DNA from: Perkinsus chesapeaki ATCC PRA-425
Taxonomy: Eukaryota; Protista; Perkinsozoa
Direction: 5' to 3'
Assembly (NCBI GenBank): GCA_013115145.1
Contig: JAAPAO010000002.1
Coordinates: 124,001 to 188,000, forward strand
Length of the DNA stretch: 64,000 nt
In this document: positions 1-64,000 of the stretch, one piece after another
Layout: each line of letters begins with the position of its first letter
How positions within the stretch are numbered: the stretch's first letter is position 1
The notes under the pieces: generated by a model
Seen by the model: the letters and a program-made list of their open reading frames with translations, nothing else
Told to the model about the DNA's origin: nothing
The model's database searches: none
Made by a program: the position numbers and the translations under genes

Positions 1-616
1 ACTCTAGCTTGACGCCAGGTGGCTGCCGACGAGTCGCTCAGTGTTGACGACGTGATTAGTCTTGTTGAGTCTGAGCCTCGCTATTCGGCCGCGTTGAAAA
101 CAAACGAACCCTCCCGTGGCAAAGAGTCCCGTAGAGTTCCGCTGGTGGGTCACGTAAATCAGAACTCCTTTCAGGTGATCAAAACGCTGACAGATTAGAC
201 CTCGACGACGAGGGTGAAGAAGGTTCCCCGGTGTACGATGTCGACTCGGAGTTACTAAGGACCATTGTCGGTGGCTAACCTTAACTCTCTAATCAACTTC
301 GATTGTAGGTGAATAGCGTTCGTAAACTCGTCCCTGGAGAACCCTACGAACCCACTCGCATTCCCTCGGAGATCTTGCGTGAGCTTCGCCCCGAGGAAAT
401 TCTCGTTATTGATCAACAACGGAACGGGATGGGAGTCAGGTGAAAAGATGACCAGCTTTAATTATAGAGATTCTCTCATATAGATTCTACAAGAACATGA
501 TGCCCGAGCTCCCCATATCAGCCTGCTGCATATGTGGCAGATTCTTCAAGCTGGTTTGCCTCGAGGAGGCAGGATTTTCTGGCAGAGGCGGCTGCCCATG
601 CTGTGGTGAGAGTTGA
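1..616 (+). CDS. IFT122: Intraflagellar transport protein 122, 3' end (5' truncated by window)
   Basis: Manual splicing gives ...YEPTRIPSEILRELRPEEILVIDQQRNGMGVR|FYKNMMPELPISACCICGRFFKLVCLEEAGFSGRGGCPCCGES* (TGA 614-616). This resembles the IFT122 C-terminal zinc-ribbon region (Y..N.MP....CxxC..F.........CPxC). Confidence 0.7.
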
Positions 617-896
617 TGAACAATGCTCAAGACGAGTTATGTATGGTGATCAGTTCTCGGTCCTGGAGACATGGCCAGTCATGGAGCATAAAATCTGTCG
701 ATTATTTCGGATTGGCAATTTGCTGTTGTGTACACTCAGTGGTCAAAAAGGTATAAAGAGTCACTAGTTTTAACGCAAGTGTCAATGTGTCATGATCGCG
801 AATGTGTCATTAAATTATTGCAACGCAACTTTCGGTGGATTCAAGTTCCAATACGCATTTGGATGACAAAGCATGATTAACATAAATGGAAGAAAG

Positions 897-2580
897 TTAC
901 GAAGTAAATGACGGAAGAATTTGCGAGAAAATACGCTTGTGGGAATGAGACACGACACTCACAGCTTCAGAGGCCGAGCATGAGATGCGACTCAGTATGT
1001 GATTTTCAATATTGGATGGAAGTCCGGCTAACTCGCCAAGCCAACGGCGCAAGTTTTCAAAAGCTGGTTCAACTGTCGTTCCGCTATAAGGGAAAGCCGA
1101 GGTCCACAGGAAGTACTTTCCCGAGTAAGCTCGATACCTGCAAATCAGAATCCTTGGGCATTGGATAGAACTAACCCGATTATCACCGCAGTAAGAAGGC
1201 ATTATTAATGATTGGAAAGTCAAAACGATCCACGAAAATGGACGGCCCCTGAATTGGGAAATGAAAGATTCAGAGGGATGGATAGTCTCACTCCGCTCAG
1301 TCGTTTGCGTTCAGCTGATATCATCCTGTTCCATAGATCTGCCAGCTCAGTCAGCGGTGTGGTATCTGAAAAATTGCTGAGTCTACGCAGAAGGTCAGAA
1401 AGGCCGACGCTCACCTCTGCTGAGAGCATGATTTATAATTGCGTGGTATTGCTCCATGCGCTGGATAAAGCTCGAAGCGTCGGACGGGGTAAACGTAGGC
1501 TACCCGGGAAGATCGTTTTATCAGCAATAGCAACGCGGCGCACCACTGGCCCACCTTCGCGGTTCTTCCAGCGAACTCTGAGAAACCTTGTACAGCTCGT
1601 AAACCAACCCAGTCTGCTAGGGCCTCCTCGAGTTCATATGGGATTTTTATACGAGCCTCACGGAGATGAACCTGTGGAGCTCAGTTGAAATACTAGCGCT
1701 AGAGTACTTTCTACATGAAGCGCCTCATGCGCGACAACGAAAACGATCGCTGGGTCTTCATACCTACGAGAGACAATGCTTTAATCACTCCAGCTACGCT
1801 CTATCAACGTACTGTAACAGTCGTTGAGTGATTCTCGCGGAGCGGTTAGCCGCTGTCCTGTAAACGAACGTGTCAAACCTCTTCGCCTTCCATTTCCCCT
1901 CGGCAGCTTCAACGGCTGCTGTGCTATAGCCAAACCCCCTGTATCTGAATTACGGTGAGAATATACCCCATCCGAAGCATTCGATGACTGCTACGGTCTC
2001 TCAGGTGCCGCCTCCTTTGCGAATTCCTCGGGCTGTTCAACTCGATCCGCGTAGCTCACATACAGATAGATTTACGCCTGTTCAGGCGCGGTATACCAAC
2101 CGCTGTAGAAATTCGGAGGTAGATTCAGGCGAAGCTCTGAGCGAAGATATTCGCAGACCTGTGAGCGATAAATGGCCAAAAGGTGCCTCTCGTGGAATAA
2201 GAGCATATGATCGGCCAAGCACTCACGTCCTTGACTAATTCCAGCTTCTGGGCGGGCATTATACAAGGATTCGTGTTGCACTGTGTTTGAGAGAGTGCGC
2301 GGGTCTGGGCCGCGATGGAGCGGTTTCTGGCTCTAGAATCTGTGGTAAGATGTATAGTTGCAGTTATCGTTCTAGCTAATCACTTTCTTGAGCTAATGCT
2401 ATTCGCAACCGCTTCGTTGGCACGCTACCAGAGAGAGCAGAGTCCTTCAGCGCATGTCGGCTTTCGGGCTTCGAACCTGTATGTGAACGCATGAAGAAAA
2501 GCATAATGGACCTCAGCGAACTCACGGATGACTCCTGGGGAGCAACTTGCTGATCTGTAGCGACTCTTGTTACGCGGCAT
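897..2580 (-). CDS. Multi-exon gluzincin-type zinc metallopeptidase (putative aminopeptidase-like)
   Basis: Spliced exons read RYEDPAIVFVVAHEALH|VHLREARIKIPYELEEALADWVGLRAVQGF: HExxH at 1715-1729 and a downstream EExxA at about 1609-1629, joined across a 43-nt GT-AG intron. Proposed start MPRNKSRY at 2580; last exon is ORF 897..1223. Confidence 0.6.
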
Positions 2581-2651
2581 ACGGGAACCCGCCTAACTGA
2601 ACGTCAGAGGTCTGCAAGGATTAACAACGGAAAACAATCAACTTGAGGAAA

Positions 2652-3428
2652 CTAGAAATCCCCTGTCGGATCATCGAAGAACAACTTCAAAGATTTCCCA
2701 GGTTCAACTTGCGCTTGTGGGCTTGTATTCGAGCTGCTACGCTGTCGTCTTTTCTCCAAAGCTTGTAATTTCTTCTGAAGCTTCGCCGCTTTCTTTGCCT
2801 TTCGGTTTCCAAGCCCTCGGCCTCCTGCCATACAAGTGTCGGCTTGCCAAAGACATGCCTTACGTTTCTTCTCCCCCGAGCCTGCGTTATCCTGCCTTGT
2901 AATACGGATGAAATCGAGCTCTTCGGGTGCAGGAATAGGAAGACCTTCGTCGTCGCTCAGAGTTGTGAGAGGTTGTTCCTCTGCATACGGAACTGCTGCT
3001 AGCTCTGCGTGAGTGAAGTGGTCATCACCGACATTCCAGTGGCATTTGCCCAATTTCTCCTCGGAGTCTTCTACAAGATAGGAAATTACTTGACTGTTGC
3101 AACTCGCAATATAGTTCTACCTAGAAGAATGTCTCCGCGTCCTCTGCGAAATGCTGGGCCCTCCCGATCCTCCGGAGAATAACCAAGTCCGCGCCGGCCG
3201 CGGTTAGGGTTCGCATGGACAATGTCATCTTCAACGTTTGGTACCTAATACACCTAACCAATATATTGCACTGAAATGCTGCAGTGCGCTCACATAGCCC
3301 ATTCTCATGAGTAGATCGGCACCGGGGCCGTAGCGTCTCTTTAGCTGACTCTGGTAATCATACCATTTATTTCCATACCGCCCCGAAGTTGAAACAGAGT
3401 CTCGTCGGGGGCTTTCTCCGCCGGACAT
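2652..3428 (-). CDS. G-patch-like, Lys/Arg-rich protein
   Basis: MSGGESPRR...YGPGADLLMRMGY|VPNVEDDIVHANPNRGRRGLGY resembles a shortened G-patch. The last exon is ORF 2652..3053. Confidence 0.45.
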
Positions 3429-3676
3429 TTGAAAGCGATGAGCGCCAATTCCGAGTGCAGCAGGAAACACACAGGATAGCACCGTCCGTCCAGTACGAGT
3501 CTCCGTGCGGTCGGCATCTCGACCATGCTGGGAAAAATACGCAAGCCACAGAGCCCATAGGAAAGAAACGGGTCGGGTCCACTGGACAATTCTACAGTAT
3601 ATGCATTGTAGCTGGGCGTATGGTACAGTCTAGGTCAATAACGACGTCGAGAAACAAGAAATAAATTTCGCACTGG

Positions 3677-4925
3677 CTATAAATTCGGACAGTTTGTCTC
3701 TTGGTAGCGGAGTATTGCATCTTTCACGCACTCATATGTCACAAATGTACACCACTGGGCAGGCATCACCCGTATCTGAAAAGAGACATCATCGGACAGT
3801 GCCGATAACAATCAAGATCTCACCAAAGAGACACCCACTCCTCTGTAAAAGCCACGCACGCCGTCTTTGGATATGGTACTGAGTACAAGATACCATTAAA
3901 GCTTGTACCTTGTGTTACCTCCTGATGGAATTCCAAATGTTGTCGTATTTGTAGCCTCTGACCCCGGCATCCCGCATTCGTACAGTCAGCACTGTTATAG
4001 GATTAGTTATTATCTGCGGGAGATATTCTACTGGGAAGCGTCGACTCCCTCTTGCTCACCATCGATGCGGACTTGGCTATAGTAGTTGCCACCATAGTGT
4101 CGACCGGGCTAAGTTGTTCAACCCCATGAAACGCTTGTAGTTTTGACCTGAGCCGCAAGTAGAAAGCTATTTTATAGGCAGACATGTTCGTTACCTCATC
4201 GATTCGTAAACCATAAATTGTACTGCTCCCTGAGTGCAGCCCCAGAGGCCGGGTGCCTATGGACACGTACATAGATCGATCAAATACAAACTTACTAGTC
4301 CTCTATAAAAACCAGATAGTCCTTCCGATCGATAAAGTCCTCGGATACAGCCTAGAGTCCCACCAGGGTAGACACCCAGCTGAACATTGAGCTTCACTAC
4401 CCAGAGAGGGCATAATAGTGCTTGGACCTATTAAGAACATTGAACTACGAGAATAGTAATTCAACGTGTTACCGCGCATCCGGCAGCGAAGGCGCTGACA
4501 AGATGATTCCAAGCTGGAGGAAGGCTCATCGGATTAGACTCCTTTAATACGTTGTACCTAGCTTGGAAAAGATATTCTACATAGTGGGAATATGGACGAC
4601 CAACTCACCCGTAAAAATACTGGCCCCAGGCAAGTGATGCTCCCGTGAGACTAATACCTGACAGTGAGATACATGCTGTCGGTGTAAAATAGCGTGCCTT
4701 ACCAAAACCCTTATAGAGGCTGGCCCGGACTCCTTCCTTCTGCACGACGTCCTTGAAAATTGCTCGGAGATTAGGGCGGCCTGCTCCATTGTAGTGGCGC
4801 TGTGTATGCACCTTCACTAGCTCTAGCGGATAAAGGGCCGCTGTTGCACCTGGATACAGAAGAGTCAACTTCAGTGGACGGCAAAGAGGAACTACAGAGC
4901 CCGCTAAGAAATCCAGCCACGCCAT
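3677..4925 (-). CDS. Mitochondrial carrier family protein (folate/FAD carrier SLC25A32-like)
   Basis: Carrier signature YPLELVKVHTQ, KEGVRASLYKGFG, ISLTGASLAWGQYF, KDGVRGFYRGVG and terminal RVMPAQWCTFVTYE. TAG at 3677-3679. Confidence 0.85.
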
Positions 4926-5183
4926 GCGCATTAATCTGACAAGCGTGCGCCGCCACTGCGGACGAAACAGCCGGCCCAATGCCAGTGAAAGAGACTGGAC
5001 CGTCTCTGCCGCCGGCCAGGGGCGATGACCGAGCCGACATGGGGGGTGAAAACGACTTCCAAATGACGACTGTATACCAACTCGGAGAACTCAAAAGCTT
5101 CTGTAGGATCGGATTCAGTAACGATGAGAACGATGATAGCAATTTCGATGTAAACTTATTTCAACAAGATCGAGCAGAGGAAG

Positions 5184-7519
5184 TTATATTTGGACTGCAA
5201 CCGCGGCCCCGGAAATGTTGTCTCCTGCAGCTATTGTGGCGACAGGCTTCGTGCAGATGATATTGGGGCTGAGGCAGATGGTGACCTTATCCGTGGACTC
5301 GGCATCGCGTGTGTCATCCCAACACACAACCTAAGTAGGAGGTCATATTTAGAAGTAAGAAGGTATCACCCCATTGTTATGCTTGGTCTTTATAACATCA
5401 CGCCTCTGGGCCAGATCCTCATCCTCGCTATCCACAAAAGTATCATACAGGAGAACCTTAGAAAAAGAAGCATAATCATCTGCGTACACCTACCATTCCT
5501 CCAGTACCTTTCCTTTACTTAGATCTATATCTTCATCAGTCTTAAATCCACATACATGTCGGAATGCGATTAAACTAGCTTTACTCATAGCCTCGGCTCT
5601 GAAAATGAATTCACCCTACCAGTTGCACCAACATAGCCAATAGCTACGTTCGATTCCATGCACCTGTCTTGACCATAACGGCCTGGAAGGCTAACGTATG
5701 AACGTGTATTCGGGAGACTTGTCTTGGGGAAGTGCTGATATAACAGAACTGATAGGCACATAGCGAAGATCACAGGCATTACGAGTTCTCATTGGCCTTT
5801 TCAATCAGCTGCCAGAGATTCCTTAAAGCGTCCAGAACGCTTCGTACTTTTGGCCTGGAATCCGATGCGCGAATAAGCCCCGCGTCGCCCGTCGCGGATT
5901 TACTGACAAGAAGTGTAAGCAGCAAGAACGCGTACAGCCCGCAATCTCTTAACGACGCAAGCTGCCCGGAATGCACACCTGAAACTACCTTAAAAAATCC
6001 GTAAAGGTAGCAAGCTCTTGCTCGTTCATCCCGAGACTATCTATTCTCGTAAGCATGCCAGTATCGTAGAGCTCCTTCATAAATTTAGCTGAAAGGTCCG
6101 GATGAGCCTCATGGACACCGTGGGAATTCGGGATGACTTACAGTTAGCAAAACTGGCAAGCTCGACATGGACCTTCACGGAGGGGTCCTGTTCATCTATG
6201 AGCTGTCGCGCTCGCTGGAGTCTTTGCAAACGCTCTCCGTCAGATGGGAAAGGGAATCTGAGGGAAGTGTCTTTACGCTCTTAACTTTAGGGGCTACTAC
6301 CCATCCATCATCTGAAAAGCGCCCAGGACGAGCGCGTCTGGGTTGAAGGCTCCCGAATTAATCTCTTCCTCAACTTCCTCTATACCACGCAGGTACGGGG
6401 AGTGAGCATCGCTGTGAAGCGCTGAAACAAAGGACTTTAGGGAATGGCCAGTTTATCGATTATAGATGCTATGCTAATGCAGCCTACTTACCTAGGCGAT
6501 TCGCGCGCGGGCAAGTGTCGTTTCCCCATTGCTCGTCCGAGACGCTCTCAAGGATGATATGAATATCATCACTATCTGGAGATAAGCCTGCTGGGTCTTG
6601 CCAAGACATCGTTTAATGTACCTTCCGGGGAAGAGGGGGCCAAGCCTCCCGCCACAGGCAAGGGAGTGGCGAACTGATCTCGGAGCTCTTTCGAGACGTG
6701 CGCGCCGAGCAAGACCTTATGTCCCTGAAATAGCCAAAGTACCATCAAAACTCGGCAATCTCCTGAGGAATCCCGGTATGACCTCCATTTGTATCCGGCA
6801 TCCCATATGAGGAGCGTTGCCGCCGAACCTCCAGAAACTGCCATAGTTGTCTCCAAACCCGCGCACGCCGCTCACCAGCTCGTCGAATAGAGTCTTGTTC
6901 GAGACGTACCTAGCGCTCCTCTAATGTAAGCCTTAAGGATCAACCCAAATACCTCTCAGCTGCAGCTCCATGCTCGAAAAAGTAATGGAAAGTTTCGGCG
7001 AGGTCTTGCGGGCTAGTAATGACGTCGTGGTCCTGTGGGTGCTCAACTGGCCCAATCTTGAGCTGAGTAACACAGAAAATTATTTACTCCTCAGCCTTCA
7101 ACTGCATCAGGTTACCTCCTTCAAAAGCTCTGTGCCACGAGTCACACCATCCAGGCATGCGCCGAAGCCGAGGACAACGTTCTTTGGATGAGCCTCGATT
7201 CGTTGACGTGTTGCAGCCTCTTCCGACAACTGCGCCTACGTCAATATGTAATACTTCCTTACCAACTACATGAACTCGCGCTACTTGCAAAAGCTCAGCT
7301 TTATCAATCAGCTTTCTATCCGGTGGATGAACAAATGCCTTATTCTGATGTACAGTCGGGTGACCACCGTATTCTCCCCCCAAGTATCTACCGAGCAGGC
7401 CTGTAAGCCGAACCACTTGTACGCCAACTCCATTCTTACACATATGTCACCGCGACGAAGACAACCAGCAAAGGTAAAAATGCATGTATCAGCGTCGGGA
7501 GTACTCCACCCTCAACCAT
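5184..7519 (-). CDS. ADPGK: ADP-dependent glucokinase with N-terminal hydrophobic anchor
   Basis: Spliced motifs KNVVLGFGACLDG, VHVELASF, IDSLGMNEQEL and C-terminal CLSPNIICTKPVATIAAGDNISGAAVAVQI* are typical of the ADPGK/PfkC family. First exon MVEGGVLPTLIHAFLPLLVVFVAVTY. Confidence 0.85.
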
Positions 7520-7528
7520 TATCAGTGG

Positions 7529-7550
7529 CTGCTAAAAACAAGAAACTAAA
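7529..7550 (-). promoter_or_regulatory. Putative trans-splice acceptor (polypyrimidine tract plus AG) upstream of ADPGK
   Basis: Minus strand tttagtttcttgtttttagcag lies 9 nt before the ATG, and no upstream coding donor is obvious. SL trans-splicing is known in perkinsids and dinoflagellates. Confidence 0.35.
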
Positions 7551-7999
7551 CCGCCCACTTCCAAGTGCTCTCTAGCCTCGCCGATTCTGTCGTGGAACTC
7601 AACGTACAAACAGCAAGTGATAGCAACATCATTTACATACAAGTGCATTTCTAAAGCTCATGATTTCCAGTGCGGTCTGCAGACACGACCCTGTATGAGT
7701 TGGATGTACCCTGGAGAGGAAAATCCTCATCACATTCATTGTAGAAAAGAACGCTATTGAGTAGTCGATACCTGAGCGAACTGCTGAGCTACATACTATA
7801 CTCTTACTCCCATATTCTTACACGAAAGTATACAAGCAAATTACTAATAGTGAAAGGAGACAGCTTCTTGTGTAGGATTTGCGGTGCTTCGGAGGGCGTT
7901 TAGACATCAAAATGGAACTAGACGGCATGTACTACGAGCGTCTTTGTGAACCCAACTCCCGAATAGATTACACCAAGCAACATGGGTGGTGGATTAGTC

Positions 8000-9045
8000 T
8001 TAAAAGGCATTATGATCGAATTCTAAGGAGCATCCTGAAACGAAAATCCTGTTACAAGCTCGAGAGGAAAGACGAAAGCCCTAACAGCTCACTTTAGTGG
8101 CCAGAAGACCCAACTCAAGAGATGTCTGATAAATCGTGCTAATATTGCGCACCTCCCAACCAGGCTGACAGAACGATAGGTATGCCTTGCACGCCAGTCG
8201 CCAGGACTCTCCTCGTTAATACCTCAGCAGTACTCCAGTCTGCTTGACGCTCCTCCTCAGTTAGTCCCCAAAGCTGCCCTCCGCCGGTGACTGTGACATC
8301 AACCTCCGAACCATCATCGTTGACTTCGCCGGCAGATTGCTCGTCGCCATCGTCCCCTATACAGCTTCGTTCGCCAGAGCTCCTCCAACCGTGAACCCTT
8401 ACCGTCTGGAGTGCTTGCTGAGCTTGATAAGTTCTTGACAGTATTCAAACGAGAAACTGATGAAGAAACCTGGGCATTGCACCTCGGAATGACGCGAGCC
8501 TCCTACTTCCCGACATGAACGTCTGCATAGTCCGCAAAGTCTTGGCGGACTTCACCCAGAGGTCGTGAATGGCTCTTCGGTCAGCCATGGGGTACCACTC
8601 TCTCAGAAAAACGACCACATAGTTGCACAACTGCTTAAGAACCTGCAACGGCGGTCGGGCAAAAGCAGTGGCAGACCGCGCCAAGACCTTCGTGTGCCCG
8701 ACGTTGCGAGGATCGAACAGCTCGTCATTGTCAAAGGTTTTCCTCTTGCCCTCGACGCAAATGAACTGCAGTACCCCAGTTGTAGTTCTCTTATCGAACA
8801 ACGGGTATGAATGGAGGACATATCTGTATGAAGTAGTTACGAGCGAGCAAACCATACACGAGCACGTTTCTTCCTTGGATGAGTCTCGCCGATGGATATA
8901 GCTCTCGGATGAGTCAGGCGGGGAAAGGTCCACAGAAGGGTCGTAAATAGCTGCAAGCTTATCCGGCTGAGAAGAGTGGCTCCGATGATTTCGATTTTTT
9001 TGTGAACCTTACTTGCCCCTTTTTCGGTGTACCGTCATCCGTCAT
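8000..9045 (-). CDS. Hypothetical multi-exon protein (boundaries approximate; may be continuous with the upstream GAF gene)
   Basis: Protein-like 162-aa ORF 8445..8933 containing CSCMVC, flanked by plausible short GT-AG introns. No family recognised. Confidence 0.4.
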
Positions 9046-12000
9046 AGATGGCAAAGTGAAAGTTTGCGGGCAGCGCGAGCGGACCTGTTGTATCGCGATA
9101 CCGAATTGAGTTCAGCGTACCAATCCCCTACTGTGTGTCCGACTACACCCGTCATTCCCTTAGCACATGGTCTCAGTTGTCTGTCCAGCTGTTTAGAATC
9201 TATTTGAGAAGACCGCCGTCCGAACGAGGCGTCCTCATGATGGTGTTGCACTCCGCCGGCCACCTAAGAAGGCTTGAGCCGAGAGCCACGGTTGGTAGTT
9301 ACAAATTGCGCGGTGACGTCCCCGACGACCAGATGCAAAGCGACTTTTTTTGCATGGAAAAGCTCGTTCAGGTACCTTGAGTATACAAATAATCGACAGT
9401 TGTTCATCGAACTGTGAGAGACAGTATAGAGACAAAATGTAACCCACGCATCGCATGGTATTCATCTTCAGAGTGTCCAAACAGTAAAGTACACCAGAGC
9501 ACCCCGGTATTACAAACTCAGCATCCCCATAAGCGCACTTGGACTTGTGCAGTGCTGCATCATCTCCGTGGCGAACTGTAACAAATACCCTTGACCTGCC
9601 CACGCTAGATAAATGGACTTCTCGCAAAGATGATAGCTCACGCTTCATCGACCATCCACTAACGGCAGTCTTCTCAAAGACCAACAGCATCTCCAGTCCG
9701 AGCACCTGGATAGTAACTCGCTCTCACCCCGACTATATAGACTACCGCAATGTTCCGCAGGATGATTTCATCGTCATGATCAAATATCGGATCGCGTCTC
9801 TTATTAACCGCTTGTACCTAGTTAGTACACGGTTCAATATTATCTGATGGCAAGCACCGCATGAATTACAATGCAGGTGACCTTTCCGTCGTTCACTATT
9901 GGCACGCAAAGCACAGACCGTGTGCGATAGTTAGTAATACGGTCGAAACTGACATCAACAATAGAGCAAGAGAACGAGGAGTCGGCGAACCTGCTATTGA
10001 ATCTCTTATCCTCGTAAGCATCATATATACTAACAGAATCCCGCAGAAGATAAGCACTCGCCACCAACCCTATCCCCTCAGCATAAGGATCAGTCCCCCG
10101 TTTCGGTAGCTCCACCTTCCAACCGCCATACAGAGCAAATCACATACAGCCTATTACCTCTAGGCGGTCGTAATCGGTCTCCTCTGCGTTCTGCACGTAT
10201 GTCCACATGATTCCCTGCGTCGCGTCCACCACCCAAATAGAACCACGGTCGCAGTCGAGAGCTTCGCAACTGATGTTCTACAAGCAAAAGAGATATAAGT
10301 GGTCAGATCTTCATCGGGTTAATACAATTAATGTGTTGATTAGGTGATCAATCGCATGCACTTCGAAAAGACTCTTCAAGCGGCCGAAGGCTCTTGAGAT
10401 TGCGGCCGAATACCTATTAGACGTACTCAAGTCGTCAATACCAAAGGCGATGGCAGAGTCTAGCTGTACTTCTGCTGGGCCCAAAACTCTGTTCCCAATG
10501 CGTTAATACAATCGAGCCTGCCACGTTCGGTCGCCACAAAGTCCGCATCGCAGAGGTATGGTAGAGTACACCGCCCACGAGTCGAAGTGACCTGGAATAC
10601 CAATAGCCTACCCAATTCTCTGAGCAGTAACATACCATCGTCAAAAAGTCGATTTGCTGTGGTGATAAATTCATGAAGGCTTTGGGAATTGGAACGCCGT
10701 TAGACTTAAACGGCGCAATCTGAGAGCACTTGTTTCCATAGCTGAACCCCAGAGATTTACTACCAATGTAGTACCGCGTTGCTTATAAGGAGTAATGACC
10801 GGCAATTTATCAATTTTGTGGCCGACCGCATCACCGAGAATGCTCTTGAGATGGGATACTGTATTGACGAAGCCATATCTGCCCGAACACCTACCGACAG
10901 GCGGATGCACTAGACATACCCGGCAGCCAAAGGGCTCTCGTTCATTATCTTCCATACCACCTGCGTCAACTTCGACCGGGCCTCTTCATCCGAGTTAGCC
11001 CTGTCCACCACAGACGTTTCGGGTCCAATGACGCTCTACTATTACGCTAGCAGTTTTTCATGGTACGCTATCAGCGACACAACCTCGGCTTCAAGAACAG
11101 CGCTCTTGGCCATCCACCATTTCTTCTGCCTCTCCAAAACAGTCATTTGTTGTATCTGACGCCATCAACTTCCACCCTGAGAACTCGTATTATAAGCTAC
11201 GCTTGTTGCCAACTGATTTGCCAAGTAGCGTGCTCGCTTAGCATGTAAACCTTTATCATCAGCTATCCTCGTGCCTGTAATCGCAACAAATTTAGGGGAT
11301 ATAATTCTTCCATATATGCACCTCGAGAGGTCCTTGGGCCGTCACGCGGCTGGTTATTCGGGTCTCCGGCGCCTTCCTTCTCTGCCGTTACAACAGCCAG
11401 TTCGTGTTGCAGTATACCCACGTTTCTCGACAGATGCTCGAACCTTTTATAACATAAAAATCGGGTAAAGGCCTCTTCAACTACCTTTGAGCGTCTGCAT
11501 TAGCCCTTCTCTGCAGGACTTCACATTCCTTTGTCTTGTTCGCCAACTCAATCTTGGCAACCGTGAGGTCGGACTCGAGCTTTTTCACCTGGAAGTATGC
11601 CATGTAGCAAGCCTACGGAAAGGTTAGTTCTCACCTGCCTCTCAAGCGTATTGCATTTTTGAACTGCAGACCCATGGTCCATGGCGGTCGTATGCAACTG
11701 CGCGCAGATTGAATGCAGCTTTCTTGTCTACACACAGCCTACTACCTTCTTTGCCAGTTCAACAATGCGCGACTCGGCACAAACGCAGTCACCCAACTCC
11801 TGCGAAATACTTTCTATTGCACGCATGCCCTCGGGGATATCTTTCCGTCGCGAAAGCAAGGTTAGCGCACCACGAACTTGATCCCAACCTAATACACCAG
11901 ATCACCAAGCCCTGTAAAAAAGTTGGTCGGCCCCGGCAAAACCGATTTCGCATGCCAATTCACCCGCTCAGTTATTACGCCATTTTTGCTTTTCCACTAT

Positions 12001-12750
12001 TTCCACACACATCTCCAATAGCTCTGCCACCTAACCATGTCGAATAAGAGCAACAGTATTCTAGTGAGCGCTCACTACCTTATTGTCCATCTTGGGTTCG
12101 CCAGTTTTGTTCAACAAAGTGATATCATCACATGCCTCCCTGATGTCATTGAGTCTTTGTTTGTAACATCCACGGCTCCGAGACGATAAATCAGTTCTGA
12201 GCAGTCACATTTGACTCGAGCAAACGCTTCTATCTGTAGCAGCCCACTTCCAGGTCGAAGCTGAAACTCCAGCTAGTGAATCCACAGAGACGTCATGCGT
12301 CCACGAGCTAGCTGTCGTCTGGTCATGCTCATGCGGCTCATGTACTTTGTCTCGTTTCGCAGCCGCTGCATGCAAGAAACGTGTTAACAGCAGCTCAATG
12401 GCACTCGCATGGAACTATTTTATAGGTATTACCAGCCTTCTTCTTTTTCTTTTTCGGTGATTTCGGATCGTATATGGCGGGAAGTCTCGTACCCTAAAAT
12501 CGAGCTTTCATCAGAAGCATCGAATCCGAGCAATGAGAGCTAGAGAATTGCCACGTATTCGCTGCTTTCCCGAGTGCCAGTAGGCCGCAGAAAAAAGTAT
12601 CCCCACAAGAGCTCACCCATGAGCGGTTCTGGCTTTCCCGCTGCCTCGTTACCAGACAGACTGTTCGCATTTCATGAATGTCGGGTGCTGAAGAAGTGTT
12701 CAGTAGCATTGCGATGAAACAGCATAGCGATGTTGCGCTAATCAATCGTA
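9042..12750 (-). CDS. Coiled-coil plus GAF-domain protein (multi-exon; ends approximate)
   Basis: Exons at 9840-10115 read GIGLVASAYLLRDSVSIYDAYEDKRF...DRITNYRTRSVLCVPI, followed by DDDEIILRNIA, a GAF consensus. Upstream exons are heptad-like (KKLESDLTVAKIELANKTKECEVLQRR). Confidence 0.6.
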
Positions 12751-13216
12751 TTTCGCGCGCGCCCTGAAGGTAAAAAAATTTTCTTCGGGTTCCACTTCTC
12801 GTGGCTCATCAGAGTATTGGACTGTAAGCGTACAGTGTACATATAGCCTGCTAGGCGCCAGCGTGTCATGTCAAGAGCTCATTCGGCTAACGCCGATCAG
12901 CTGGCATTTATGGACGCGTTCTGGAACATCTGTCACAGGTATGTCATGACTCGTGACATACAACTCGACCCTGACCCAACCGTGACGACTCCTCTCCACC
13001 ACACGGCTACCGATACTGAAGGTGTTTGATACCATTATTTGCATTGCGTGATGCAACTTGCATCTCTCCGGGAAATTCTTCATTCACCTCTAACATTCAT
13101 AAACCGCGTCGCGAGAGTAGACACGGCGAGCAGCAGAGGTCTCTGGGTGAGCTCCAAAGGAAGTTAACTTAAAAACACAACGCAGTGTACTTTCTGGTGA
13201 ACGTACGTGCTTTCTG

Positions 13217-14476
13217 TCACTGATGTAAAGTATAGCACTGCAGCTGGCCATCTACTCCCCCCACGACGACAGTTCGTGCTCCGTCTCCAAGAGCTTGAAT
13301 CGCGGAGGGCTTCCAACCCAAATCGACTTGCTCCAGCACCCGTGGATTGGTGCCAAGTAAAGACGACAGTGTCAGTCTTCCATCAGAACCGACCGAAGTA
13401 ACACAATGGTCACGCAGGAATGTGAGGTCGGCCACTGCCTGGCTATGAGCCGGTATCTGAGCGGGTATGAGGGTTTTCATAAGACGATTTCCACCCAGCC
13501 TTACTCGCAGTATGCTTTTTCTGAAGTCTTTGAAGTTCAAGGAATCTCCTCGGAACCGCATCAGGCACAGTGCGCCACTGCCGGTCCCTGCCACTGCCGC
13601 ATCGTTGTGAAAAGGGTCGAATTGAATACAGTTTACAAAGGGGGGATTAAATGCCATTGGCAGGGTAGAGCTCTCATCCTGAGCAAACGATCCAATGATA
13701 AATTGCTATGTCCAGGAGGCTACTTTGACGGCACCAGCCACATCTACGACACCCCGTGACCTGTAGCTAGCCCTCTCCACCGCGAAGCGTCGCACTGTGC
13801 AGTCGAACCCGCCTACGAGGATATCAGTTGTCGTAGTTGGGCAGGACGGGGATACGCGAGCAGTCACACAAGAGCAGACCTGTGAGAAGATAAAGCCCTG
13901 GAATTAGAGGATGTCACTCGAACTCCTACTTGCTCCTCCTCATTTACTCGTAATTTCTCGCGGCATTCTGCAAGTGTGGACGAATCAAGAAACACAAGTT
14001 CTCCTTCGTCCGTTGGGACAAGCAGTTGAGAGCCATCCGGTGACAAAGAAAAGTTGTTAACTTCATTGGTCTGACAGACGGTCAATGACACAGAGCCTCG
14101 TGCTCGTGAGTCTCTCACCTGGTTTTGTGGGACGTAGGCAGCTGCGAGCATGCCTTTACGAATGTCGTAGTTGAGAATATTCGATTCAGCACCGACGTAT
14201 ACAGAAGTGGATGAAGCGACGCAGTTCCCGACAAGCTCGCCTGCAGCGGGGAGGGTAATCCGGCTCTAACATATGAAGTGCTGCGAGTTGTTACTGACAG
14301 CTTACTTGAACCACGTTAGACCTGACGTCGATACCTAAGAGGCTCTTGTCTTCCCGAGCCACCCATATCATATCGGGAGATCCTGGCTGACCCGACAGAG
14401 CCGTAACGGAGCAGTCTTTGCTCGTGTCACCCTCTATCAGGCATTTATCCGATTCTAGAGACCGGTGGCCCACCAT
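13217..14476 (-). CDS. WD40-repeat protein, WDR53-like
   Basis: EVNNFSLSPDGSQLLVPTDEGELVFLD, DILVGGFDCTVRRF, AFNPPFVNCI and AHSQAVADLTF...SVGSDGRL. Confidence 0.7.
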
Positions 14477-14677
14477 GAGAAACTGCTAGGAGAGGAACTG
14501 AGGAGAATCACCACACAAGCACAAGCAGGCGTAACAGCTACCACCGTGGCGCGGGTGTCGCAGCGGGCGTACCCATTACTCCAAACTCAAAGAAAGCTTG
14601 TGAGAAATGATATGCATTATCGACAAGAGTAGGCTTCTGTTTTTAAATAATATATAAAGTACACTGCTTTAGCAGAC

Positions 14678-14996
14678 TCAGGGTACGGTGATGATATCAT
14701 CATGATATACTTCACAATTCAAGTTCGAGCCTTTTATTACTGATAAGTTATCAGTATCTGAGAAAGCGGTAATGCGAATGCTGAGCCCGTGATAGCCAGT
14801 GAAGTACGCGATATAGTGTACATAATCTGCTTGGTAACTTACAATCGGTTCGGTAGTTCTCGAAATTCGCAACGAGCATTGTGGAGACGACGCCGGCTGC
14901 CATCAGTCCCATTGGCAGCGCCCTCTCGAAGACTGCCATGCCACGCTTTTGGGTCTCCTCTCTGTTCCCTCTCCTAACATAGAAGCGCCATGACAT
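14678..14996 (-). CDS. Small single-TM hypothetical protein
   Basis: MAVFERALPMGLMAAGVVSTMLVANFENYRTD|YTDNLSVIKGSNLNCEVYHDDIITVP* if one intron is spliced. Short, with no recognised family. Confidence 0.3.
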
Positions 14997-15046
14997 CGCG
15001 TAGAAATCGACGGAGACTATGATCCTATGAGAGCATCTTCCGAGAA

Positions 15047-15958
15047 TTACCTAAATCGCCTCGCATGGAAGGTGAATTTCCTTCGTTGGCTTGTCGGCAT
15101 CCACGGGTGCCGTTTCTTACTACTGAAGAGCGAATGATAACGATAGGAAAAATGAGGATTAGCCACCGTTCAGAACGGTCCATTCTTACGGTAGCGCAGC
15201 ATCGCACTTGGGTTGCTTATTGTCTTGTTGCTCTCCGGAATCCTATCAAATGGGTTGGTATTGGATAAGACACTCTGCCGTACTTACCTTCCTTGAGCTG
15301 AGCGGCGTTGGTCGACCTGCCCGGGAGACCCGACTCTCTACCACCACGCGAACTTCACGGCGTTTAGGAGTATGAGTCTTGGTCTGACGACATCACGTGC
15401 GAGGAAGGCCGGTGGTCTTCTCAGCTTACAAGCTCCACGTTCTTCGAGATTGTTTTCCGAACTCGCCCGCCGATTACCTACACAAAAGGTAACCGGTTAC
15501 ATCGCTTTCATATTGCATTTTACACTTTTCTTCTTTCCTTCTTCTGGTGTCCCTGCAGCATTCGCTAGGCACTCAGTCTCCCCTTGTGGGAGAGATGCAA
15601 TGACACTGCTTCCTTGCTCGACCAGTGGATCCGAGACTCCTTTACGCTTCGGCACCCTCTTCGCTTCTGCCTTTGCCTTCGGCTTGGGCGTACTCGCGCT
15701 CGTGGCAGTATGTGCTCGTTTTCGAGAAGATGGTTTCTTCTTGTGTGAAATGCTACTTCGCTTATTAGCTGGGCTTTCGAGCCCAGTTACTTCCGGCGCG
15801 GCTCGCTTAGGGGTTGCAGAAGGCTTGTTCGTTTTCCCGACTTCCCGAGTCTTCCTAGGAGTACCTCACAGAAATAGCTCTCAGTCTCGTTTTTTATGCG
15901 ACCAACCAACTTCTGAGAGAATCTTCGTCAAACACGGCTTGGCTGAGCTTAACACCAT
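15047..15958 (-). CDS. Lys/Ser/Arg-rich low-complexity hypothetical protein
   Basis: Minus-strand exons such as KTREVGKTNKPSATPKRAAPEV...PKPKAKAEAKRVPKRK, joined by GT-AG introns. The + strand ORF 15372..15962 is its antisense shadow. Confidence 0.45.
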
Positions 15959-16387
15959 GTAATCTCGCCGAAGACCGCAGTGGGACCTCCTCTGGCAATT
16001 TCGCTGTCATAGATAAAGAGTTCTGAAGAGCTGGTTTTCAGTTGGGCGGGCCGCAGCAAGTAATTTGATTTACTACTGTTCACTGAATGAACATGAACGT
16101 TTATTCATTTGGCACATGAATATCACTAAGATATATAGCAACAGAGTCCAGGTTCGCAGCTTCTTCGGTAGGCTTCTAGAGGTTCGCTCGAACTCTCAAC
16201 ACAATAACACGCAGTAGACAGTAAAAACTCTCCTGTTACAAATGACAAAAAGTAATTAAAGCGTTTTCTGTTCAAGTGGGAGAGAATACATACTTGGTCG
16301 TAGCATCAGTTACGAAGTGGCATTAGTACAATAATTTCTATTAGACATAAAAAGTGTTAGCATGGATATGTCAAAAAATCTGATTGT

Positions 16388-19300
16388 TCATGCGAAAGAG
16401 TGCCACGAATCCTCGACTGGACGTCCATCGGGGGAGCTTTCGTCACCAGCTTCGGGAACTGATATGGCTAAGCGTATGCGCTCAGGTGTAGCTGGGCATA
16501 CGAGCTGGAAATGCTTCCGGTTACCTCTCGCAGCATAAATTGCCTCCTTGATAGCATAATAGACCTGCAGAGATAAAGGTCAGGAGTACCGAGGATCACG
16601 CGAGTGAAAGGAATGGAGAACAAACCAGAGAATGTCCTTACGCTTGCACCTCCAAAGAGGGGAGGCTCACCGACTGCCTTGCTGGCTCGAATAGTTGGAC
16701 CGCTAGTCCTATCGTAAAGCGCGACACGAAAGTCGCAGGGAATGTCATCGAGGGAAGGGATCTTGTATAGTCCGGGCCCCTAAGAGAACACCTCAACTCG
16801 AGGATAAAGAATTAAACCACGCTCACCTTAGTGATCAGCCTGCCCTGCTTATCATAGACTAGTTCTTCCATACAAAAGAGACCATATCCCTGCATGAAGG
16901 CACCTTCAATCTGACCGATGTCGATCGCTGGATTTATGGACTTCCCAACATCGTGGACAATATCAACACGTAACTGAACAGCGTATGGACGAGTATTGCG
17001 TATGTTTCGCTCTTACAACCCGTGTTTCACCAGTGAGCACGTCAACTTCAACTTCCGAAGCCGCCGCTCCATAGGTGTAGTAGTAGAAGGGCACAGAATT
17101 GAAAGTATTAACCTAAGCTCCCGGTAGGTAAGTGCAAGTTATACCAGCAGAAAGACGCGCCGTTCCCAACGTTACCTCTTTCTTAGACCAATCGGCCCCC
17201 GCGATTTCTGGGGTCCTGTAGAATCCCACAGCGCTGAGACATTTGCGATCGAACCTACGACAAGGAAGGAGCTATCCACATTGGCACTAACAAGTCTAAT
17301 ACCACGCTTTCGTGGCAGCGCTCGCAAGCCTCGCCTGGGGATCGCTGATGGAAGAGTCCTCGTACGCCTGAGACCGTGAGATCAGTACTCGACCATCGAC
17401 CCTCTGCCGACCTTGATAGTTTCCTTTAATTGCCGGCAGGCATCAACCGCGGCATTAGCATTGAGGTCAGTTCCACTTGAAGCCGCCGTTGGCACTCCAT
17501 TGGGAGCTCGGCTGGTGTTGGCCTCAGATATGTGAATCGCGTCAACAGGGATGCCTAGCTCGCTGGCGACAACCTGTATAGAACGCTGCTCTACCGCAAG
17601 TTGAAAACGGCTTACTTGTGACACTTTAGTATTCAATCCTTGTCCCATCTCAACGCCGACGTGACAAACTTGGACAGACCCGTCCTTTTGAAGGGTTATT
17701 AGTGCGGTAGCTTGGTTAAGATGTGTAGCAGTGAACGATATACCGTACCTGACCAGTACAGGTAATAGCGCGAGATAGCTGGGCAAACCATCTACCGTAT
17801 AGGGACAGCAGCAATTCCGCGCTTCAGGTAGGAGTTCTTCTTGTTGTATTCGACGATTTCCACTCGACGCTTGTCAAATTCCGACTCCTTCATTAATTTT
17901 ATCCACATGTCTTCTGAAGGGACCTGGAAAGCAATGGTATGGAACACCTGCGGGATTGGGTCATCTTTTAGCCTTGCCTCATCCCCAAGATGATGATTGT
18001 AATGTGTCAAGTTAGCGGCGCCTTGTGGACCACAAGCCCAGTTAGCAGCTTCGAGCTCTTCTCGTCTGATTCCGAGCTCACAAGCGGCATGCTCGAACAT
18101 CGCCTGAAAAAGCGACTGTTAGACAATAAGACATTCAAGCAAGCATACCTCCGCAACAGCCTGTCCCTGAGGTCCTCCAAATCCACGGAATGCTGTATTG
18201 CTCTCTATATTGGTCTTAGCCAAGCGTCCTGATAGTGAAGTTACACTACGGATATGAGATGCTGACGGAGTTCTGACCAGTGACTCGGACATTTCGCACG
18301 AAACTAGCATTCGTCATATGCATCATAGCTCGGTTCAGCACAGGTTCGGACAGGTCGTGAGAGTAGCCAGCGTTCGCCTAGAGTTGACCTTAGCTTCTGC
18401 GTAGGACTGGGCAACTCACGTATAAGTCTACATCAGCGGCGACCAACTTCCTGTCGCTCCTACGAACGGCGACAGTATAATCAGCGAGGAAAGCGTGTCG
18501 CTTTCCACTGTTAGCCATGTCTACATCGCGGTCCATTTGGAAACTAATCAAAGAGGCGTTCGAAACTTGACTCGATTTGGATGCCACCCACCGAGCAGGT
18601 CGGTTAAACTTGACGGCTGCAAGAGCCGCATAGGAGGCCAAAATGCAAGATCGAGACTCCTTACCGCCAAATCCGCCGCCTGAGCCGATAAACAAATTCG
18701 ACCAGAAGCAAAACCAACGCACCTCACCTATTCTCTTCGTTCGGACAACAACTCGATTTAGCGGTATCCCCAGAACTTCGGCAATGTGCATCTGGGTCTC
18801 ATGGGGGTGCTGCGTTGACGAAAATACTTCGACTTCAGTGCCCCCATCAGCTGGCACGGCTCGGGCACCCTAAACAATAGAGCTAATGTGGCCGTTCTCT
18901 CATGAAGTTGAGACATTACGGAAAAAGTTTTATTACATTGGTTTCAAAATAAAAATGTTCTTGCCCGGCCATTTTGAAACGGCCCTTGACAACAGCAAAT
19001 TCGTCTGGTCGAGATAAACAGTGTTCGATAACCTCCTCGATATTAGCGCCCATGTCAAGGTCAATCACCTTATGGATGCACGCGGAGTCGCCGCCACCTG
19101 GACAAGACCAACGTCCTAATAGCGGGGCTCAGTCTAGAAATTACCAACAAAAAGGAGCTCATGGAAGCTCTTCTCCCTAATAGCATCCTCGATACTGACA
19201 ATAGGCGGCGGACGCTCTTGCGAGTATGTAACCTAGGATCACGAGACCAACTGCAATATCGGCGCACGATCTGCTGTATATTACCTTCACGGCTCTGGCC

Positions 19301-22300
19301 GAAACGCGGGCTGCATAACGGCTGGTTGCCGCCACGATTGCGATAATCTTGAGAAAGAACAATACTGGTGACCATGTGAGCGTACCTCACCTGCCCACAG
19401 TGTGATACGTTGAAACCGGCATCTGCAACAGCAAACACCGGCTCATCGTGGGCAATAGCACCAATCGTGTGTACCCCCGTGCAGTCCTTATGCGTGACCT
19501 ACTAAAAACGTTACAAAGTCGACCTGGAACAGACACTCACCTCGCCAACAAATCCCTCAACATCACGACAGCGACTGAAATCCATGGCAACCACCGATCC
19601 AGTTGACTGGGTTGAAAGTACAAAGTCGATGTATAGTTCATGGCGGCTATAAGGGGTGTCGTCAAAGTAGTCGGCGCAGCCCCGCACCTTTGAAGCAACA
19701 CGATCATCCTGAAACTCGGGCAGCCTTCCTTACCTGCTTGTCAGCAGCCAGATGCTTCACTGGCTTGCCCACGGGATCTAGAGGATCTCCGAGTGGCATG
19801 TAGTACTGAATTCCTTTCTTGTGAGTTGGCACAAAGTTGTACCTAGCATCAGGCCTCGCATAAGATCGAAAGCCTCGAGACTCACTCTGTGGCACCAGCA
19901 GGCAACCCCATACAAAACTTATACATAACTGCGCGAGCTAATGCCATACGATACTTCGTCATTCCTATAATAGATCGTAACGGTTAGCGTCAGATTCGCA
20001 TCTCTCACCTCCAGGCGTCTCAGGGGCCAACACGAATTCGGCTTTGATGGTATCCATAATTCTCTGGGTTGTCTCGACACAGCCTATCCGGTGCCCAACC
20101 AGCGCTTTCTCGGTTCGGAACGCACGAATCTGCGGAAGTTCACTCTGACCGTTGCCCACTGATCGCAGAAACTTACAGTAGTCGGAGCCATACCACCTAA
20201 AGCCACGCGGGCATCGGTAACTCTGCCGTCTTCTGTCATGTACACAGCAATAGCAGCGTTCACAATAGATAGATCATCTTGACGACGTCTTGAGTGCTTG
20301 AACACACGGAAACTGCTGGGACGCTAGCCGGCACCCAGAAGCTCATTAGCCATTACCTGTCGTATCGCAGTGGGACCGTGACGCTCACAAGCACTTCCTT
20401 ATCCTGTAGGTCAACCTTACGATATGATATGAAAAAATCATCAATAGCAACCTAATTTGGAGAAGAATACGAATAGCACGGATAGATCGTCCACAATACT
20501 TCTCTGTATTCGATTTCGCCAGACTCCAGCCTTGCTATGCGGCATGATGCACCAGCAGCTAACCAAACCACGTTGAGATCTGAAGGAGGGCATAGAAAAG
20601 TAGCGAGCCAGGAAGGACGCACCAGAAATAGGGCTTGCTGTAGCAATGTTTCCTCCGATCGTGGCAACGTTTCGAATGTGTTCAGAGGCAAAGAATCGGA
20701 GCATCGCTGTTATCCCTCGAAGGCTGACATGAGAACAGTCGGGAGTGGAGCTAATCGAACCGAAATCGTAGGAACCTCGAGATTTCTTAGTTTACCACTA
20801 AGTAGACGATCGCGAAAGTTATACGCGGAATACCCCAGTGTACACAACTTAATATGCCATATACAGAATGAAATTGGTATAGGATACCAGGTATACCAGA
20901 GTCATATACTAAATATATAATCATCTCAACGAAGGAGAAACTAGAATATCAAACTGAGTTAGCTTAGTAGTCACAAGGGCTTACACATCTGACCCACAGT
21001 GATCAGATTCTTCAATGAGTTCCTTCAAGGTGGTGAGAGATACAGCAGAGCCTATAGTGGCGTAACCAGAATCCTGGTCTAGCCTGACTGAGTTCATCTC
21101 GCCTTTCACCTAAAACCGGCCATATAATACATTGATGACTTTTACCTCACCCTCGCCGTTGAGATTAGTGCCATAGGGTACGCGTGGTCATCGCGGAAAA
21201 ACTTGTCAATCCTGCGCTCAGAGTGGCCTCCAGCAAGCCTAAACAAGACCAGGACTAAGAATCAAATCTCCAGCGAAAGTTCATCTGCAGCTCTACCTGT
21301 AGTTCCCAACGTAGGTGATTATAGTGAGAAGCTCGTGGAGAGAGGTGGGCCGATAGTAATCGCATGGAAGTCCAACATGCTTTCCATGCAGAAAGAGTGG
21401 ACGATCCAGATTACCGGGGAGAAATTTGGCTTCAGTCAACTTATTGGCAGAAGACTTCATGGAGGGGGTCTCCGCAGTTGTCAACGAGTTGTCGCTCAAG
21501 TGCACAGATGCGTCGGTGCCCTGAGAAACATGAAATAATAAAAACACGACTGAACCGCCTTACCTCTTCTTCTCCGTCTTCGGCGTTTTCCACCAAGTTA
21601 TACATACCCTGTATAATTGGCCTGTAACCGGTACAACGGCATAGGTTACCATCAAGAGCCTCCTCTATATCACGAATCTGCGCGACATCACACAGGTGAA
21701 ACCAAGTTGATGCAGATTCAAACACTCACCTCTCTTTTGCCATCCTCCCACTTAGCGTAAACGCTCATCACCATACCGGGGGTACAGTACCCACATTGAG
21801 AACCATGAGCTTCAGCTAGGCTTCTCTGGATCGGGTGCAAAGGGGTGTTAGCGGGTCCTGGCACCGACATGGAAGACGTTATAAAGGTTCTGCGTTACCA
21901 TGCTTCTTCGACTTGCAGTCGCCATCACCAGAACAGGGCCCACCATCGGCACATTTGCCCTCGCAACTCTCACCCTGCAGAAACCAAGTCGCAACTTCAC
22001 ACAGTCGAGCCTGTCTACCTTGACTCCTTCAATTGTGGTAACTTCACATCCTGCGACGTCACAGACAGACACGAGGCACGAGTTTATGGAACGATGGACA
22101 GGCTAAGAGGCAAAATCGCAGAAGTAGAGTGACCTCTCAAATGGCGCACCTTTCCTGTCACAATATCGGTCGTGTAGACAGATACAGTGCAAGCACCGCA
22201 ACCACCTTCGCCACATGCTAATCTGGTACCGCAACGGCCGGAAGCCCTCAGCCACTCAAGTAGTGTGCATTCAGGGTCGACATCTTCCACGTGGACGGGC

Positions 22301-22453
22301 CTACATCAGAGAGTGAGCTAGCCCGATAAACAAAAAGCTAGAGGCTTACTCTCCATTAACAGTGAAACGAAGGCCTCGTACGGCCTGGTCCTCATAGTCC
22401 CTCAAAAGTTTTTTGGTGCGACGCTCTCGTGTGTGATGAGCAGCCGGTTTCAT
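16388..22453 (-). CDS. XDH: Xanthine dehydrogenase/oxidase, copy A (canonical active site)
   Basis: 2Fe-2S motifs [11 protein letters not shown] and [12 protein letters not shown]; FAD domain [23 protein letters not shown]; Moco domain [51 protein letters not shown] and KAVGEPPLF. Many short introns; TGA at 16388-16390. Confidence 0.92.
16862..16976. repeat. Near-identical tract shared by the XDH paralogs (matches 23661-23775)
   Basis: 76 bp are identical (16862-16937 vs 23661-23736), and about 115 bp differ by 3 mismatches on visual alignment. Confidence 0.85.
21589..21680. repeat. Near-identical tract shared by the XDH paralogs (matches 28621-28712)
   Basis: 92 bp with a single mismatch (cctgtaacc vs cctataacc). 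Confidence 0.85.
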
Positions 22454-23181
22454 AAGGTTATAAGGTTCACGCAAAACTGATAGTTTCGAACTATGCACAG
22501 TCACGCCATCTTGACGCGCCGACGAGTGTCGCAAGACTGGGCGAGCGAAAACCCTGGGCTCACAGGTGACTGCCACACGTAGCCGTAATACATAGTAAAG
22601 ACCGAACTTGCATTTTAAGGGATGTGATTTCCAGGATAGTTCACGAGTCGCTAGCGTCGCACCTGTTCAAGACCAGATACTTCTACCGACCATGAGAACA
22701 CAACATTATGACCGGATGGCAACGACGATACAGCTGATTGGCTGAAACCCGGGAATGACCCACTAGTCTAAAAAATGATCGAAATATCCGATCAACATGG
22801 AAGAGATGTTGAGCACTGCTTACGGAAAGCTGCCCTTAAAAGCCCTGTGTCATCATATATGGAAAGAGTGGTTGAATAGTACTCTACTTCTAGAAAGAAA
22901 AGGCAACTTGTTAAAAAAAGTACATATCCACTATGTGGTCAAATTACAATAATGTGTCTGTGGGCCATCCCGGCTACGGGACTGTACCAGAGTTGGGCCG
23001 CCTATGGCCGCTCAGTCCGCAGTCATACCCCTGTACTGGCACTCGCTCGCCCGACCAAAGAAGTGCTGTACGATAAAAAATGAGTGTCAAAATCATAGTA
23101 TTACTGGGTAACATAGGTACGGAGGTCTGGGTATTGGAGATATATGCCTCAACTATTAGAATTCTACGTCTTCGTAACCGA

Positions 23182-26100
23182 TTATGCAAAAGCATGCCAC
23201 TTCGCCTCTACAGACTCAAACTCATCATGCTCATCAACACACGGGACGGCAATGGCGAGGCGAACGCGTTCGCAAGTAAGAGGGGAAGTTAATGGGAAAT
23301 ACCTCGTAGTATCACGAGCCGAGTAAAGTGCCTCTTTAATGGCCAGGTAGACCTGACAATACACCGTTTTTGACAAGGAAACGACTCTACCGCTTCTGAG
23401 CTCACACTAAAAGCACCGAATAAGGGAGGTTCGCCCACGGCCTTGCTTCCACGAATAGTGGGTCCTGTTGATCTAGAGTATAGCGACACACGGAAATCAC
23501 AGGGTATATCATCAGCTGAAGGGATCTTGTACAGGCCAAGGCTCTGAGGAGGGGGGAAGTAGGCGAGACCGATTGTCAGGACGTTCATTTCTCTGACATC
23601 ACAGTTAAGAAACGTACTGGCCTACTTTAGTGATCAGTCGGCCCTGGTGGTCGTAGATGGGTTCTTCCATACAAAAGAGACCATATCCCTGCATGAAGGC
23701 ACCTTCAATCTGACCGATGTCGATCGCTGGATTTATAGATTTCCCAACATCGTGGACAATATCAACGCGTAACTGGAAAGAGGACGTGTCATGCTCAGTA
23801 AGGAAAGCTAAACGACTCACAACGCGAGCTTCGCCCGTCAAAAGATCAACTTCAACCTCAGAGCACGCGGCTCCATAACTATGATAGTAATATGGACTAC
23901 TGCGGAATTCGTTAACCTGTCCGGGGACAGAGAAACCTGCTGAACAACCGCGTCAGTAGTGTTGTAAGTCACCTCTCGCTTGGTCCAGTCGATATCCTCG
24001 TCAAGTGGCACACGATAGTAGCCCACAGCACTGAGACAGCGACGGTCAAACCTAAGCCATCAAACAGAGATTTCAAGCTATGATGGAGAGGGGCCTAACC
24101 AGGCCTTCGTCACCGCTGCCGCGAGCTGCTTTTGTCTGTCGTGAATGGTCGAATCCCTATAGGGCTGAGACGCGTATCATGTGGACCGACAAAGAGCAAC
24201 TAACTCACCTGTATCGTTACCCGTAGCTGCTCACATGCATCTAGAGCCGCGTTTGCATTGAGATCTGTGCCGCTAGAGGCTGCAGTTGGCACTCCATTGC
24301 CTGTGCGACCAGTATTGGCCTCAGAAACATAAACAGCATTGAAGGGCACGTCCAGCTCACTCGCAACGACCTGATGAACAAAAAACGTAGCTGGCATTCA
24401 TGATAAGATGAGGATACCAGCGGAGCAGAAGTCACAATACACAGAATACAGTGAGTTCGCGTTTGTTGGGCAAGTCGATTAAAATTGAATATTTCAAGTT
24501 AGAGTGATCATATTTAGTCAAGTCCAATCATACTACCTGGCAGACTTTCGCGTCCACTCCCTGACCCATCTCTACTCCGTTATGACAAAGCTGCACAGAA
24601 CCATCCTTTTGCAAAGTGATCAGCACCGTAGCTTGATTGAGAAAAGGCTCGTCGTAAGCACAGCCAAACCTAAAACCTTTATCCGTCAAATGTCCTGTAC
24701 CAGCGGCGGCCGTGCTATCGCACTTTACCGTATCGGAACGGCTGCTATGCCCCTTTTCAGGAACTCGTTGGTAGGGTCAGAATTGAACCCCTTAATTTCG
24801 CTTCTTCTTCGCTCAAAGCCCGCATCGGCCATTAGCTGTTCCCACGTAGCCTTGGAGAGCACCTACCAGTACACTGATCCGCGAAAGCTAGAGGCAGCTG
24901 TCTCCATCACTTCCTCGCCGAGACTCTGTCCGTAATGTGTAGTGTTGCTCTCTCCTTCAGAAGTAGCTAAGTTATTTGCTACAACTGTTTCCCGATTCAA
25001 GCCTATCTCACGACCGATGTGCTCATACATGACCTGGTAAACCAACTCAGTACATCAAAAAGCCCATCAGGGCATTCACGCCACGAACACGAAGATCAAG
25101 AGACACATATCGACAAACCAACCTCAGCGATAGCCTGGGCCTGTGGAGCCCCAAAGCCCCTAAATGCGGTGTTGCTCTCGATATTGGTTTTAGCCAACTT
25201 TCCTGAGACACACTCATCAAATCTCACACCACAGGGATAGTTTCGATGAATGCTCTACCAGTCACACGTATATTCCGAATAAAGCATGCGTTTGTCACGT
25301 GCAGGAGCGCCTTCTTGAGAACGGCTTGAGACAAGTCTAGCGAGTAACCTGCGTTCGCCTGAGAGCGCCCCAGTTGAAGTGGCGATGAAAGTATAGATAA
25401 GCCTACGTAAAGCATAATATCTGCGGCCATCAGCTTGCTATCGCTCCTCCTGGCAGCAATCTTGTACTTCGCCAGAAACGGATGTCTTTTTCCAGTGTTA
25501 ACCAAGTCCACATCTCGAGACAGTTGAAATCTGAGAATGCCCGCCCGGCAATAGGTGCGCTAATCAGGGAAAGGTTACCTTGCGGGTCGGGTGAACTTGA
25601 CCGCCGCGAGAGCAGCGTACGGTGCTAGAATACAAGACCGTGTTTGCTTTCCACCGAAACCCCCGCCTACAATCAAGAATACCACAGCGGAAAATCACGG
25701 ACGATGTGTTTCTAACGCAGGCTTACCGAGTCGTTTGGTCCTTACGACAACACGGTTGTATTGAATTCCTAGAACTTCTGCAATGTGCATCTGAGTTTGG
25801 TGCGGATCTTGCGTTGAGGAAAAAACCTCGACCTCAGTGCCTCCGTCATAGGGGATGGCCCTAGCAGCCTGAAGGTAAACGCCGTTCTCTGCACGTATCC
25901 TGTGGCATAAAGATCGCTGCTCATATCGGTCAGAGATTTATATAGAGAATGATAAAAGTACTATTGCGTAGATATAACAAATGAAATATGCCGGCACTAG
26001 GACCTGGAGGTCACCCACAGGCGAGATGCAGAGCCCGAGGACAGTCAAGTCGACACTACGCTGTGTAACAAAGACTTGTCAGAAACTCTAAACACGGACC

Positions 26101-29100
26101 CAAATAAATTTAGTTGACGCTACTTGAGTTTCAAGATACATGTGCTCCTGACCGCCCATTTTGAACTCGCCGCTAACCACAGCGTATTCATTCGGGAGCG
26201 CCTCGTAGTGAGACATGAGCTCACCAACGGAAGCCCCTTGGTCCAGATCAATAACCTTATGGATGCGTAGATAATTCTCTTTTCCTAAAAGGATCGGCGC
26301 AATGCAAACCAGATTGCATCAGTCACTTGATTTTGGTGGGAGCCTAACCTACCAACAACAAGGAGGTCATGGAAGGAATCAGCTTCAATAGCATCCTCTA
26401 TGCTGACTAGAGGCTTTGGAGGATTTTGGGCATACGTTACCTGAAGACGACTAGTTACCTTAATGTTACAATCATTGCTAACACTATCACGGCTCACCTT
26501 AACGGCTCTCGCGGCACACCTGGCAGCGTATCTACTCGTCGCAGCTACCATAGCTAGGATCTAATAACTGTGCTGTGCAGACTGTTGAAGGTGTAGGCTC
26601 TACCTGCCCGCAATGGGAGATGTCGAACCCAGCTTCTTTAACCGCGAATAGCGGCTCATCTTGTGCTATCGCCCCGATAGTAGCTTTCCCTGGCAAATCC
26701 TTCCATGTAACCTGAGAGTGGGTCACAGAACAATCGCGACAATGTGAAAGATCCGTCCGACACATCTTTTCGAAAATCCTCACCTCTTCGACAAATCCTT
26801 GTATTCGATAACATTCAGAGAAATCTATCCAGACAACTGATCCAGTGGCCTGGGTAGTTACAACAAAATCTAGAAATAGTTCGTTGAATGATGCTGGAGC
26901 ATCGTCAACATAGTCGACACATCCTTGGACCTGAAGAGAACTTCGATAGTACACCAGTGCTGTACACAACACCAATTACCTGCTTCTCAGCACCGGTATG
27001 GGGCAGTGGCTGTCCCACAGGATCTATCGGGTCGCCAGTCGATTGGAAGTACTGGACACCCCGCTTTGGTATGGGAGAGAAGTCATACCTTGTAACACGT
27101 TGAAAGGAAAACTCAGTCTTATAATACTCACGCCGTTGAACCTGCTGATATGTCCATACAAAACTTAAAAAGGAAAGACCTGGCGAGGACCATTCGATAT
27201 CGCGGCATACCTACCACCGACAGGCATGCTGATGTGAGCTACTACTTAGACATCACCTCCAGGGACGTCGGTGGAGAGATGGAATTCTTTACGTACCGTG
27301 GCAACCACTTTTCTAGTGGAATGAACATCGCCTATGCGATGGCCCACCAAGGCCTCTTCAGCTTCTCCAGCGCGCACCTGAGCAAGTTCATCCTAATGTT
27401 TGAATAAGGATGCTATGAGTCCCTCGCTTACCGTGCAAGGTGCAAGGCCCCCGAAGGCAACCCTAGCCTTTTTTACCCGGCCATCAGCGCCCACACTAGC
27501 CCCGATAGCACAGTTAACGATAGCCAGGTCATCCTGACGACGTCGCGACATCTTGTACACCCGAAATCTGGACGAGGAAGAAGAATCGTCGTTGGTGTTT
27601 CGATTTATTTCACCTCCGGTCATCAACGGGAACGCTGATACTTATGAGCACCTCACCTTGGCTCAAGTCCACTAAGCGGTACCCAACAAAAAAATCATCT
27701 GCTTTCACCTGTCGACAAGATAGCAAGTTTCTAGATAGCTGGTGGCCTAGATACTTCCCGATATTTTATGACGTCGTCTTCCAAACGTGCCAACTTGAAA
27801 GTGGCACCAGCAGCAACCCAAATGACGTTCAAATCTGAACGTCCAAACCCGATCCACGGCTATTTGACGGCCGAGTAGAGCTTACCGGATACGGAGCATG
27901 CAGTGCAGATATTACCCCCCAGCGTAGCGAAGTTTCTGATGTGCTCGGACGCAAAGACTCCGAGCATAGCTACGAGACCACGAAGCACATCCGAACCACA
28001 GAAGTCAGCTTCTGTGATGATATCCTTTATGGTTGTCAGTGAAACAGCGGAGCCCAGTATGGCATGCCCTGCGGAGCTGTCGAGAAGGACCGAGTTCATC
28101 TCGCCCTGTACCTGATGCAAACCACGATGATGACCACATTACATGAGGGAACAGATGGTAGAGAGCGAAGTAGTGTCAGGAGCCGCAGAGCCTGCTCACT
28201 CTGGAAGTTGATATAATGGCAAGAGGATATGTGTGATTCCCTCCAAAAAACTTTTCGACTCGCCGCTCAGAATGGCCGCCAGAAAGTCTGAGCACACAGT
28301 CCGGGAGCGCACTTCAATCCACTGTTAACAGATATTCTCCTAAACAAGGCTGCGAGCCGCCAGGGGGCCAGGCTCGCGCACGCTATCACCTGTAGTTTCC
28401 CACGTGCCTGGTTAGGGTCAAAAGGTCAATCAGTTGCGTTGGCCTGTAGTAGTCACACCGGGCGCCGAGGTGCCTCCCGGGGACGTATATAGGGACATCA
28501 GGTAGTCCAGGTTGTGATCCATTCACTTCGCTCTCTGCCTGAGCCTAGAACCCATTCAGTAGAGCACGCCTGAGGGGGTCCACCTGATCCGCTCCATTAG
28601 GGATGATCTTTTCAGCATTCTCCACCAAGTTATACATACCCTGTATAATTGGCCTATAACCGGTACAACGGCATAGGTTACCATCAAGAGCCTCCTCTAT
28701 ATCACGAATCTGGCTCACAATTCATAAGCAGAACCCCCCTCCCAATACTACAGTCCGCTTTCCCGCTTGCCACTTGGTGAACGCACTCATAACGAACCCG
28801 GGAGTACAGAAGCCGCATTGAGAAGAATGCGCTTCAACAAGGCTCCTTTGTATAGGGTGAAGTGATTCCCTGCCGCACGAGTACACAGAGTATCACTGCA
28901 GAAGAGCACACACCTTATGCCGCCATCACATCCGTTGGCGACATTTTCGACACCGTTCACGGGAGAGCTGTGACGATCCTAGGGAACATCAGAATAGGTA
29001 TCGGCGTTTCGGAGAAAGTCGAATACCTTGACACCTTCTATGGTCGTGACCTCGCATCCTATCACGTCACACACCGACAGAAGGCAGGCATTTGCAGAGC

Positions 29101-29452
29101 GATGTACCGCCTGAGCAATGTTTCAACTCTACTGGATGAGCCATAGATACCGAGTACCTTTCCCGTAGCGAGATCTGTCGTGTAAATGCTGACAGTACAG
29201 GCTCCGCAGCCCCCTTCTCCACAAGCCAGCTTCGTGCCACAGAGTCCTATGCTACGAAGCCACTCCAGCAACGTAAACTCTGGATCCACATTCTCTAGCA
29301 CAGTGCACCTAGTGACGTGATTCAGCTCGACAAGTCGAATCAAACTACCGTCCATTCAGCTTCAAAGAAGGATAGCTGTCGGCCGACTCTTCGAAATTCA
29401 ACAGCAATGTCTTTCGCCGACGCTGCAAGCTTTCGTCAGATGCAAAGTTCAT
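23182..29452 (-). CDS. Xanthine dehydrogenase/aldehyde oxidase-family paralog, copy B (altered substrate pocket)
   Basis: Same domain order, with shared intron positions where checked. Start [14 protein letters not shown]; motifs [69 protein letters not shown] and KAVGEPPLF. Confidence 0.9.
23661..23775. repeat. Partner of tract 16862-16976
   Basis: Direct visual alignment of the two copies. Confidence 0.85.
28621..28712. repeat. Partner of tract 21589-21680
   Basis: Direct visual alignment of the two copies. Confidence 0.85.
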
Positions 29453-30051
29453 CTCAAAATCCCTGAGTTATTCCGCATTGGCAGCCACTTGACAACACAA
29501 GCCTTCAGGTTTATAATGTAATTCAATAATCCGGCCCCTCAGCCCACTGCTACTGCAAGTGAATCAAAGATCGCCATGGTGTAGGACCTTATACTACAGC
29601 CACGAGAATAAAGATAACAATGTTGGACATCAGTGAGAATACAAGCAACAGTAGTAGGTGCAGTGGTGACTTCAACGACTGATAATGCATACTGCTTCAT
29701 GGCGTTATGGGCAAAGTGGCAAAATCATACAAACCTTCAGTAAAAACGAGCCGGCAGAGAATGAGCTCACAAAAGTAGGTGATACCCTAGACCGATACAT
29801 GCTGCCAGTATGGTTTAACCGACGAACCCCAAATTATAAATAGCACCTTCCAGCCAGGCCGGTATTCACCAGCATCGGGAACTTCGTCGCTGCATTCAAA
29901 GTACTATGAAAACAGAGCACTACCAAACAAATCAATGGTACACTGCAGTATTGCAGCAGCTACTAGCACAGATGGCGGGGAGCTAGTAGGCTCCAACAGC
30001 AACCCGAATAACAGCTACAAGCGGACGACCGAAGCCTGTCATCAAACCCGT

Positions 30052-33000
30052 TTACCACGGCGATTTCTCCGTTACGGGTTCGAGCTTGGAAGATGTCGGT
30101 TCTGAGCCTTTACTGCGAGCATACAAGCCGATTCTATCTTGGTTCTCAGACTCGCTAAAGGCATAACCGGTCGAGTTGACACGGTCACGAAGCGGCCTCG
30201 GTGCTGGCTCCTGGGCAACTTCAGCCGAGGCCAACGTGGTGGTACGCTCGATGGCAGTGAGATTAGGAACCAACACTTCAGCAGCACCGCCTACTTCCGG
30301 ACCGCCTTTACCAATCACAAGATCATGCACACCCATATGAAGCCTCTCCTTGACGATACGAGCATTATCAGGATGGAAGAGAGACATATGAGTGTGATAG
30401 AAGATGAGAGGTAAAACAGCGGTAGCCCAGGCCATAAGGCAGATGGCAACCCCCATAGGGTTAAATAGTATATCCCACAGGAAATCACGATACATTATGA
30501 ACAGGGCCGCGATGAATACGACAGTACAAATATTATACAGAACGTGAGTAGTGAACCAATGGAAGGAGTTGACCCAGCGATAGATCATTAGGTTCATTAG
30601 AGGAATCAAGCACACCATCACTAGAACCGATAGCTCAGGCAGAGTAGTAACTACCATACCAGATCGGTTCCTTATAAATACACTGGAAAAGCAAATACTT
30701 ACTATCAAGCAAGCGCCTCCGACATAAAAGGCGTGCCAGAACCACATGCCCAGCACACGCTTAGAGAACAGCGGCCTAGGCCATTTGTATAGGAATGAGC
30801 ACCGGGCGAGGATGTTGTAGGGTAAATCTCTATCAAATACAGCATAGGCCATGACGGGAAGGAGAGTAAATAAGGTATTGTACCAGGATTTGAGGAAAGC
30901 ATCATATATAATAGAACCCGAGAACATGCAGAAAGGACCAAACAACATAGCCAATATTCCAAAGGCAACATTCTTGAACACAGTGTAGTAGATAAAGAGA
31001 GTGTTCTTCCTAATGGTCTCACGACCGTGTACGAAAAGAAGCCTCTGCAAATTGCAAAACCGTGGGATTGCAAAATCTGCAGCTCTCACGGCCTGGGCTC
31101 CCTCCCGGCCAGCAACACCGACACCAACGTCGGCAGTAACGATCATACCCACATCATTGGCACCATCACCGATGGCCAACATAGTTCCACTGCTGTGGTA
31201 CTTTTGGCTCCAAGCGACAACATCTGCCTTTTGAGCTGGTGATACACGGCATGCAATCACCGTACCACACTTAGTCAAGCCAACCGAGAAGAACTCCTCC
31301 CGCAGATCACTCTGTGCCAAGATAGTAGCGAGACAATCACCCAAGATAGTCAGGGAGACCGTCCGGGGTGGTGCACCGCTATCAGATATGTCCTGGAGCT
31401 TCTCCATGATCTCCTTCTCGTTCATGTCAGGATCCTGCATCACAAAGTTCTCCCCATGTGGGTCTATAAGGTTGCTCGACCTTCCGATGTTGATGGCGGT
31501 TTCCACCTTATCTCCGGTCAAGATCCACATACTTATACCAGCAGCCCGGATTTCAGCAATTGTCTCGGGCACATGGTCTTGCAGTTTATCTTCAATACCA
31601 GTAGCGCCAACGATGGTGATACCCATCTCGGCCTGTGCTATCAGGTCACTGAGAGACTCAGCGTCTCCATCGGCACGGGCCTTAGCATAGCTTTGACGCC
31701 AAGAATCCAGTGGGAAGTCAGTGAGATCACGAATGCCCAAAACCAATGTTCTGAGACCCTGGGTAGCAAGGCCCAGAAGATAGCTGGTCAGGCCCTGCGA
31801 GTCGGTCTCAGGCCGGGCGATTTCTAGCATAGTGGAATCTGCTCCCTTGACAAGGAGCACGACCTTACCGGTGGTGGGACTGCGCACGATAACACTCATG
31901 CGCTTGCGTACGTTGTCAAATTCTAGGACCTCCAAAACCTCGTAGTTTATAAAATCAGTGTCATCAGCAGCACCACCATCATAACCGATTAGCTTCTTAG
32001 CCCAGTCGTCGGTGAACTTCATGACAATATTGTGAGCGCTCGGTCTTCCCCAGAACTCGAAACCAAGTGCTCGGGCGCCAGCAACCAGAGCTAGCTCATC
32101 AGGTGATGATGCATCATAGAGATCCTCGCTATCATCATCAGGCTTGGGGTCTTCTATTTGCCCGCCACTGCTCGAGCCGCCACCATTGGTCTCGAGAGAA
32201 GCGGAAGATTCAAACTTCTGTGTCATCATATTTACTTGTCCGTGAACTGATACGTCGTCGGAATCAACTTCATCCCGTTGCTGCCGAAGTACAGAATGAC
32301 AGAGTCCCAAGACAAGCAAAGAGCGACGGAGGTTAGCCTGGTCCTTGCCAGTTGAAAGTGCTTGAATGCCTCTAGAGGGGAATATCGGACTCACGTGGGT
32401 ATCAGTCGGCCGCATAGAATGGGGGTTTGGGCCGAACTTCCGGTTTAAGTCACCCATGATACCAAGTGTATTAAGAAGCATGCAATTCTCCGTGAGAGTG
32501 CCTGTCTTATCTGAAAACACGTGAGTCACGCATCCCAGATCATCGGCCGTTCCAGCCGAATTGGTTGACGCCTTCACATCGCCATAGGTCATTTTCCTAT
32601 CGCGAGAAATGATATAACCCTGCACCACCTTGACGATCTCCAAAGTAGTCAACAGAGAGATAGGGACAAAGAGAGTGAATTGAAGAACAAGGCGACCAAA
32701 AACTTCAATCACTTCACGGATCTTCGTACCAATGGTTTCCTCCGGACGCTCCAAATACCAATTATCCTGCCATAGGTTGCTCCACAGAGCGTAAGAGACC
32801 GCCGATATAATACAGAAAAACATTTGTAGTGCGAAAAGCTGCAAGATATGAGTGTTATACATCTTCATAAGCTTTGACATCTTATATCTTCCCGAAGAGG
32901 ACGCCGCCGAGTTGACCATCAGTCTAGTGTTGTGACCTGTGTAAACAACAACGCCCCAGGCATATTTCGTGGTTCTTATACTTGACCCACGAAGCACCAG

Positions 33001-33792
33001 CTGATCAGCCGACAAAGCCACTGGGGCCTCGCTATTCACGACGATAGACCCAGTGAATGAGTACAACGATGCCGTCGGCTGCTCATACACAATACGGACG
33101 CAAAGATGGTCATCAACATTAGCCGACGCCGCAGCATTCATCTTGCGCACATCTAATGCCTGCGTCTCCTCAAGGCAGACCTTAGCCTTCAGGTTAGTCT
33201 CACCATCGAGATCTTTGGTTTCGACATACACAGTGCCAGTATCGTCGGAACTCGATAGCAAGACCATATCAGCAGGAACACCTTCGCCCTTCCGGAGTCG
33301 CACCACATTACCAACCACCAGACTAGACCACGGAACCTTCTCCAACTGCCCTGTGGCAACGTTCAATCGCACAGCTTGCCTGGAGTTCTCAACAGCATCA
33401 GATCTATGCCTTCTATAATCTTCGATGGCATCTTTCAAAGCGGTCACACCGAGCACAAGTGCCAGAGGCGTGAGCATAGTCGGTTTACCATTAGAGTCAG
33501 AGATTGCAGGTATCAATTGCAACATTGCCATGCAGAGAAAATAGACGTTGGAGAAGACGTGGAATTGGTACCACAAGTTCTTGGGCAGAAACGTAAGCAG
33601 TGTGTATTTACTGGTCATTATTGAATTTGACCAGCTCTGGACACATTTACTGCAGAGCTTCGGTACGTTAACCGCACATATAAGTTGCGCATCCTGGGGC
33701 ATTGCATCCTTCTGCTTTCGACATAAAAACTTCGGCAGATAGCGCCGCCAGGACTGACGCTTTGTCTCTGAAGACGCGCCTATCCTAGGCAT
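30052..33792 (-). CDS. P4-type ATPase (phospholipid flippase), intronless, 1246 aa
   Basis: DGETNLK, PISL in TM4, DKTGTLT phosphorylation motif, TGDKVETA, GDGANDVGMI and the P4-type TM layout. Confidence 0.95.
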   Translation of the reverse strand: MPRIGASSETKRQSWRRYLPKFLCRKQKDAMPQDAQLICAVNVPKLCSKCVQSWSNSIMTSKYTLLTFLPKNLWYQFHVFSNVYFLCMAMLQLIPAISDSNGKPTMLTPLALVLGVTALKDAIEDYRRHRSDAVENSRQAVRLNVATGQLEKVPWSSLVVGNVVRLRKGEGVPADMVLLSSSDDTGTVYVETKDLDGETNLKAKVCLEETQALDVRKMNAAASANVDDHLCVRIVYEQPTASLYSFTGSIVVNSEAPVALSADQLVLRGSSIRTTKYAWGVVVYTGHNTRLMVNSAASSSGRYKMSKLMKMYNTHILQLFALQMFFCIISAVSYALWSNLWQDNWYLERPEETIGTKIREVIEVFGRLVLQFTLFVPISLLTTLEIVKVVQGYIISRDRKMTYGDVKASTNSAGTADDLGCVTHVFSDKTGTLTENCMLLNTLGIMGDLNRKFGPNPHSMRPTDTHVSPIFPSRGIQALSTGKDQANLRRSLLVLGLCHSVLRQQRDEVDSDDVSVHGQVNMMTQKFESSASLETNGGGSSSGGQIEDPKPDDDSEDLYDASSPDELALVAGARALGFEFWGRPSAHNIVMKFTDDWAKKLIGYDGGAADDTDFINYEVLEVLEFDNVRKRMSVIVRSPTTGKVVLLVKGADSTMLEIARPETDSQGLTSYLLGLATQGLRTLVLGIRDLTDFPLDSWRQSYAKARADGDAESLSDLIAQAEMGITIVGATGIEDKLQDHVPETIAEIRAAGISMWILTGDKVETAINIGRSSNLIDPHGENFVMQDPDMNEKEIMEKLQDISDSGAPPRTVSLTILGDCLATILAQSDLREEFFSVGLTKCGTVIACRVSPAQKADVVAWSQKYHSSGTMLAIGDGANDVGMIVTADVGVGVAGREGAQAVRAADFAIPRFCNLQRLLFVHGRETIRKNTLFIYYTVFKNVAFGILAMLFGPFCMFSGSIIYDAFLKSWYNTLFTLLPVMAYAVFDRDLPYNILARCSFLYKWPRPLFSKRVLGMWFWHAFYVGGACLIVSICFSSVFIRNRSGMVVTTLPELSVLVMVCLIPLMNLMIYRWVNSFHWFTTHVLYNICTVVFIAALFIMYRDFLWDILFNPMGVAICLMAWATAVLPLIFYHTHMSLFHPDNARIVKERLHMGVHDLVIGKGGPEVGGAAEVLVPNLTAIERTTTLASAEVAQEPAPRPLRDRVNSTGYAFSESENQDRIGLYARSKGSEPTSSKLEPVTEKSPW

Positions 33793-33794
33793 TT

Positions 33795-33823
33795 CTAGAA
33801 CGAATCAAAACTTACAAAAAATA
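33795..33823 (-). promoter_or_regulatory. Putative trans-splice acceptor upstream of the flippase
   Basis: Minus strand ttttttgtaagttttgattcgttctag directly precedes aaATG. Confidence 0.35.
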
Positions 33824-33964
33824 ACGAATGCCTGAATACCCCCTTTTAACGCGACACGCACGGTGGTGATGCGAAATGTTACGTAAAAATACAATATTGA
33901 TAGATGACAAACTGAACGTCAATAAGAAATACGAGCTAGAAGCAACATACAACATTTGAGTCGA

Positions 33965-35317
33965 TCACATACTCTTCGAGTGCCCTACCTCAGAGTCATC
34001 ATCGGTGTCATCCTCGGCCTCACTCTCTCCATTTTCATATATGGTATCAAAAATAAAGCTCCGGGTAGAGCTAGCAGCGCGCCGGCTAACATGGCGACTT
34101 TGGAGGACCCCGGAACTGCGGTCATCCGACGAGCTCAATAACTCACCTCGTGGCCGCTCACATAGTATGCATACACTCGAATCGTCATAGTTGACACAGC
34201 GGCATTCCGGGCACTCCCATTGGCTAGAAAGGCCTGTAAGGAACCCACAGGCATTACCTTCTTTTGGGGAACCCGGCTCCGACCGGTTGTCACGGAGGCG
34301 AAGGCCAATTAAATGCTGCTGGCCAGCTTGAAGCCACAAAGAGTACTTGGAGGTCATATAAACATCCGCATCGAAGTTACGACAGCCCTCTTCCGCTGCA
34401 GTACGGAATGTAGCGTGAAACAGAGTAGCTGACCTGGAGGCTCGGGACTTGTCCGCGTACGCCTCGAAACGCTTACGCTCACTCTCATCCTCGACAAAGT
34501 CAAGTAAGGATTTGCCATGCATAGGCGCGAGAAAGACGTAGTCCAACCTGGGGTCAGAGTCCCCGACAATACGAAGATCGTTGTCAACCCAGATGGTCGC
34601 GTCAAAGCTGGCTCGGAGCAAATCGTGCATGTGGGACTTGTAACTATCAGCCTCTCGCTCTGCCACGATTCGAGCGATGGTCTCAAGATGAACCGGAGTA
34701 AGAACGGCCAAGACAATGGCACAACTACACCAGTAGGCTGAAATATACTCCTGGTGGATGGTGTCAAAGTCGGCAATTTCGGCAATAGATACAATCGAGA
34801 TTATTGCATTCTTTACGAGACACAGTATGATCGTGACCCAGTAGGAATAGCTAGTGAATCCTGTGACGAGAAACAGAAAAATATTACTGCAGAAGCCATA
34901 CGGACTACTTAGAAGTGATACAGTCCGACTTAAGTAGATAAGTTGGATAACGTGAAGGCCGACTCCGAATACGACAAGTTCTTGAGCGGAGAGAGCCGAT
35001 TGCCCAGGCTTCGCCGGCACCTTGCCGATGTAGGGAGCGAACCAGCCATCAAGCAAAGGCCGCACAAATACGAGGACAAAAAGACTAGTATCACAGTTAG
35101 CAAGAAAGTAAAGGGCAAATAGAAATGGGGGTAGGAGCCAGCTCAACGCTCTGTACAGAATAACGGCCCGACGCTCACAGGTCGATCGTAATTCGGCTGC
35201 TATATGCTCCCGGGCTTCAGGCACTAGTGGTATGTCCCTCTCGATGAATGGCATAATTCTCTGAAGCCGGTCGATGTGCCATAGCGCTGCTCGATCCAAG
35301 AACGATGATAGGCTCAT
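33965..35317 (-). CDS. Intronless multi-TM protein with PAS-like domain and RanBP2-type zinc finger, 450 aa
   Basis: Several hydrophobic helices in the N-terminal half; LLRASFDATIWVDNDLRIV...GKSLLDFVEDESERKRF (PAS-like); WECPECRCVNYDDSSVCILCERPR (W-x-C-x2-C-x3-N-x6-C-x2-C). Confidence 0.75.
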   Translation of the reverse strand: MSLSSFLDRAALWHIDRLQRIMPFIERDIPLVPEAREHIAAELRSTCERRAVILYRALSWLLPPFLFALYFLANCDTSLFVLVFVRPLLDGWFAPYIGKVPAKPGQSALSAQELVVFGVGLHVIQLIYLSRTVSLLSSPYGFCSNIFLFLVTGFTSYSYWVTIILCLVKNAIISIVSIAEIADFDTIHQEYISAYWCSCAIVLAVLTPVHLETIARIVAEREADSYKSHMHDLLRASFDATIWVDNDLRIVGDSDPRLDYVFLAPMHGKSLLDFVEDESERKRFEAYADKSRASRSATLFHATFRTAAEEGCRNFDADVYMTSKYSLWLQAGQQHLIGLRLRDNRSEPGSPKEGNACGFLTGLSSQWECPECRCVNYDDSSVCILCERPRGELLSSSDDRSSGVLQSRHVSRRAASSTRSFIFDTIYENGESEAEDDTDDDSEVGHSKSM

Positions 35318-35813
35318 TTGGGCTTAAACGTACTGAAAACATTTTATACACTTTTGGAAGAATCTTCGAGCTAGCGACTACACGGGAACTCCATTGGCAC
35401 TCAGTGATACCCTCCCATACGACGAACTGTCTGAAAGTACACCAATAGGGTCCCTCAATGCTCGATGCAGCACTAGCACCGACTTGTACTTTCCTACTCA
35501 TACCATAGTACTATACATCCGGCAAGTACCCCTAACATTACACCATGAGTTACACATGAACGAAAACTTCGCTAAATTGTCGTCGAGGGAGAGAATAAGT
35601 TAGTGTGGGCCCAATGACATATACAGACAAGCATTGGGAGCATGTGAAAGCAGGATGTGATACCACAGAGACCGCATAAACCAATGCCCGGGGTGACCGA
35701 GTGCGGAAAATCAAAATTGCAAAATAAGTTTTACTTCGCTCCGCTCAGAGAGACAGTGCGCACGCCCCGTCCCTCCAAGCCCTGTCTGTCCACAACTCAT
35801 CGTTGGCTCTTCC

Positions 35814-38244
35814 ATGTCATCTGAAGGCAGTCTCGAGCCGCCTCAAGAAGAGGATCAGCAACAGGGGGACCTCTCCTATGCTGTACTGGACTACTCTATC
35901 AACTGGACGGACTTCTGCGAGAAACATGGAATTGGTACTACTTGGTTAACAACTATTCGTTACTTGGGGGACGGATTTAGTTTACTTGTGAAGTGGGGTC
36001 AGTGGCGTATATCGATTGACCCTTAGATCGGCGTATATCGAAGGCTCTGAACAAGCTGGAGTTCGAGAGGCCGGCTCTTGTGCAGTCCAGAGCCATCCCT
36101 CCCGTACTGGAGAACAAAGATGTCTTAGTGAAGGCCAGAACTGGGTAATAGTGAAGAGGGAGCGAAGTGGACCAACGGTTTTCGTATAGATGTGGTAAAA
36201 CAATCGCTTACGTGGTGCCCCTGCTGCAACAGTTGTTGGCAACTTCCCCTAAGAGCGGAACGAGGCATCCGTTGACAGCCTTTGTGCTGGTTCCAACCAA
36301 GGAACTCTGCGTACAGGTACTATTATATGCTTTAGAGACTCTCAGTTAAAGCGACTCGGTCTTCTCATAGGTAAATCAAGTAGTAAGCTCGTTGTTGCAT
36401 TATGCATTTGATGTTATCTCCTGTGATATGCATACTACTACTCATCCCTATCGGAAGGCCCTTCCCAGTATCTTGGTTTGCACTCCCGCGGCATGCTTGT
36501 CGGTTTTGAAGGCGAGAAAGGATCTGGGTCCTGCCATCAAACACTTGGTTATTGACGAAGCCGACTTGATGCTCTCTTATGGATACGAAGAGGATATCAA
36601 GGGGGTTCTCGGGTACCTCGATCGCTACCAGTGTATGCTACTCAGTGCTACTCTTAACGACGATGTGGAGACTTTAAAGGGTCTTTGCCTACATAAGCCT
36701 GTTATTGTCAAACTAGAGGACGCGGAGAGCGGTGCTGCGGGTGGCGAAGGCCATTTGAAGCAGTTCTACCTACCTTTAAGGCCCGATGAGAAATACTTGG
36801 TCGTGTATGGTCTGCTCAAGCTGAAGCTCTTAGTGGGCAAGACCCTTATCTTCGCTAAGGACATTGATAGTGCCTACCGGTACAAGCTCCTCCTAGATAA
36901 ATTCTCAATGGGAAGCGTAGCCGTCCTCAACTACGAGTTGCCATTCCTGAGTCGGAACCAGATCATCGAATCATTCAACATGAACGCCATCGATGTGCTA
37001 ATCGCGACTAATCAAGCGGTGTCGGGCTCAGGAGCCGAGGAGCAGGCTATTCACAGGTAGTGGGGTCGACGGAGTCTCGGGAACGTCTTGATGTTTGCTC
37101 TCGTGCAGAGGGCTCGACTTCGTTGACGTGAAGGCTGTTCTTAATGCTGACATGCCGGAGACTGCTAGAGAGTACATCCATCGTGTTGGAAGGACGGCTC
37201 GAGGTGAGAGTCTTCGAATGCCAAAGCAGTTGTGTTCGCTCCAGGCAGGCTATTATTCCATTTCTAGGTGGCGCCAATGGTACTGCCTTGACATTAGTGG
37301 ATGACATTGAGCAATGGGAGGAGGTAGTTGTGCGGGAACTTTTAGAAAGTACGAAAGAGAAGTACCGACTCAGATTTTGGAGGAGATCGAAGAGGCTGGG
37401 GTCGAGATTGATGCTTTGCCTCTCGACATCGGCGAGCTCAGCAGCTTGAAGTACCGTGTCGATGATGTATCTCATTCGATCACCAAGAAGGTAGGCTTCG
37501 GGCCTGCAGTACCCCGATAAAGGAATGATGCTCAGGCTGTAGCGGCACTACGCCAATCTGAGCTTATGAGGGAGGTGTTGCATTCGGATAAGATGAAGCA
37601 GCAGCTACAGGAGAATACAGAGGATGCGAAAGCACTCCGGAAGAGCTTGAGGCAGAATAATGCCAAGGTGATCGAGAGTCCTACGGCCTTCAGCATCATA
37701 TACTGCTACCCGCAGGTTGCTGGATCCACTATCAAGAAGAACCTCAAGGACCTTCCGGATTATCTTGTGCCCCAAAGTTTCCTAAACTCGTTAGATGACG
37801 ACGGTGACGAGTCGAATCCTGTTAAGTTGGCGGCTTTGAGTAAGGGAAGTACAACGGATGGAAGAAAAGGGAAAGGTATATGTTGCCAGTGTTTTGGTTG
37901 ATGCGTACAGGTTGCTAGCAGGTCTTAAGAGAAAGCTATCCTCTGATCCCTTGAAGACCTTCGAATCGACAAGGAAGCGCTTGCTGACCGGGAGCATGCG
38001 AGATCGTATGCTGCGTAGAGAACCCTCAAACGGTGAGACTTGGTATTGCTGCGAGGCTAAAGTCTCGATTATTTCAGTCGGAGTAAATGTCGAGTCTTTG
38101 GCTCCTATTTCTGGCCGTAAATTATGGAAGATCCGTCACAAAAAGCACGTCGGCGGCCACAGTGATCGTGCCGGGCAGCCAAAGGTGAACTCTCTAGCCA
38201 TGAAGAAGCGCCGGAAGAAGTTCCAGCTCGGCGGAAGGAGCTAA
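35814..38244 (+). CDS. DDX56: DEAD-box RNA helicase DBP9/DDX56
   Basis: KARTG|[38 protein letters not shown], a YKLLLDKF region and a basic C-terminus. Confidence 0.88.
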
Positions 38245-38803
38245 ATGATGCCGTTAGATGTAGATATCTCTTCTGGTATCAAAACCACGTCAGTTACTTG
38301 TTTCATCATAACACATTACCCGCTTCCATAGTCGTGAAAGAGTTGCTGAGTTTGTTGATTGGCGGAATTGGACGCGAACTCGGAGATGGTCATACTACTA
38401 GCAGGCGCATGAATAGAGGGATTGCACCGTAGTCACATTGTCACCATCGTGCACGTATCTAGGCGCGCGCTTTTTACGTCAAGCGGAGCGAGTACAAGTG
38501 CATTAGCTATAAACCTGCCTACGTGGTTGGAACGTGACGAGACGCTTACTTTTATATTCGCTGAGAATTCGCAAATGTTCGGCGGTACCGAGCCGTATTT
38601 ATGGACGTGTAAGAGTTTCCATTCATTGTGGTTTGGTGACATTGAGTGAATTTGTGTGTTGCGCCACTCCTGTCTCTCTCCGAAAATTTGGTATCTTTCG
38701 GGCTTGAACCTCGTCAAAGATGATACGAAGATTCTTCCGAGTTCCAAGTGTTGGTTAGATATTCTTACAGCAACATTGTTGGTGCTGCTAAATATTCCAA
38801 ATC

Positions 38804-39919
38804 ATGTCATCGTCTGTTCTCGGAGAAGCTCCTCGTAACGAAGTCGCAGAAATCCCCTCTCCCACTGCCACTCAAATGAGAAGAGCAGCTACGGAGCCCT
38901 CGAGCAGACCTCACAATCACAGCAGTAGTAAGAATAGGAATCGTGGTGGAAGTGATAATAAGAAGATGAGACCTGTGGATCTCAGCAAACATCTGCTGAA
39001 AACAAAGGTACTAGCTAGCCTGGCTGGGTTACGGGAGCATCAGGATCATCGTGTAGGTGTGCAGCCTTTATCTGGAGGGACGTTGTCACTATGGATCAAA
39101 GTGTTTCTTTGCTCACTCAACCTCGGAGCTCCAGCAGCAGCCGAATTTGAAGAAAACCAGTCTATGCAGGCTTTATAGACAGGGTAACCCGGCGCGTTGG
39201 ATATGTTCCAGAAATGCGGCCCATGTTAGGGAAGTGCAAGAAAGGATCGGCGTGCACCTACGCCCACTCGGCAGCTGAGCTTCGGGCTACAGAGAAAACC
39301 GTGATGTGCATCTGGTGGTTAAGTGGCCATTGCAGTCATGGTTCGAAATGCCGGTAAGGGTGGTGAAATTTTAGCGATGTTTGATGAGAAGTTCAACTTC
39401 AGTTTTGCCCACGGAGAAGCCGAGCTGAGGTCTGCTACGAAGTCGGACTCGACCATGTCCTCTGTGGATGGTAGCAGCCCCCGATCAGAAAGGACACCTA
39501 GAGGCGATATGACGAAAAGCTCCTGCTCAAGCTCGTTGGCGCCAAGTTACGGCTTCGAACATGCTGCAACGTTCGACTGCGGTAGAATGACTGATCCTGT
39601 TGAAGAAGAACTGTGCGAGCAAGACGAGTTCGGAACTTCTCCGGCAAACTTACTGCCGGCGTCTTTAACTCACGACATCATCGACTCTGATCCTGTGGAA
39701 GAGCAGGCTGAGCTCGAGAAGACTTCATTCCAGATGGTTCGTGGTGCACCTAAAATTGACATCGCTCGTCCACCGGTACCTCTCGCTCACCTGCCCAAGT
39801 GTATCGGTTGCCAAAACCCAGTTTCGAACGAGGGTGACGTGCTTTGTCAGAATTGTCTCGCTGGTTGCTGTGCTGCTCTAACGAGCGGCGATAACAACAG
39901 CTTTTTGATCTCTATGTAG
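38804..39919 (+). CDS. Tandem CCCH zinc finger protein (three fingers, ZFP36-like)
   Basis: KTK|VCSLYLEGRCHYGSKCFFAH, KTSLCRLYRQG|KCKKGSACTYAH and KTVMCIWWLSGHCSHGSKCR|FAHGEAEL. Confidence 0.88.
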
Positions 39920-41769
39920 ATATTTGTCTTTGTCGAGTCCTGCTGGATGTCTTCGGTGAAGGCATCTCGCTCGACTCTATCAGCTACGATATGAAGAAGT
40001 TTGACAAGTGTGTTAGTCGACGTCGCTCTCGCAGAGGCTGCTACTCCATTTACCGTAACGGCCTGCCCCTGTCGGTCACGCTCGTAGTCGAGCTTGCTTC
40101 GCTTGCAGTCTTTCCGTGCGGTCTGGCTTCAAAAGGAGCATTAGCTCTTTGACCTTCTGCTTTACTCACGGTGTCTACTGGACCTATAATGAGATTTGTT
40201 GTCTACTGCTACAATGCCCTTGTTGGTCCTACGTGGTTGCAGCACCGATTTGGCTCGCATCATTGTACATTTTCTCGTGTATTATTCGACTCGACTCATA
40301 ATCCCGCAGCTTGTCGGTAACACTTCTTGGGTTGCTGCAGAATCACTTATAGATGCTGTCAATTCTGGCCTCTATTCCATCGATATACCCTATTCATGGT
40401 TGTCGAAAAATCTTGGTTGGCTGATGGTATCTGTTGTAGTGGTCGATGCGCTTGACGCTGACACAATAGTGTTTGGCGTTGGTAGCTCTGGTCTTATTTT
40501 TTGCCGCTGTTGGATGATCTCTATTCTGGTCTCTCTCGGCTCTCGCTTAGCTGCGTCTGTTTGGCACCTATTGTAGAACTTTACTATTTCTCTGATACAT
40601 TATGGATTTGTGAACGCAGTTGAGCGCGAGTCGTAGGCCCCCAGAACCGAGCTTATTGTCCTTCTCTGAAGAGAGTACCATTGTCTCGACAACATTACTT
40701 GCTTCATATTTCGTACCTGTGCGTTTGTCTATCCCTCCACTAGTCTTCTATTTCTTTATCACTGGACGTCCGCGTTTGCCTGCCGCTTATGATGAAGGCC
40801 TACGTTGGAAATATGAGAAGCATTCGCGACGCCCATGTTTGTCACCTATTTGTCCTTCCCGAGTATTGCTGATTCCCACGCCACTAATGAGTTCTATTGA
40901 CAGACGCATTTGACACCGGTCGTAAAAAGGCTAGTTGTGTCTGTCGCGGCGTGCGGGCTGGAAGACAGCAAGCCTATTTGATAAGATATCGTCGATGCAA
41001 GCCGAGCTTCTCGACGACCTCGTCCGATCTAGTCGTCAGACTTTCCTATCACTCCATTGATGTTACCCTTCGCGCAGTAGGGTGCGGGTTTTTCGTCTTA
41101 TGCCTGGCCTCACGCTGCTTGCGTAGCAGTGGTGTTGCAATCGTGTTGGCCTGTGATCTTCACGGAGGCTATGTGATGCGGTCTGATCGGCTCAACATAC
41201 CTACCTCTTCGCCCTATGACATCTCAAATGGGAGTTGCGAGTTAGGCTTCCTACAAATACCAAATGCCCATAGTTCGGTAAGCTGCTGCTCTGCCAGCCC
41301 TGTACTATGTTGTCCTAATACTTATAGACTTATTGTATGACCTCGGCGTTGTTGGCGAAAAACAGTAAAGTGATGAAGTGTCACAAATGACCCAGTCACG
41401 TGTTTTAGCCTTATCCGCCGATTATGATAGTGATCTACTATCAGGCCCCTTTCGTATGCTCGTATCATCTTGGTTGCAGTAGAGTCTGAGTCTGCACTTC
41501 AGGGCTCATGCGAGTATCCTGTAGCGATTTGGCGCCCAGCAAGTGAACCTTTTTTGAACGGCTGAATGGCTCTGTCTGTCGACCGTCTCTTTTCCTATGG
41601 TGGGTTCATTTCGCGCTGCTGCTATCCTATGATTTCGATGCTCTTGACTTGTTGATTCAGTAACTTGGGTAAATGTTTTGTTAGTGTATTAATACTAGAG
41701 CGCTCGTATGCGAATTCCAAGCTATCCCGGAACCGCCTCCATCTTTAAGATTTATTTTTCCACTTCTAC

Positions 41770-42817
41770 ATGACCAAGGGGCGAATTTGCTCCACAGCAG
41801 ACGAAGGGGCTCGTCAGGTGAGTGGAAATGGACCGTTGGAGTCCCTCGAATCCGTCCTCAATCAGGGCGATACTCTTCGGGTCTCCAAGTCCAGTGCTCC
41901 TCCGAAACGGAGGCGGAGCGGCAAGCTGTGTCAGCATCCGAGTGAGTCCCTTGAAGGTTATGAAAGCGAGTCTGATGGTCTTGTGTGTAGGTGGGTGCAA
42001 GCGTTTCGCACAAGGAGCAACAAACCTTTGTATTGGTCATGGTGGAGGTCGTCGCTGCCAGGTTGTAGGTTGCCCTAGATCGGCTGTGGGCCGTAGCAAC
42101 AAATGTGTCTCTCATGGAGGAGGGCGTCGCTGTGAATACCCGCAGTGCTCCAAGAGCGCTAGAGGTTGGTAGCTCATTCAAGGATCTTAGCAGAACTCTC
42201 ACCCTTAGGTAACACAGGATTCTGCTTTGCACATGGAGGCGGCGCTCGTTGCAACATTCCGGAATGTGGCCGAGTGGCTTATCGGAGTACTGGCTTGTGT
42301 GTGGGCCATGGAGCTGGCCGAAAATGCGACTACCCACTATGTCAAGTAACATAATTCTCCCTGGTCCATCCTTGCTCACTTTGCAATCTTCTCTCAGAAG
42401 CTGTCGCGCTGGCCAACAGTGTACTGCCCCATACATAGTGTGATCACCGAACCCCGTATTAACGCCACATCAGAATCTGTCTCCACTGATGCAAGCGAAT
42501 TCGATTTTCACCCCTCCCTGGCGCTCGAAACCGCCGACTTCTCCTGTGAAGAATCAATTAACTCTTCGTCAACCGACACGCGTGCTGATTTCATCGATGA
42601 AGGCCTCGAAGAAAACTACGACACCGTGCCCCTCTTAGACTTCCTCGCCTGTAGCAGCGGAAGGCTTGGTTTGAACGAGCCTTCTGTGCCGGACGAGACT
42701 GCTATTTTTTCAAATGAGCGCTTGGTCGCTCCGGGTGAGGTTCTCTCGAAAATACTGGCTGGTATGCCATTCGACCACCAGTTTCCTTTCGACCTTTCTA
42801 TGGTACGTACAAAATGA
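41770..42817 (+). CDS. WRKY19-like Cys/His-repeat (CxxxxCxxxA....CxxHGGG) zinc finger protein
   Basis: Repeats CKRFAQGATNLCIGHGGG, CQVVGCPRSAVGRSNKCVSHGGG, CEYPQCSKSARG|NTGFCFAHGGG and CNIPECGRVAYRSTGLCVGHGAG, followed by an acidic C-terminus. Confidence 0.8.
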
Positions 42818-43251
42818 TGAAGTTGCTGCATTTTCCCCCGACCATTCCTCTGTGTTACGTAAGTTTCCGATCCCCTTGCCTGATCTCTGCGATCTCGGTA
42901 ACTGCTATCACTGCACTGTTTGGCTATTCAATATGGCCAGCGTGGCTATGTGCCTTTGACGCAGCAGTACCTAGTTTCCGCTTCTGTTATGGCCTAGTCC
43001 CTGATTGTTTCTCAAAGGTGTCTTCTGCTGTGTACTACTGTGTTGCTGATACGGTAGGCAACCGATGGTGCCACTCACATCGTCATCACACAACGTATGG
43101 CTGTTAGATTATGGAGTCGCGACGAAGCGCAGGCAGATACCTGCCAGAATTTTCCATTTAAGATCTTTGTGTTGTGTTACCGAGAGTGACGAAATGGGTC
43201 GAACAATCATCGACGTCTACAGTTGCCTAAGAGTTAACACGCCCAACACAG

Positions 43252-44577
43252 ATGTCAGCAGTTTCCCCTGCTTTAAAGTCTTCCCTCCGTGTAGCCCTGC
43301 TCCAGACGAGGGTGCTGCCAGATAAGACAGAATCGTTGCGAGGTACACTCGTACAGTGCCACACGTGAAACCTTGGGAGTGTTTAGGTGCACGAGAGATG
43401 CTTGTAGCGGCGATTGAAAGTTCTCAGCCAGACCTCTGCGTCCTGGGGGAGATGTTTACATGCCCTTACCACCCGAAGTAGCACGTTTTCGTTTTCAATC
43501 AAAAAGTGTAAACCGAGTTCCACAGGTACTTCAGACAATACGGCGAACGTCTCCCGGATCAGAGCCCGACGCTAGATATGGTGAAAGAAGTTGCCAAAGA
43601 GAAGAAGGTCGGCATCACAATCTCGCTCGTTGACAGGCGAAGATTCCTTACATCTTCTTCTAGGTGTGGATCGTCGGCGGAACTGTTCCTGAGTTGGAGG
43701 GCAACAAAGTATATAACACGGCTCTGGTCGTCAACGATTCAGGCGAACTAGTGAAGATTCATCGCAAGGTAAACAGGCCCGATCAGGCGATCTGCACTCG
43801 GGACACTTTCATGGTTTCGACTAACCGTTCGAGCACTTCAGGCACATCTGTTCGACATAGATGTTCCAGCTGATGGGGAGAAGCCCGGTATTCGGTTTTT
43901 CGAGTCAGAGACTTTAAGCCCTGGCAACACAGGCCCGTGTGTTTTCGATACACCCTGGGGGCCCTTCGGGTAAATGCAGACATGATCCAGGCCTGGAGGC
44001 ACGTTGTATTTGCTGCTTTTCTTTAGACTGGGAATCTGTTATGATATACGCTTCCCTGAGTATGCTGCGCTTCTCCGTAATGTTGCACCCGGTTTGAAGA
44101 TGCTCATATATCCCGGAGCTTTCAATATGACAACTGGCCCAGTAAGATGCGCTTGGCATAACACCGGCATCCCGGGCGACCGTCTACTTTGTAGGCTCAC
44201 TGGAGGCTGCTCGCAAGGGCTCGGGCGCTGGACAATCAATGCTATGTGGCGATGGCATCTCCTGCGCGTAGCGAGGTTCCAGAGGATTATCAGGCTTGGG
44301 GCCATTCCATGATTGTCAACCCTTGGGGCGAGGTGAGGAGTACGTCACAACACAATTCGATTTTCTAGTGCAGGTCGTCGACGAGACTGATGAGAAGGCT
44401 GGATGGTTCTCCGTTGACGTCGATCTGAGCATGGTTGATTCAGTCCGTCGCAACATCCCAACAGCAACGCAGAAGAGGTCAGTCGGGGTTCATTAATGGG
44501 TTATGTTGACTCCCATCCTCAGATATGATTTATATACAAAAGTTATGCCTGTGCACCAGGACGAAGAAACGCGTTAA
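43252..44577 (+). CDS. NIT2: Omega-amidase NIT2 (nitrilase superfamily)
   Basis: [17 protein letters not shown] (E), HRK|AHLFDIDVP (K), [10 protein letters not shown] (C), [11 protein letters not shown]|AHW, RALDNQ and [11 protein letters not shown]. Confidence 0.9.
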
Positions 44578-44799
44578 AGAACACCGTTGCATTCAGCAAA
44601 TTTTTCCCGGTCTCTTTTTATTAAACCATTGTTCACTGAAACCAATGTCGAGTTAGTGTGATCGCTCACTCGCAAAACGTATTTATGAAGGCCTTTTATG
44701 TGCCGTCACCACAAGAAAAGGCTAAATGTTGTTCAGCTATTGTCTTGCTATGCGTTCATTGTTTTGGAGCGTTCTACTCCGCCTCCTGCTTGCAGAAGA

Positions 44800-47700
44800 C
44801 CCGACCGAGTTCTGGTCAAGGTGTAAGGACTGCACTGCGCGTGAGCGAGTTTTTTGCTTTACCAACGGTTAGTCTGTCGATGAGATTGATTCCGGAGGTG
44901 AGTATTCAGGTGCGTGCCTTGAAGACCTTTACATAAACTCTCCCGGTGATTTGATGTGGTCTCGCTGCATGAACCCACTAACCGAGCCCGCAAGCTGTCG
45001 CACTAAAGGAATACATCCTCCAACTAAGGCGCCCAAGATGGAGCATGAGCTATGATATCTTTCTCGTCTTTGGAAGACACTTGTATTGTGCTTGATAAGT
45101 GGGTTGAGGGCCTTCTAAGATACTCTCAACGCAACAAGGAGATCGTGAGACGGCATATCCACATGCAGCTCGGTATCCAATCAACTTCATTTTTCGTCAG
45201 TATTTCCAGGGGTGAGATCAATAGATTTCATTCGCTTCCGGACGCTGGACGCGAGGGCAGCTCTCAGCTGTGCTACTGATACCCTCGTTGTGGCTATACG
45301 TGGTTCAGCTGTTTCATCGTACTGAACTCGTCGCGGAGGCAAGAAGTTGTGGGTTTTGGGGATGGTGTTCGGTTTCTTCTCGTCCTTCTTCACTACGATT
45401 GGTGACGGTGGCTGATACAGTTCGAGTTCCGTCTTCCTGTTCGCGGCGAGCTTCCTGCTCTTGGCACATATCTGCGGGCGAAATGTGCACTCCATATTCT
45501 CGGCTGCAACAGCTGCATAATGAAGTTTCCCTCGACGATCGTGCGTCCGCTCTGTCAGTGGCGGAGCAGAGTTGCGTGCCCTCAGCAGAGCACCATCTGT
45601 CCGGGGACTGGGCAAATCATCACCAAGCGGTATCCTTGGGACGAGCGATGATAAGCCCATTGAAGATCTCCGGACAGGTTTCACAGGTCCGCCTCCAGTT
45701 TGTTCTGCAACAGTAGGCGGAGAATGAACCGGGCTTGGGCCTGGAATACCAGGATGACTTTACATGAAGCCAAAAGCGGATCTCGTTACCTGGTGTGGCG
45801 TGGCCGGTAGCCGAAGCAGGACGGCTTGGGGAAGTCGCTGCCGACTGTATGACATAGCGCTGCTTGGCTCTGAGATAGTTCATTAAATTCGGGCTGGTCA
45901 CGGCTCCCTGACTTTTCGGTGCCTATGAAGGCAGTAACTTGAGGAGAGTTGCCGCGGGAAGTGGACAGAGATAAGCGGGGAAGATTTGGTCTACCGGAAC
46001 GGCTACGAGGCGAGCCTACCAGGAGAATGCCATCAACCACTTAGCTATACCAGCGAGTGATTTACCAGATTTCAATTTCGGGGAGGGCGAGAGGCCATCT
46101 GACATCCCTTCAAGATCCAATGTACAGTCAGGCTCCGATGGTCTGATAATTCAACTTAGTAAAGTGAAAGCAGAAATATTCGCTGTGGTCCTACGGGAGA
46201 GGCTGGCTGGTAGGAGCATCGGCGTCGGTCTGTTCCAGATTGCCTGATAGACCGAAGCTGCTGATAGCCAGCGACCTAGTTGACACTAACCTCCTTCCTC
46301 TTGGTCTTGTTGGACAGACGCATCGACCCCAACGCCACGCTCAGAGTGTCCCTTGTTAGAGTGCGCTCGTCCTGGCCTTGGATCTGACGAGGATCTAAAG
46401 CAAATGAGTGATAGCCAATATGCTATAGCTATGTAGAGAACGTGGGTACACTTACCGTTTATATCGCTTTTGTTTAGACTTCCCTGCATAACACCCTTCC
46501 GTTGCATCCCGCCCGACAGCGACGTCGACCTTCTCAGGCAAACGCGGCGCCTTATCCTGTTGTGACCTCCTGGATGAAGAGCAATCGCCTGAACGTGGAA
46601 GCTGCAACTCTCTAACATCAATAAAACGTACTATTCTGTGAGTCGTCCACTTCACATTCGACTTCCCTCTTGCTATCAGCGAAACCTGTGAGCAGGCCGC
46701 CGCTCGCTTGCTCCGTCATCAAGTGATCACTGGAAGCATGCTCCAACACGCACTCCTCTCTGAAACGCTGCTTCGAGTATTAGTTCGTCTGCCCTTCCTC
46801 ACCGGTAGTGAACTATATCTGGATCATCTTGTAGAGCAGGGGCCCCACGGAAACAGCAGAAAAACAAGCTCCGACGACCACTCGACGTCCTTCTATTAGG
46901 CATCATACAACAGCAGGACTGAATGAATGCCAGAGACTATCCACGTGCCATAGAATCAGGAAGGCCACTGACACGCTAAGCTTTCAAGCTGCAAGCTTCA
47001 TACCCCTGTTTATGTGGTATTGATGCAAGATGATAGAACCACCTCTCTCATACTCATTAACTTTGTTGAACTAAACACATCCCTATGACGTAGAAACTGT
47101 GGGCGGAGAGGACGTAAGGTACAGAGGAATATTAGTATCTTCTCCACGACTTCATCACGCATCTGTGAGATTGCGGTCATTAAGCACCTTCCAGGATCGT
47201 TTCCTCGCGCGATTTCCGTAAAGCTCTGAAAATTTATCCTAGCATCACGGACGGACTGCCCCTCCTCACGACGTACCCTCCTCTAACCATTTACTACTTG
47301 TCGTTGCGCGGCTCGCTTCGGGAGTCAGCGGCGTCGTTTTACTGACGACTCTGAATCCCTAACAGTGTAACAGTGCCCCCATATCTCTCTTATCAAATGC
47401 CAGATTACCTTCACTACGTACGGCTGGGCCCTGGCAGTTCTCATTCGCGCAGCCTTCTGCTCGCCCTTAGCCTTTAGTTCAAGAAGCGTCGCCTGGGCAC
47501 TTGGATCCATCCAGAAGAACTTTGGCCCGGACTTGGAGGTGTTCTCAGAAGAATCTTGAACAAATTTTCTAGCGAAGTCATCCCAGTAATGCCCTCACCT
47601 TGAGATTCCGCCTCTTCTACTGAATCGACTTCGGGCTGGTCAGCTTTGGAGGAGCTCACATCTGTCAGCGGTATCGCTCCTCGTAGCAAGCCACATGCAT

Positions 47701-47812
47701 TACTTTCTTCCAAGTCCAGAGTCTCCGCGCTCAGGCCCTCGGGGGCCTTCAAAGTCACTATGGTTGAGGCACCCTTCTTCGACGCAGAGCGGCGTTTTGA
47801 TCGGAGAACCAT
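44800..47812 (-). CDS. Low-complexity hypothetical protein(s), one or two genes; 3' end approximate
   Basis: Exons MVLRSKRRSASKK..., KFFWMDPSAQATLLELKAKGEQK and ENMECTFRPQICAKSRKLA (ECTFxP motif), with short GT-AG introns. Confidence 0.45.
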
Positions 47813-47889
47813 CGGATAAGGCACGAACTAAACTACACATGCCAGCCCGCCCGAACGCAATTCCACAGACCAGCAAGTAGAGACACTCC

Positions 47890-49315
47890 TTAAGCTTTAG
47901 TAGATTCCCCCGGCTTCTTATCAGTAGTAGTTTCAGGTGATGGAGCTGCTGTGGACGCGCCGCTGGCGGAAAAGCCCTTCACTGCCTTCAGGAACTGCGC
48001 CTGGTTCTCGGACGAGAGCAACTAGTGACGAAATCTCAGGGGATACTTCCCTGCACAGGTGCATTACATTAACGCGGTATGATGCCAGCTGACCCTCCTC
48101 CGCATTCTCATCATCTAAGCCAAAGAACTTGACACTCTTTGATCCAACCTAAGCGCCTAATTACACCACTACTTTACAGCGGATATTACCAGCTCGTATT
48201 TATCGGCATCTAATATCGGCGTATTTAGTATGACCTTCCACACTCCTTTCATTCGAACTACTATCCGACCAGCGGGCTTGGCCTGAAGTAGCGGCAAAAA
48301 TTACCGGCGCAGAAGACTGTGATGCGTACGCTATCGTCTCCATCCTTTTTGAGAACCCTCAAACTACCCATGCCTCTCTCGGTCCATTTATATTTCGGTG
48401 GCTGGGTCTCACTGGCACCTAGAGAATCGATATGCCCTGTTGAGTCCCTGAGTAACTGTACTTGAGCTAGACGCATCTTTGTTGTCCTCTTGCTTCATAA
48501 GCTTGTACAACTTGCAATCCGATGAGAACCTGACAAGTCGAATAGCGCCTACCACATTACCGCCCCATTACAGAAGAGATTCGCCCTCCTCTCCACTGCA
48601 CACAGTATGAGGCTGTGGCTCGGACTCCTCGGAAGCGTCACCTGCCAAGAATAATCGGAACCAAACAGTTAGCTCAGGATACCTTCCTCCGGGCTGGTGG
48701 CCTCTCCAGCCTCAGATTTGCCGCTTTGGTCAGCACCTCCAAAGGCAGCGAAGCCTGTACCAGTGCCACCAGACAAACCTGTGAATGTGTTAAAAACGCC
48801 CGTTGTTCCCCTAGGTCGTTACTTTTCCCAATATCGCCGAAAAGACTCCCGCCGCCACTTTTTGACGCGCTAGCGAACGAGATACCAGCGAAGGGATTGT
48901 TGCTCTTTGGAGCATCTTCGCTTCCTTCCGATTTAGAAGAGGCTGCGAAAATGCTGTAGATTACAGAAGAACAAAAACGCCTACTTCCTAGATTGGCAAA
49001 TGGGTTCTGAGACGACGCCGCGCTTTCTGTTTCAGAGGCAGTCGAGGGCTGATCATGGGCATCATCCTAGTAGAATGAGATTGGTAGTACCTTTTCGGCG
49101 CCGACGGACGTGGCGGGCGGTCCAGTTTTCCGCCTTACGGAGACAATTTTGCGCTTCGCAATGACCTGAGTCGATGCAAACCGTGAACACCAACCCTTTT
49201 CAATGCAAAGTACATCGGCCGCTGCCTTCTCACGGCCCGTTCCAGGATCCTCGACGTTTTCCTCCTCTGGGGCGTCATCTTTGGTGAGCTGGTTTTCTGC
49301 AACTCTTTTGGACAT
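47890..49315 (-). CDS. NUP50: Nucleoporin Nup50/Nup2-like (N-terminal NUP50 motif, NPF/FG-like linker, Ran-binding domain)
   Basis: MSKRVAENQLTKDD...EKAAAD|VIAKRKIVSVRR, NPFA repeats, and a RanBD with CKLYKL and KWTERGMGSLRV. Confidence 0.8.
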
Positions 49316-49420
49316 GACAAGACAAAGCCAACTCGCTGTCATTTCTTGAGCAACGTACAACACAACACCCCATATAGTTACGCACTACTTTCAATTACCC
49401 ATCGTGTAGATACACAAACA

Positions 49421-50980
49421 TCATGCCGGCAAGAGAGTACCATAATCTCCATCGGGAGCGTACAATTGCCTTCTTCCGCGAATAGAATACCATTTACGGA
49501 CGCTTGCCGCCAAAACAAAAAACGCAAACGCCACACATATCAGCGGAACAAAGTCTCCGGACACTGTCGCCCCGGTCGGTTTCCCATTTCCCAATTCGAC
49601 TGTCGCGACCAGAACATTCTCGCGTTCATTGCGGCTCTGAAAGCGGGCCTTTTTACGTCCGCTAGGGTCAACAATAACAGAGTCCCAAGCGAGATCTGCC
49701 TTCGCAATAGCAACGCGGTTCTCTACCGCCCGGAAGACGGCCTGAGAGAGATGATCCCGAACCGCGGACCAGTCCTGGGATGGGTTCAGCACGAGGCCTG
49801 CTCCTTGCAGGACAATAGATCGCAGAGTGCTGGGGAAATCAATGTCATAGCATATGAGCGTTCCGACTTTCCCGGTAGCACTAACGTTCGGCCCAAGAAG
49901 AGACGACTGCGGAATTTCGTACGTCGGATATCCGAATCTCAAGGAGCTTTCTTCCCCTATCAATGTTAAAGGCTTCTGTTTGCCGTAAACCCCGAGTCGC
50001 TTCCCTTCTGGTCCCACCATGACCGCGATATTACCGCTCTCTCCTACAAGTGCGCCAACGGACATGAAAATGCCCAGTTCGCCAGCGACTGGCGAAATCT
50101 TGCTGTCGACGTAGTCCTCGGCCTCTGTGAAACTCTTGAACGGACCAAGCCATATTTCCGGCCAAACCACAAACTTCGCTCCGTCCTGCGTCGCCACTTT
50201 CCGCGTTAGATCAATTTGCCTCTCCAAGGTTGCATTGCAAGTAGCATCTTTCTCATACGTTTCCACCAAAGACATATTACAAGACACTCCTCCGAGTTCT
50301 GCTCCTGGAGTGATGGTCGCCACAGTGACTGACGGCGCTCTGTATATTCGGGGAACATAAAATTGAATAACGGAAAGGCAGCACCAACCTGCCATCCCCC
50401 AGAAGAGGAATTTGAAAAGGGCTTTGCGCTGCCGGGAGAACGCAATTTGCCCGAGGGCGGCGTTGACAGCGAAAACCGAGAATTCCAGGGAGTACAGCCC
50501 TAGGAACGATATAGGTTGAATAAGCATAGGTGCGTCGTGGAAAGGCGTACTTAAGGCAAAGAACGTTCCCAACAGCAACGCGGTAGCATAAACGATGGTA
50601 GTCCAGTACGCTGCCCTCCGCACGGGTTTACTTAGATTCGACTCATCGTCGAACAGGTAGGCGTCCGCACTGTCCATGGTGTCCCAAAGCGCGCCCCACA
50701 CGGCCCCTGTGCCCAAACCGATGTACCATTCCAGACCAATCGTCCAAAAAAATATTGCCGAGCATGCCATGAACGTCGCTAATGAGACCAGGAGGGACCT
50801 TTGGTACTCCTGGGATGCAATCATAGGGCAAACGCAGATCAAAGCGAGCGGCCAGATTTCCAAGGGCTGGTCGAGGCCGAACTTTATCGTCCGCAGATTA
50901 TATAGCACGACCGAAAGGCCAGAGAGGAGAAAACTCAGCAAAGTAGGTCGGGTAACTGATACCGAGTCATATAAAGTCAT
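49421..50980 (-). CDS. Apolipoprotein N-acyltransferase (Lnt)-like membrane CN-hydrolase, intronless, 519 aa
   Basis: N-terminal multi-TM region, then VVWPE (E), YGKQKPLTLIGE (K), LICYDIDFP (C), PSQDW, AVFRAVEN, DSVIVDPSGR and a C-terminal GDFVPLIC TM. This is the Lnt layout. Confidence 0.85.
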   Translation of the reverse strand: MTLYDSVSVTRPTLLSFLLSGLSVVLYNLRTIKFGLDQPLEIWPLALICVCPMIASQEYQRSLLVSLATFMACSAIFFWTIGLEWYIGLGTGAVWGALWDTMDSADAYLFDDESNLSKPVRRAAYWTTIVYATALLLGTFFALSTPFHDAPMLIQPISFLGLYSLEFSVFAVNAALGQIAFSRQRKALFKFLFWGMAGWCCLSVIQFYVPRIYRAPSVTVATITPGAELGGVSCNMSLVETYEKDATCNATLERQIDLTRKVATQDGAKFVVWPEIWLGPFKSFTEAEDYVDSKISPVAGELGIFMSVGALVGESGNIAVMVGPEGKRLGVYGKQKPLTLIGEESSLRFGYPTYEIPQSSLLGPNVSATGKVGTLICYDIDFPSTLRSIVLQGAGLVLNPSQDWSAVRDHLSQAVFRAVENRVAIAKADLAWDSVIVDPSGRKKARFQSRNERENVLVATVELGNGKPTGATVSGDFVPLICVAFAFFVLAASVRKWYSIRGRRQLYAPDGDYGTLLPA

Positions 50981-51133
50981 TTACAGAATAATAATATCTA
51001 AAATGATCTATCGTGACAACCATAAGTCGGCCGTGTGCAAATGAAAATCCATTTCGAGGCCGACAGATTATTCCCAGAAGAGCGCAACATCTATCGGGTA
51101 GAAACCAACGTAATTATGGTCCGCAAAAATGAA

Positions 51134-54100
51134 CTAGCCGTCACGAGCCTCAACTTCGGGCTCGCTCTTGGCGACTACTTTTGACCACATAAGCTCGTCT
51201 TCCTGGAACATGTTGTACCTTTCAGCGGCTTCGCAGTGCTTTTCCCATTTTCCCCACTCGTCCGCATACCCCTCTTCATCGTCATCGACTCGGCCACATG
51301 ACGCCATAGGGTCTCTGAACATCTGATCAGCCGTCAGCTTCATATAATGGGAGAATCTCCGGCACCAATTAGCCGGGTAGAACTCGGGTGCTAGAGTCAC
51401 AGCAAAGGACCAGGCCCCACGAGCGCTGTTCTGCTCCAAGCTCATGCTCCGTTTGCGGTGGCCGGGCCCTTCACGCCACTGCTGTCGCTGGACCCAGCCC
51501 CACGATCTGTCATTATCGTCGTCACGGAAGCCAACCTTGTCAACGTGGACGTGACGCAACCTCCCATTGCCGCGAACGCGAGTATCCAGCGAGAGGAAGT
51601 TCAAGAGAGTCGCTTCGGGGTTACCTGGCTGGTCAAATACGGTATAGTCCCGCCGCCTGAGCTTATCAGAAACATGCAGCACCGCATCCATCACCGAGCC
51701 TCTTTCCAAAGAAAAGTCAAAGTCAAAATCGCGCCAGTCGGCCAGTAGAGCCAGCATCTGGCTTTCCATCGGCCCGTCTCGCAGCGGCGTGTAGAGAGTC
51801 ATGCCGACGTTCTCGTTCTGGTCAGCGCGAGCCAAGCTGAGAGTTATCCAAGCAATTATCATATGCTCCAGCGGAATGTGGTAATGCTCCTCCGCCAGGT
51901 AGCGGAAGTGACAAATGAATCTATTTGTAATTTTGCAATAATGATGATATGCATCTCGGGTCATGAATTCATCATAGAAGTAGGACCCGCGGAAGCTGCT
52001 TCGATCCGGGGCACCATGGGTCACTCGGAGACCATCGTAGAATCTTTGTTGCAGCAGAGGGCGAGGGTCCACCACCTCGAGTGGTTCGGCAGTCAAGTCC
52101 TCGTCGGTGAATGCCTTGCTAAGGTCATCCGCGATCGGAAAGTAGGAAAGAGCGTCCGACCACGCATGGCGTATCATAATAAAGAGGAACTGGCGTCTGA
52201 CGATGTACTTCTCTGGATCGTTGGGGTCGTCGATGCGCTGTTGTACCAAATAGAGCTTCAACGGAGTGTCATCTGTCCTGTCGTCTTCCATGTCGTTCCT
52301 AGCGCGGAACATCTGCCGCTGACATTTGCGAGGATCTTTTCCCCAAGACCAGCGAACACCGATAGGCACATGATCGTCACGCTCAGTGCACACTACCTTT
52401 ACCCAGGCATGCCACAACGGCTTGCAAATCAGCACCCTTAGCCACCAGGCGGTCCAAGAGTCCTCGGGAAGGCGAGACAGAGTAGGTAACAGCACCATGA
52501 CACTGTCGTAGAGGAAACTGGCTATTCGCGCCGGCCCAACGATGTGAGCTCGGAGCATAGGATGACGGTCGACCATACGATCAACGGCAGCTTGGAGGCG
52601 ATCCATGTCGAGATCACCGCGGATCTGGAAGGCCCACTTGCACACTCTGGTGAGCTGACCAGGCGCGAACCACGCGCGGAAGGGCTCGTTAGGGCCTATC
52701 GGTCTCAAAGCCTCCTGCTCTTTCCTGGGAGACTGCAGAAGTTCCACCAAGCGCGCAACGTCTTTGCAAATCAAAACGTCCTTCGCAGCAACTTGTACAG
52801 GGAGCTTCTTCATCAACATCGACACTTGCAGTGAGGTCATCCCGCCGAGATCCGTCTCAGCCTTGACGTTAGACCAACCAGTAATACCCGACACCAAGGC
52901 GCACACGTCCTCTAAGTTCACATCACCAACCAGTTGGGTAGCATCAGGCACTGTGCGAACAACGTTACGGACGCCTTTCACGAAATGGGTTCTAGTCCAG
53001 TCGAACCTATCTAGCGCTCGCTCTTCCCACCACCACTTCAGGAAAGTACGATATCTGTAGACCTGGGGCGGAACCTCCAATTTCTCATTCGGGACAGACT
53101 CTTCCTCAGTTGTTTCGATCGGTGTAAGCGTTTCTGGAATCTCATCAGCATCCGACGCCGACATGATATCGTCATCCACACTCTCGTGATCACTTGGACC
53201 AGGAGTAGCTGCAGCAACACCACTACCCTCAATCGTCAAGGTAGGCGAGCCTGTGGTGGACACACCATTACCATCGTCGGAGTTTCCACCTTCACTTTCC
53301 CTCACGGGCGAAGCGTTCTCGTGTTCGGAGAGCAGCCGGATCTTCGACAGTTCGGTAGCCTCCTCTACGCCCCCTTCTGGGGCCTCATCAGTCAGCACAC
53401 TGGCGGCGTCATGTCTTCCCAAACCGCCGTCGATGCTTTCGTCGTCCCTGGGCGCATCCACCTTATCGTCCTTCACAGCACTCGCAGCATTCCATGACCC
53501 TGCATTCTCCCAATCAGACGCATCCTGTGCAGTGCGCAACCATTTGAATGAGAAGTACCACCAAAACCACTGAGCGTTGTACTTCATCTGGCGCTTGGCG
53601 AATCCCCAGGAGAACCACTTGGCCGATTCGTAGCTGCCCTGGTTGCCTATAGCATACCAGAAAGCAGGAGCCCACGACAGGAGGCGACCGTCTTTGAATG
53701 CCAACCATGCCCCGATGAGCGTCCAAGCCCATGTAAGCCGCTGGACTGGCTTGAAACGGCGCGACAGAGCGAACCAACCAATGAAGAAGCCAAGACGATC
53801 AAACGGCGAATTTCTGATTAGACGCAAAAAGAATAGGCCCGCCCGCTCTCGCAAGGTTTTCGCGTCGTCGTTGAACGCGGTCATATGGAGGGTCGACAAC
53901 CACATATAAGGAAGGTGCAGCAGGAACTCGCGCGGACCACAAGCCAAGAAGGATCCTGCGCCCCAGAGACCGACACGCTTCCACGCGCTCATCAGGCGGC
54001 GCCATCGCTCTGGCTCCGAGGAAAGCCTCCAGCAATTCTCATGACCGAGCATCTCCTTTACCAACTGGAATCGATCTATCTTGTTCGTGTTGGCATTCCT

Positions 54101-55928
54101 CGGCAAAGGCTTGTATGACATACGAATCGTCAAGTCGAGCACGGCCGCATCCTTATTGGCAGCCAAGGCGCTTCGGAGAGTGTTGTACTGGCCAAGCATA
54201 GACAGAGCCATCTCGTCCTCCTCGGTTATCGCATACGAGGGCGCTTGCAATTCCCCATCCTCCGAGCCACTGCTGTCCGAGGAATCAGCATACCAATCGT
54301 CAGAGTCGGAGTCACTCTCCTCCGCCTCGGGCTTCTTCATATAAACAAACATATAGTTGCGACCGTTGTGAGAGAGCACCGAAGCTTCCTCGACGGCTGC
54401 ACCACAGGACAACGCGAGCTGCTCTATTGGGAGAGCATCAATCCATACACCACCAGAAGCTTTGAGCCGACCCCCTAGACGGCCAAGGTAATGTATCCGA
54501 CCTGCAATGATGAAATGAGACCAGCGCGCAACCTCGTTCCCCAGTAGTACCTGCGTCATCCATTTCGGCGACGTCTCCAGTTCTGAACCAGCCTTCGGCG
54601 TCTGTTAGAAGTTGACAAACGAACGGCCCGCGCATCATAAGCTCGCCGCGCCTCCGACTAAGTTTAGAAAGATGTCGCTCGTTTCAACTATCAGACCTAT
54701 TACCCGCTCCTCGACGGATCCGTCTCCTGGTCACCCAATGGGGCGAGTTTAATCGCTACTTCTTTGGAACGCAGAGTTCGGAACATACCACTACCGTCTG
54801 AGATGAACGCCGATGGGGAGCTAACCACGAGTAGCTCTAGACGAAACTTGAATCACTCTCATCTGCAGCTGCGAAATCCCATAGTGTCAATTCCGATTCA
54901 ACCAAGTTAATCCAACCCCCTATTACCGTCGCAAAGCAAACACAGCCAGAACTCGGTGGCAGTGAGCAAATCAATCACTCGGGCGGATCCGACCAGGGCC
55001 TGGAGCTCGGCGAGCTTGGCCGGAGTGGATGCCTCGCCCCAAAGCAACAGGTGCGTCAGCTTGCATTTTGACAACAAAGTTGCGTTCAAGAACAGCTGAG
55101 TCGGAACCGCACCTACTACTGTGGGAGGGTAGGCTGTGCACTGCAGACCGGCCTTCAGGTTATCAGCGAACAGACATACACCCCCTATCGAGAGAGCAAT
55201 GTTCACCTGGCCCATCATAGACGCCAACCATTGGAGACCCGCGAACTGGAGGACCACCGGTTGGGGGCCGCCTGGCGGCAACTTGACCACCTCCTGGGCG
55301 TATCCTCGCAGTTCCGATAGCGGCATACCATGCGTAACTATTATCATTTTTGGTGTTCCAGTGGTTCCGCCGGAGAACATCTTGAAAAGGGGCCTGTAAC
55401 CGGGGTCGCAAGTCGACAGCTCGGGAGCCTCCCATCCGGTTGGACGAGCCGGCACATCCTCCGGAGCGTCGACAACACGACACGGTGCCATCGAAGCGAG
55501 GCTCCCTGTATTCCCGACTCCTGGTCGAGCAATCAGGATATCAGGTTTAGTTTGATTGATAAGATGACGTAGGCGCCTAAAATAGTATACAACTTTTTGA
55601 CACAAATCTGACCACCCCCGAGTTACCCTTCGTTTGCAGAGGGATCCAACGGGGCCATCACCGTACCAAGAGCGCTGCATGCCAATAACACACTCACCCA
55701 GGTGGCCGATCGCTCGATCGCCACTCCCACACAGTCCCCTTCTTTAACCCCCAGTACTTCACTGAGCCAGTAAGCCATGTCTTTGCCCTTACTGCAGATC
55801 TCAGCGTATGTCAACACACCCGTGACGGTACCATCAGTTTCGAGTGTCGCGCACGCAGTGAGGCTAGCCAGTAGAGGGTCCTCGAAAGCGTGATGGTAGA
55901 GGTTATAAGGGTACTTGTAGGCCACCAT
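51134..55928 (-). CDS. Single-module NRPS-like protein: A domain - Trp-rich insert - carrier (T) domain - terminal condensation domain
   Basis: A-domain motifs LTYAEI, MAPLDP, FSGGTTGTPK (55348-55380), LWGEA, GELMMRGP, WFRTGD, GRIHYLGR and NKIDR. T domain DLGGMTSLQ (Ser codon 52832-52834). C domain GDLDMDRLQAAVDRMVDRHPMLR and RHAWSDA (52151-52171). Several 5' introns, then an exon of over 3 kb. Confidence 0.85.
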
Positions 55929-56073
55929 AAGACTCAAAAGATGTCGAGTCCGACGCCAACTGAAAACGAACATTGCTACCGCGGCAAGTTTCCCAGAACT
56001 CGATGTCCAAGACTAGTGGGGAAAGTCAGTGTAAATGGTGCAAAATTGATGTACAGGTGCGGACACAGGTCAC

Positions 56074-56553
56074 TTAGCATAATAGCGGATCCAGCGGGGC
56101 GGCAGGTACTGGTGGCGGTCCCCGAAGTCCTTCGCCGAGTTGCACGGTAACCTGACCCTCTGGTTCGACGGAATATCCCGACAGTAATGTTGTCGCATCG
56201 CAAATTAATTGCTGATTGCCGAAATCCAGCGGAGTGGGACCTTCCGGGGCCTCCGGTGCCGCCATAACTGCCGCCAAGTTACTGGTTTCTTCCACTGGCG
56301 TATTGTACGGCATCGAAACCGATAAACTCGCTCGAGAAACCCCTCGTGCACTCAAACCGCAGCAGTGCTCGTGTGTTTGCTTTACCACACGGTCGCCTGT
56401 GGTCACTAAACGGGCCTTGCAGCCTTTTCCCCGAGACTTGCAAGCCCAATAGACTCGGTCCTTGTAAACTCGCTGCATGTGGTACACGTTGTCGTCTACT
56501 ATGCAGACTACTTTGCCCCGCTGCGACGTCCGGAAAGTGGCAGTTTTCGCCAT
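56074..56553 (-). CDS. FLYWCH-type zinc finger protein
   Basis: SQRGKVVCIVDDNVYHMQRVYKDRVYWACKSRGKGCKARLVTTGDRVVKQTHEH matches the FLYWCH pattern (YW-C...C-ARL...H-H). Confidence 0.75.
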   Translation of the reverse strand: MAKTATFRTSQRGKVVCIVDDNVYHMQRVYKDRVYWACKSRGKGCKARLVTTGDRVVKQTHEHCCGLSARGVSRASLSVSMPYNTPVEETSNLAAVMAAPEAPEGPTPLDFGNQQLICDATTLLSGYSVEPEGQVTVQLGEGLRGPPPVPAAPLDPLLC

Positions 56554-57137
56554 CAAAAGAACATAAAATCAACTAATTCACGACTGCTTATTATTCTCGA
56601 AATCTCCTCTCCCACCGATCGCCGCCTCGGCGTTGCGGTATAGATTTACAGATCTTGCATTCTTGTCTTTCCTCAACGTTTTTCTGCGTTGCCTCCGAAA
56701 ATACAAGATTGGACCGCTAAGGTTACCTGTATACCTTGACCAAGCATCGTCGGGCTACCCTTTGCATATCACGGCTCAAACCCACTGGAATGATGCCCTG
56801 TTCGACTGATTCTCAGGCGTCTGCCTCTCTGGATGACCCTAGCCAGATTCTGACGGTAGCTACTACGTGAGCCCCGACGGTGCCTTGGCGCATTTAATTT
56901 GTGGTGCTAATCCTGTGTTATAGTCCCTCGCCCCCTCCCCTAACCCTCCCTCGCTTGTCCTATTCGAGGACTGCGTATCGCTGACCGTTAGCCTTGAACA
57001 AGTACCGCCAACTGGGCACAGGTTTTTCGTTTGATCATCGGTCCTCTCAGGCATTTAGGATAACTGTGATTAATCTAGGCTTGTACCGTGACTTCTTTGT
57101 TGTTTGCAGAGCGTTCGGTCCCACCACCCTTCCTCCT

Positions 57138-58312
57138 ATGTATAGCCGCAACACTCTGTACGTGGGGAACATCTCTTCGCGTACCACTGAGCGTGACATC
57201 AAGGACGAGTTCGGTCGATATGGTCGCGTCATTCGATGCTACATTCCTCCGGGAAAGAACATATGTTTCGTCGAGTACGATGATGAGCGTGATGCTGAGG
57301 ATGCTTACCGTGGCATGGCGTCTGCGCGCGTTGACGGTAACACTTTAAACCTGCAATGGGCGAAGGCCGGCCCCAGGTGAGCCTAGAAATGTCAACTCAT
57401 GGGGCGTGGAGTTGTTCTTTTCAGGGACCGCGTGCGAAGATACTACGGCTCGCCCTCTCGAGGTTATGGCCGCAGGCGTTATGGTCGATCGAGAAGCCGC
57501 AGCTACTCTCGCGGTCGTTCCCGCCGTGGTCGTAGCTACCGTTCTCGGTCACGGTCTTACTCTTCCCGATCTCGCTCTTATTCTTCGAGGTCTCGCTCTG
57601 GATCCTACGATAGTCGGTGAGTTGCTGTACATTAGCGCTGCGTGTCACAGTTTTGCTTTTGATCAGGTCCGATAGCAGAGACCGCCGCCGCTCTTACTCG
57701 GAGTCGCCGAAGAAGCACCACGACAGTCGCGATCGCTCCTCTACTGCGAAGGCCGAGGACAGAGAGCGGTCTCGTCACGAGTCAAGGTCCAGAACAGCCC
57801 GCAGAGATGACCGAGATGAGCGCAGGTCCAGGAGCCGAAGCGAGAAGGCGAGCGTGAGCCGCTCGAGAGATCGCAGTGAGCACCGTGAGGATCGTTCCAA
57901 GTCTCGCGAAGCCGATCGCTCTCAATCCCGCCGCTCGCGGAGCCGCAGCGAGCATTGGGACAGTCGCTCTAAGAGCCGCAACGATGAGCGATCGAAGGAC
58001 CGGGTTGAGGCTGACCGCCGCAGTGAGAGCCGACGCAGTGGCAGTGAGAAGCGAGGCCGAAGTGCCAGTAGGGTCGATGAGAAGGAGAGTACTGATAAAC
58101 GAAGCGCGTCACGCGACTCAAGGCCTCGTGAAGAGTCTGAACGTCGCAGTCGTTCTCGCCGTGATAGTAAAGACCGCAGCGAGCGCAGGAGTTCAAGCCG
58201 CAATGATCGTAAGAGGAGCGCCTCTCGCGATGCCAGTAAGAGCCGGCAGAAGAGCGCCCGAAGGGACGAGAGTGAGAAGTCTCAAGTTGCAGAGGATCAC
58301 AAAGACGACTAG
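57138..58312 (+). CDS. SR splicing factor (RRM plus long RS/RD domain)
   Basis: TLYVGNISSRTTERDIKDEFGRYG...CFVEYDDERDAEDA, followed by RS-rich exons. Confidence 0.9.
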
Positions 58313-58419
58313 TTTCTCTACCTACTTCGACTGAACGGTATCACATTATCTCTCACCTCCTCAAGCTTATCGGGTTGGGTTGGTTGGCGTGGTAACTTCT
58401 CCTTGTCAGTTATTTCTTG

Positions 58420-60865
58420 ATGTCCTCGTCAGCTGGAGCGGTGGTGGCCGTGGCATCTGTTCGGTCACCCGTATCACCGGTTATCGAGATTGAGCTCCCG
58501 GTGTCCGCCCGAGATTCTACAAGTATTACGCCACGTCCTTCACTGGCTCCTGGGAAAGGTTCCGATGCTGCAGTGCTTTTGTGTGGCTCTCAAGTCTTCG
58601 ACATCTTCCCCGAATCCTCAGACTTGCCCACCGACCTAGACTGCGAACCAGAATCCGTTACTCTCTCCAGCGGCCATAACTATGCTCTGCTCCGTGATGG
58701 TCAAGTGCTCACCCTCGGGGACCCCCCTCGGCCGTTTAAGCCTCTGAAGGGTGTGGTGATTTCTCAGCTCCTCGCAGGTACAGGCTTCATGCTCGCTGTA
58801 TCCCGGGACGGTAGCGCCTATACCTGGGGTGTGTCCCTACTTGGTGCCCTGGGCCGCAGCAGTCTCAGTGAGTCTCTCCAGCCTGGGCTCGTTCCTCTAT
58901 CCGCGCATGCAGTATCTGCAGCAGTTGGTCCAGAGCATGTGCTGGTCTACGGTGACGATGGGTCTCTATACGGTTGGGGCAACAACTATAATGGGCAGGT
59001 CCGGCCTGGTGGTCCTGAAGTGATTGCAGAACCTACCCCCGTTGATTCTATATCTGCTTTGCTGTGTAAGATCTGCACTCCCTTGCTGGCCTGTGGGGCA
59101 GACCACTCGGTAGGAATGTGTGCTTGCGTGCTCGATGACGACTGTCACTTTAAGGAGGTCATTCTTTGGGGCGGCCACCGCCTGCCGGGAGTTTCTACCT
59201 GTAACGATGTCGTCAGGCGCATAAGCTGTCCACCGGACTCTCGGTACATAAAAAGTCTGGGCTCTCGCAGTGCCGTGGCATCTCCTTCTGGCGTCTACGT
59301 AGTCTTCGGTTGCTCGGGCGTGGACAGCGTAATCGCAGGGGAACATGTTAAGGATGGCTACCGGCTAAGTGACCTGATGATGGTCTCGGACCGGTTGCTC
59401 TTGCTCTACAGAGAGTCGCCCGGATTAAAGCATCGTTGCCTTAGCGAGAGAATGCAGACTGATTCGTGGTCCTTTCGTCCGGCTAACTTACCGGCGAAGT
59501 CCTGGTTGGAGCGTCGGCGTCATCGGGCCCAGGTAAGTCTTCAGCACGAATTTCCTTTTGGCGAGGCTTGGCTTTGTCAGGTAGCTGAGATATTTGAGCT
59601 TGGCAAGCTGAACCGACAGAAGCAGACCTCGGCTCTACTCGAGCGACAAAGAGAGGCTGAGAGGCTTACAGAAGTGCGAAGTTGCAGCAAAGCTTGCACT
59701 ACTGTACTTTGCGGATTCAGGTGTGGATGAAAGACTTGCTCCCACACTACATGCCGCATCGGCCTGTACCATTGCGGATGGCTTCCTTATGGAGACTAAA
59801 CGGTCTTCCTCCACGGGCCAGAGCTGCTCTGTGGCCTGCGGCGATTGGGAATCCATTACGAGTTACAAGAAGTCTGTACGATGTGCTGATACGAAAGGCG
59901 AAGTGGGTGGTCTTCAACACTAAAAAAGATTCAAAATCCACTCTTCAGGGTCGAAGAAGCCAAGTGGTTGAAGGAGATAAGCACTATGGCCACTACCGCA
60001 GACGGTTCTCCGGCAGGGCGCGCAGAGTCTGGTAAGGTAGCGAACTATCGCTTTCTGTGGATAATTCGGTCTGCATAGGTTCATTTATATCGCACCTCCG
60101 AGCAATCGACCTTGACCTACCACGGACTCTGCCAGACCTCGCGGTGATGAGTATGCCGGATGGCCCACTGCGCAAAGAGTGTCGCCTTGTACTGTCCGCG
60201 TTTGCCATGTATAGACCTGACATCGGCTACGTTCAAGGTCAGTGGATCTCCCTTACGGCGATGGCTGACCGATATCACTACTTTTAGGTATGTCCTTTCT
60301 GGCAGCTATGCTCCTCCTTTACATGGACTCATTCTCTGCCTTTGTTTGTCTATCATCCTTGCTCCTGAGTTCTCCGACGCTGCTAGGCCTATACCAGCTT
60401 GACATCGAGACCAACACTCGGCGGTTTCGCATTTTTATGCGTCTACTCCGAGCGCATAATCCGGCGTTGCATCGCCATCTGACTGACGTGGGTGTTTGCC
60501 CAGAGCAGTTTCTCCCCATGTGGTTTCTGACATTGTACTCGAGGCCTTTGACCACAGAGTCTGCCGCTCTAATCTGGGACCTTTATCTGTTGGACAAGGA
60601 GCCTGTTCTTTATGTGGCCGGTATAGCTATCCTGGACATACTTTCTGACCGTTTGCGAACTCGTGATTTCGACGAGTGTCTTATGCTTCTGCTAAGAGAC
60701 ACTCGTGAGATTATCGGCAATGATCGGGAGACTCTGTTGGATGCTATGAACTCCGTAGTCGTACCCGACACTACTTATCTGGAGATCACAGACTTGGAAG
60801 CTGAGTTTGTCCCTCCTCTAGCGCTCCCCAGTGAACGATTATTTGCATGTACTTCGCCGCCCTAG
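58420..60865 (+). CDS. RCC1-repeat plus TBC (Rab-GAP, TBC1D12/14-like) domain protein
   Basis: RCC1 repeats (GSAYTWGVSLLGALG, GSLYGWGNNYNGQV, LACGADHSV). TBC motifs GLPPRARAALW, IDLDLPRT (Arg finger), GYVQG|MSFLAAMLLL (Gln finger) and WFLTLYSRPL. Confidence 0.85.
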
Positions 60866-61000
60866 GCCGTAATTGATTTGGGGACTTTCTGTACCCGTGC
60901 TTTGTGACACTTGAGACTTGCCACTGCGGATCGTCGTGTTGAGGGGCACTCGGTCCATCTAGTCCCCTTGTTGTCTAGCAGCGTTTGATTTTTTGGTCAA

Positions 61001-62112
61001 ATGTCCCGCCAGTCCGGTTACGACCGCGCTATTACAATTTTCAGTCCCGAGGGACGCCTGTATCAGGTAATGGGAAGTTATTTTTTGCGGGTCTTGGTAG
61101 CAGAGATTGGATGCCAGGTCGAGTACGCCTTCAAGGCTGTAAAGACATCAGGGCTAACATGCCTCGCATTGAAGGGCCAGAATACGGTTGCAGTAGTCGG
61201 CCAAAAGAAGATCCCGGTAGGGGGATCTATTCTAAGATTTTAACCTGTCATTTCACTCGTGTTAGGATAAGCTCCAAGACGGCTCTTTCACTAACTCTAT
61301 CTACCGCATTACGCCTAACATTGGTGTTGCTACTGCTGGAATGCCGGCAGATGCCCGAGCACTCGTCAACAGAGCTCGCGAGACAGCTTCTGAGTATACT
61401 TGAGTGCTATCTCGGCTACTTACGATTAGGCTTCACTTTCAGGTATGAGGATAAGAACGGGTGTGAAATTCCGTGCCACTACCTTGCCAAGAAGATCGCT
61501 GACTTGGCGCAGGTCTACACCCAGCATGCTTACATGCGACCATATGGCCTCAGTACGAATGTCCTGAGGTTTTTGTGAGACAAAGTACCTCATTTCAGTT
61601 GCACTCTTCTTTGCCATTGATGATGAGTTTGGCCCTCAACTACTGAAGGTCGATCCCGCGGGACACTATGTTGGCTGCAAGGCTGCTGCAGCTGGCACCA
61701 AGGAGCAGGTAATGGCGTTCATTCACTGTCGTACATCTCGATTTCACCTTTTCCCAGGAAGCTACGAATGCGTTGGAAAAGATTGTCCGAAAGAGAATGG
61801 ACTCCGGCGCAACTGAGGGCTTCGACGAGAAAGATACTATTGAAGAGGCTATTGCTGCCTTACAAACTGTGATGCGGCCGAATTCCCATGGTAGACTGTA
61901 TCTTGTTTTTTGTAGGTGTTATCCGTGGATTTCAAGTCTAGCGACATTGAGGTCTGCGTCGTGAGCACCCGAGACACCAGATTTAGGTAGTCTCAATAAC
62001 ACACCATTCAACGGCAAATCGTAATTGGCATCCGGTGGAAATTCTCCTTGTCAGGAAACTCACTCCGTCAGAGATCGATGAGCATCTGAATGCGATCGCC
62101 GAGAAAGACTAG
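61001..62112 (+). CDS. PSMA6: Proteasome subunit alpha type-6
   Basis: [18 protein letters not shown]|[36 protein letters not shown]|EATNALEK and [13 protein letters not shown]. Confidence 0.95.
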
Positions 62113-62601
62113 GGGGTTAATGATATGATTGTTGGTTATTTTCACTGCGGAAGTGTTTCGAATATGCAATCAACTTGTGTTTTGTAGTGGGGTCCCATGG
62201 TGTCCTCGGTCGCAAACTGCTTCGGCATCGTTTGACAAAATAGTCGCAGCCAACGGTGGTTTTGTGATTACGCCATTGGCACTGATTATAGCTAAAAATG
62301 TTTGCCGAGCTTTGCAAGTAATCAGCGTCGTTGATATCATTCCCGAATGCAACGAATTTCGCTCACACATTCAAAGCCTTCAGACGCAAGTACGTAAAAG
62401 GTCTGCCAAGTATGATGAAGGACAATGGTTTAATTGGACCAATTCACTGCAAATGCGTCTGACATGTCATTGCCAATACCAACTGCATTCAATGTAACTC
62501 AAGTAAAGCTTTCAGCTTGAATTGAAACACAGTGCACTTAACGAGTATAACAAGAGAACAGTGGTATTTCCTGTTTCGCAGTTCGCAGTGCGCGACAAAC
62601 T

Positions 62602-64000
62602 CTACTCGGTAACAACGATCGCTTCAGCTTCGAAAGCCTGCGCTTTTCCTCTTCTGCGGATCTCATCGGCCTCGGCTTGACATTTAGCGTAGCGTCTCTT
62701 CAAAGCCTTGAACTGCTTCTTTGAAGCAGCGAAATCACCATAGCCGGCGAGCTCGAGCCAGTCTGGAGACGGGCCGTAACCAACCTACCAGGCAAGACAG
62801 TACAGATCTAAACGTACCAATCCTCCTCCCATACCTTGGTGTAGCCCCAATCAGTATAGCCATTCTGGTACTTTCCGAGCAGGGTAAACGTGAGATCAAA
62901 CCAACGATTGGTGAGATCCTCGCAGAAAGCGGGCATTGCGGCCTCGAGCTCTGATAGACAAACCTCCTGTTTAGAACTCATGAGCTAGCCGAAGATGATA
63001 CCTTCGTCAGACTTCTCTAATACCATCATATCAAGCTCGCTCTCTACAGCCACTTGAGCTTTTCGAACATCTTCAATCATGTAGCGGTACTTCAAGTCCA
63101 TCACGTTCGAAACCGACAATACGGCCCACCACAAGGAACTGCGGTTGAACTCACCCTGCCATGCGTACTCCAGAGCCGGTATTGAAGTCTGATAAAGAGG
63201 CAACGATAAAATGCATACCCATATCAAAAGACCAATGAATTACCACAGCTTGCTGGGGTTTCACAACAATGGGGACATAAACGCTGGCATGAGGAGTACC
63301 TAAGAGAGATACTCCCGTAACACAGTGGGGTTTGCCGGACCATACCAGGAGCAAAGTAAATAACATTGGACTTGTTCTGGTAGGATACTGCAAAGTAGGA
63401 ATACTGTGTGCGATACAGTGAAATAGCACGCTCCCAGCCGCCGTACTTGAAGGAACTCTCAGCATCAGCACCATCGTACCTACAGCGCACGTTCCTCAGC
63501 ACAGAGAGCGGTGTAACTTACTACCTGTTGGGGGTGTTGAAAGCACCGCCGGCGATAGAGTTTTTGGTGAGATCATAAGGGGTCCCTTCGTAATGGTCCC
63601 GATAGAGACGCTTGAGGAAGTCTATGGTAACAGGCTCATCAGGCTCCACAGAGAAGGGATAGGTAGCTCTGTCCCATTCAACACCAAGCTCGGGATCTAG
63701 TTCGAGCGAAGGAGCGAACAGGGAAAGGCCTCTCCAGAGACGACGACCGGCATAGTACGGATGATCATACCTGCCGCAAGAATTCCTTCCACTCATCTAC
63801 AGTCGGCACTTACTCGCTCACGCTATAGACCCTGACGAAGTCTAGTTTGCCAGTTCCATCCCACCAGCCAAGTCTGAGAACACGCAATCTTTTTAAGAAC
63901 CGAACAAGCTTTTAATGTCTCCCCTATTACCTCTTCGCCACGTCGAAAATATTCTTAGAGAACATGAAGTTTTCAGAGTCATCGGCATCGATCTCGCGGA
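62602..64000 (-). CDS. Peptidase family C69 (dipeptidase/secernin-like), 5' truncated by window
   Basis: YPFSVEPD, RDHYEGTPYDLT, GGAFNTPNR|Y, WERAISLYRT, KYQNGY and VGYGPSPDWL. TAG at 62602-62604. Confidence 0.85.

Follow-up and report, generated by a model that had tools for sequence, protein, structure and literature searches.

A tandem xanthine dehydrogenase paralog with a rebuilt substrate pocket in Perkinsus chesapeaki

The textbook account derives both the aldehyde oxidases (AOX) and the fungal nicotinate hydroxylase from duplicated xanthine dehydrogenase (XDH) genes whose substrate then changed. In canonical XDH, Glu802 and Arg880 (bovine numbering) bind and activate purines (PMC3624778). 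In the AOX, which arose by XDH duplication, Glu802, Arg880 and the Phe1009-Thr1010 pair are gone and Glu1261 remains (PMC5746545, PMC6321594); Glu802 and Arg880 are never kept among them (PMC5746545). HxnS (purine hydroxylase II), the nicotinate hydroxylase of Aspergillus nidulans, retains Glu802 and Arg880, has an Ala inserted after Phe1009 and carries His1013, and in this fungal paralog the Phe1009-Thr1010 loop sets specificity (PMC5746545).

The window analysed here, a stretch of 64,000 nucleotides of P. chesapeaki DNA that agrees with assembly GCA_013115145.1 over 26 kb with 0 mismatches, holds two XDH-family genes arranged in tandem, both on the minus strand (Table 1). Copy A is canonical: Glu802 (codon 18657-18659, correctly placed by the initial annotation), Arg880, Phe1009 and Thr1010 are all kept, and its model is 100% identical over the aligned residues to the P. 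chesapeaki NCBI protein P0268. Copy B is 64.6% identical to copy A. Our preferred reading, to which we would assign a probability of roughly 0.6, is that copy B encodes a working, selectively maintained XO-family molybdo-flavoenzyme that arose as an old tandem duplicate of the Perkinsus XDH gene and acts on a substrate other than xanthine.

Table 1. Features of the XDH tandem locus and its upstream neighbour (window coordinates)
Feature	Position	Strand	Details
Copy A, canonical XDH gene	16388..22453	minus	36 exons, 1388 aa; spliced model
Copy A intron lacking a copy B counterpart	20724..20984	minus	261 nt; also in P. marinus
Copy B, XDH-family gene	23182..29452	minus	35 exons, 1359 aa; protein-to-genome alignments and curated model
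Glu at bovine Glu1261 (catalytic base), copy B	23430..23432	minus	retained; alignment to 1FO4
Gene-conversion tract 1, copy B	23661..23766	minus	matches copy A 16862-16967, ~97-98% identical bases; Moco-binding exon
Loop Cys-Ala-Tyr-Asp-Glu at bovine 1007-1011, copy B	24648..24662	minus	aligned to 1FO4 1005-1048
Phe at bovine Phe914, copy B	25153..25155	minus	retained; alignment
Codons AAG AAG (Lys-Lys) at bovine Glu879-Arg880, copy B	25311..25316	minus	aligned to 1FO4 865-896
Codon CAA (Gln) at bovine Glu802, copy B	25644..25646	minus	aligned to human and rat XDH; 1FO4 range 794-824
Gln at bovine Gln767, copy B	25809..25811	minus	retained, S-S-T-Q motif; alignment
Predicted intron, copy B	28539..28583	minus	45 nt, GTGGAC...GCTCAG; read from sequence
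Gene-conversion tract 2, copy B	28621..28712	minus	matches copy A 21589-21680; second 2Fe-2S exon
P4-type phospholipid flippase ORF, intronless	30052..33792	minus	1246 aa, own stop codon; Pfam hits

Residue numbers for copy B were set by aligning its exons to chain A of bovine XDH (1FO4). Its Pfam families run Fer2, Fer2_2, FAD_binding_5, CO_deh_flav_C, a/b hammerhead, MoCoBD_1 and MoCoBD_2, which is the XO-family order, and four 2Fe-2S motifs (residues 64, 92, 152 and 185) hold eight ligand cysteines. Arg912, two codons upstream of Phe914, and Ala1078-1079 of the Moco environment are also kept. In domain order, Fe-S cysteines, FAD domains and catalytic and Moco residues copy B matches canonical XDH (bovine XOR 1FO4; copy A), and its domain order, cysteine motifs, Glu1261 and Moco environment place the predicted protein in the XO family (XDH/AOX type). 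The FAD-loop motif reads A-C-S-V-S, against A-S-P-I-S in the family. The initial annotation had proposed that the purine-specificity residues are replaced and the catalytic core kept, including Glu1261, Phe914, both 2Fe-2S motifs and the FAD domain, and alignment and Pfam matches bear this out; Gln767 is retained too, although in the S-S-T-Q motif and not in the G-Q-E-H it had named, a correction that leaves the conclusion unaffected because both Gln residues are conserved.

Unlike canonical XDH, copy B has Gln802, Lys879, Lys880, Asp768 and Phe1013, and its 1007-1011 loop replaces the Ile-Ser-Phe-Thr-Val of the bovine enzyme. The Gln and Lys codons lie where they had been reported (25644-25646 and 25311-25313), and the alignment agrees with the proposed Q/K/Tyr-Asp at 802/880/1009-1010; the residues of XDH proper (EC 1.17.1.4) are thereby exchanged, Glu802/Arg880 for Gln/Lys and Phe1009-Thr1010 for Tyr-Asp. 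Of 230 full-length family members, 228 have Glu at position 802 and 224 have Arg at position 880, and the pocket changes are far from chance. Of the 100 most conserved columns of the family (conservation of 97% or more), 95 are unchanged in copy B (P about 2e-5 even with 20% of columns changing randomly), and Glu802 and Arg880 are two of the five that it alters (P about 0.002). The key codons sit deep within exons and differ from copy A by two or three bases, which disposes of mis-splicing and assembly error, named at the outset as possible sources of the substitutions; on the gene models copy B is a tandem paralog, with allele, assembly error and mis-splice all set aside.

Five of the pocket states (Q802, A876, K880, Y1009 and E1011) are common to copy B and two paralogs of chrysomeline leaf beetles, P0169 of Leptinotarsa decemlineata and P0403 of Gonioctena quinquepunctata, which likewise keep Glu1261 and Phe914; the Thr/Ser-type residue at 1010 is lost in one of the two. 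In contrast to copy B, both have Glu879 and Ile1007 unchanged, and their residue 1010 is Ala or Ser where copy B has Asp. The Q/K/Y/D combination differs from the V/M of mammalian AOX1, as originally pointed out, but it is not unique, since the leaf-beetle paralogs nearly match it. The two beetle sequences form one clade beside their own canonical copies, each accompanying an unchanged XDH, and with the beetle duplication unrelated and internal to beetles, the beetle and Perkinsus pocket states are, judging by the sequences, of independent origin. The recurrence is a replicate supplied by nature, and it narrows the positions that determine specificity to a few that can be tested. We tentatively suggest, at less than even odds, that these five residues mark a recurrent convergent pocket, which would define a previously unrecognised specificity class of eukaryotic XDH-family hydroxylases, known so far from Perkinsus and chrysomeline leaf beetles, that would act on one shared polar heterocycle, neither xanthine nor a classical AOX substrate.

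Among the alternatives, the one that survives best, although we consider it unlikely, is that copy B is still mainly a xanthine/hypoxanthine dehydrogenase, an isoenzyme subfunctionalised in expression or kinetics that tolerates the Gln and Lys swaps. These are the mildest possible replacements, and copy B may still turn over purines: Gln has the same shape as protonated Glu802, the form thought to hydrogen-bond the substrate (PMC3624778), Phe914 and Tyr1009 still form an aromatic sandwich, and Glu1261 is in place. Some purine activity may survive given the mild effects seen in R. capsulatus XDH, where activity drops by only about 20-fold in R310K and about 10-fold when Glu232 is lost (PMC9966888). 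Yet the near-invariant Glu802 and Arg880 are lost along with Glu879, Ile1007, Ser1008, Thr1010 and Val1011, which does not resemble drift at tolerant sites, and the recurrence of the multi-site set in beetle paralogs beside an unchanged XDH points to a different job.

Copy B is an XDH-derived paralog without Glu802 and Arg880, the pattern by which AOX are recognised (PMC5746545), and it shares with human AOX1 and mouse AOX3 the loss of Phe1009-Thr1010 and the retention of Glu1261. The initial annotation had put it forward as a candidate AOX-like enzyme; taken in full, this would make copy B a true functional analogue of AOX that oxidises aldehydes and xenobiotic heterocycles with broad specificity, and every AOX shows the same losses (PMC5746545; PMC6321594). 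We regard this as improbable: the copy B replacements (Gln, Lys, Lys, Asp, Glu) have polar or charged side chains, unlike the hydrophobic V/M of mammalian AOX, the duplication lies inside Perkinsus, and in the tree copy B stands apart from the animal and plant family members, nesting in the Perkinsus clade. Because Gln802, Lys879, Lys880, Asp1010 and Glu1011 would keep the pocket polar, charge-keeping and hydrogen-bonding, a chemistry that argues against a hydrophobic pocket, the label 'aldehyde-oxidase-like' is not supported. Within the library of papers searched, none pairs Perkinsus with aldehyde oxidase. Like copy B, HxnS is an XDH paralog, and alterations of the Phe1009-Thr1010 loop and its surroundings gave it a new N-heterocycle specificity (PMC5746545). 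Copy B differs from it in having no Ala insertion, in Phe1013 and in the loss of Glu802 and Arg880, and does not show the residues of an HxnS-type nicotinate hydroxylase.

In the reading that we prefer, that of a diverged molybdo-flavoenzyme, the Perkinsus XDH gene was duplicated in tandem long ago, and copy B has kept the set needed for hydroxylation and electron transfer (two 2Fe-2S centres, FAD domain, Moco environment and Glu1261), with the residues recognising and activating hypoxanthine and xanthine (802, 879, 880 and 1007-1011) replaced. The sequences show the intact gene, the conserved core, the altered pocket, the age of the duplication and long-term purifying selection. From there, copy B would hydroxylate a substrate other than xanthine. 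Given the polar or charged nature of the new residues and the retained aromatic sandwich, this would most likely be another polar N-heterocycle (purine-, pteridine- or pyridine-like) and not one of the hydrophobic aldehydes that AOX typically use; copy A would stay the purine-catabolic XDH. Copy B would then be the first alveolate case of XDH duplication with a change of substrate, its pocket chemistry unlike the AOX and HxnS precedents. Perkinsus is a commercially important shellfish parasite, P. chesapeaki being an oyster parasite, and copy B adds to it a predicted and so far unannotated redox enzyme, hidden inside a chimeric gene model, that could bear on its purine or cofactor metabolism.

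Phylogenetic analysis places copy B as sister to the group of copy A, P. marinus and P. olseni with support of 100/99, inside a myzozoan clade, on a branch about 1.7 times as long as that of copy A. A species-specific duplication, with copies A and B as a clade, is rejected by an AU test (p = 0.0013) from which two conversion tracts had been removed beforehand, some long-branch pull on copy B being possible. Since copy B falls outside this group and the A+B clade is rejected, the duplication is, on this tree, old, within the Perkinsus lineage, and older than the divergence of P. chesapeaki, P. marinus and P. olseni; the lineage-specific origin initially claimed holds at the level of the genus and not of the species. 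Independence from the animal and plant AOX duplications is supported by the nesting of copy B within the Perkinsus clade, in a tree built without AOX sequences. The two tracts stand out at third codon positions: tract 1, with exact matches of 76 and 26 nt, has an A-B identity of 0.94 against 0.37-0.54 to the orthologs, and tract 2, with exact matches of 35 and 56 nt, 0.90 against 0.35-0.45 to P. marinus.

No ortholog of copy B was found among annotated Perkinsus proteins of 417-2165 aa, nor in the 10 kb around the gene of P. marinus; copy B may have been dispensable in sister species. In P. marinus, a Fer2-like fragment that lies upstream of the gene was considered as a relic of copy B and rejected as an assembly artefact, since it repeats the 5′ end of that gene at 99.9% identity and lies beside a run of N.

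The curated spliced model of copy B runs from an ATG at 29452 to a stop codon at 23182-23184, exactly the limits given in the initial annotation (23182-29452), and its CDS of 4080 nt has zero frameshifts, a defect that had been named in advance. Each of the 34 introns has GT-AG ends, their median length is 48.5 nt, and 32 of them share column and phase with copy A introns; at the site of the 261-nt copy A intron the copy B exon 27886-28111 is uninterrupted. The sole in-frame stop of the locus, a TAG at 28545-28547, falls inside the predicted 45-nt intron. This interval has canonical GT-AG ends and the modal length of an intron, its counterpart in copy A is a 43-nt intron at 21521-21563, and P. 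marinus also has an intron there; an alternative 39-nt intron ending at the TAG likewise preserves the frame.

All Perkinsus pairs show saturation at synonymous sites (for A-B, pS 0.79 and pN 0.24), which precludes a dN/dS ratio, and selection was measured by pN versus pS, conserved-column counts and stop-codon simulations. Were 10% of the A-B difference neutral, about 5.7 stops would be expected, and none of 300 simulations stayed open. Together these measures give a clear signal of long-term purifying selection on copy B. As for transcripts, none from copy B was found in two RNA runs of 5 Mb each. A 151-nt RNA contig matching copy B over 49 bases was rejected as its transcript: the same 49 bases are identical in copy A, and the remainder reads the upstream exon of copy A, so the contig supports a spliced copy A transcript with one junction covered. 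That copy B is a young pseudogene, recently silenced or unexpressed, its lesions not yet accumulated and the TAG a real premature stop, we judge very unlikely: the TAG (in frame unless the 45-nt intron is removed), the RNA result, the lack of an ortholog found beside the syntenic P. marinus gene and the longer branch favour it, but the TAG lies where copy A and P. marinus have an intron, the roughly 1130 codons past it are open and conserved, all 68 splice dinucleotides are intact, and the recent conversion tracts, alone no proof of function, suggest a locus still exchanging sequence with copy A.

An Rfam scan of 15500-30500, unusually long introns included, returned zero hits. The flippase ORF is the upstream neighbour of copy B, and the public NCBI annotation fuses this P4-ATPase with copy B into a single 2593-aa product that combines ATPase and XDH domains and lists the same XDH-type Pfam families as the copy B exons; through this fusion copy B was overlooked. 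Copy B also adjoins a gene misnamed 'alternative oxidase'.

Alignment of the exons of copy B, the tandem paralog of the canonical XDH gene (copy A), to bovine XDH (1FO4), which set the residue numbering, places Gln at 802, Lys-Lys at 879-880 and Cys-Ala-Tyr-Asp-Glu at 1007-1011, with Glu1261, Gln767, Arg912 and Phe914 all retained. Among 230 full-length relatives, Glu802 is found in 228, Arg880 in 224, Phe1009 in 220 and Thr1010 in 189; the canonical pocket residues are present in copy A, P. marinus and P. olseni. The initial annotation had described replacement of Glu802, Arg880 and Phe1009/Thr1010 beside a conserved Glu1261 and Phe914, and this observation is confirmed, its residue codon coordinates all proving correct when re-read from the A and B models. 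It was also right that Gln767 is kept, but had placed it in G-Q-E-H, whereas it belongs to the S-S-T-Q motif. Retention of both 2Fe-2S motifs and of the FAD domain holds as well: copy B has the cysteine motifs for the two Fe-S clusters, and its Pfam domain set is complete and in the expected order. Its FAD loop reads A-C-S-V-S against the conserved A-S-P-I-S, altering three columns conserved at 93% or more, a change that might affect flavin reactivity or acceptor choice.

The region lacks long ORFs and consists of dense minus-strand coding segments interrupted by very short introns (median 47 nt in A, 48.5 nt in B). Gene models were built with a custom protein-to-genome aligner allowing GT/GC-AG introns in all phases and, at a penalty, frameshifts, using as queries the full-length relative P0025 and the P. 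marinus protein P0151; hand curation of some weakly conserved linkers followed. Both loci aligned end to end. Copy B does not have the frameshifts that the initial annotation had considered as a possible objection, since its model reads as one open frame and the P0025 runs are frameshift-free; the P0151 run on copy B has a single frameshift, at a point where an intron is retained in the P. marinus annotation as well. All splice dinucleotides are intact in copy B, and 32 of its 34 introns match copy A in column and phase, the other two lying in indel-rich linkers. Its only in-frame TAG sits inside a canonical 45-nt GT-AG interval, a predicted intron at a site where A and P. marinus also have one.

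Coordinates of the two XDH copies and associated features (window positions unless stated)
Feature	Coordinates	Strand	Description
Copy A	22453..16388	minus	36 exons, 1388 aa, single open frame; introns GT-AG except one GC-AG
Copy B	29452..23182	minus	35 exons, 1359 aa, single open frame; introns all GT-AG
Gene-conversion tract 1	A 16862-16967 / B 23661-23766	minus	near base-identical A vs B, diverged from orthologs
Gene-conversion tract 2	A 21589-21680 / B 28621-28712	minus	near base-identical A vs B, diverged from orthologs
In-frame TAG of copy B	28545-28547		within predicted intron
FAD loop of copy B	27887-27910		
Outlier introns	20724-20984; 25869-26123; 24371-24536		261, 255 and 166 nt
Mini-exon	21899-21974 (A) / 28914-28978 (B)		predicted
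Fused gene model	23182-33792 (L003 1-9272)		2593-aa product
P. marinus duplicate (scaffold L001)	7493-8238		746 nt

The A and B proteins are 64.6% identical, with pS 0.79 (synonymous sites saturated) and pN 0.24. Had 10% of the A-B nucleotide difference accumulated unselected, about 5.7 stops would be expected, and none of 300 simulations stayed open. Of the 100 family columns conserved at 97% or more, 95 are unchanged in copy B, and 802 and 880 are two of the five altered. By these measures of coding constraint, long-term selection on copy B is shown. In the runs examined, the one RNA contig touching copy B is a spliced copy-A transcript, which confirms one A junction and the expression of copy A.

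A tree of 43 proteins unites the Perkinsus sequences with 100% support and nests them in a group with Vitrella and with marine-transcriptome sequences, probably from dinoflagellates; copy B is sister to the clade of copy A and the P. marinus and P. olseni sequences. Both ~100-nt tracts of near-identity are the product of recent gene conversion between A and B; outside them the paralogs are saturated at silent sites, and neither touches the pocket exons. A careful search with the tracts removed supported the A-type clade at 100/99, and an A+B clade was rejected by the AU test (delta lnL 36.2, p=0.0013). The duplication therefore predates the split of P. chesapeaki, P. marinus and P. olseni, with the caveat of long-branch attraction on copy B (branch lengths 0.41-0.47 versus ~0.24-0.29 on the A side). 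It is unrelated to the animal, plant and fungal duplications, and the independence from animal AOX that the initial annotation had proposed is borne out by this placement. P. marinus has a single gene at its XDH locus, with no second XDH found within 10 kb on either side, so copy B was either lost there or lies elsewhere. An upstream 'Fer2' fragment was rejected as its relic, being 99.9% identical to the XDH 5′ end; this duplicate, which adjoins a run of N and has its own annotation as a 148-aa gene, is probably an artefact of assembly.

Catalysis relies on Glu1261 as general base. The purine is held by hydrogen bonds to Glu802 and Arg880, which also activate it (PMC3624778). When the Glu is lost from R. 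capsulatus XDH, rate and binding each fall about 10-fold; an Arg-to-Met change costs ~10^4 and Arg-to-Lys ~20-fold (PMC9966888). Aldehyde oxidase genes are described as products of XDH duplication (PMC6321594, there citing Rodriguez-Trelles et al. 2003); XDH-derived aldehyde oxidases never keep Glu802 and Arg880, and nicotinate specificity in the fungal paralog HxnS arose at the Phe1009-Thr1010 loop (PMC5746545). Copy B keeps the residues that perform the chemistry and has changed those for recognition. The interpretation in the initial annotation is partly supported. Its 'aldehyde oxidase-like' label agrees with the pattern of evolution, but the chemistry of the pocket speaks against it: polar or charged residues (Gln, Lys, Lys, Asp, Glu) have come in, and the aromatic sandwich persists as Phe914 and Tyr1009. 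From its sequence, copy B would be a hydroxylase acting on another polar N-heterocycle, possibly with residual xanthine activity, copy A remaining the purine-catabolic enzyme. It is a candidate neofunctionalised XDH duplicate in a lineage without a previously known case.

Two beetle paralogs, P0169 (Leptinotarsa decemlineata) and P0403 (Gonioctena quinquepunctata), stood out when the collected relatives were screened for unusual pocket residues: both have Gln802, Ala876, Lys880, Tyr1009 and Glu1011. The two group together with 100% support, as sister to the canonical copies from Leptinotarsa and Gonioctena, where these positions hold Glu, Ser, Arg, Phe and Ala. Copy B, an unrelated duplicate, has the same residue at all five positions. 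This argues that the set serves a function and is not a product of decay, and it suggests that the substrates belong to one class. Our literature search found no paper on either the Perkinsus or the beetle case. Other pocket changes occur in the arthropod paralogs P0392, P0398, P0400, P0413 and P0213, including Q802/E1010 in Psylliodes, H880/P1010 in three Zophobas copies and K880/F1010/D1011 in Oratosquilla; among arthropods, XDH duplicates seem often to have undergone remodelling of the pocket.

Copy B is concealed in public data by a chimeric gene model. The P. chesapeaki annotation fuses it with the upstream P4-type flippase, whose intronless ORF carries a stop codon of its own at 30052, and the product is most likely a gene-model chimera; length-bounded protein searches never returned copy B because it is annotated inside this fusion. 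The contig of assembly GCA_013115145.1 agrees with the window at every one of 26,066 compared bases (0 mismatches). Over the aligned residues, the copy A model and NCBI protein P0268 of P. chesapeaki are 100% identical. That protein is wrongly named 'Alternative oxidase, mitochondrial precursor', a name also given to P. olseni XDH, probably through confusion about what AOX abbreviates. The P. marinus XDH model (P0151) retains an intron and skips ~150 residues.

Three introns depart from the modal ~45 nt; an Rfam scan of them gave zero matches, and the 261-nt one has no counterpart in copy B. A predicted Perkinsus-specific mini-exon, weakly conserved and without counterpart in other XDHs, adds 22-26 residues between the two 2Fe-2S domains, with five Cys in A, three in P. 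marinus and one in B.

Follow-up and report, generated by a model that had tools for sequence, protein, structure and literature searches.

The FLYWCH, NRPS-like and Lnt-like genes that lie side by side in Perkinsus chesapeaki, a parasite of clams, are probably independent neighbours, and their adjacency would then reflect conserved gene order rather than a shared pathway. They were analysed in a 64,000-nucleotide stretch of contig JAAPAO010000002.1 (referred to below as the window), for which a preliminary description had proposed a biosynthetic mini-cluster. The three gene identities that it gave were borne out by domain, fold and catalytic-residue evidence, and so was the synteny with P. 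olseni, but the synteny specific to the pair of enzyme genes, their linkage and the match of their phyletic patterns were not. The mini-cluster reading is not supported, as the whole block is syntenic, the pair is split in a third Perkinsus lineage and Lnt paralogs lie elsewhere. We infer that the neighbours are not functionally coupled. Most likely, the Perkinsus species inherited a densely packed same-strand run from their common ancestor. The NRPS-like gene is a member of a family that also occurs in dinoflagellates, and the Lnt-like gene resembles bacterial-type lipid N-acyltransferase genes and has several paralogs in Perkinsus.

The three genes were found at the positions described earlier, all on the minus strand, in the order FLYWCH (56553..56074), NRPS-like (55928..51134) and Lnt-like (50980..49421). 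The spacers claimed for them were reproduced from the gene coordinates and are exactly 145 bp between FLYWCH and the NRPS-like gene downstream of it and exactly 153 bp between the latter and the downstream Lnt-like gene. The single-exon FLYWCH gene codes for 159 amino acids (Pfam FLYWCH, E=3e-11) and is matched by RNA contigs at 100%; its product is a small zinc-finger protein. The housekeeping flanks were also present, with the first exon of a NUP50 gene (49067..49363, minus strand; Pfam NUP50, E=2e-11) on one side and that of a divergent SR-type RRM gene (56994..57380, plus strand; Pfam RRM_1, E=6e-16) on the other. The NUP50 gene is not part of any cluster. As had been pointed out, the genes are tightly packed throughout and such head-to-tail closeness is usual in this region: the corresponding run of annotated P. 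olseni genes has gaps of 292, 152, 146 and 86 bp.

The RNA contigs define the 5' ends of two of the mRNAs. Contigs from two RNA runs stop at the AG acceptor of the FLYWCH mRNA (56573..56574, minus strand), and carry as a loose end the reverse complement of a dinoflagellate-type spliced leader, ..GCCATTTTGGCTCA. For the NRPS-like mRNA, the contigs come from two runs on a single RNA sample; they stop at 55961, at the AG acceptor 55960..55961 (minus strand), with the loose end CCGTAGCCATTTTGGCTCA (reverse complement). Because the spliced leader is joined at this acceptor, the ATG at 55973 lies outside the mRNA body and the start codon is the one at 55928. Separate spliced leaders are thus present on the FLYWCH mRNA and on the NRPS-like mRNA, and the FLYWCH, NRPS-like and Lnt-like mRNAs may all be matured separately by spliced-leader trans-splicing, which is documented in Perkinsus (PMC3101222). 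The run resembles the spliced-leader-resolved same-strand arrays of kinetoplastids, dinoflagellates and Perkinsus (PMC3101222, PMC3795323), in which unrelated genes are arranged head-to-tail with spacers of ~100-300 bp and every mRNA receives its own leader; the P. chesapeaki run differs in being known from gene order and the junctions of these two genes.

The NRPS-like gene corresponds to GenBank FOL47_003274 (P0121, 1506 aa). It runs from the ATG at 55928 to the stop at 51134 in five exons separated by four GT-AG introns of 50, 129, 46 and 49 nt, and every exon translates into one contiguous stretch of the annotated protein. Exon 1 (55627..55928, residues 1-100) contains the start of the adenylation domain, and an RNA contig ends at its donor site, 55626. 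The adenylation core, with FSGGTTGTPK and TATEF, is encoded by exon 2 (54927..55576, residues 102-317), the ORF of which gives an AMP-binding match at E=2e-16. Exon 3 (54704..54797, residues 319-348), with GT-AG introns on either side, is followed by exon 4 (54551..54657, residues 350-384), which spans GELMMRG to WFRTGD. Exon 5 (51134..54501, residues 386-1506) encodes the end of the adenylation domain (GRIHYLGRLGGRLKASG, NKIDR), an insert, a linker, the carrier and condensation domains and the TAG stop. All of these exons are on the minus strand. Compared with the third lineage, the amino-acid identity is 76-77% overall and exceeds 85% in the carrier-condensation part.

In this protein, the adenylation domain comes first and is followed by a Trp/Phe/Arg-rich insert, the carrier domain and, at the end, the condensation domain. 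The Pfam search detected neither the carrier nor the condensation domain in the P. chesapeaki protein. The predicted fold of the carrier (PCP) domain (52730..52927, minus strand) matches PCP-C didomains, its putative phosphopantetheine serine is Ser941 (52832-52834), and its G-x-x-S-L motif lines up with the GVDSL found in relatives; one of these relatives scores above the Pfam PP-binding cut-off. The terminal condensation domain (51305..52702, minus strand), with RHPMLRAHI and HAWSD, has NRPS condensation domains as its best structural matches (2jgp, LgrA, AmbB-TC). Its His1163 lies at 52166-52168, the His and Asp do not vary across 33 family members, and the Pfam Condensation cut-off is reached by one relative, P0146 (31.0 vs 30.6). 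The arrangement resembles PCP-C didomains and one-module A-T-C enzymes (TycC5-6, 2jgp; AmbB-TC, 7x0f; LgrA, 6mfw) in that a carrier precedes a condensation fold with the catalytic His and Asp, downstream of an adenylation domain with its core motifs. It differs from them by the ~200-residue insert and ~135 acidic residues between adenylation and carrier domains, by HAWSDA where its relatives read HAxxDG, by carrier and condensation domains invisible to Pfam and by a family confined, in our search, to myzozoan-type eukaryotes. Judging from its sequence, the synthetase appears self-sufficient, with adenylation, carrier and condensation domains and intact catalytic His and Asp. This putative self-contained one-module enzyme would activate a carboxylic acid, load it onto its own carrier domain and then release it through the condensation domain, with a free amine or alcohol as the acceptor.

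The insert (53420..54022, minus strand; P0121 residues ~545-745) consists of 9.7% Trp, 9.7% Phe and 9.1% Arg and is conserved in the three lineages. No segment of it reaches transmembrane hydropathy (Kyte-Doolittle 19-residue mean <1.0 in P. chesapeaki). The membrane association previously ascribed to this protein is thus an inference only.

The Lnt-like gene is a single-exon ORF (50980..49421, minus strand) coding for 519 amino acids. It gives a CN_hydrolase match at E=1.5e-15 and scores 82 bits against TIGR00546 lnt, which is below the cut-off of 133 bits. The AF2 model (pLDDT 89) has full-length bacterial Lnt structures as its top 24 PDB matches. The likeness to bacterial Lnt (E. coli, P. 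aeruginosa; PDB 5vrg, 5n6m, 8b0k) extends over the full-length fold, with the polytopic membrane and nitrilase-like domains (TM-score 0.63-0.71 over ~540 columns), and includes a C-terminal transmembrane helix followed by a basic tail. The conserved Glu-Lys-Cys triad is intact: Glu275 (50156-50158) and Lys334 (49979-49981) are invariant in both alignments, and Cys377 (49850-49852) is nearly invariant (>=90%) across 45 homologues and does not vary inside the eukaryotic clade. The protein differs from bacterial Lnt in an identity of only 13-17%, in being eukaryotic and one among several paralogs, and in a Perkinsus-specific Cys-x13-Cys-Asn-x-Thr insert that opens the catalytic domain. Eukaryotes are not known to have a diacylglyceryl-lipoprotein pathway. 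The positive-inside rule and homology suggest that the active site faces away from the cytosol, so that the thiol would most likely point toward the lumen or the cell exterior, and the enzyme probably draws its acyl chain from a membrane lipid. The gene had been called rare, a label that does not hold: the tree contains at least four Lnt-like paralog groups in Perkinsus, only one of them NRPS-adjacent, and the P. chesapeaki genome has a tandem pair at a second locus. This locus, RNR-HSP90-Lnt-Lnt, is conserved in P. chesapeaki and P. marinus and is without an NRPS-like gene.

Gene order was compared across Perkinsus. In three assemblies of P. olseni, the order FLYWCH, NRPS-like, Lnt-like, NUP50 is kept, which answers positively the question of synteny in a relative. 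The adjacency of the pair and its ~150-bp spacer are thus maintained between two species with saturated synonymous sites. However, collinearity with P. olseni extends over the whole ~20-kb block (window 40592-60242), including the RRM gene and the NUP50 gene (annotated there as NUP50/Ran_BP1), and because the housekeeping genes are conserved in the same way, finding the pair side by side is not a specific signal.

In a third Perkinsus lineage (SRR12548988), the block is duplicated, and the two copies, L003 and L001, have diverged. On L003, FLYWCH is accompanied by an intact NRPS-like gene, a pseudogene of Lnt and an intact Nup50; the pseudogene has frameshifts, in-frame stops, large deletions and a catalytic WPE changed to WLD. 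In L001, FLYWCH and an intact Lnt are found with only remnants of Nup50, and the NRPS-like gene is deleted except for a 79-bp relic of its 3' end just upstream of Lnt. The pair arrangement was ancestral in this lineage. The shared sequencing run and the decayed Nup50 of L001 suggest that both copies come from one genome. The pair is unlinked here, as the intact enzymes are in different blocks.

Outside Perkinsus, the partner gene is absent within 8-10 kb of the homologues of each gene. The nearest eukaryotic Lnt-like genes adjoin a PALP+CBS-domain gene (cystathionine beta-synthase-like) and a CKS gene, the synthetase relative examined has unrelated neighbours and no CN_hydrolase within 10 kb, and the nearest bacterial Lnt locus has no adenylation-domain neighbour. 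The two families differ in their phyletic patterns. The synthetase family, confined to myzozoan-type eukaryotes in our search, is present in dinoflagellates (Polarella, Gymnodinium) and in other compact-genome eukaryotes. Meanwhile, when a profile of the eukaryotic Lnt clade, which nests among bacterial Lnt sequences in the tree, was used for a search, the matches ranking above the bacterial ones were limited to Perkinsus and a few environmental eukaryote proteins, and no dinoflagellate Lnt-like protein was found in a word-indexed protein search, in which distant ones can be missed.

A two-enzyme pathway is an unlikely explanation in our view. In it, the synthetase, working on the cytosolic side of a membrane, would form an acyl or aminoacyl conjugate, which the Lnt-like protein would N-acylate or remodel across the membrane, yielding a lipo-conjugate signal or a surface modification. 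Same-strand adjacency in two species and ancestrally in the third lineage, the integrity and conservation of both enzymes, an insert whose aromatic and basic residues could bind the membrane interface and an invariant 16-nt spacer element are consistent with it. However, the synteny is no stronger than that of neighbouring housekeeping genes, the genes are separated in one lineage, other Lnt paralogs and non-Perkinsus homologues never adjoin the synthetase family, and the families differ in phyletic spread. The synthetase also has its own release domain and lacks a signal peptide, and the Lnt fold uses lipid donors at a non-cytosolic active site, as in the solved structures that it matches. 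The analogy with the Dlt system (DltA/DltC/DltB/DltD), conceptual only in sharing an adenylating enzyme, a carrier and a membrane acyltransferase, is weak on mechanism, given the synthetase's own condensation domain and the probable non-cytosolic active site of the Lnt-like protein; moreover, the latter has the Lnt (nitrilase) fold and is not an MBOAT like DltB, and conserved co-occurrence was not found at the non-Perkinsus loci examined. A dependence in trans is conceivable because all three lineages retain at least one intact copy of both genes, and we give such a link a small chance.

It is very improbable that the FLYWCH protein is a dedicated transcription factor for both downstream enzymes. 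The gene is expressed, and its orthologues lie directly upstream in P. olseni and in both third-lineage blocks, but after the duplication the synthetase alone follows one of the copies and Lnt alone the other; therefore FLYWCH tracks the block and not the pair. A passage in PMC12787238 also describes mainly post-transcriptional control in dinoflagellate-type organisms. Joint entry of both genes into the Perkinsus ancestor from one bacterial operon, with the two staying linked ever since, can practically be dismissed. In its favour, the bacterial character of the Lnt-like family is clear, and it is typically in bacteria or fungi that NRPS modules are found. Against it, four spliceosomal introns interrupt the NRPS-like gene, whose family also occurs in dinoflagellates and further compact-genome eukaryotes; the closest non-Perkinsus eukaryotic Lnt-like genes have other neighbours, and an adenylation gene is missing from the nearest bacterial Lnt locus.

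One feature of the spacer between the two enzyme genes runs counter to the reading as independent neighbours. The 16-nt element AATTACGTTG[G/C]TTTCT (51100..51115, minus strand), located 19-34 nt past the NRPS-like stop codon, occurs once in the window, where 0.05 chance matches are expected. It is identical in the three P. olseni assemblies and in L003, while the remaining spacer is poorly conserved. It does not vary among the three lineages and might act as a common regulatory or processing signal.

The three minus-strand genes reported between positions 49421 and 56553 of the window are present and were correctly identified in the preliminary description, as were the flanking NUP50 and RRM genes, and the spacers of 145 and 153 bp were confirmed from the gene models. 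The FLYWCH gene (CDS 56553..56074, minus strand) encodes a zinc-finger protein of 159 aa (Pfam FLYWCH, E=3e-11). Its 5' UTR contains a three-codon upstream ORF, ATG TTC TTT TGA (56553-56566, minus strand), the stop codon of which overlaps the main start codon (TGATG). The NRPS-like gene consists of five minus-strand exons (55928-55627, 55576-54927, 54797-54704, 54657-54551 and 54501-51134) separated by four introns of 50, 129, 46 and 49 nt, all of the GT-AG type. Every exon was compared separately with, and matched, the Perkinsus chesapeaki protein FOL47_003274 of GenBank (P0121, 1506 aa), which is the product of this gene; the sequence of the whole protein was taken from the database entry. 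Among the raw ORFs of this intron-split gene, pieces of an AMP-binding domain are seen at 55973..55623 and 55680..54907, and the 1141-codon ORF of its 3' part (54559..51134) has no Pfam match. The Lnt-like gene is a single minus-strand ORF of 519 aa (50980..49421).

Contigs 100% identical to the 5' ends of the FLYWCH and NRPS-like genes were found in four RNA libraries, all of them small, spliced-leader-primed 454 libraries from no more than three samples of one study, which cover these two 5' ends but no part of the Lnt-like gene and whose contig depth is unfit for ranking genes. The contigs ending at 56574 (FLYWCH) and 55961 (NRPS-like) bear a loose end, the reverse complement of which, CCGTAGCCATTTTGGCTCA, is a dinoflagellate-type spliced leader, although its exact letters may derive from the primer, as the libraries are RT-PCR products. 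Both junctions coincide with a genomic AG, and this mode of trans-splicing has been described for Perkinsus (PMC3101222). As each gene has its own leader junction, we conclude that they give rise to two separately capped mRNAs. The body of the NRPS-like mRNA begins downstream of the ATG at 55973, so the start codon is that at 55928.

The adenylation domain of P0121 was readily recognized (AMP-binding, E=1.6e-33). All of its core motifs are readable (FSGGTTGTPK, TATEF, WFRTGD, GRIHYLGRLGGRLKASG and NKIDR), and its nearest relatives among solved structures are NRPS A domains. Amino-acid-activating adenylation domains carry FDxS. The corresponding region of P0121, which lies outside the solved-structure alignments, reads QFAGLQW, and this sequence suggests a substrate other than an alpha-amino acid. 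The protein also contains an insert of ~200 residues with a high content of Trp, Phe and Arg, nowhere reaching transmembrane hydropathy and followed by an acidic linker.

The C-terminal 627 residues of P0121 received no Pfam name; the carrier domain was undetected by Pfam and the condensation region scored only 10.8 bits. An exhaustive HMMER search with this part yielded 163 relatives, the best of which are proteins of 1200-1300 aa with an N-terminal AMP-binding domain and with borderline to passing PP-binding and Condensation matches (P0152 is above the PF00550 cut-off and P0146 attains that of PF00668). The named members of the family come from the dinoflagellates Polarella glacialis and Gymnodinium smaydae. 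The carrier serine, Ser941 (GMTSL), aligns with GVDSL of the relatives, and an alignment of 33 sequences shows no variation at the His (H1163) or the Asp (D1167) of HAxxDG. The top structural matches of the AF2 model of the protein (pLDDT 77.5) are NRPS PCP-C didomains, and the folds matched in the condensation region are condensation domains. An adenylation domain with its core motifs, a carrier domain with its phosphopantetheine serine and a condensation domain of the HHxxxDG type thus make the NRPS-like protein a complete adenylation-carrier-condensation (A-T-C) module, able alone to load and release a product. Perkinsus and dinoflagellates have in common a family of one-module A-T-C synthetases, the condensation domain of which is missed by Pfam. 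The relatives P0142-P0177, retrieved with residues 880-1506 of P0121, place this family in dinoflagellates and environmental eukaryotes, and their condensation domains are mostly under the Pfam threshold. This bears on the surplus of adenylation over condensation domains reported in dinoflagellate transcriptomes (PMC8283056), part of which Pfam-invisible condensation domains of this kind may account for.

The Lnt-like protein contains a CN_hydrolase domain (PF00795, E=1.5e-15). Its match to LNT_N (PF20154) is weak, at 17 bits and under the cut-off, and its TIGR00546 score of 82.3 bits does not attain the curated equivalog cut-off of 132.9; the gene is an Lnt-fold homologue below the functional-equivalog level. 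A pairwise sequence search against solved structures retrieved soluble nitrilases only and no Lnt, so the relationship could be recognized only from HMMs and the predicted fold. The AF2 model (pLDDT 89, pTM 0.90) aligned over its full length to 24 bacterial Lnt structures, which ranked above every soluble nitrilase, and it shows a polytopic N-terminal membrane domain packed on the nitrilase domain, together with a C-terminal transmembrane helix. The protein has the catalytic Glu-Lys-Cys triad of Lnt: across 45 homologues E275 and K334 never vary and C377 hardly does, and the triad is wholly invariant within the eukaryotic clade. The C-terminal tail and the loop that precedes the last N-terminal helix are both basic, as expected for the bacterial topology, from which we infer a non-cytosolic catalytic domain. 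At the start of this domain, residues 233-248 (50237-50284, minus strand) form an insert, Cys-x13-Cys-Asn-(Ala/Gly)-Thr, which is modelled with low confidence and is kept in three orthologues of the same paralog group; its putative disulfide and N-glycosylation site would suit a lumenal or extracellular location. Lnt N-acylates diacylglyceryl-cysteine lipoproteins produced by Lgt and LspA. We know of no substrate in eukaryotes for the Lnt-type enzymes of the family to which the Perkinsus protein belongs, and our literature searches on Perkinsus and Lnt, and on eukaryotic Lnt, returned nothing relevant.

The gene order was compared with that of P. olseni, in which three assemblies show an RRM/RCC1-RabGAP gene on the opposite strand followed by FLYWCH, NRPS-like, Lnt-like, NUP50 and onward. 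The P. olseni NRPS-like protein has 1522 aa; the Lnt-like gene (501 aa) lies 152 bp downstream and NUP50 146 bp further downstream. The pair is thus adjacent in this relative. This adjacency does not exceed the background, however, since the window is collinear with the P. olseni locus end to end from 40592 to 60242 (~20 kb), housekeeping genes included, and the genes around the pair are conserved at least as well. Synonymous sites are saturated, which leaves dN/dS uninformative. The P. olseni contig JABANP010000678.1 was considered as evidence that the pair is unlinked in this species, and this was rejected, because the contig holds an extra NRPS-like copy and, at the main locus, which lies on large contigs, the two genes are still adjacent. 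The extra copy, present in one P. olseni assembly (7490-12363, 4.9 kb, 95.5% identical to the main copy), is devoid of the first ~214 bp. The genes around it are unrelated and include one for an S8 peptidase upstream, and the copy may reflect either a true duplication or an error of assembly.

In a third Perkinsus lineage (run SRR12548988), the pair is split. Two contigs of this run, L001 and L003, have the same flanks and a mutual identity of only 66-89%. L003 carries FLYWCH, an intact NRPS-like gene, a relic of the Lnt-like gene beginning 125 bp past the NRPS-like stop codon, and an intact Nup50; the relic has frameshifts, in-frame stops and two large deletions, and its catalytic WPE has become WLD. 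L001 carries FLYWCH, an intact Lnt-like gene (65% identical to that of the window) and only remnants of Nup50, and a 79-bp stretch directly upstream of its Lnt-like gene is a remnant of the 3' end of the NRPS-like gene and of the spacer. The contents of the two contigs indicate that the ancestral block had the arrangement of the window and that, after duplication, one copy retained the NRPS-like gene and the other the Lnt-like gene. The decay of Nup50 in L001 leads us to infer that both contigs belong to one genome, and they suggest an old duplication of the FLYWCH-NRPS-Lnt-Nup50 block in this lineage, either segmental or whole-genome. The reciprocal loss shows that adjacency in cis is dispensable, though both functions were retained.

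The two families were also followed separately. In a quick tree search, all Lnt-like proteins of eukaryotes grouped in a single clade, and those of Perkinsus fell into at least four paralog groups, of which only that of the window adjoins an NRPS-like gene. A second P. chesapeaki locus holds a tandem Lnt-like pair after RNR-small and HSP90 (JAAPAO010000093.1, 7624-11554 of locus L010); this arrangement is conserved in P. marinus (L002, 10001-12526), and there is no NRPS-like gene at either locus. The nearest Lnt-like genes outside Perkinsus lie on two compact, intron-poor contigs of environmental eukaryotes (L006, 8001-11042; L007, 4404-7656); on both contigs a gene with PALP+CBS domains (cystathionine beta-synthase-like) comes next and then a CKS gene. 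The bacterial-type Lnt enzymes of Perkinsus and of a few environmental eukaryotes have the full fold and form a monophyletic, multi-copy family. A word-indexed profile search with the eukaryotic Lnt clade, in a database that includes dinoflagellate proteomes, returned proteins of Perkinsus and a small number of environmental ones ahead of bacterial matches, and no dinoflagellate protein, so within the limits of such a search the two families differ in their spread. No adenylation-domain gene was seen among the neighbours of the nearest bacterial Lnt. No CN_hydrolase was present within 10 kb of a close synthetase relative in a compact environmental eukaryote, and a metagenome search with the carrier-condensation profile gave 11 gene-sized contigs, probably transcripts, without flanking genes.

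Taken together, these data indicate that the three genes are probably neighbours because the gene order was inherited, in a genome that is tightly packed and trans-spliced, and not because they form a biosynthetic unit. The NRPS-like and Lnt-like genes add new, uncharacterised members to enzyme families already known. Both enzymes are candidate targets specific to the parasite, a shellfish pathogen, and are best treated as products of separate genes. A functional link in trans between the synthetase and the Lnt-like enzyme is unlikely, in spite of both being retained after the split. The proposed gene cluster is not supported, as the pair shows no co-localisation beyond the collinear ~20 kb block and is split in the SRR12548988 lineage, and as the partner gene is missing at the Lnt paralog loci and the non-Perkinsus loci examined. 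The reciprocal loss illustrates that a neighbouring position by itself is no proof of a cluster in genomes that are tightly packed and use spliced-leader trans-splicing. The likeness to the Dlt system fails on fold and architecture, as Dlt employs an MBOAT-type membrane acyltransferase that takes a carrier-bound acyl, whereas the membrane enzyme here has the Lnt (nitrilase) fold and no MBOAT gene is present in the block.

A 16-nt element, AATTACGTTG[G/C]TTTCT, lies 19-34 nt past the NRPS-like stop codon (51100-51115, minus strand; 9867-9882 in L011; 6503-6518 in L003). It occurs once in the window and is invariant in three Perkinsus lineages, the remaining spacer being poorly conserved. The element may be a 3'-end signal, a trans-splicing signal or a protein-binding site, and it is the sole unexplained feature with a possible bearing on a link in trans. 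A specific scheme of this kind, in which the synthetase and the Lnt-like enzyme of this paralog group act in trans in one Perkinsus-specific pathway, seems improbable to us. In this scheme, an amide or ester conjugate formed by the synthetase at a membrane surface would be N-acylated by the Lnt-like enzyme with a chain taken from a phospholipid, and the 16-nt element would couple the processing of both mRNAs. Such a pathway would be the first in eukaryotes in which an Lnt-fold enzyme acts after an NRPS-like one, and a two-gene lipid-conjugate pathway in a eukaryote would be notable; the evidence instead favours ordinary conserved gene order.

The nitrilase superfamily is represented a second time in the same ~20 kb block: ~5 kb from the Lnt-like gene, the plus strand carries a multi-exon gene for a soluble CN_hydrolase (~43380-44500). 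One of its exons matches PF00795, its counterpart is a 299-aa P. olseni gene, and L001 keeps DNA homologous to it.

Follow-up and report, generated by a model that had tools for sequence, protein, structure and literature searches.

A single-module NRPS-like gene of Perkinsus chesapeaki with a conserved Trp-rich helical insert between its adenylation and carrier domains

The shellfish parasite Perkinsus chesapeaki hosts a gene whose product we read, with a probability of about 0.55, as a stand-alone NRPS-like enzyme with a single module in the rare A-T-C arrangement, one that would activate an acid other than an alpha-amino acid, hold it as a thioester on Ser941 of its carrier (T) domain, and release it through its condensation (C) domain. 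What sets this protein apart is a conserved helical domain between the adenylation (A) and T domains, of which we found no description; a literature search likewise found no paper describing the A-insert-T-C family to which the protein belongs. The gene lies in a window of 64,000 nucleotides, i.e., the whole stretch of P. chesapeaki DNA that was analyzed, and its features are collected in Table 1.

Gene structure and expression

The P. chesapeaki protein FOL47_003274 (P0001; 1,506 aa) is 100% identical to the product of the gene at 55928-51134 on the minus strand. All four introns are short, run from GT to AG, and are confined to the A-domain part of the gene. The last exon is a single open reading frame (ORF) of 1,121 codons (aa 386-1506), which encodes A motifs A8-A10, the insert, the linker, T, and C. 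An earlier reading of the letters alone (the sequence-only reading) had proposed the order A, Trp-rich insert, acidic linker, T, and terminal C on one polypeptide, and this order is borne out, with everything from A8-A10 through C in one exon. Full-length transcriptome ORFs from Gymnodinium, Polykrikos, and one MMETSP strain also contain all four of A, insert, T, and C.

The RNA runs in which the locus appeared were all 454 spliced-leader RT-PCR libraries, and their coverage is the first ∼300 nt, which includes the 5′ end and intron 1. One contig from these libraries stops at 55961, and its unplaced end carries, in reverse complement, the dinozoan spliced leader CCGTAGCCATTTTGGCTCA. An RNA contig that ends at 55626 with six unplaced letters supports intron 1. 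This is a real, expressed nuclear gene with a spliced-leader cap, its RNA support being at the 5′ end only. Residence in the nuclear genome, which the sequence-only reading had deduced from introns, is upheld by the four GT-AG introns in the A part together with the spliced-leader acceptor.

Table 1. Features of the A-insert-T-C gene in the analyzed window
Feature	Position	Strand	Details
Whole CDS	51134..55928	-	5 exons, 1,506 codons plus stop; P0001 exon mapping on the window
CDS limits	55928 to 51137; stop 51136-51134	-	
Spliced-leader trans-splice acceptor (AG)	55960..55961	-	∼31 nt upstream of ATG; context TTTTC/AG
Intron 1	55577..55626	-	50 nt, GT..AG
Intron 2	54798..54926	-	129 nt, GT..AG
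Intron 3	54658..54703	-	46 nt, GT..AG
Intron 4	54502..54550	-	49 nt, GT..AG
Adenylation domain	54050..55928 (introns included)	-	aa 1-535; Pfam AMP-binding
Trp/Arg-rich helical insert	53480..54022	-	aa 545-725; conserved in family
Acidic disordered linker	53075..53479	-	aa 726-860; 36 D/E vs 8 K/R; pLDDT <50
WW(W) helix before carrier	53000..53068	-	aa 863-885; Trp875 invariant; modeled helix, pLDDT 65-75
Carrier (T/PCP) domain	52721..52942	-	aa 905-978; predicted phosphopantetheine-site Ser941, codon 52834-52832
Condensation domain	51311..52687	-	aa 990-1448; C2-like RHPMLRA (aa 1030-1036)
Acidic, Trp-containing C-terminal tail and stop	51134..51310	-	aa 1449-1506; Perkinsus-specific; pLDDT <50 in last 27 residues

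Adenylation domain

Pfam AMP-binding matches aa 1-535 with an E-value of 1.8e-34 (119.6 bits, cut-off 29.9), and A is the only domain of this protein to pass its cut-off in the Pfam scan, which recognized neither T nor C. The A motifs are present as SGGTTGTPK (aa 169), TATE (aa 306-309), FRTGD (aa 373), GR (aa 391-392), and the A10 lysine, Lys525; the A3 P-loop, A5 T308/E309, A7 T375/D377, A8 G391/R392, and A10 K525 are invariant in 10 family members. The C-terminal subdomain of A contains an acidic loop (aa 440-480). Among solved sequences, the closest to this domain are NRPS A domains (LgrA, 6.9e-18) and carrier-protein ligases.

A MAFFT alignment against five canonical NRPS A domains puts Leu218 opposite PheA Asp235; the relatives have Pro, Gly, Ala, or Ser there, and the Phe position before it is occupied by an invariant Trp217. 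With Leu in place of the amino-binding Asp, the pocket, read from the sequence alignment at two positions (Asp235 and Lys517), argues for a substrate other than an alpha-amino acid.

Carrier and condensation domains

When the 1,141-aa ORF was scanned as a single sequence with Pfam/NCBIfam, T gave nothing and C gave sub-threshold matches only (PapA5 0.0017, Condensation 0.15). Pfam PP-binding had no match on this protein even at E-values up to 10, and Pfam Condensation scored 11.2 bits (cut-off 30.6) over the C2 motif only. Among 83 relatives, 37 match PP-binding (best 9.5e-08) and 38 match Condensation. We assign the T and C domains because of matches to the family profile, AlphaFold and Foldseek matches, and the invariance of their key residues. 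The family profile is collinear with PCP-C didomains in the PDB (1.7e-19) and with PvdL (5.9e-29), and a phmmer search with a single T-C sequence reaches multimodular NRPSs.

The AlphaFold model of aa 860-1506 has a pLDDT of 84.7 and a pTM of 0.86, with C mostly above 90. Its best Foldseek matches are PCP-C didomains (2jgp, 1.4e-18, probability 1.00), among 228 PDB matches at E ≤0.001, with TM-scores of 0.4-0.6 that are lowered by inserts and by the didomain pose. The T-C parts of Swiss-Prot NRPSs are matched as well, including that of the A-T-C enzyme FmqC, and in Atlas features 95 of the 100 neighbors of the C region are Condensation. By this model, the C-terminal ∼460 residues adopt the fold of an NRPS C domain, as the sequence-only reading had anticipated. 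The modeled T helices span aa 914-925, 941-950, and 966-974, and the PCP parts of the PCP-C didomains align with them.

The carrier motif is GGMTSL, which includes Ser941; relatives have GLSSL or GxDSL. The C motif, RHAWSDA, holds His1163 (codon 52168-52166) and Asp1167. Compared with HHxxxDG, the first His is Arg or Lys across the family, and the Gly has become Ala in Perkinsus only. The carrier Ser and the HxxxD of C had been described as intact, and indeed Ser941, His1163, and Asp1167 are all invariant in an alignment of ten full-length relatives. C is followed by nothing more than an acidic tail of 58 aa that matches no Pfam or other family, with neither a thioesterase nor a reductase, in agreement with the earlier statement that such a release domain is absent.

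The Trp-rich insert and the linker

A and T are separated, as first noticed from the letters, by a Trp-rich insert and then an acidic linker. The insert has 18 Trp in 181 residues (9.9%), versus ∼2.6% Trp in the remainder of the protein. Its motifs in the family are PYxWL, PFGxxG, and RxRLLxWPxxFWxGxG...E...W, and P617, G622, G648, A652, R657, F665, W666, W680, and W696, as well as W875 closer to the carrier, are invariant in 10 sequences. The AF2 model gives the insert seven helices, with a pLDDT of 85-97 over aa 550-680. The linker varies in length and sequence across the family, and dinoflagellate members carry CxxC...CxxC within it. Lys525 and Ser941 are 416 residues apart, versus ∼55 in aligned canonical A-T segments.

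Searches for structural relatives of the insert found none outside the family. The best PDB match by Foldseek had an E-value of 2.7, a wide VIA-align search gave nothing at Z ≥5, and an ESM Atlas shape search stayed at TM ≤0.24. Among AFDB clusters, family members alone were matched, i.e., A0A812T1K2, probably a Symbiodinium entry, and one “Condensation domain-containing” fragment. A profile search for stand-alone or differently fused homologs (proteins 0.55-1.75 times its length) found same-family fragments only, and Pfam scans of 34 inserts gave scattered single matches only. No structural relative of the modeled insert was detected in these searches, which for helical folds is no proof of a new fold.

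Family and distribution

A jackhmmer run found the insert in 49 of the proteins collected for this analysis. The T-C regions of the family form one clade with 100/100 support, apart from multimodular NRPSs. Members occur in Perkinsus, Polarella, Gymnodinium, Polykrikos, Effrenium, and Prorocentrum, and the A-insert-T-C layout is common to perkinsids and dinoflagellates. Family members are also carried by uncultured eukaryotes with compact genomes, known from metagenomes. The enolase adjoining these compact-genome relatives is 75 to 77% identical to gregarine, Perkinsus, and Amoebophrya enolases alike. These organisms are probably alveolates, and we place them no more closely because the enolase similarity is equal across the groups.

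Proposed mechanism and alternatives

In the mechanism that we favor, the A domain would adenylate a carboxylic acid other than an alpha-amino acid, and the activated acid would be loaded as a thioester onto the predicted phosphopantetheine of Ser941. The C domain would then transfer the acyl group to an amine or hydroxyl of an acceptor made outside this protein; we propose release by this transfer because there is no thioesterase or reductase. The 135-residue acidic linker may let the carrier reach both A and C, and the Trp/Arg-rich bundle between A and T most likely locates the enzyme in a membrane or at its surface, or else binds a hydrophobic acceptor. Points against this mechanism are the reduction of HHxxxDG to RHxxxDA, the absence of T and C matches above the Pfam and NCBIfam cut-offs for this protein taken singly, the sub-threshold hydrophobicity of its insert, and RNA support that is confined to the 5′ end; the acceptor may also be bound to the carrier of another synthase instead of being free. 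It is tempting to go further and propose that the insert is a module of a new kind, lying within a membrane or at its interface, that captures a lipid or polyol and offers it to the C domain as acceptor. In that case, the family would consist of dinozoan-specific, ATP-driven acyltransferases that tailor lipids, supplying part of the “missing” condensation activity of dinoflagellates in natural-product and lipid chemistry. We regard this extension as speculative, conceivable but doubtful.

In the P. olseni assembly GCA_013115135 the annotation divides the ortholog between two genes (619 aa and 780 aa), and the frame is broken twice, once within the insert and once in the C domain, as might be expected if A and T-C were separate genes or the locus a decaying pseudogene. 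However, the window shows an uninterrupted ORF between A8 and the stop codon, P0002 (another P. olseni-like sequence) is intact, and relatives have single-ORF transcripts. Between P. chesapeaki and P. olseni, pS is ∼0.73, and pN amounts to 0.32 in the linker, 0.12 in T, and 0.07 in C; A, T, and C share a reading frame on which purifying selection is strong. With pN far below pS and the catalytic residues invariant, a split or decaying gene is highly improbable. A loading or initiation module that acts in trans deserves more weight, though we still consider it unlikely. The terminal C would then join the acid to an acceptor that another PKS or NRPS bears on its own carrier, as AmbB does with AmbE, and both AmbE and the AmbB T-C structures 7x0f and 7x17 are among the fold matches. 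Surveys of dinoflagellate synthases, which find thousands of A domains and many carrier domains but few, almost no, recognizable C domains, have led to speculation about an unknown condensation activity and the postulate of a trans-acting C (PMC8283056), which would fit such a module. Yet no partner gene adjoins this one, either here or in P. olseni, and the genes of the compact-genome relatives are surrounded by unrelated housekeeping genes. In addition, AmbB-type modules have nothing that corresponds to the conserved hydrophobic insert.

As for where the enzyme sits, the sequence-only reading had suggested membrane anchoring, and this fits much of the family more readily than the P. chesapeaki copy itself. 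Here the highest 19-residue Kyte-Doolittle mean in the insert is 0.96, which is below the transmembrane threshold, and the summed Hessa-type value goes no lower than about +7.6 kcal/mol, an approximate figure; among 34 relatives, none has a less membrane-like insert. The helices are 15 to 24 residues long with many Arg, Lys, and Trp, and they are modeled as a compact bundle with pLDDT >90. The insert of this copy could thus be a soluble helical bundle for dimerization, docking, or hydrophobic-substrate binding, in an otherwise cytosolic enzyme. Nonetheless, the homologous region has transmembrane-like windows (Kyte-Doolittle ≥1.6) in 22 of the 34 relatives, and distant family members have two strong ones. 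Short hydrophobic helices flanked by Trp and Arg are also typical of interfacial or monotopic membrane binding, to which those of the insert may be suited. We therefore judge a soluble insert to be improbable, and membrane anchoring of the P. chesapeaki copy, predicted from the hydrophobicity of the insert in its relatives, to be plausible.

Relation to known enzymes

The statement in the sequence-only reading that no characterized enzyme has this architecture was too strong, as the A-T-C enzymes FmqC and AmbB and membrane-bound NRPS-like synthetases are known. FmqC (Af12050) of the fumiquinazoline pathway in Aspergillus fumigatus is likewise a monomodular A-T-C NRPS on one polypeptide without a thioesterase or reductase. 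Its terminal C was reported by Ames, Liu, and Walsh in 2010 to pass the acyl group from the carrier to the amine of a free small molecule. The T-C part of FmqC (residues 639-1155 of 1,160) superposes on our model with an E-value of 8.9e-16 at a sequence identity of ∼13%. However, FmqC activates L-alanine and has T right after A, whereas the Perkinsus enzyme has the 416-residue gap, filled by the helical domain, the acidic linker, and the WW helix, and lacks the amino-binding Asp. AmbB of Pseudomonas aeruginosa also has an A-T-C layout with a terminal C, and its T-C structures match at 3e-15; it differs in that it is bacterial and soluble, has no insert, and passes its substrate to the adjacently encoded partner NRPS AmbE.

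Epsilon-poly-L-lysine synthetase (Pls) and the delta-poly-L-ornithine synthetase PosA represent a membrane-bound class of single-module NRPS-like enzymes and release their products without a thioesterase, through aminolysis by a free nucleophile (PMC10522769). In these enzymes, six transmembrane helices follow T, interleaved with three tandem segments of a beta-helix type rather than a C fold (PMC10522769). In contrast, the hydrophobic domain of the Perkinsus enzyme precedes T, and its C-terminal domain has a modeled canonical C fold; no sequence relation between the two was detected. TmpL, from Alternaria and Aspergillus, is another eukaryotic protein that joins an NRPS-type A domain to a membrane domain; it consists of an AMP-binding domain, six transmembrane helices, and an FAD/NAD(P) domain (PMC2766074). 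Its membrane part is ferric-reductase-like, and it has neither T nor C.

For the chemistry of the C domain, the mycobacterial phthiocerol dimycocerosate pathway offers PapA5 and the terminal C of PpsE, C-superfamily acyltransferases that move carrier-bound acyl groups to lipid hydroxyls. The T-C part of PpsE matches the structure model of the Perkinsus T-C. PapA5 is the only match, a weak one, that this protein gives as a single sequence (NCBIfam, as above; PDB 1q9j, 0.38), and it aligns collinearly with the C2-like and HxxxD motifs. We do not claim membership in the PapA5 family, as these scores are far below family cut-offs and PapA5 stands alone, without A or T.

Significance

In most family members, both T and C fall below the standard Pfam cut-offs, so surveys of dinoflagellate synthases overlook them. 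Perkinsus can be cultured and transfected, and it thus offers a small, genetically tractable entry to the product of a possibly membrane-associated, one-module synthetase. The role of a new helical domain of ∼180 residues inside an NRPS module also becomes a question that can be asked through Perkinsus, as does one for NRPS enzymology in general: how does a carrier shuttle between A and C across ∼400 residues inserted between A and T?

As for the surroundings of the gene, we considered a mini-cluster with the neighboring Lnt-like and FLYWCH genes and set it aside as evidence of a functional link, since neither lies beside the P. olseni ortholog, a weak test made on one fragmentary assembly. 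The FLYWCH gene has a spliced-leader site of its own.

A gene for an A-insert-T-C synthetase and its transcript

Translations of the synthetase open reading frames (ORFs) in the window are 100% identical to the Perkinsus chesapeaki protein FOL47_003274 at NCBI (P0001, 1,506 aa). Its gene has four introns of 46 to 129 nt, all GT...AG, and the last exon is an unbroken 1,121-codon frame that starts within the adenylation (A) domain ahead of motif A8 and spans all the rest. Public 454 "RT-PCR" metatranscriptome data, four runs in all, include the 5' end of the gene. One contig reaches 55961 and then reads as CCGTAGCCATTTTGGCTCA in reverse complement, the spliced leader of dinozoans; a second terminates at 55626, the exon-1 donor. 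The four runs contain no reads from the gene body, and RNA support is for the 5' end.

Features of the synthetase gene, its family and its neighbors. Positions are in the window unless stated; exon limits are the raw mapping of P0001, and intron bounds are that mapping corrected for split codons.
Feature	Position	Strand	Remark
Exon 1	55928-55626	-	P0001 mapped onto window
Exon 2	55575-54928	-	P0001 mapped onto window
Exon 3	54798-54703	-	P0001 mapped onto window
Exon 4	54656-54549	-	P0001 mapped onto window
Exon 5	54499-51137	-	P0001 mapped onto window
Stop codon	51136-51134	-	
Intron 1	55626-55577	-	GT...AG
Intron 2	54926-54798	-	GT...AG
Intron 3	54703-54658	-	GT...AG
Intron 4	54550-54502	-	GT...AG
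Acidic Ser/Asp-rich loop, ~40 residues	54220-54100	-	aa ~440-480, inside C-terminal subdomain of A domain
WW helix motif	53000-53068	-	aa 863-885, ~40 residues ahead of T
CxxC...CxxC modules	alignment A3 columns ~400-760		e.g., P0016, P0017, P0024, P0094, P0076
519-aa ORF	49421-50980	-	same strand, 154 bp downstream of synthetase
FLYWCH zinc-finger ORF	56074-56556	-	upstream of synthetase; 3.1e-11

Catalytic domains

The sequence-only reading had described an intron-bearing gene encoding a noncanonical order of A domain, Trp-rich insert, acidic linker, carrier (T) domain and terminal condensation (C) domain, with the carrier serine and the HxxxD motif of the C domain intact and no thioesterase (TE) or reductase (R). 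All of this was borne out, the order by Pfam (for A), a family T-C profile, and AlphaFold2 with Foldseek. Pfam AMP-binding matches aa 1 to 535 with 119.6 bits, and we found the P-loop SGGTTGTPK, the TE of A5, TGD, GR, and the A10 lysine K525, which are all invariant across the family alignment (n = 10 sequences). The closest solved sequences are nonribosomal peptide synthetase (NRPS) A domains and carrier-protein ligases, namely LgrA, a beta-aminoacyl-ACP synthetase group, and PltF. The family was also aligned with canonical A domains, five in number, from multimodular NRPSs returned by the search. In this alignment, Leu218 takes the place of the amino-binding Asp (D235 of PheA), where relatives have Pro, Gly, Ala, or Ser, and the Phe position just before it holds an invariant Trp in the family. 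Because Leu218 stands in for D235, the substrate would be an acid other than an alpha-amino acid. The acidic loop in the A domain is found only in Perkinsus sequences (alignment A1).

For the T and C domains, Pfam run on the synthetase alone gave no PP-binding match and a Condensation score of 11.2 bits, located at the C2 motif; NCBIfam and PDB sequence searches returned a weak collinear PapA5 match and nothing more. Four lines of sequence and model evidence together settle what these domains are predicted to be. An exhaustive phmmer search with aa 860 to 1506 against 1.84 billion representatives found 159 proteins, including NRPSs of 5,000 to 7,700 aa that align over T and into the N-terminal portion of C. 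A profile built from 83 T-C segments of the family (alignment A2) matches solved PCP-C didomains (1.7e-19) and PvdL (5.9e-29), with PCP and then C in the correct order; individually, 38 of the 83 segments match Pfam Condensation and 37 match PP-binding. The AlphaFold2 model built with A2 (pLDDT 84.7, pTM 0.86) has PCP-C didomains as its top Foldseek matches (2jgp, 1.4e-18; 8fx6, 4.8e-18), and its further matches are T-C segments from reviewed NRPSs, among them that of FmqC, an A-T-C enzyme, and the terminal C of PpsE. Finally, protein-language-model neighbors are 95% Condensation for aa 980 to 1450 and 90% PP-binding for aa 860 to 985. Ser941, His1163, and Asp1167 are invariant in the ten-sequence family alignment, and the C domain is followed by a 58-residue acidic tail and nothing else. 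One chain carries A, T, and C domains that all look competent, with neither TE nor R.

The insert and the membrane question

The insert (aa 545 to 725; 18 Trp, or 9.9%, and 24 Arg or Lys) is a conserved domain rather than low-complexity filler. An iterated HMM recovered it in 49 of the proteins retrieved, in every case at the junction from A to T. Among ten full-length sequences, ten positions within or close to it do not vary, and AlphaFold2 folds aa 550 to 680 into packed helices (pLDDT 85 to 97). We found no relative of it in the PDB by Foldseek (best E 2.7), no Z of 5 or more among 48,161 chains (VIA-align), only family members in AFDB clusters, a TM of 0.24 or less in an Atlas shape search, and no consistent Pfam match. 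Among proteins of stand-alone size, its profile retrieved just fragments of the A-insert-T-C family. The 135-residue linker that follows is acidic and disordered, and A10 lysine and carrier serine are 416 residues apart, versus ~55 in the five canonical modules aligned. The WW helix motif, (D/E)xWW(W)xx(K/R)xxxDxxD, is kept throughout the family with Trp875 invariant, and is predicted as a helix with middling model confidence. Between insert and WW helix, one or two zinc-ribbon-like CxxC...CxxC modules are common in dinoflagellate members; they are missing from the window's Perkinsus copy and the metagenomic clade.

The insert had been taken to suggest membrane anchoring, which is better supported for the family than for the window copy. 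Of 34 relatives, 22 contain one or more TM-like stretches in the aligned insert, meaning 19-residue windows whose Kyte-Doolittle mean is at least 1.6; in distant members, two windows exceed 2.0, so membrane association at the level of the whole family is a reasonable inference. However, the window copy (maximum 0.96) and its P. olseni ortholog (maximum 1.03) have the lowest insert hydrophobicity among the 34. These two inserts are also the richest in Trp of those compared, and their helices are short, with flanking basic residues. Any membrane association of the window copy would be interfacial at best; the main rival is that the insert is a soluble scaffold.

How the synthetase may work

We propose that the A domain would adenylate a non-amino carboxylic acid, that the activated acid would then be bound as a thioester on Ser941, and that the C domain would transfer the acyl group to a nucleophile coming from outside this protein. 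The helical insert may contact the membrane or a hydrophobic acceptor, with the acidic linker supplying reach. For the last step, the main rival, by analogy, is an acceptor bound to a carrier on another synthase, in the manner of AmbB. A-T-C is a known but rare "NRPS-like" type (PMC10522769), and its examples FmqC and AmbB share the domain order of the synthetase apart from the insert. Pls and PosA are membrane-bound single-module enzymes with release by aminolysis (PMC10522769), but in these the membrane part comes after T, and the catalytic part lacks a C fold. The architecture is thus less isolated than the sequence-only reading supposed, although our full-text search turned up no publication describing an A-[helical domain]-T-C arrangement or dealing with NRPS-like genes of Perkinsus. 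In all, the observations of that reading were confirmed and its interpretation is supported in part.

Distribution and evolution of the family

Surveys of dinoflagellates report that recognizable C domains are scarce (PMC8283056; PMC6361889). The A-insert-T-C family has named members in P. olseni, Polarella glacialis, Gymnodinium smaydae, Polykrikos kofoidii, Effrenium voratum, Prorocentrum cordatum, and an MMETSP strain; several of these are transcriptome ORFs that encode all four parts, from A through the insert and T to C. The nearest relatives of the window copy (~30% identity) lie among housekeeping genes on gene-dense, intron-poor eukaryotic metagenome contigs, the source of which is probably an alveolate. 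Next to a more distant member, P0095 (ERZ28612958 scaffold_2869), is an enolase with 75 to 77% identity to gregarine, Perkinsus, and Amoebophrya enolases. Further family-bearing contigs occur in ERZ28612979 and ERZ27277814; such contigs reach 158 kb and are apparently intron-free, with intergenic gaps of ~80 to 300 bp. The gene order arrestin-like array, synthetase, UQ_con, MYST acetyltransferase is kept in two related species of one sample.

In a maximum-likelihood tree computed from 47 T-C regions, leaving out duplicates and fragments covering fewer than ~430 query positions, the family separates from multimodular NRPSs (support 100/100, with a midpoint root only), and the two Perkinsus sequences fall together with the metagenomic clade (100/99). 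Compared with P. olseni, nonsynonymous differences per site are 0.07 for C, 0.12 for T, and 0.32 for the linker, while synonymous sites are saturated (~0.73), indicating that the catalytic parts are under strong purifying selection.

GenBank annotates the P. olseni ortholog (JABANP010000678.1, 7546-12343) as two genes, a 619-aa AMP-binding protein and a 780-aa protein, a split that coincides with frame breaks. Because these breaks lie inside the insert (~9800-9970) and inside C (the stretch after LSLDT in P0003), and because a second P. olseni-like sequence, P0002, is intact, the split is not a gene boundary, and the two-gene model reflects a defect of the assembly or an allele in decay. Just downstream of the ortholog are a 391-aa ORF resembling an integrase and a 108/120-aa ORF present in duplicate.

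Neighboring genes

The 519-aa ORF looks like a bacterial-type apolipoprotein N-acyltransferase, given its Pfam matches to CN_hydrolase (1.5e-15) and, below threshold, LNT_N (0.0056); it is absent beside the ortholog in P. olseni. Synteny gives no support to reading the synthetase and its neighbors as a mini-cluster. The FLYWCH ORF carries a separate spliced-leader junction, at 56574, and has a far higher 454 contig depth (14 to 79 versus ~2 for the synthetase 5' end), so the two are separate messages. In one 454 run, the FLYWCH ORF has an extra C after 56126.
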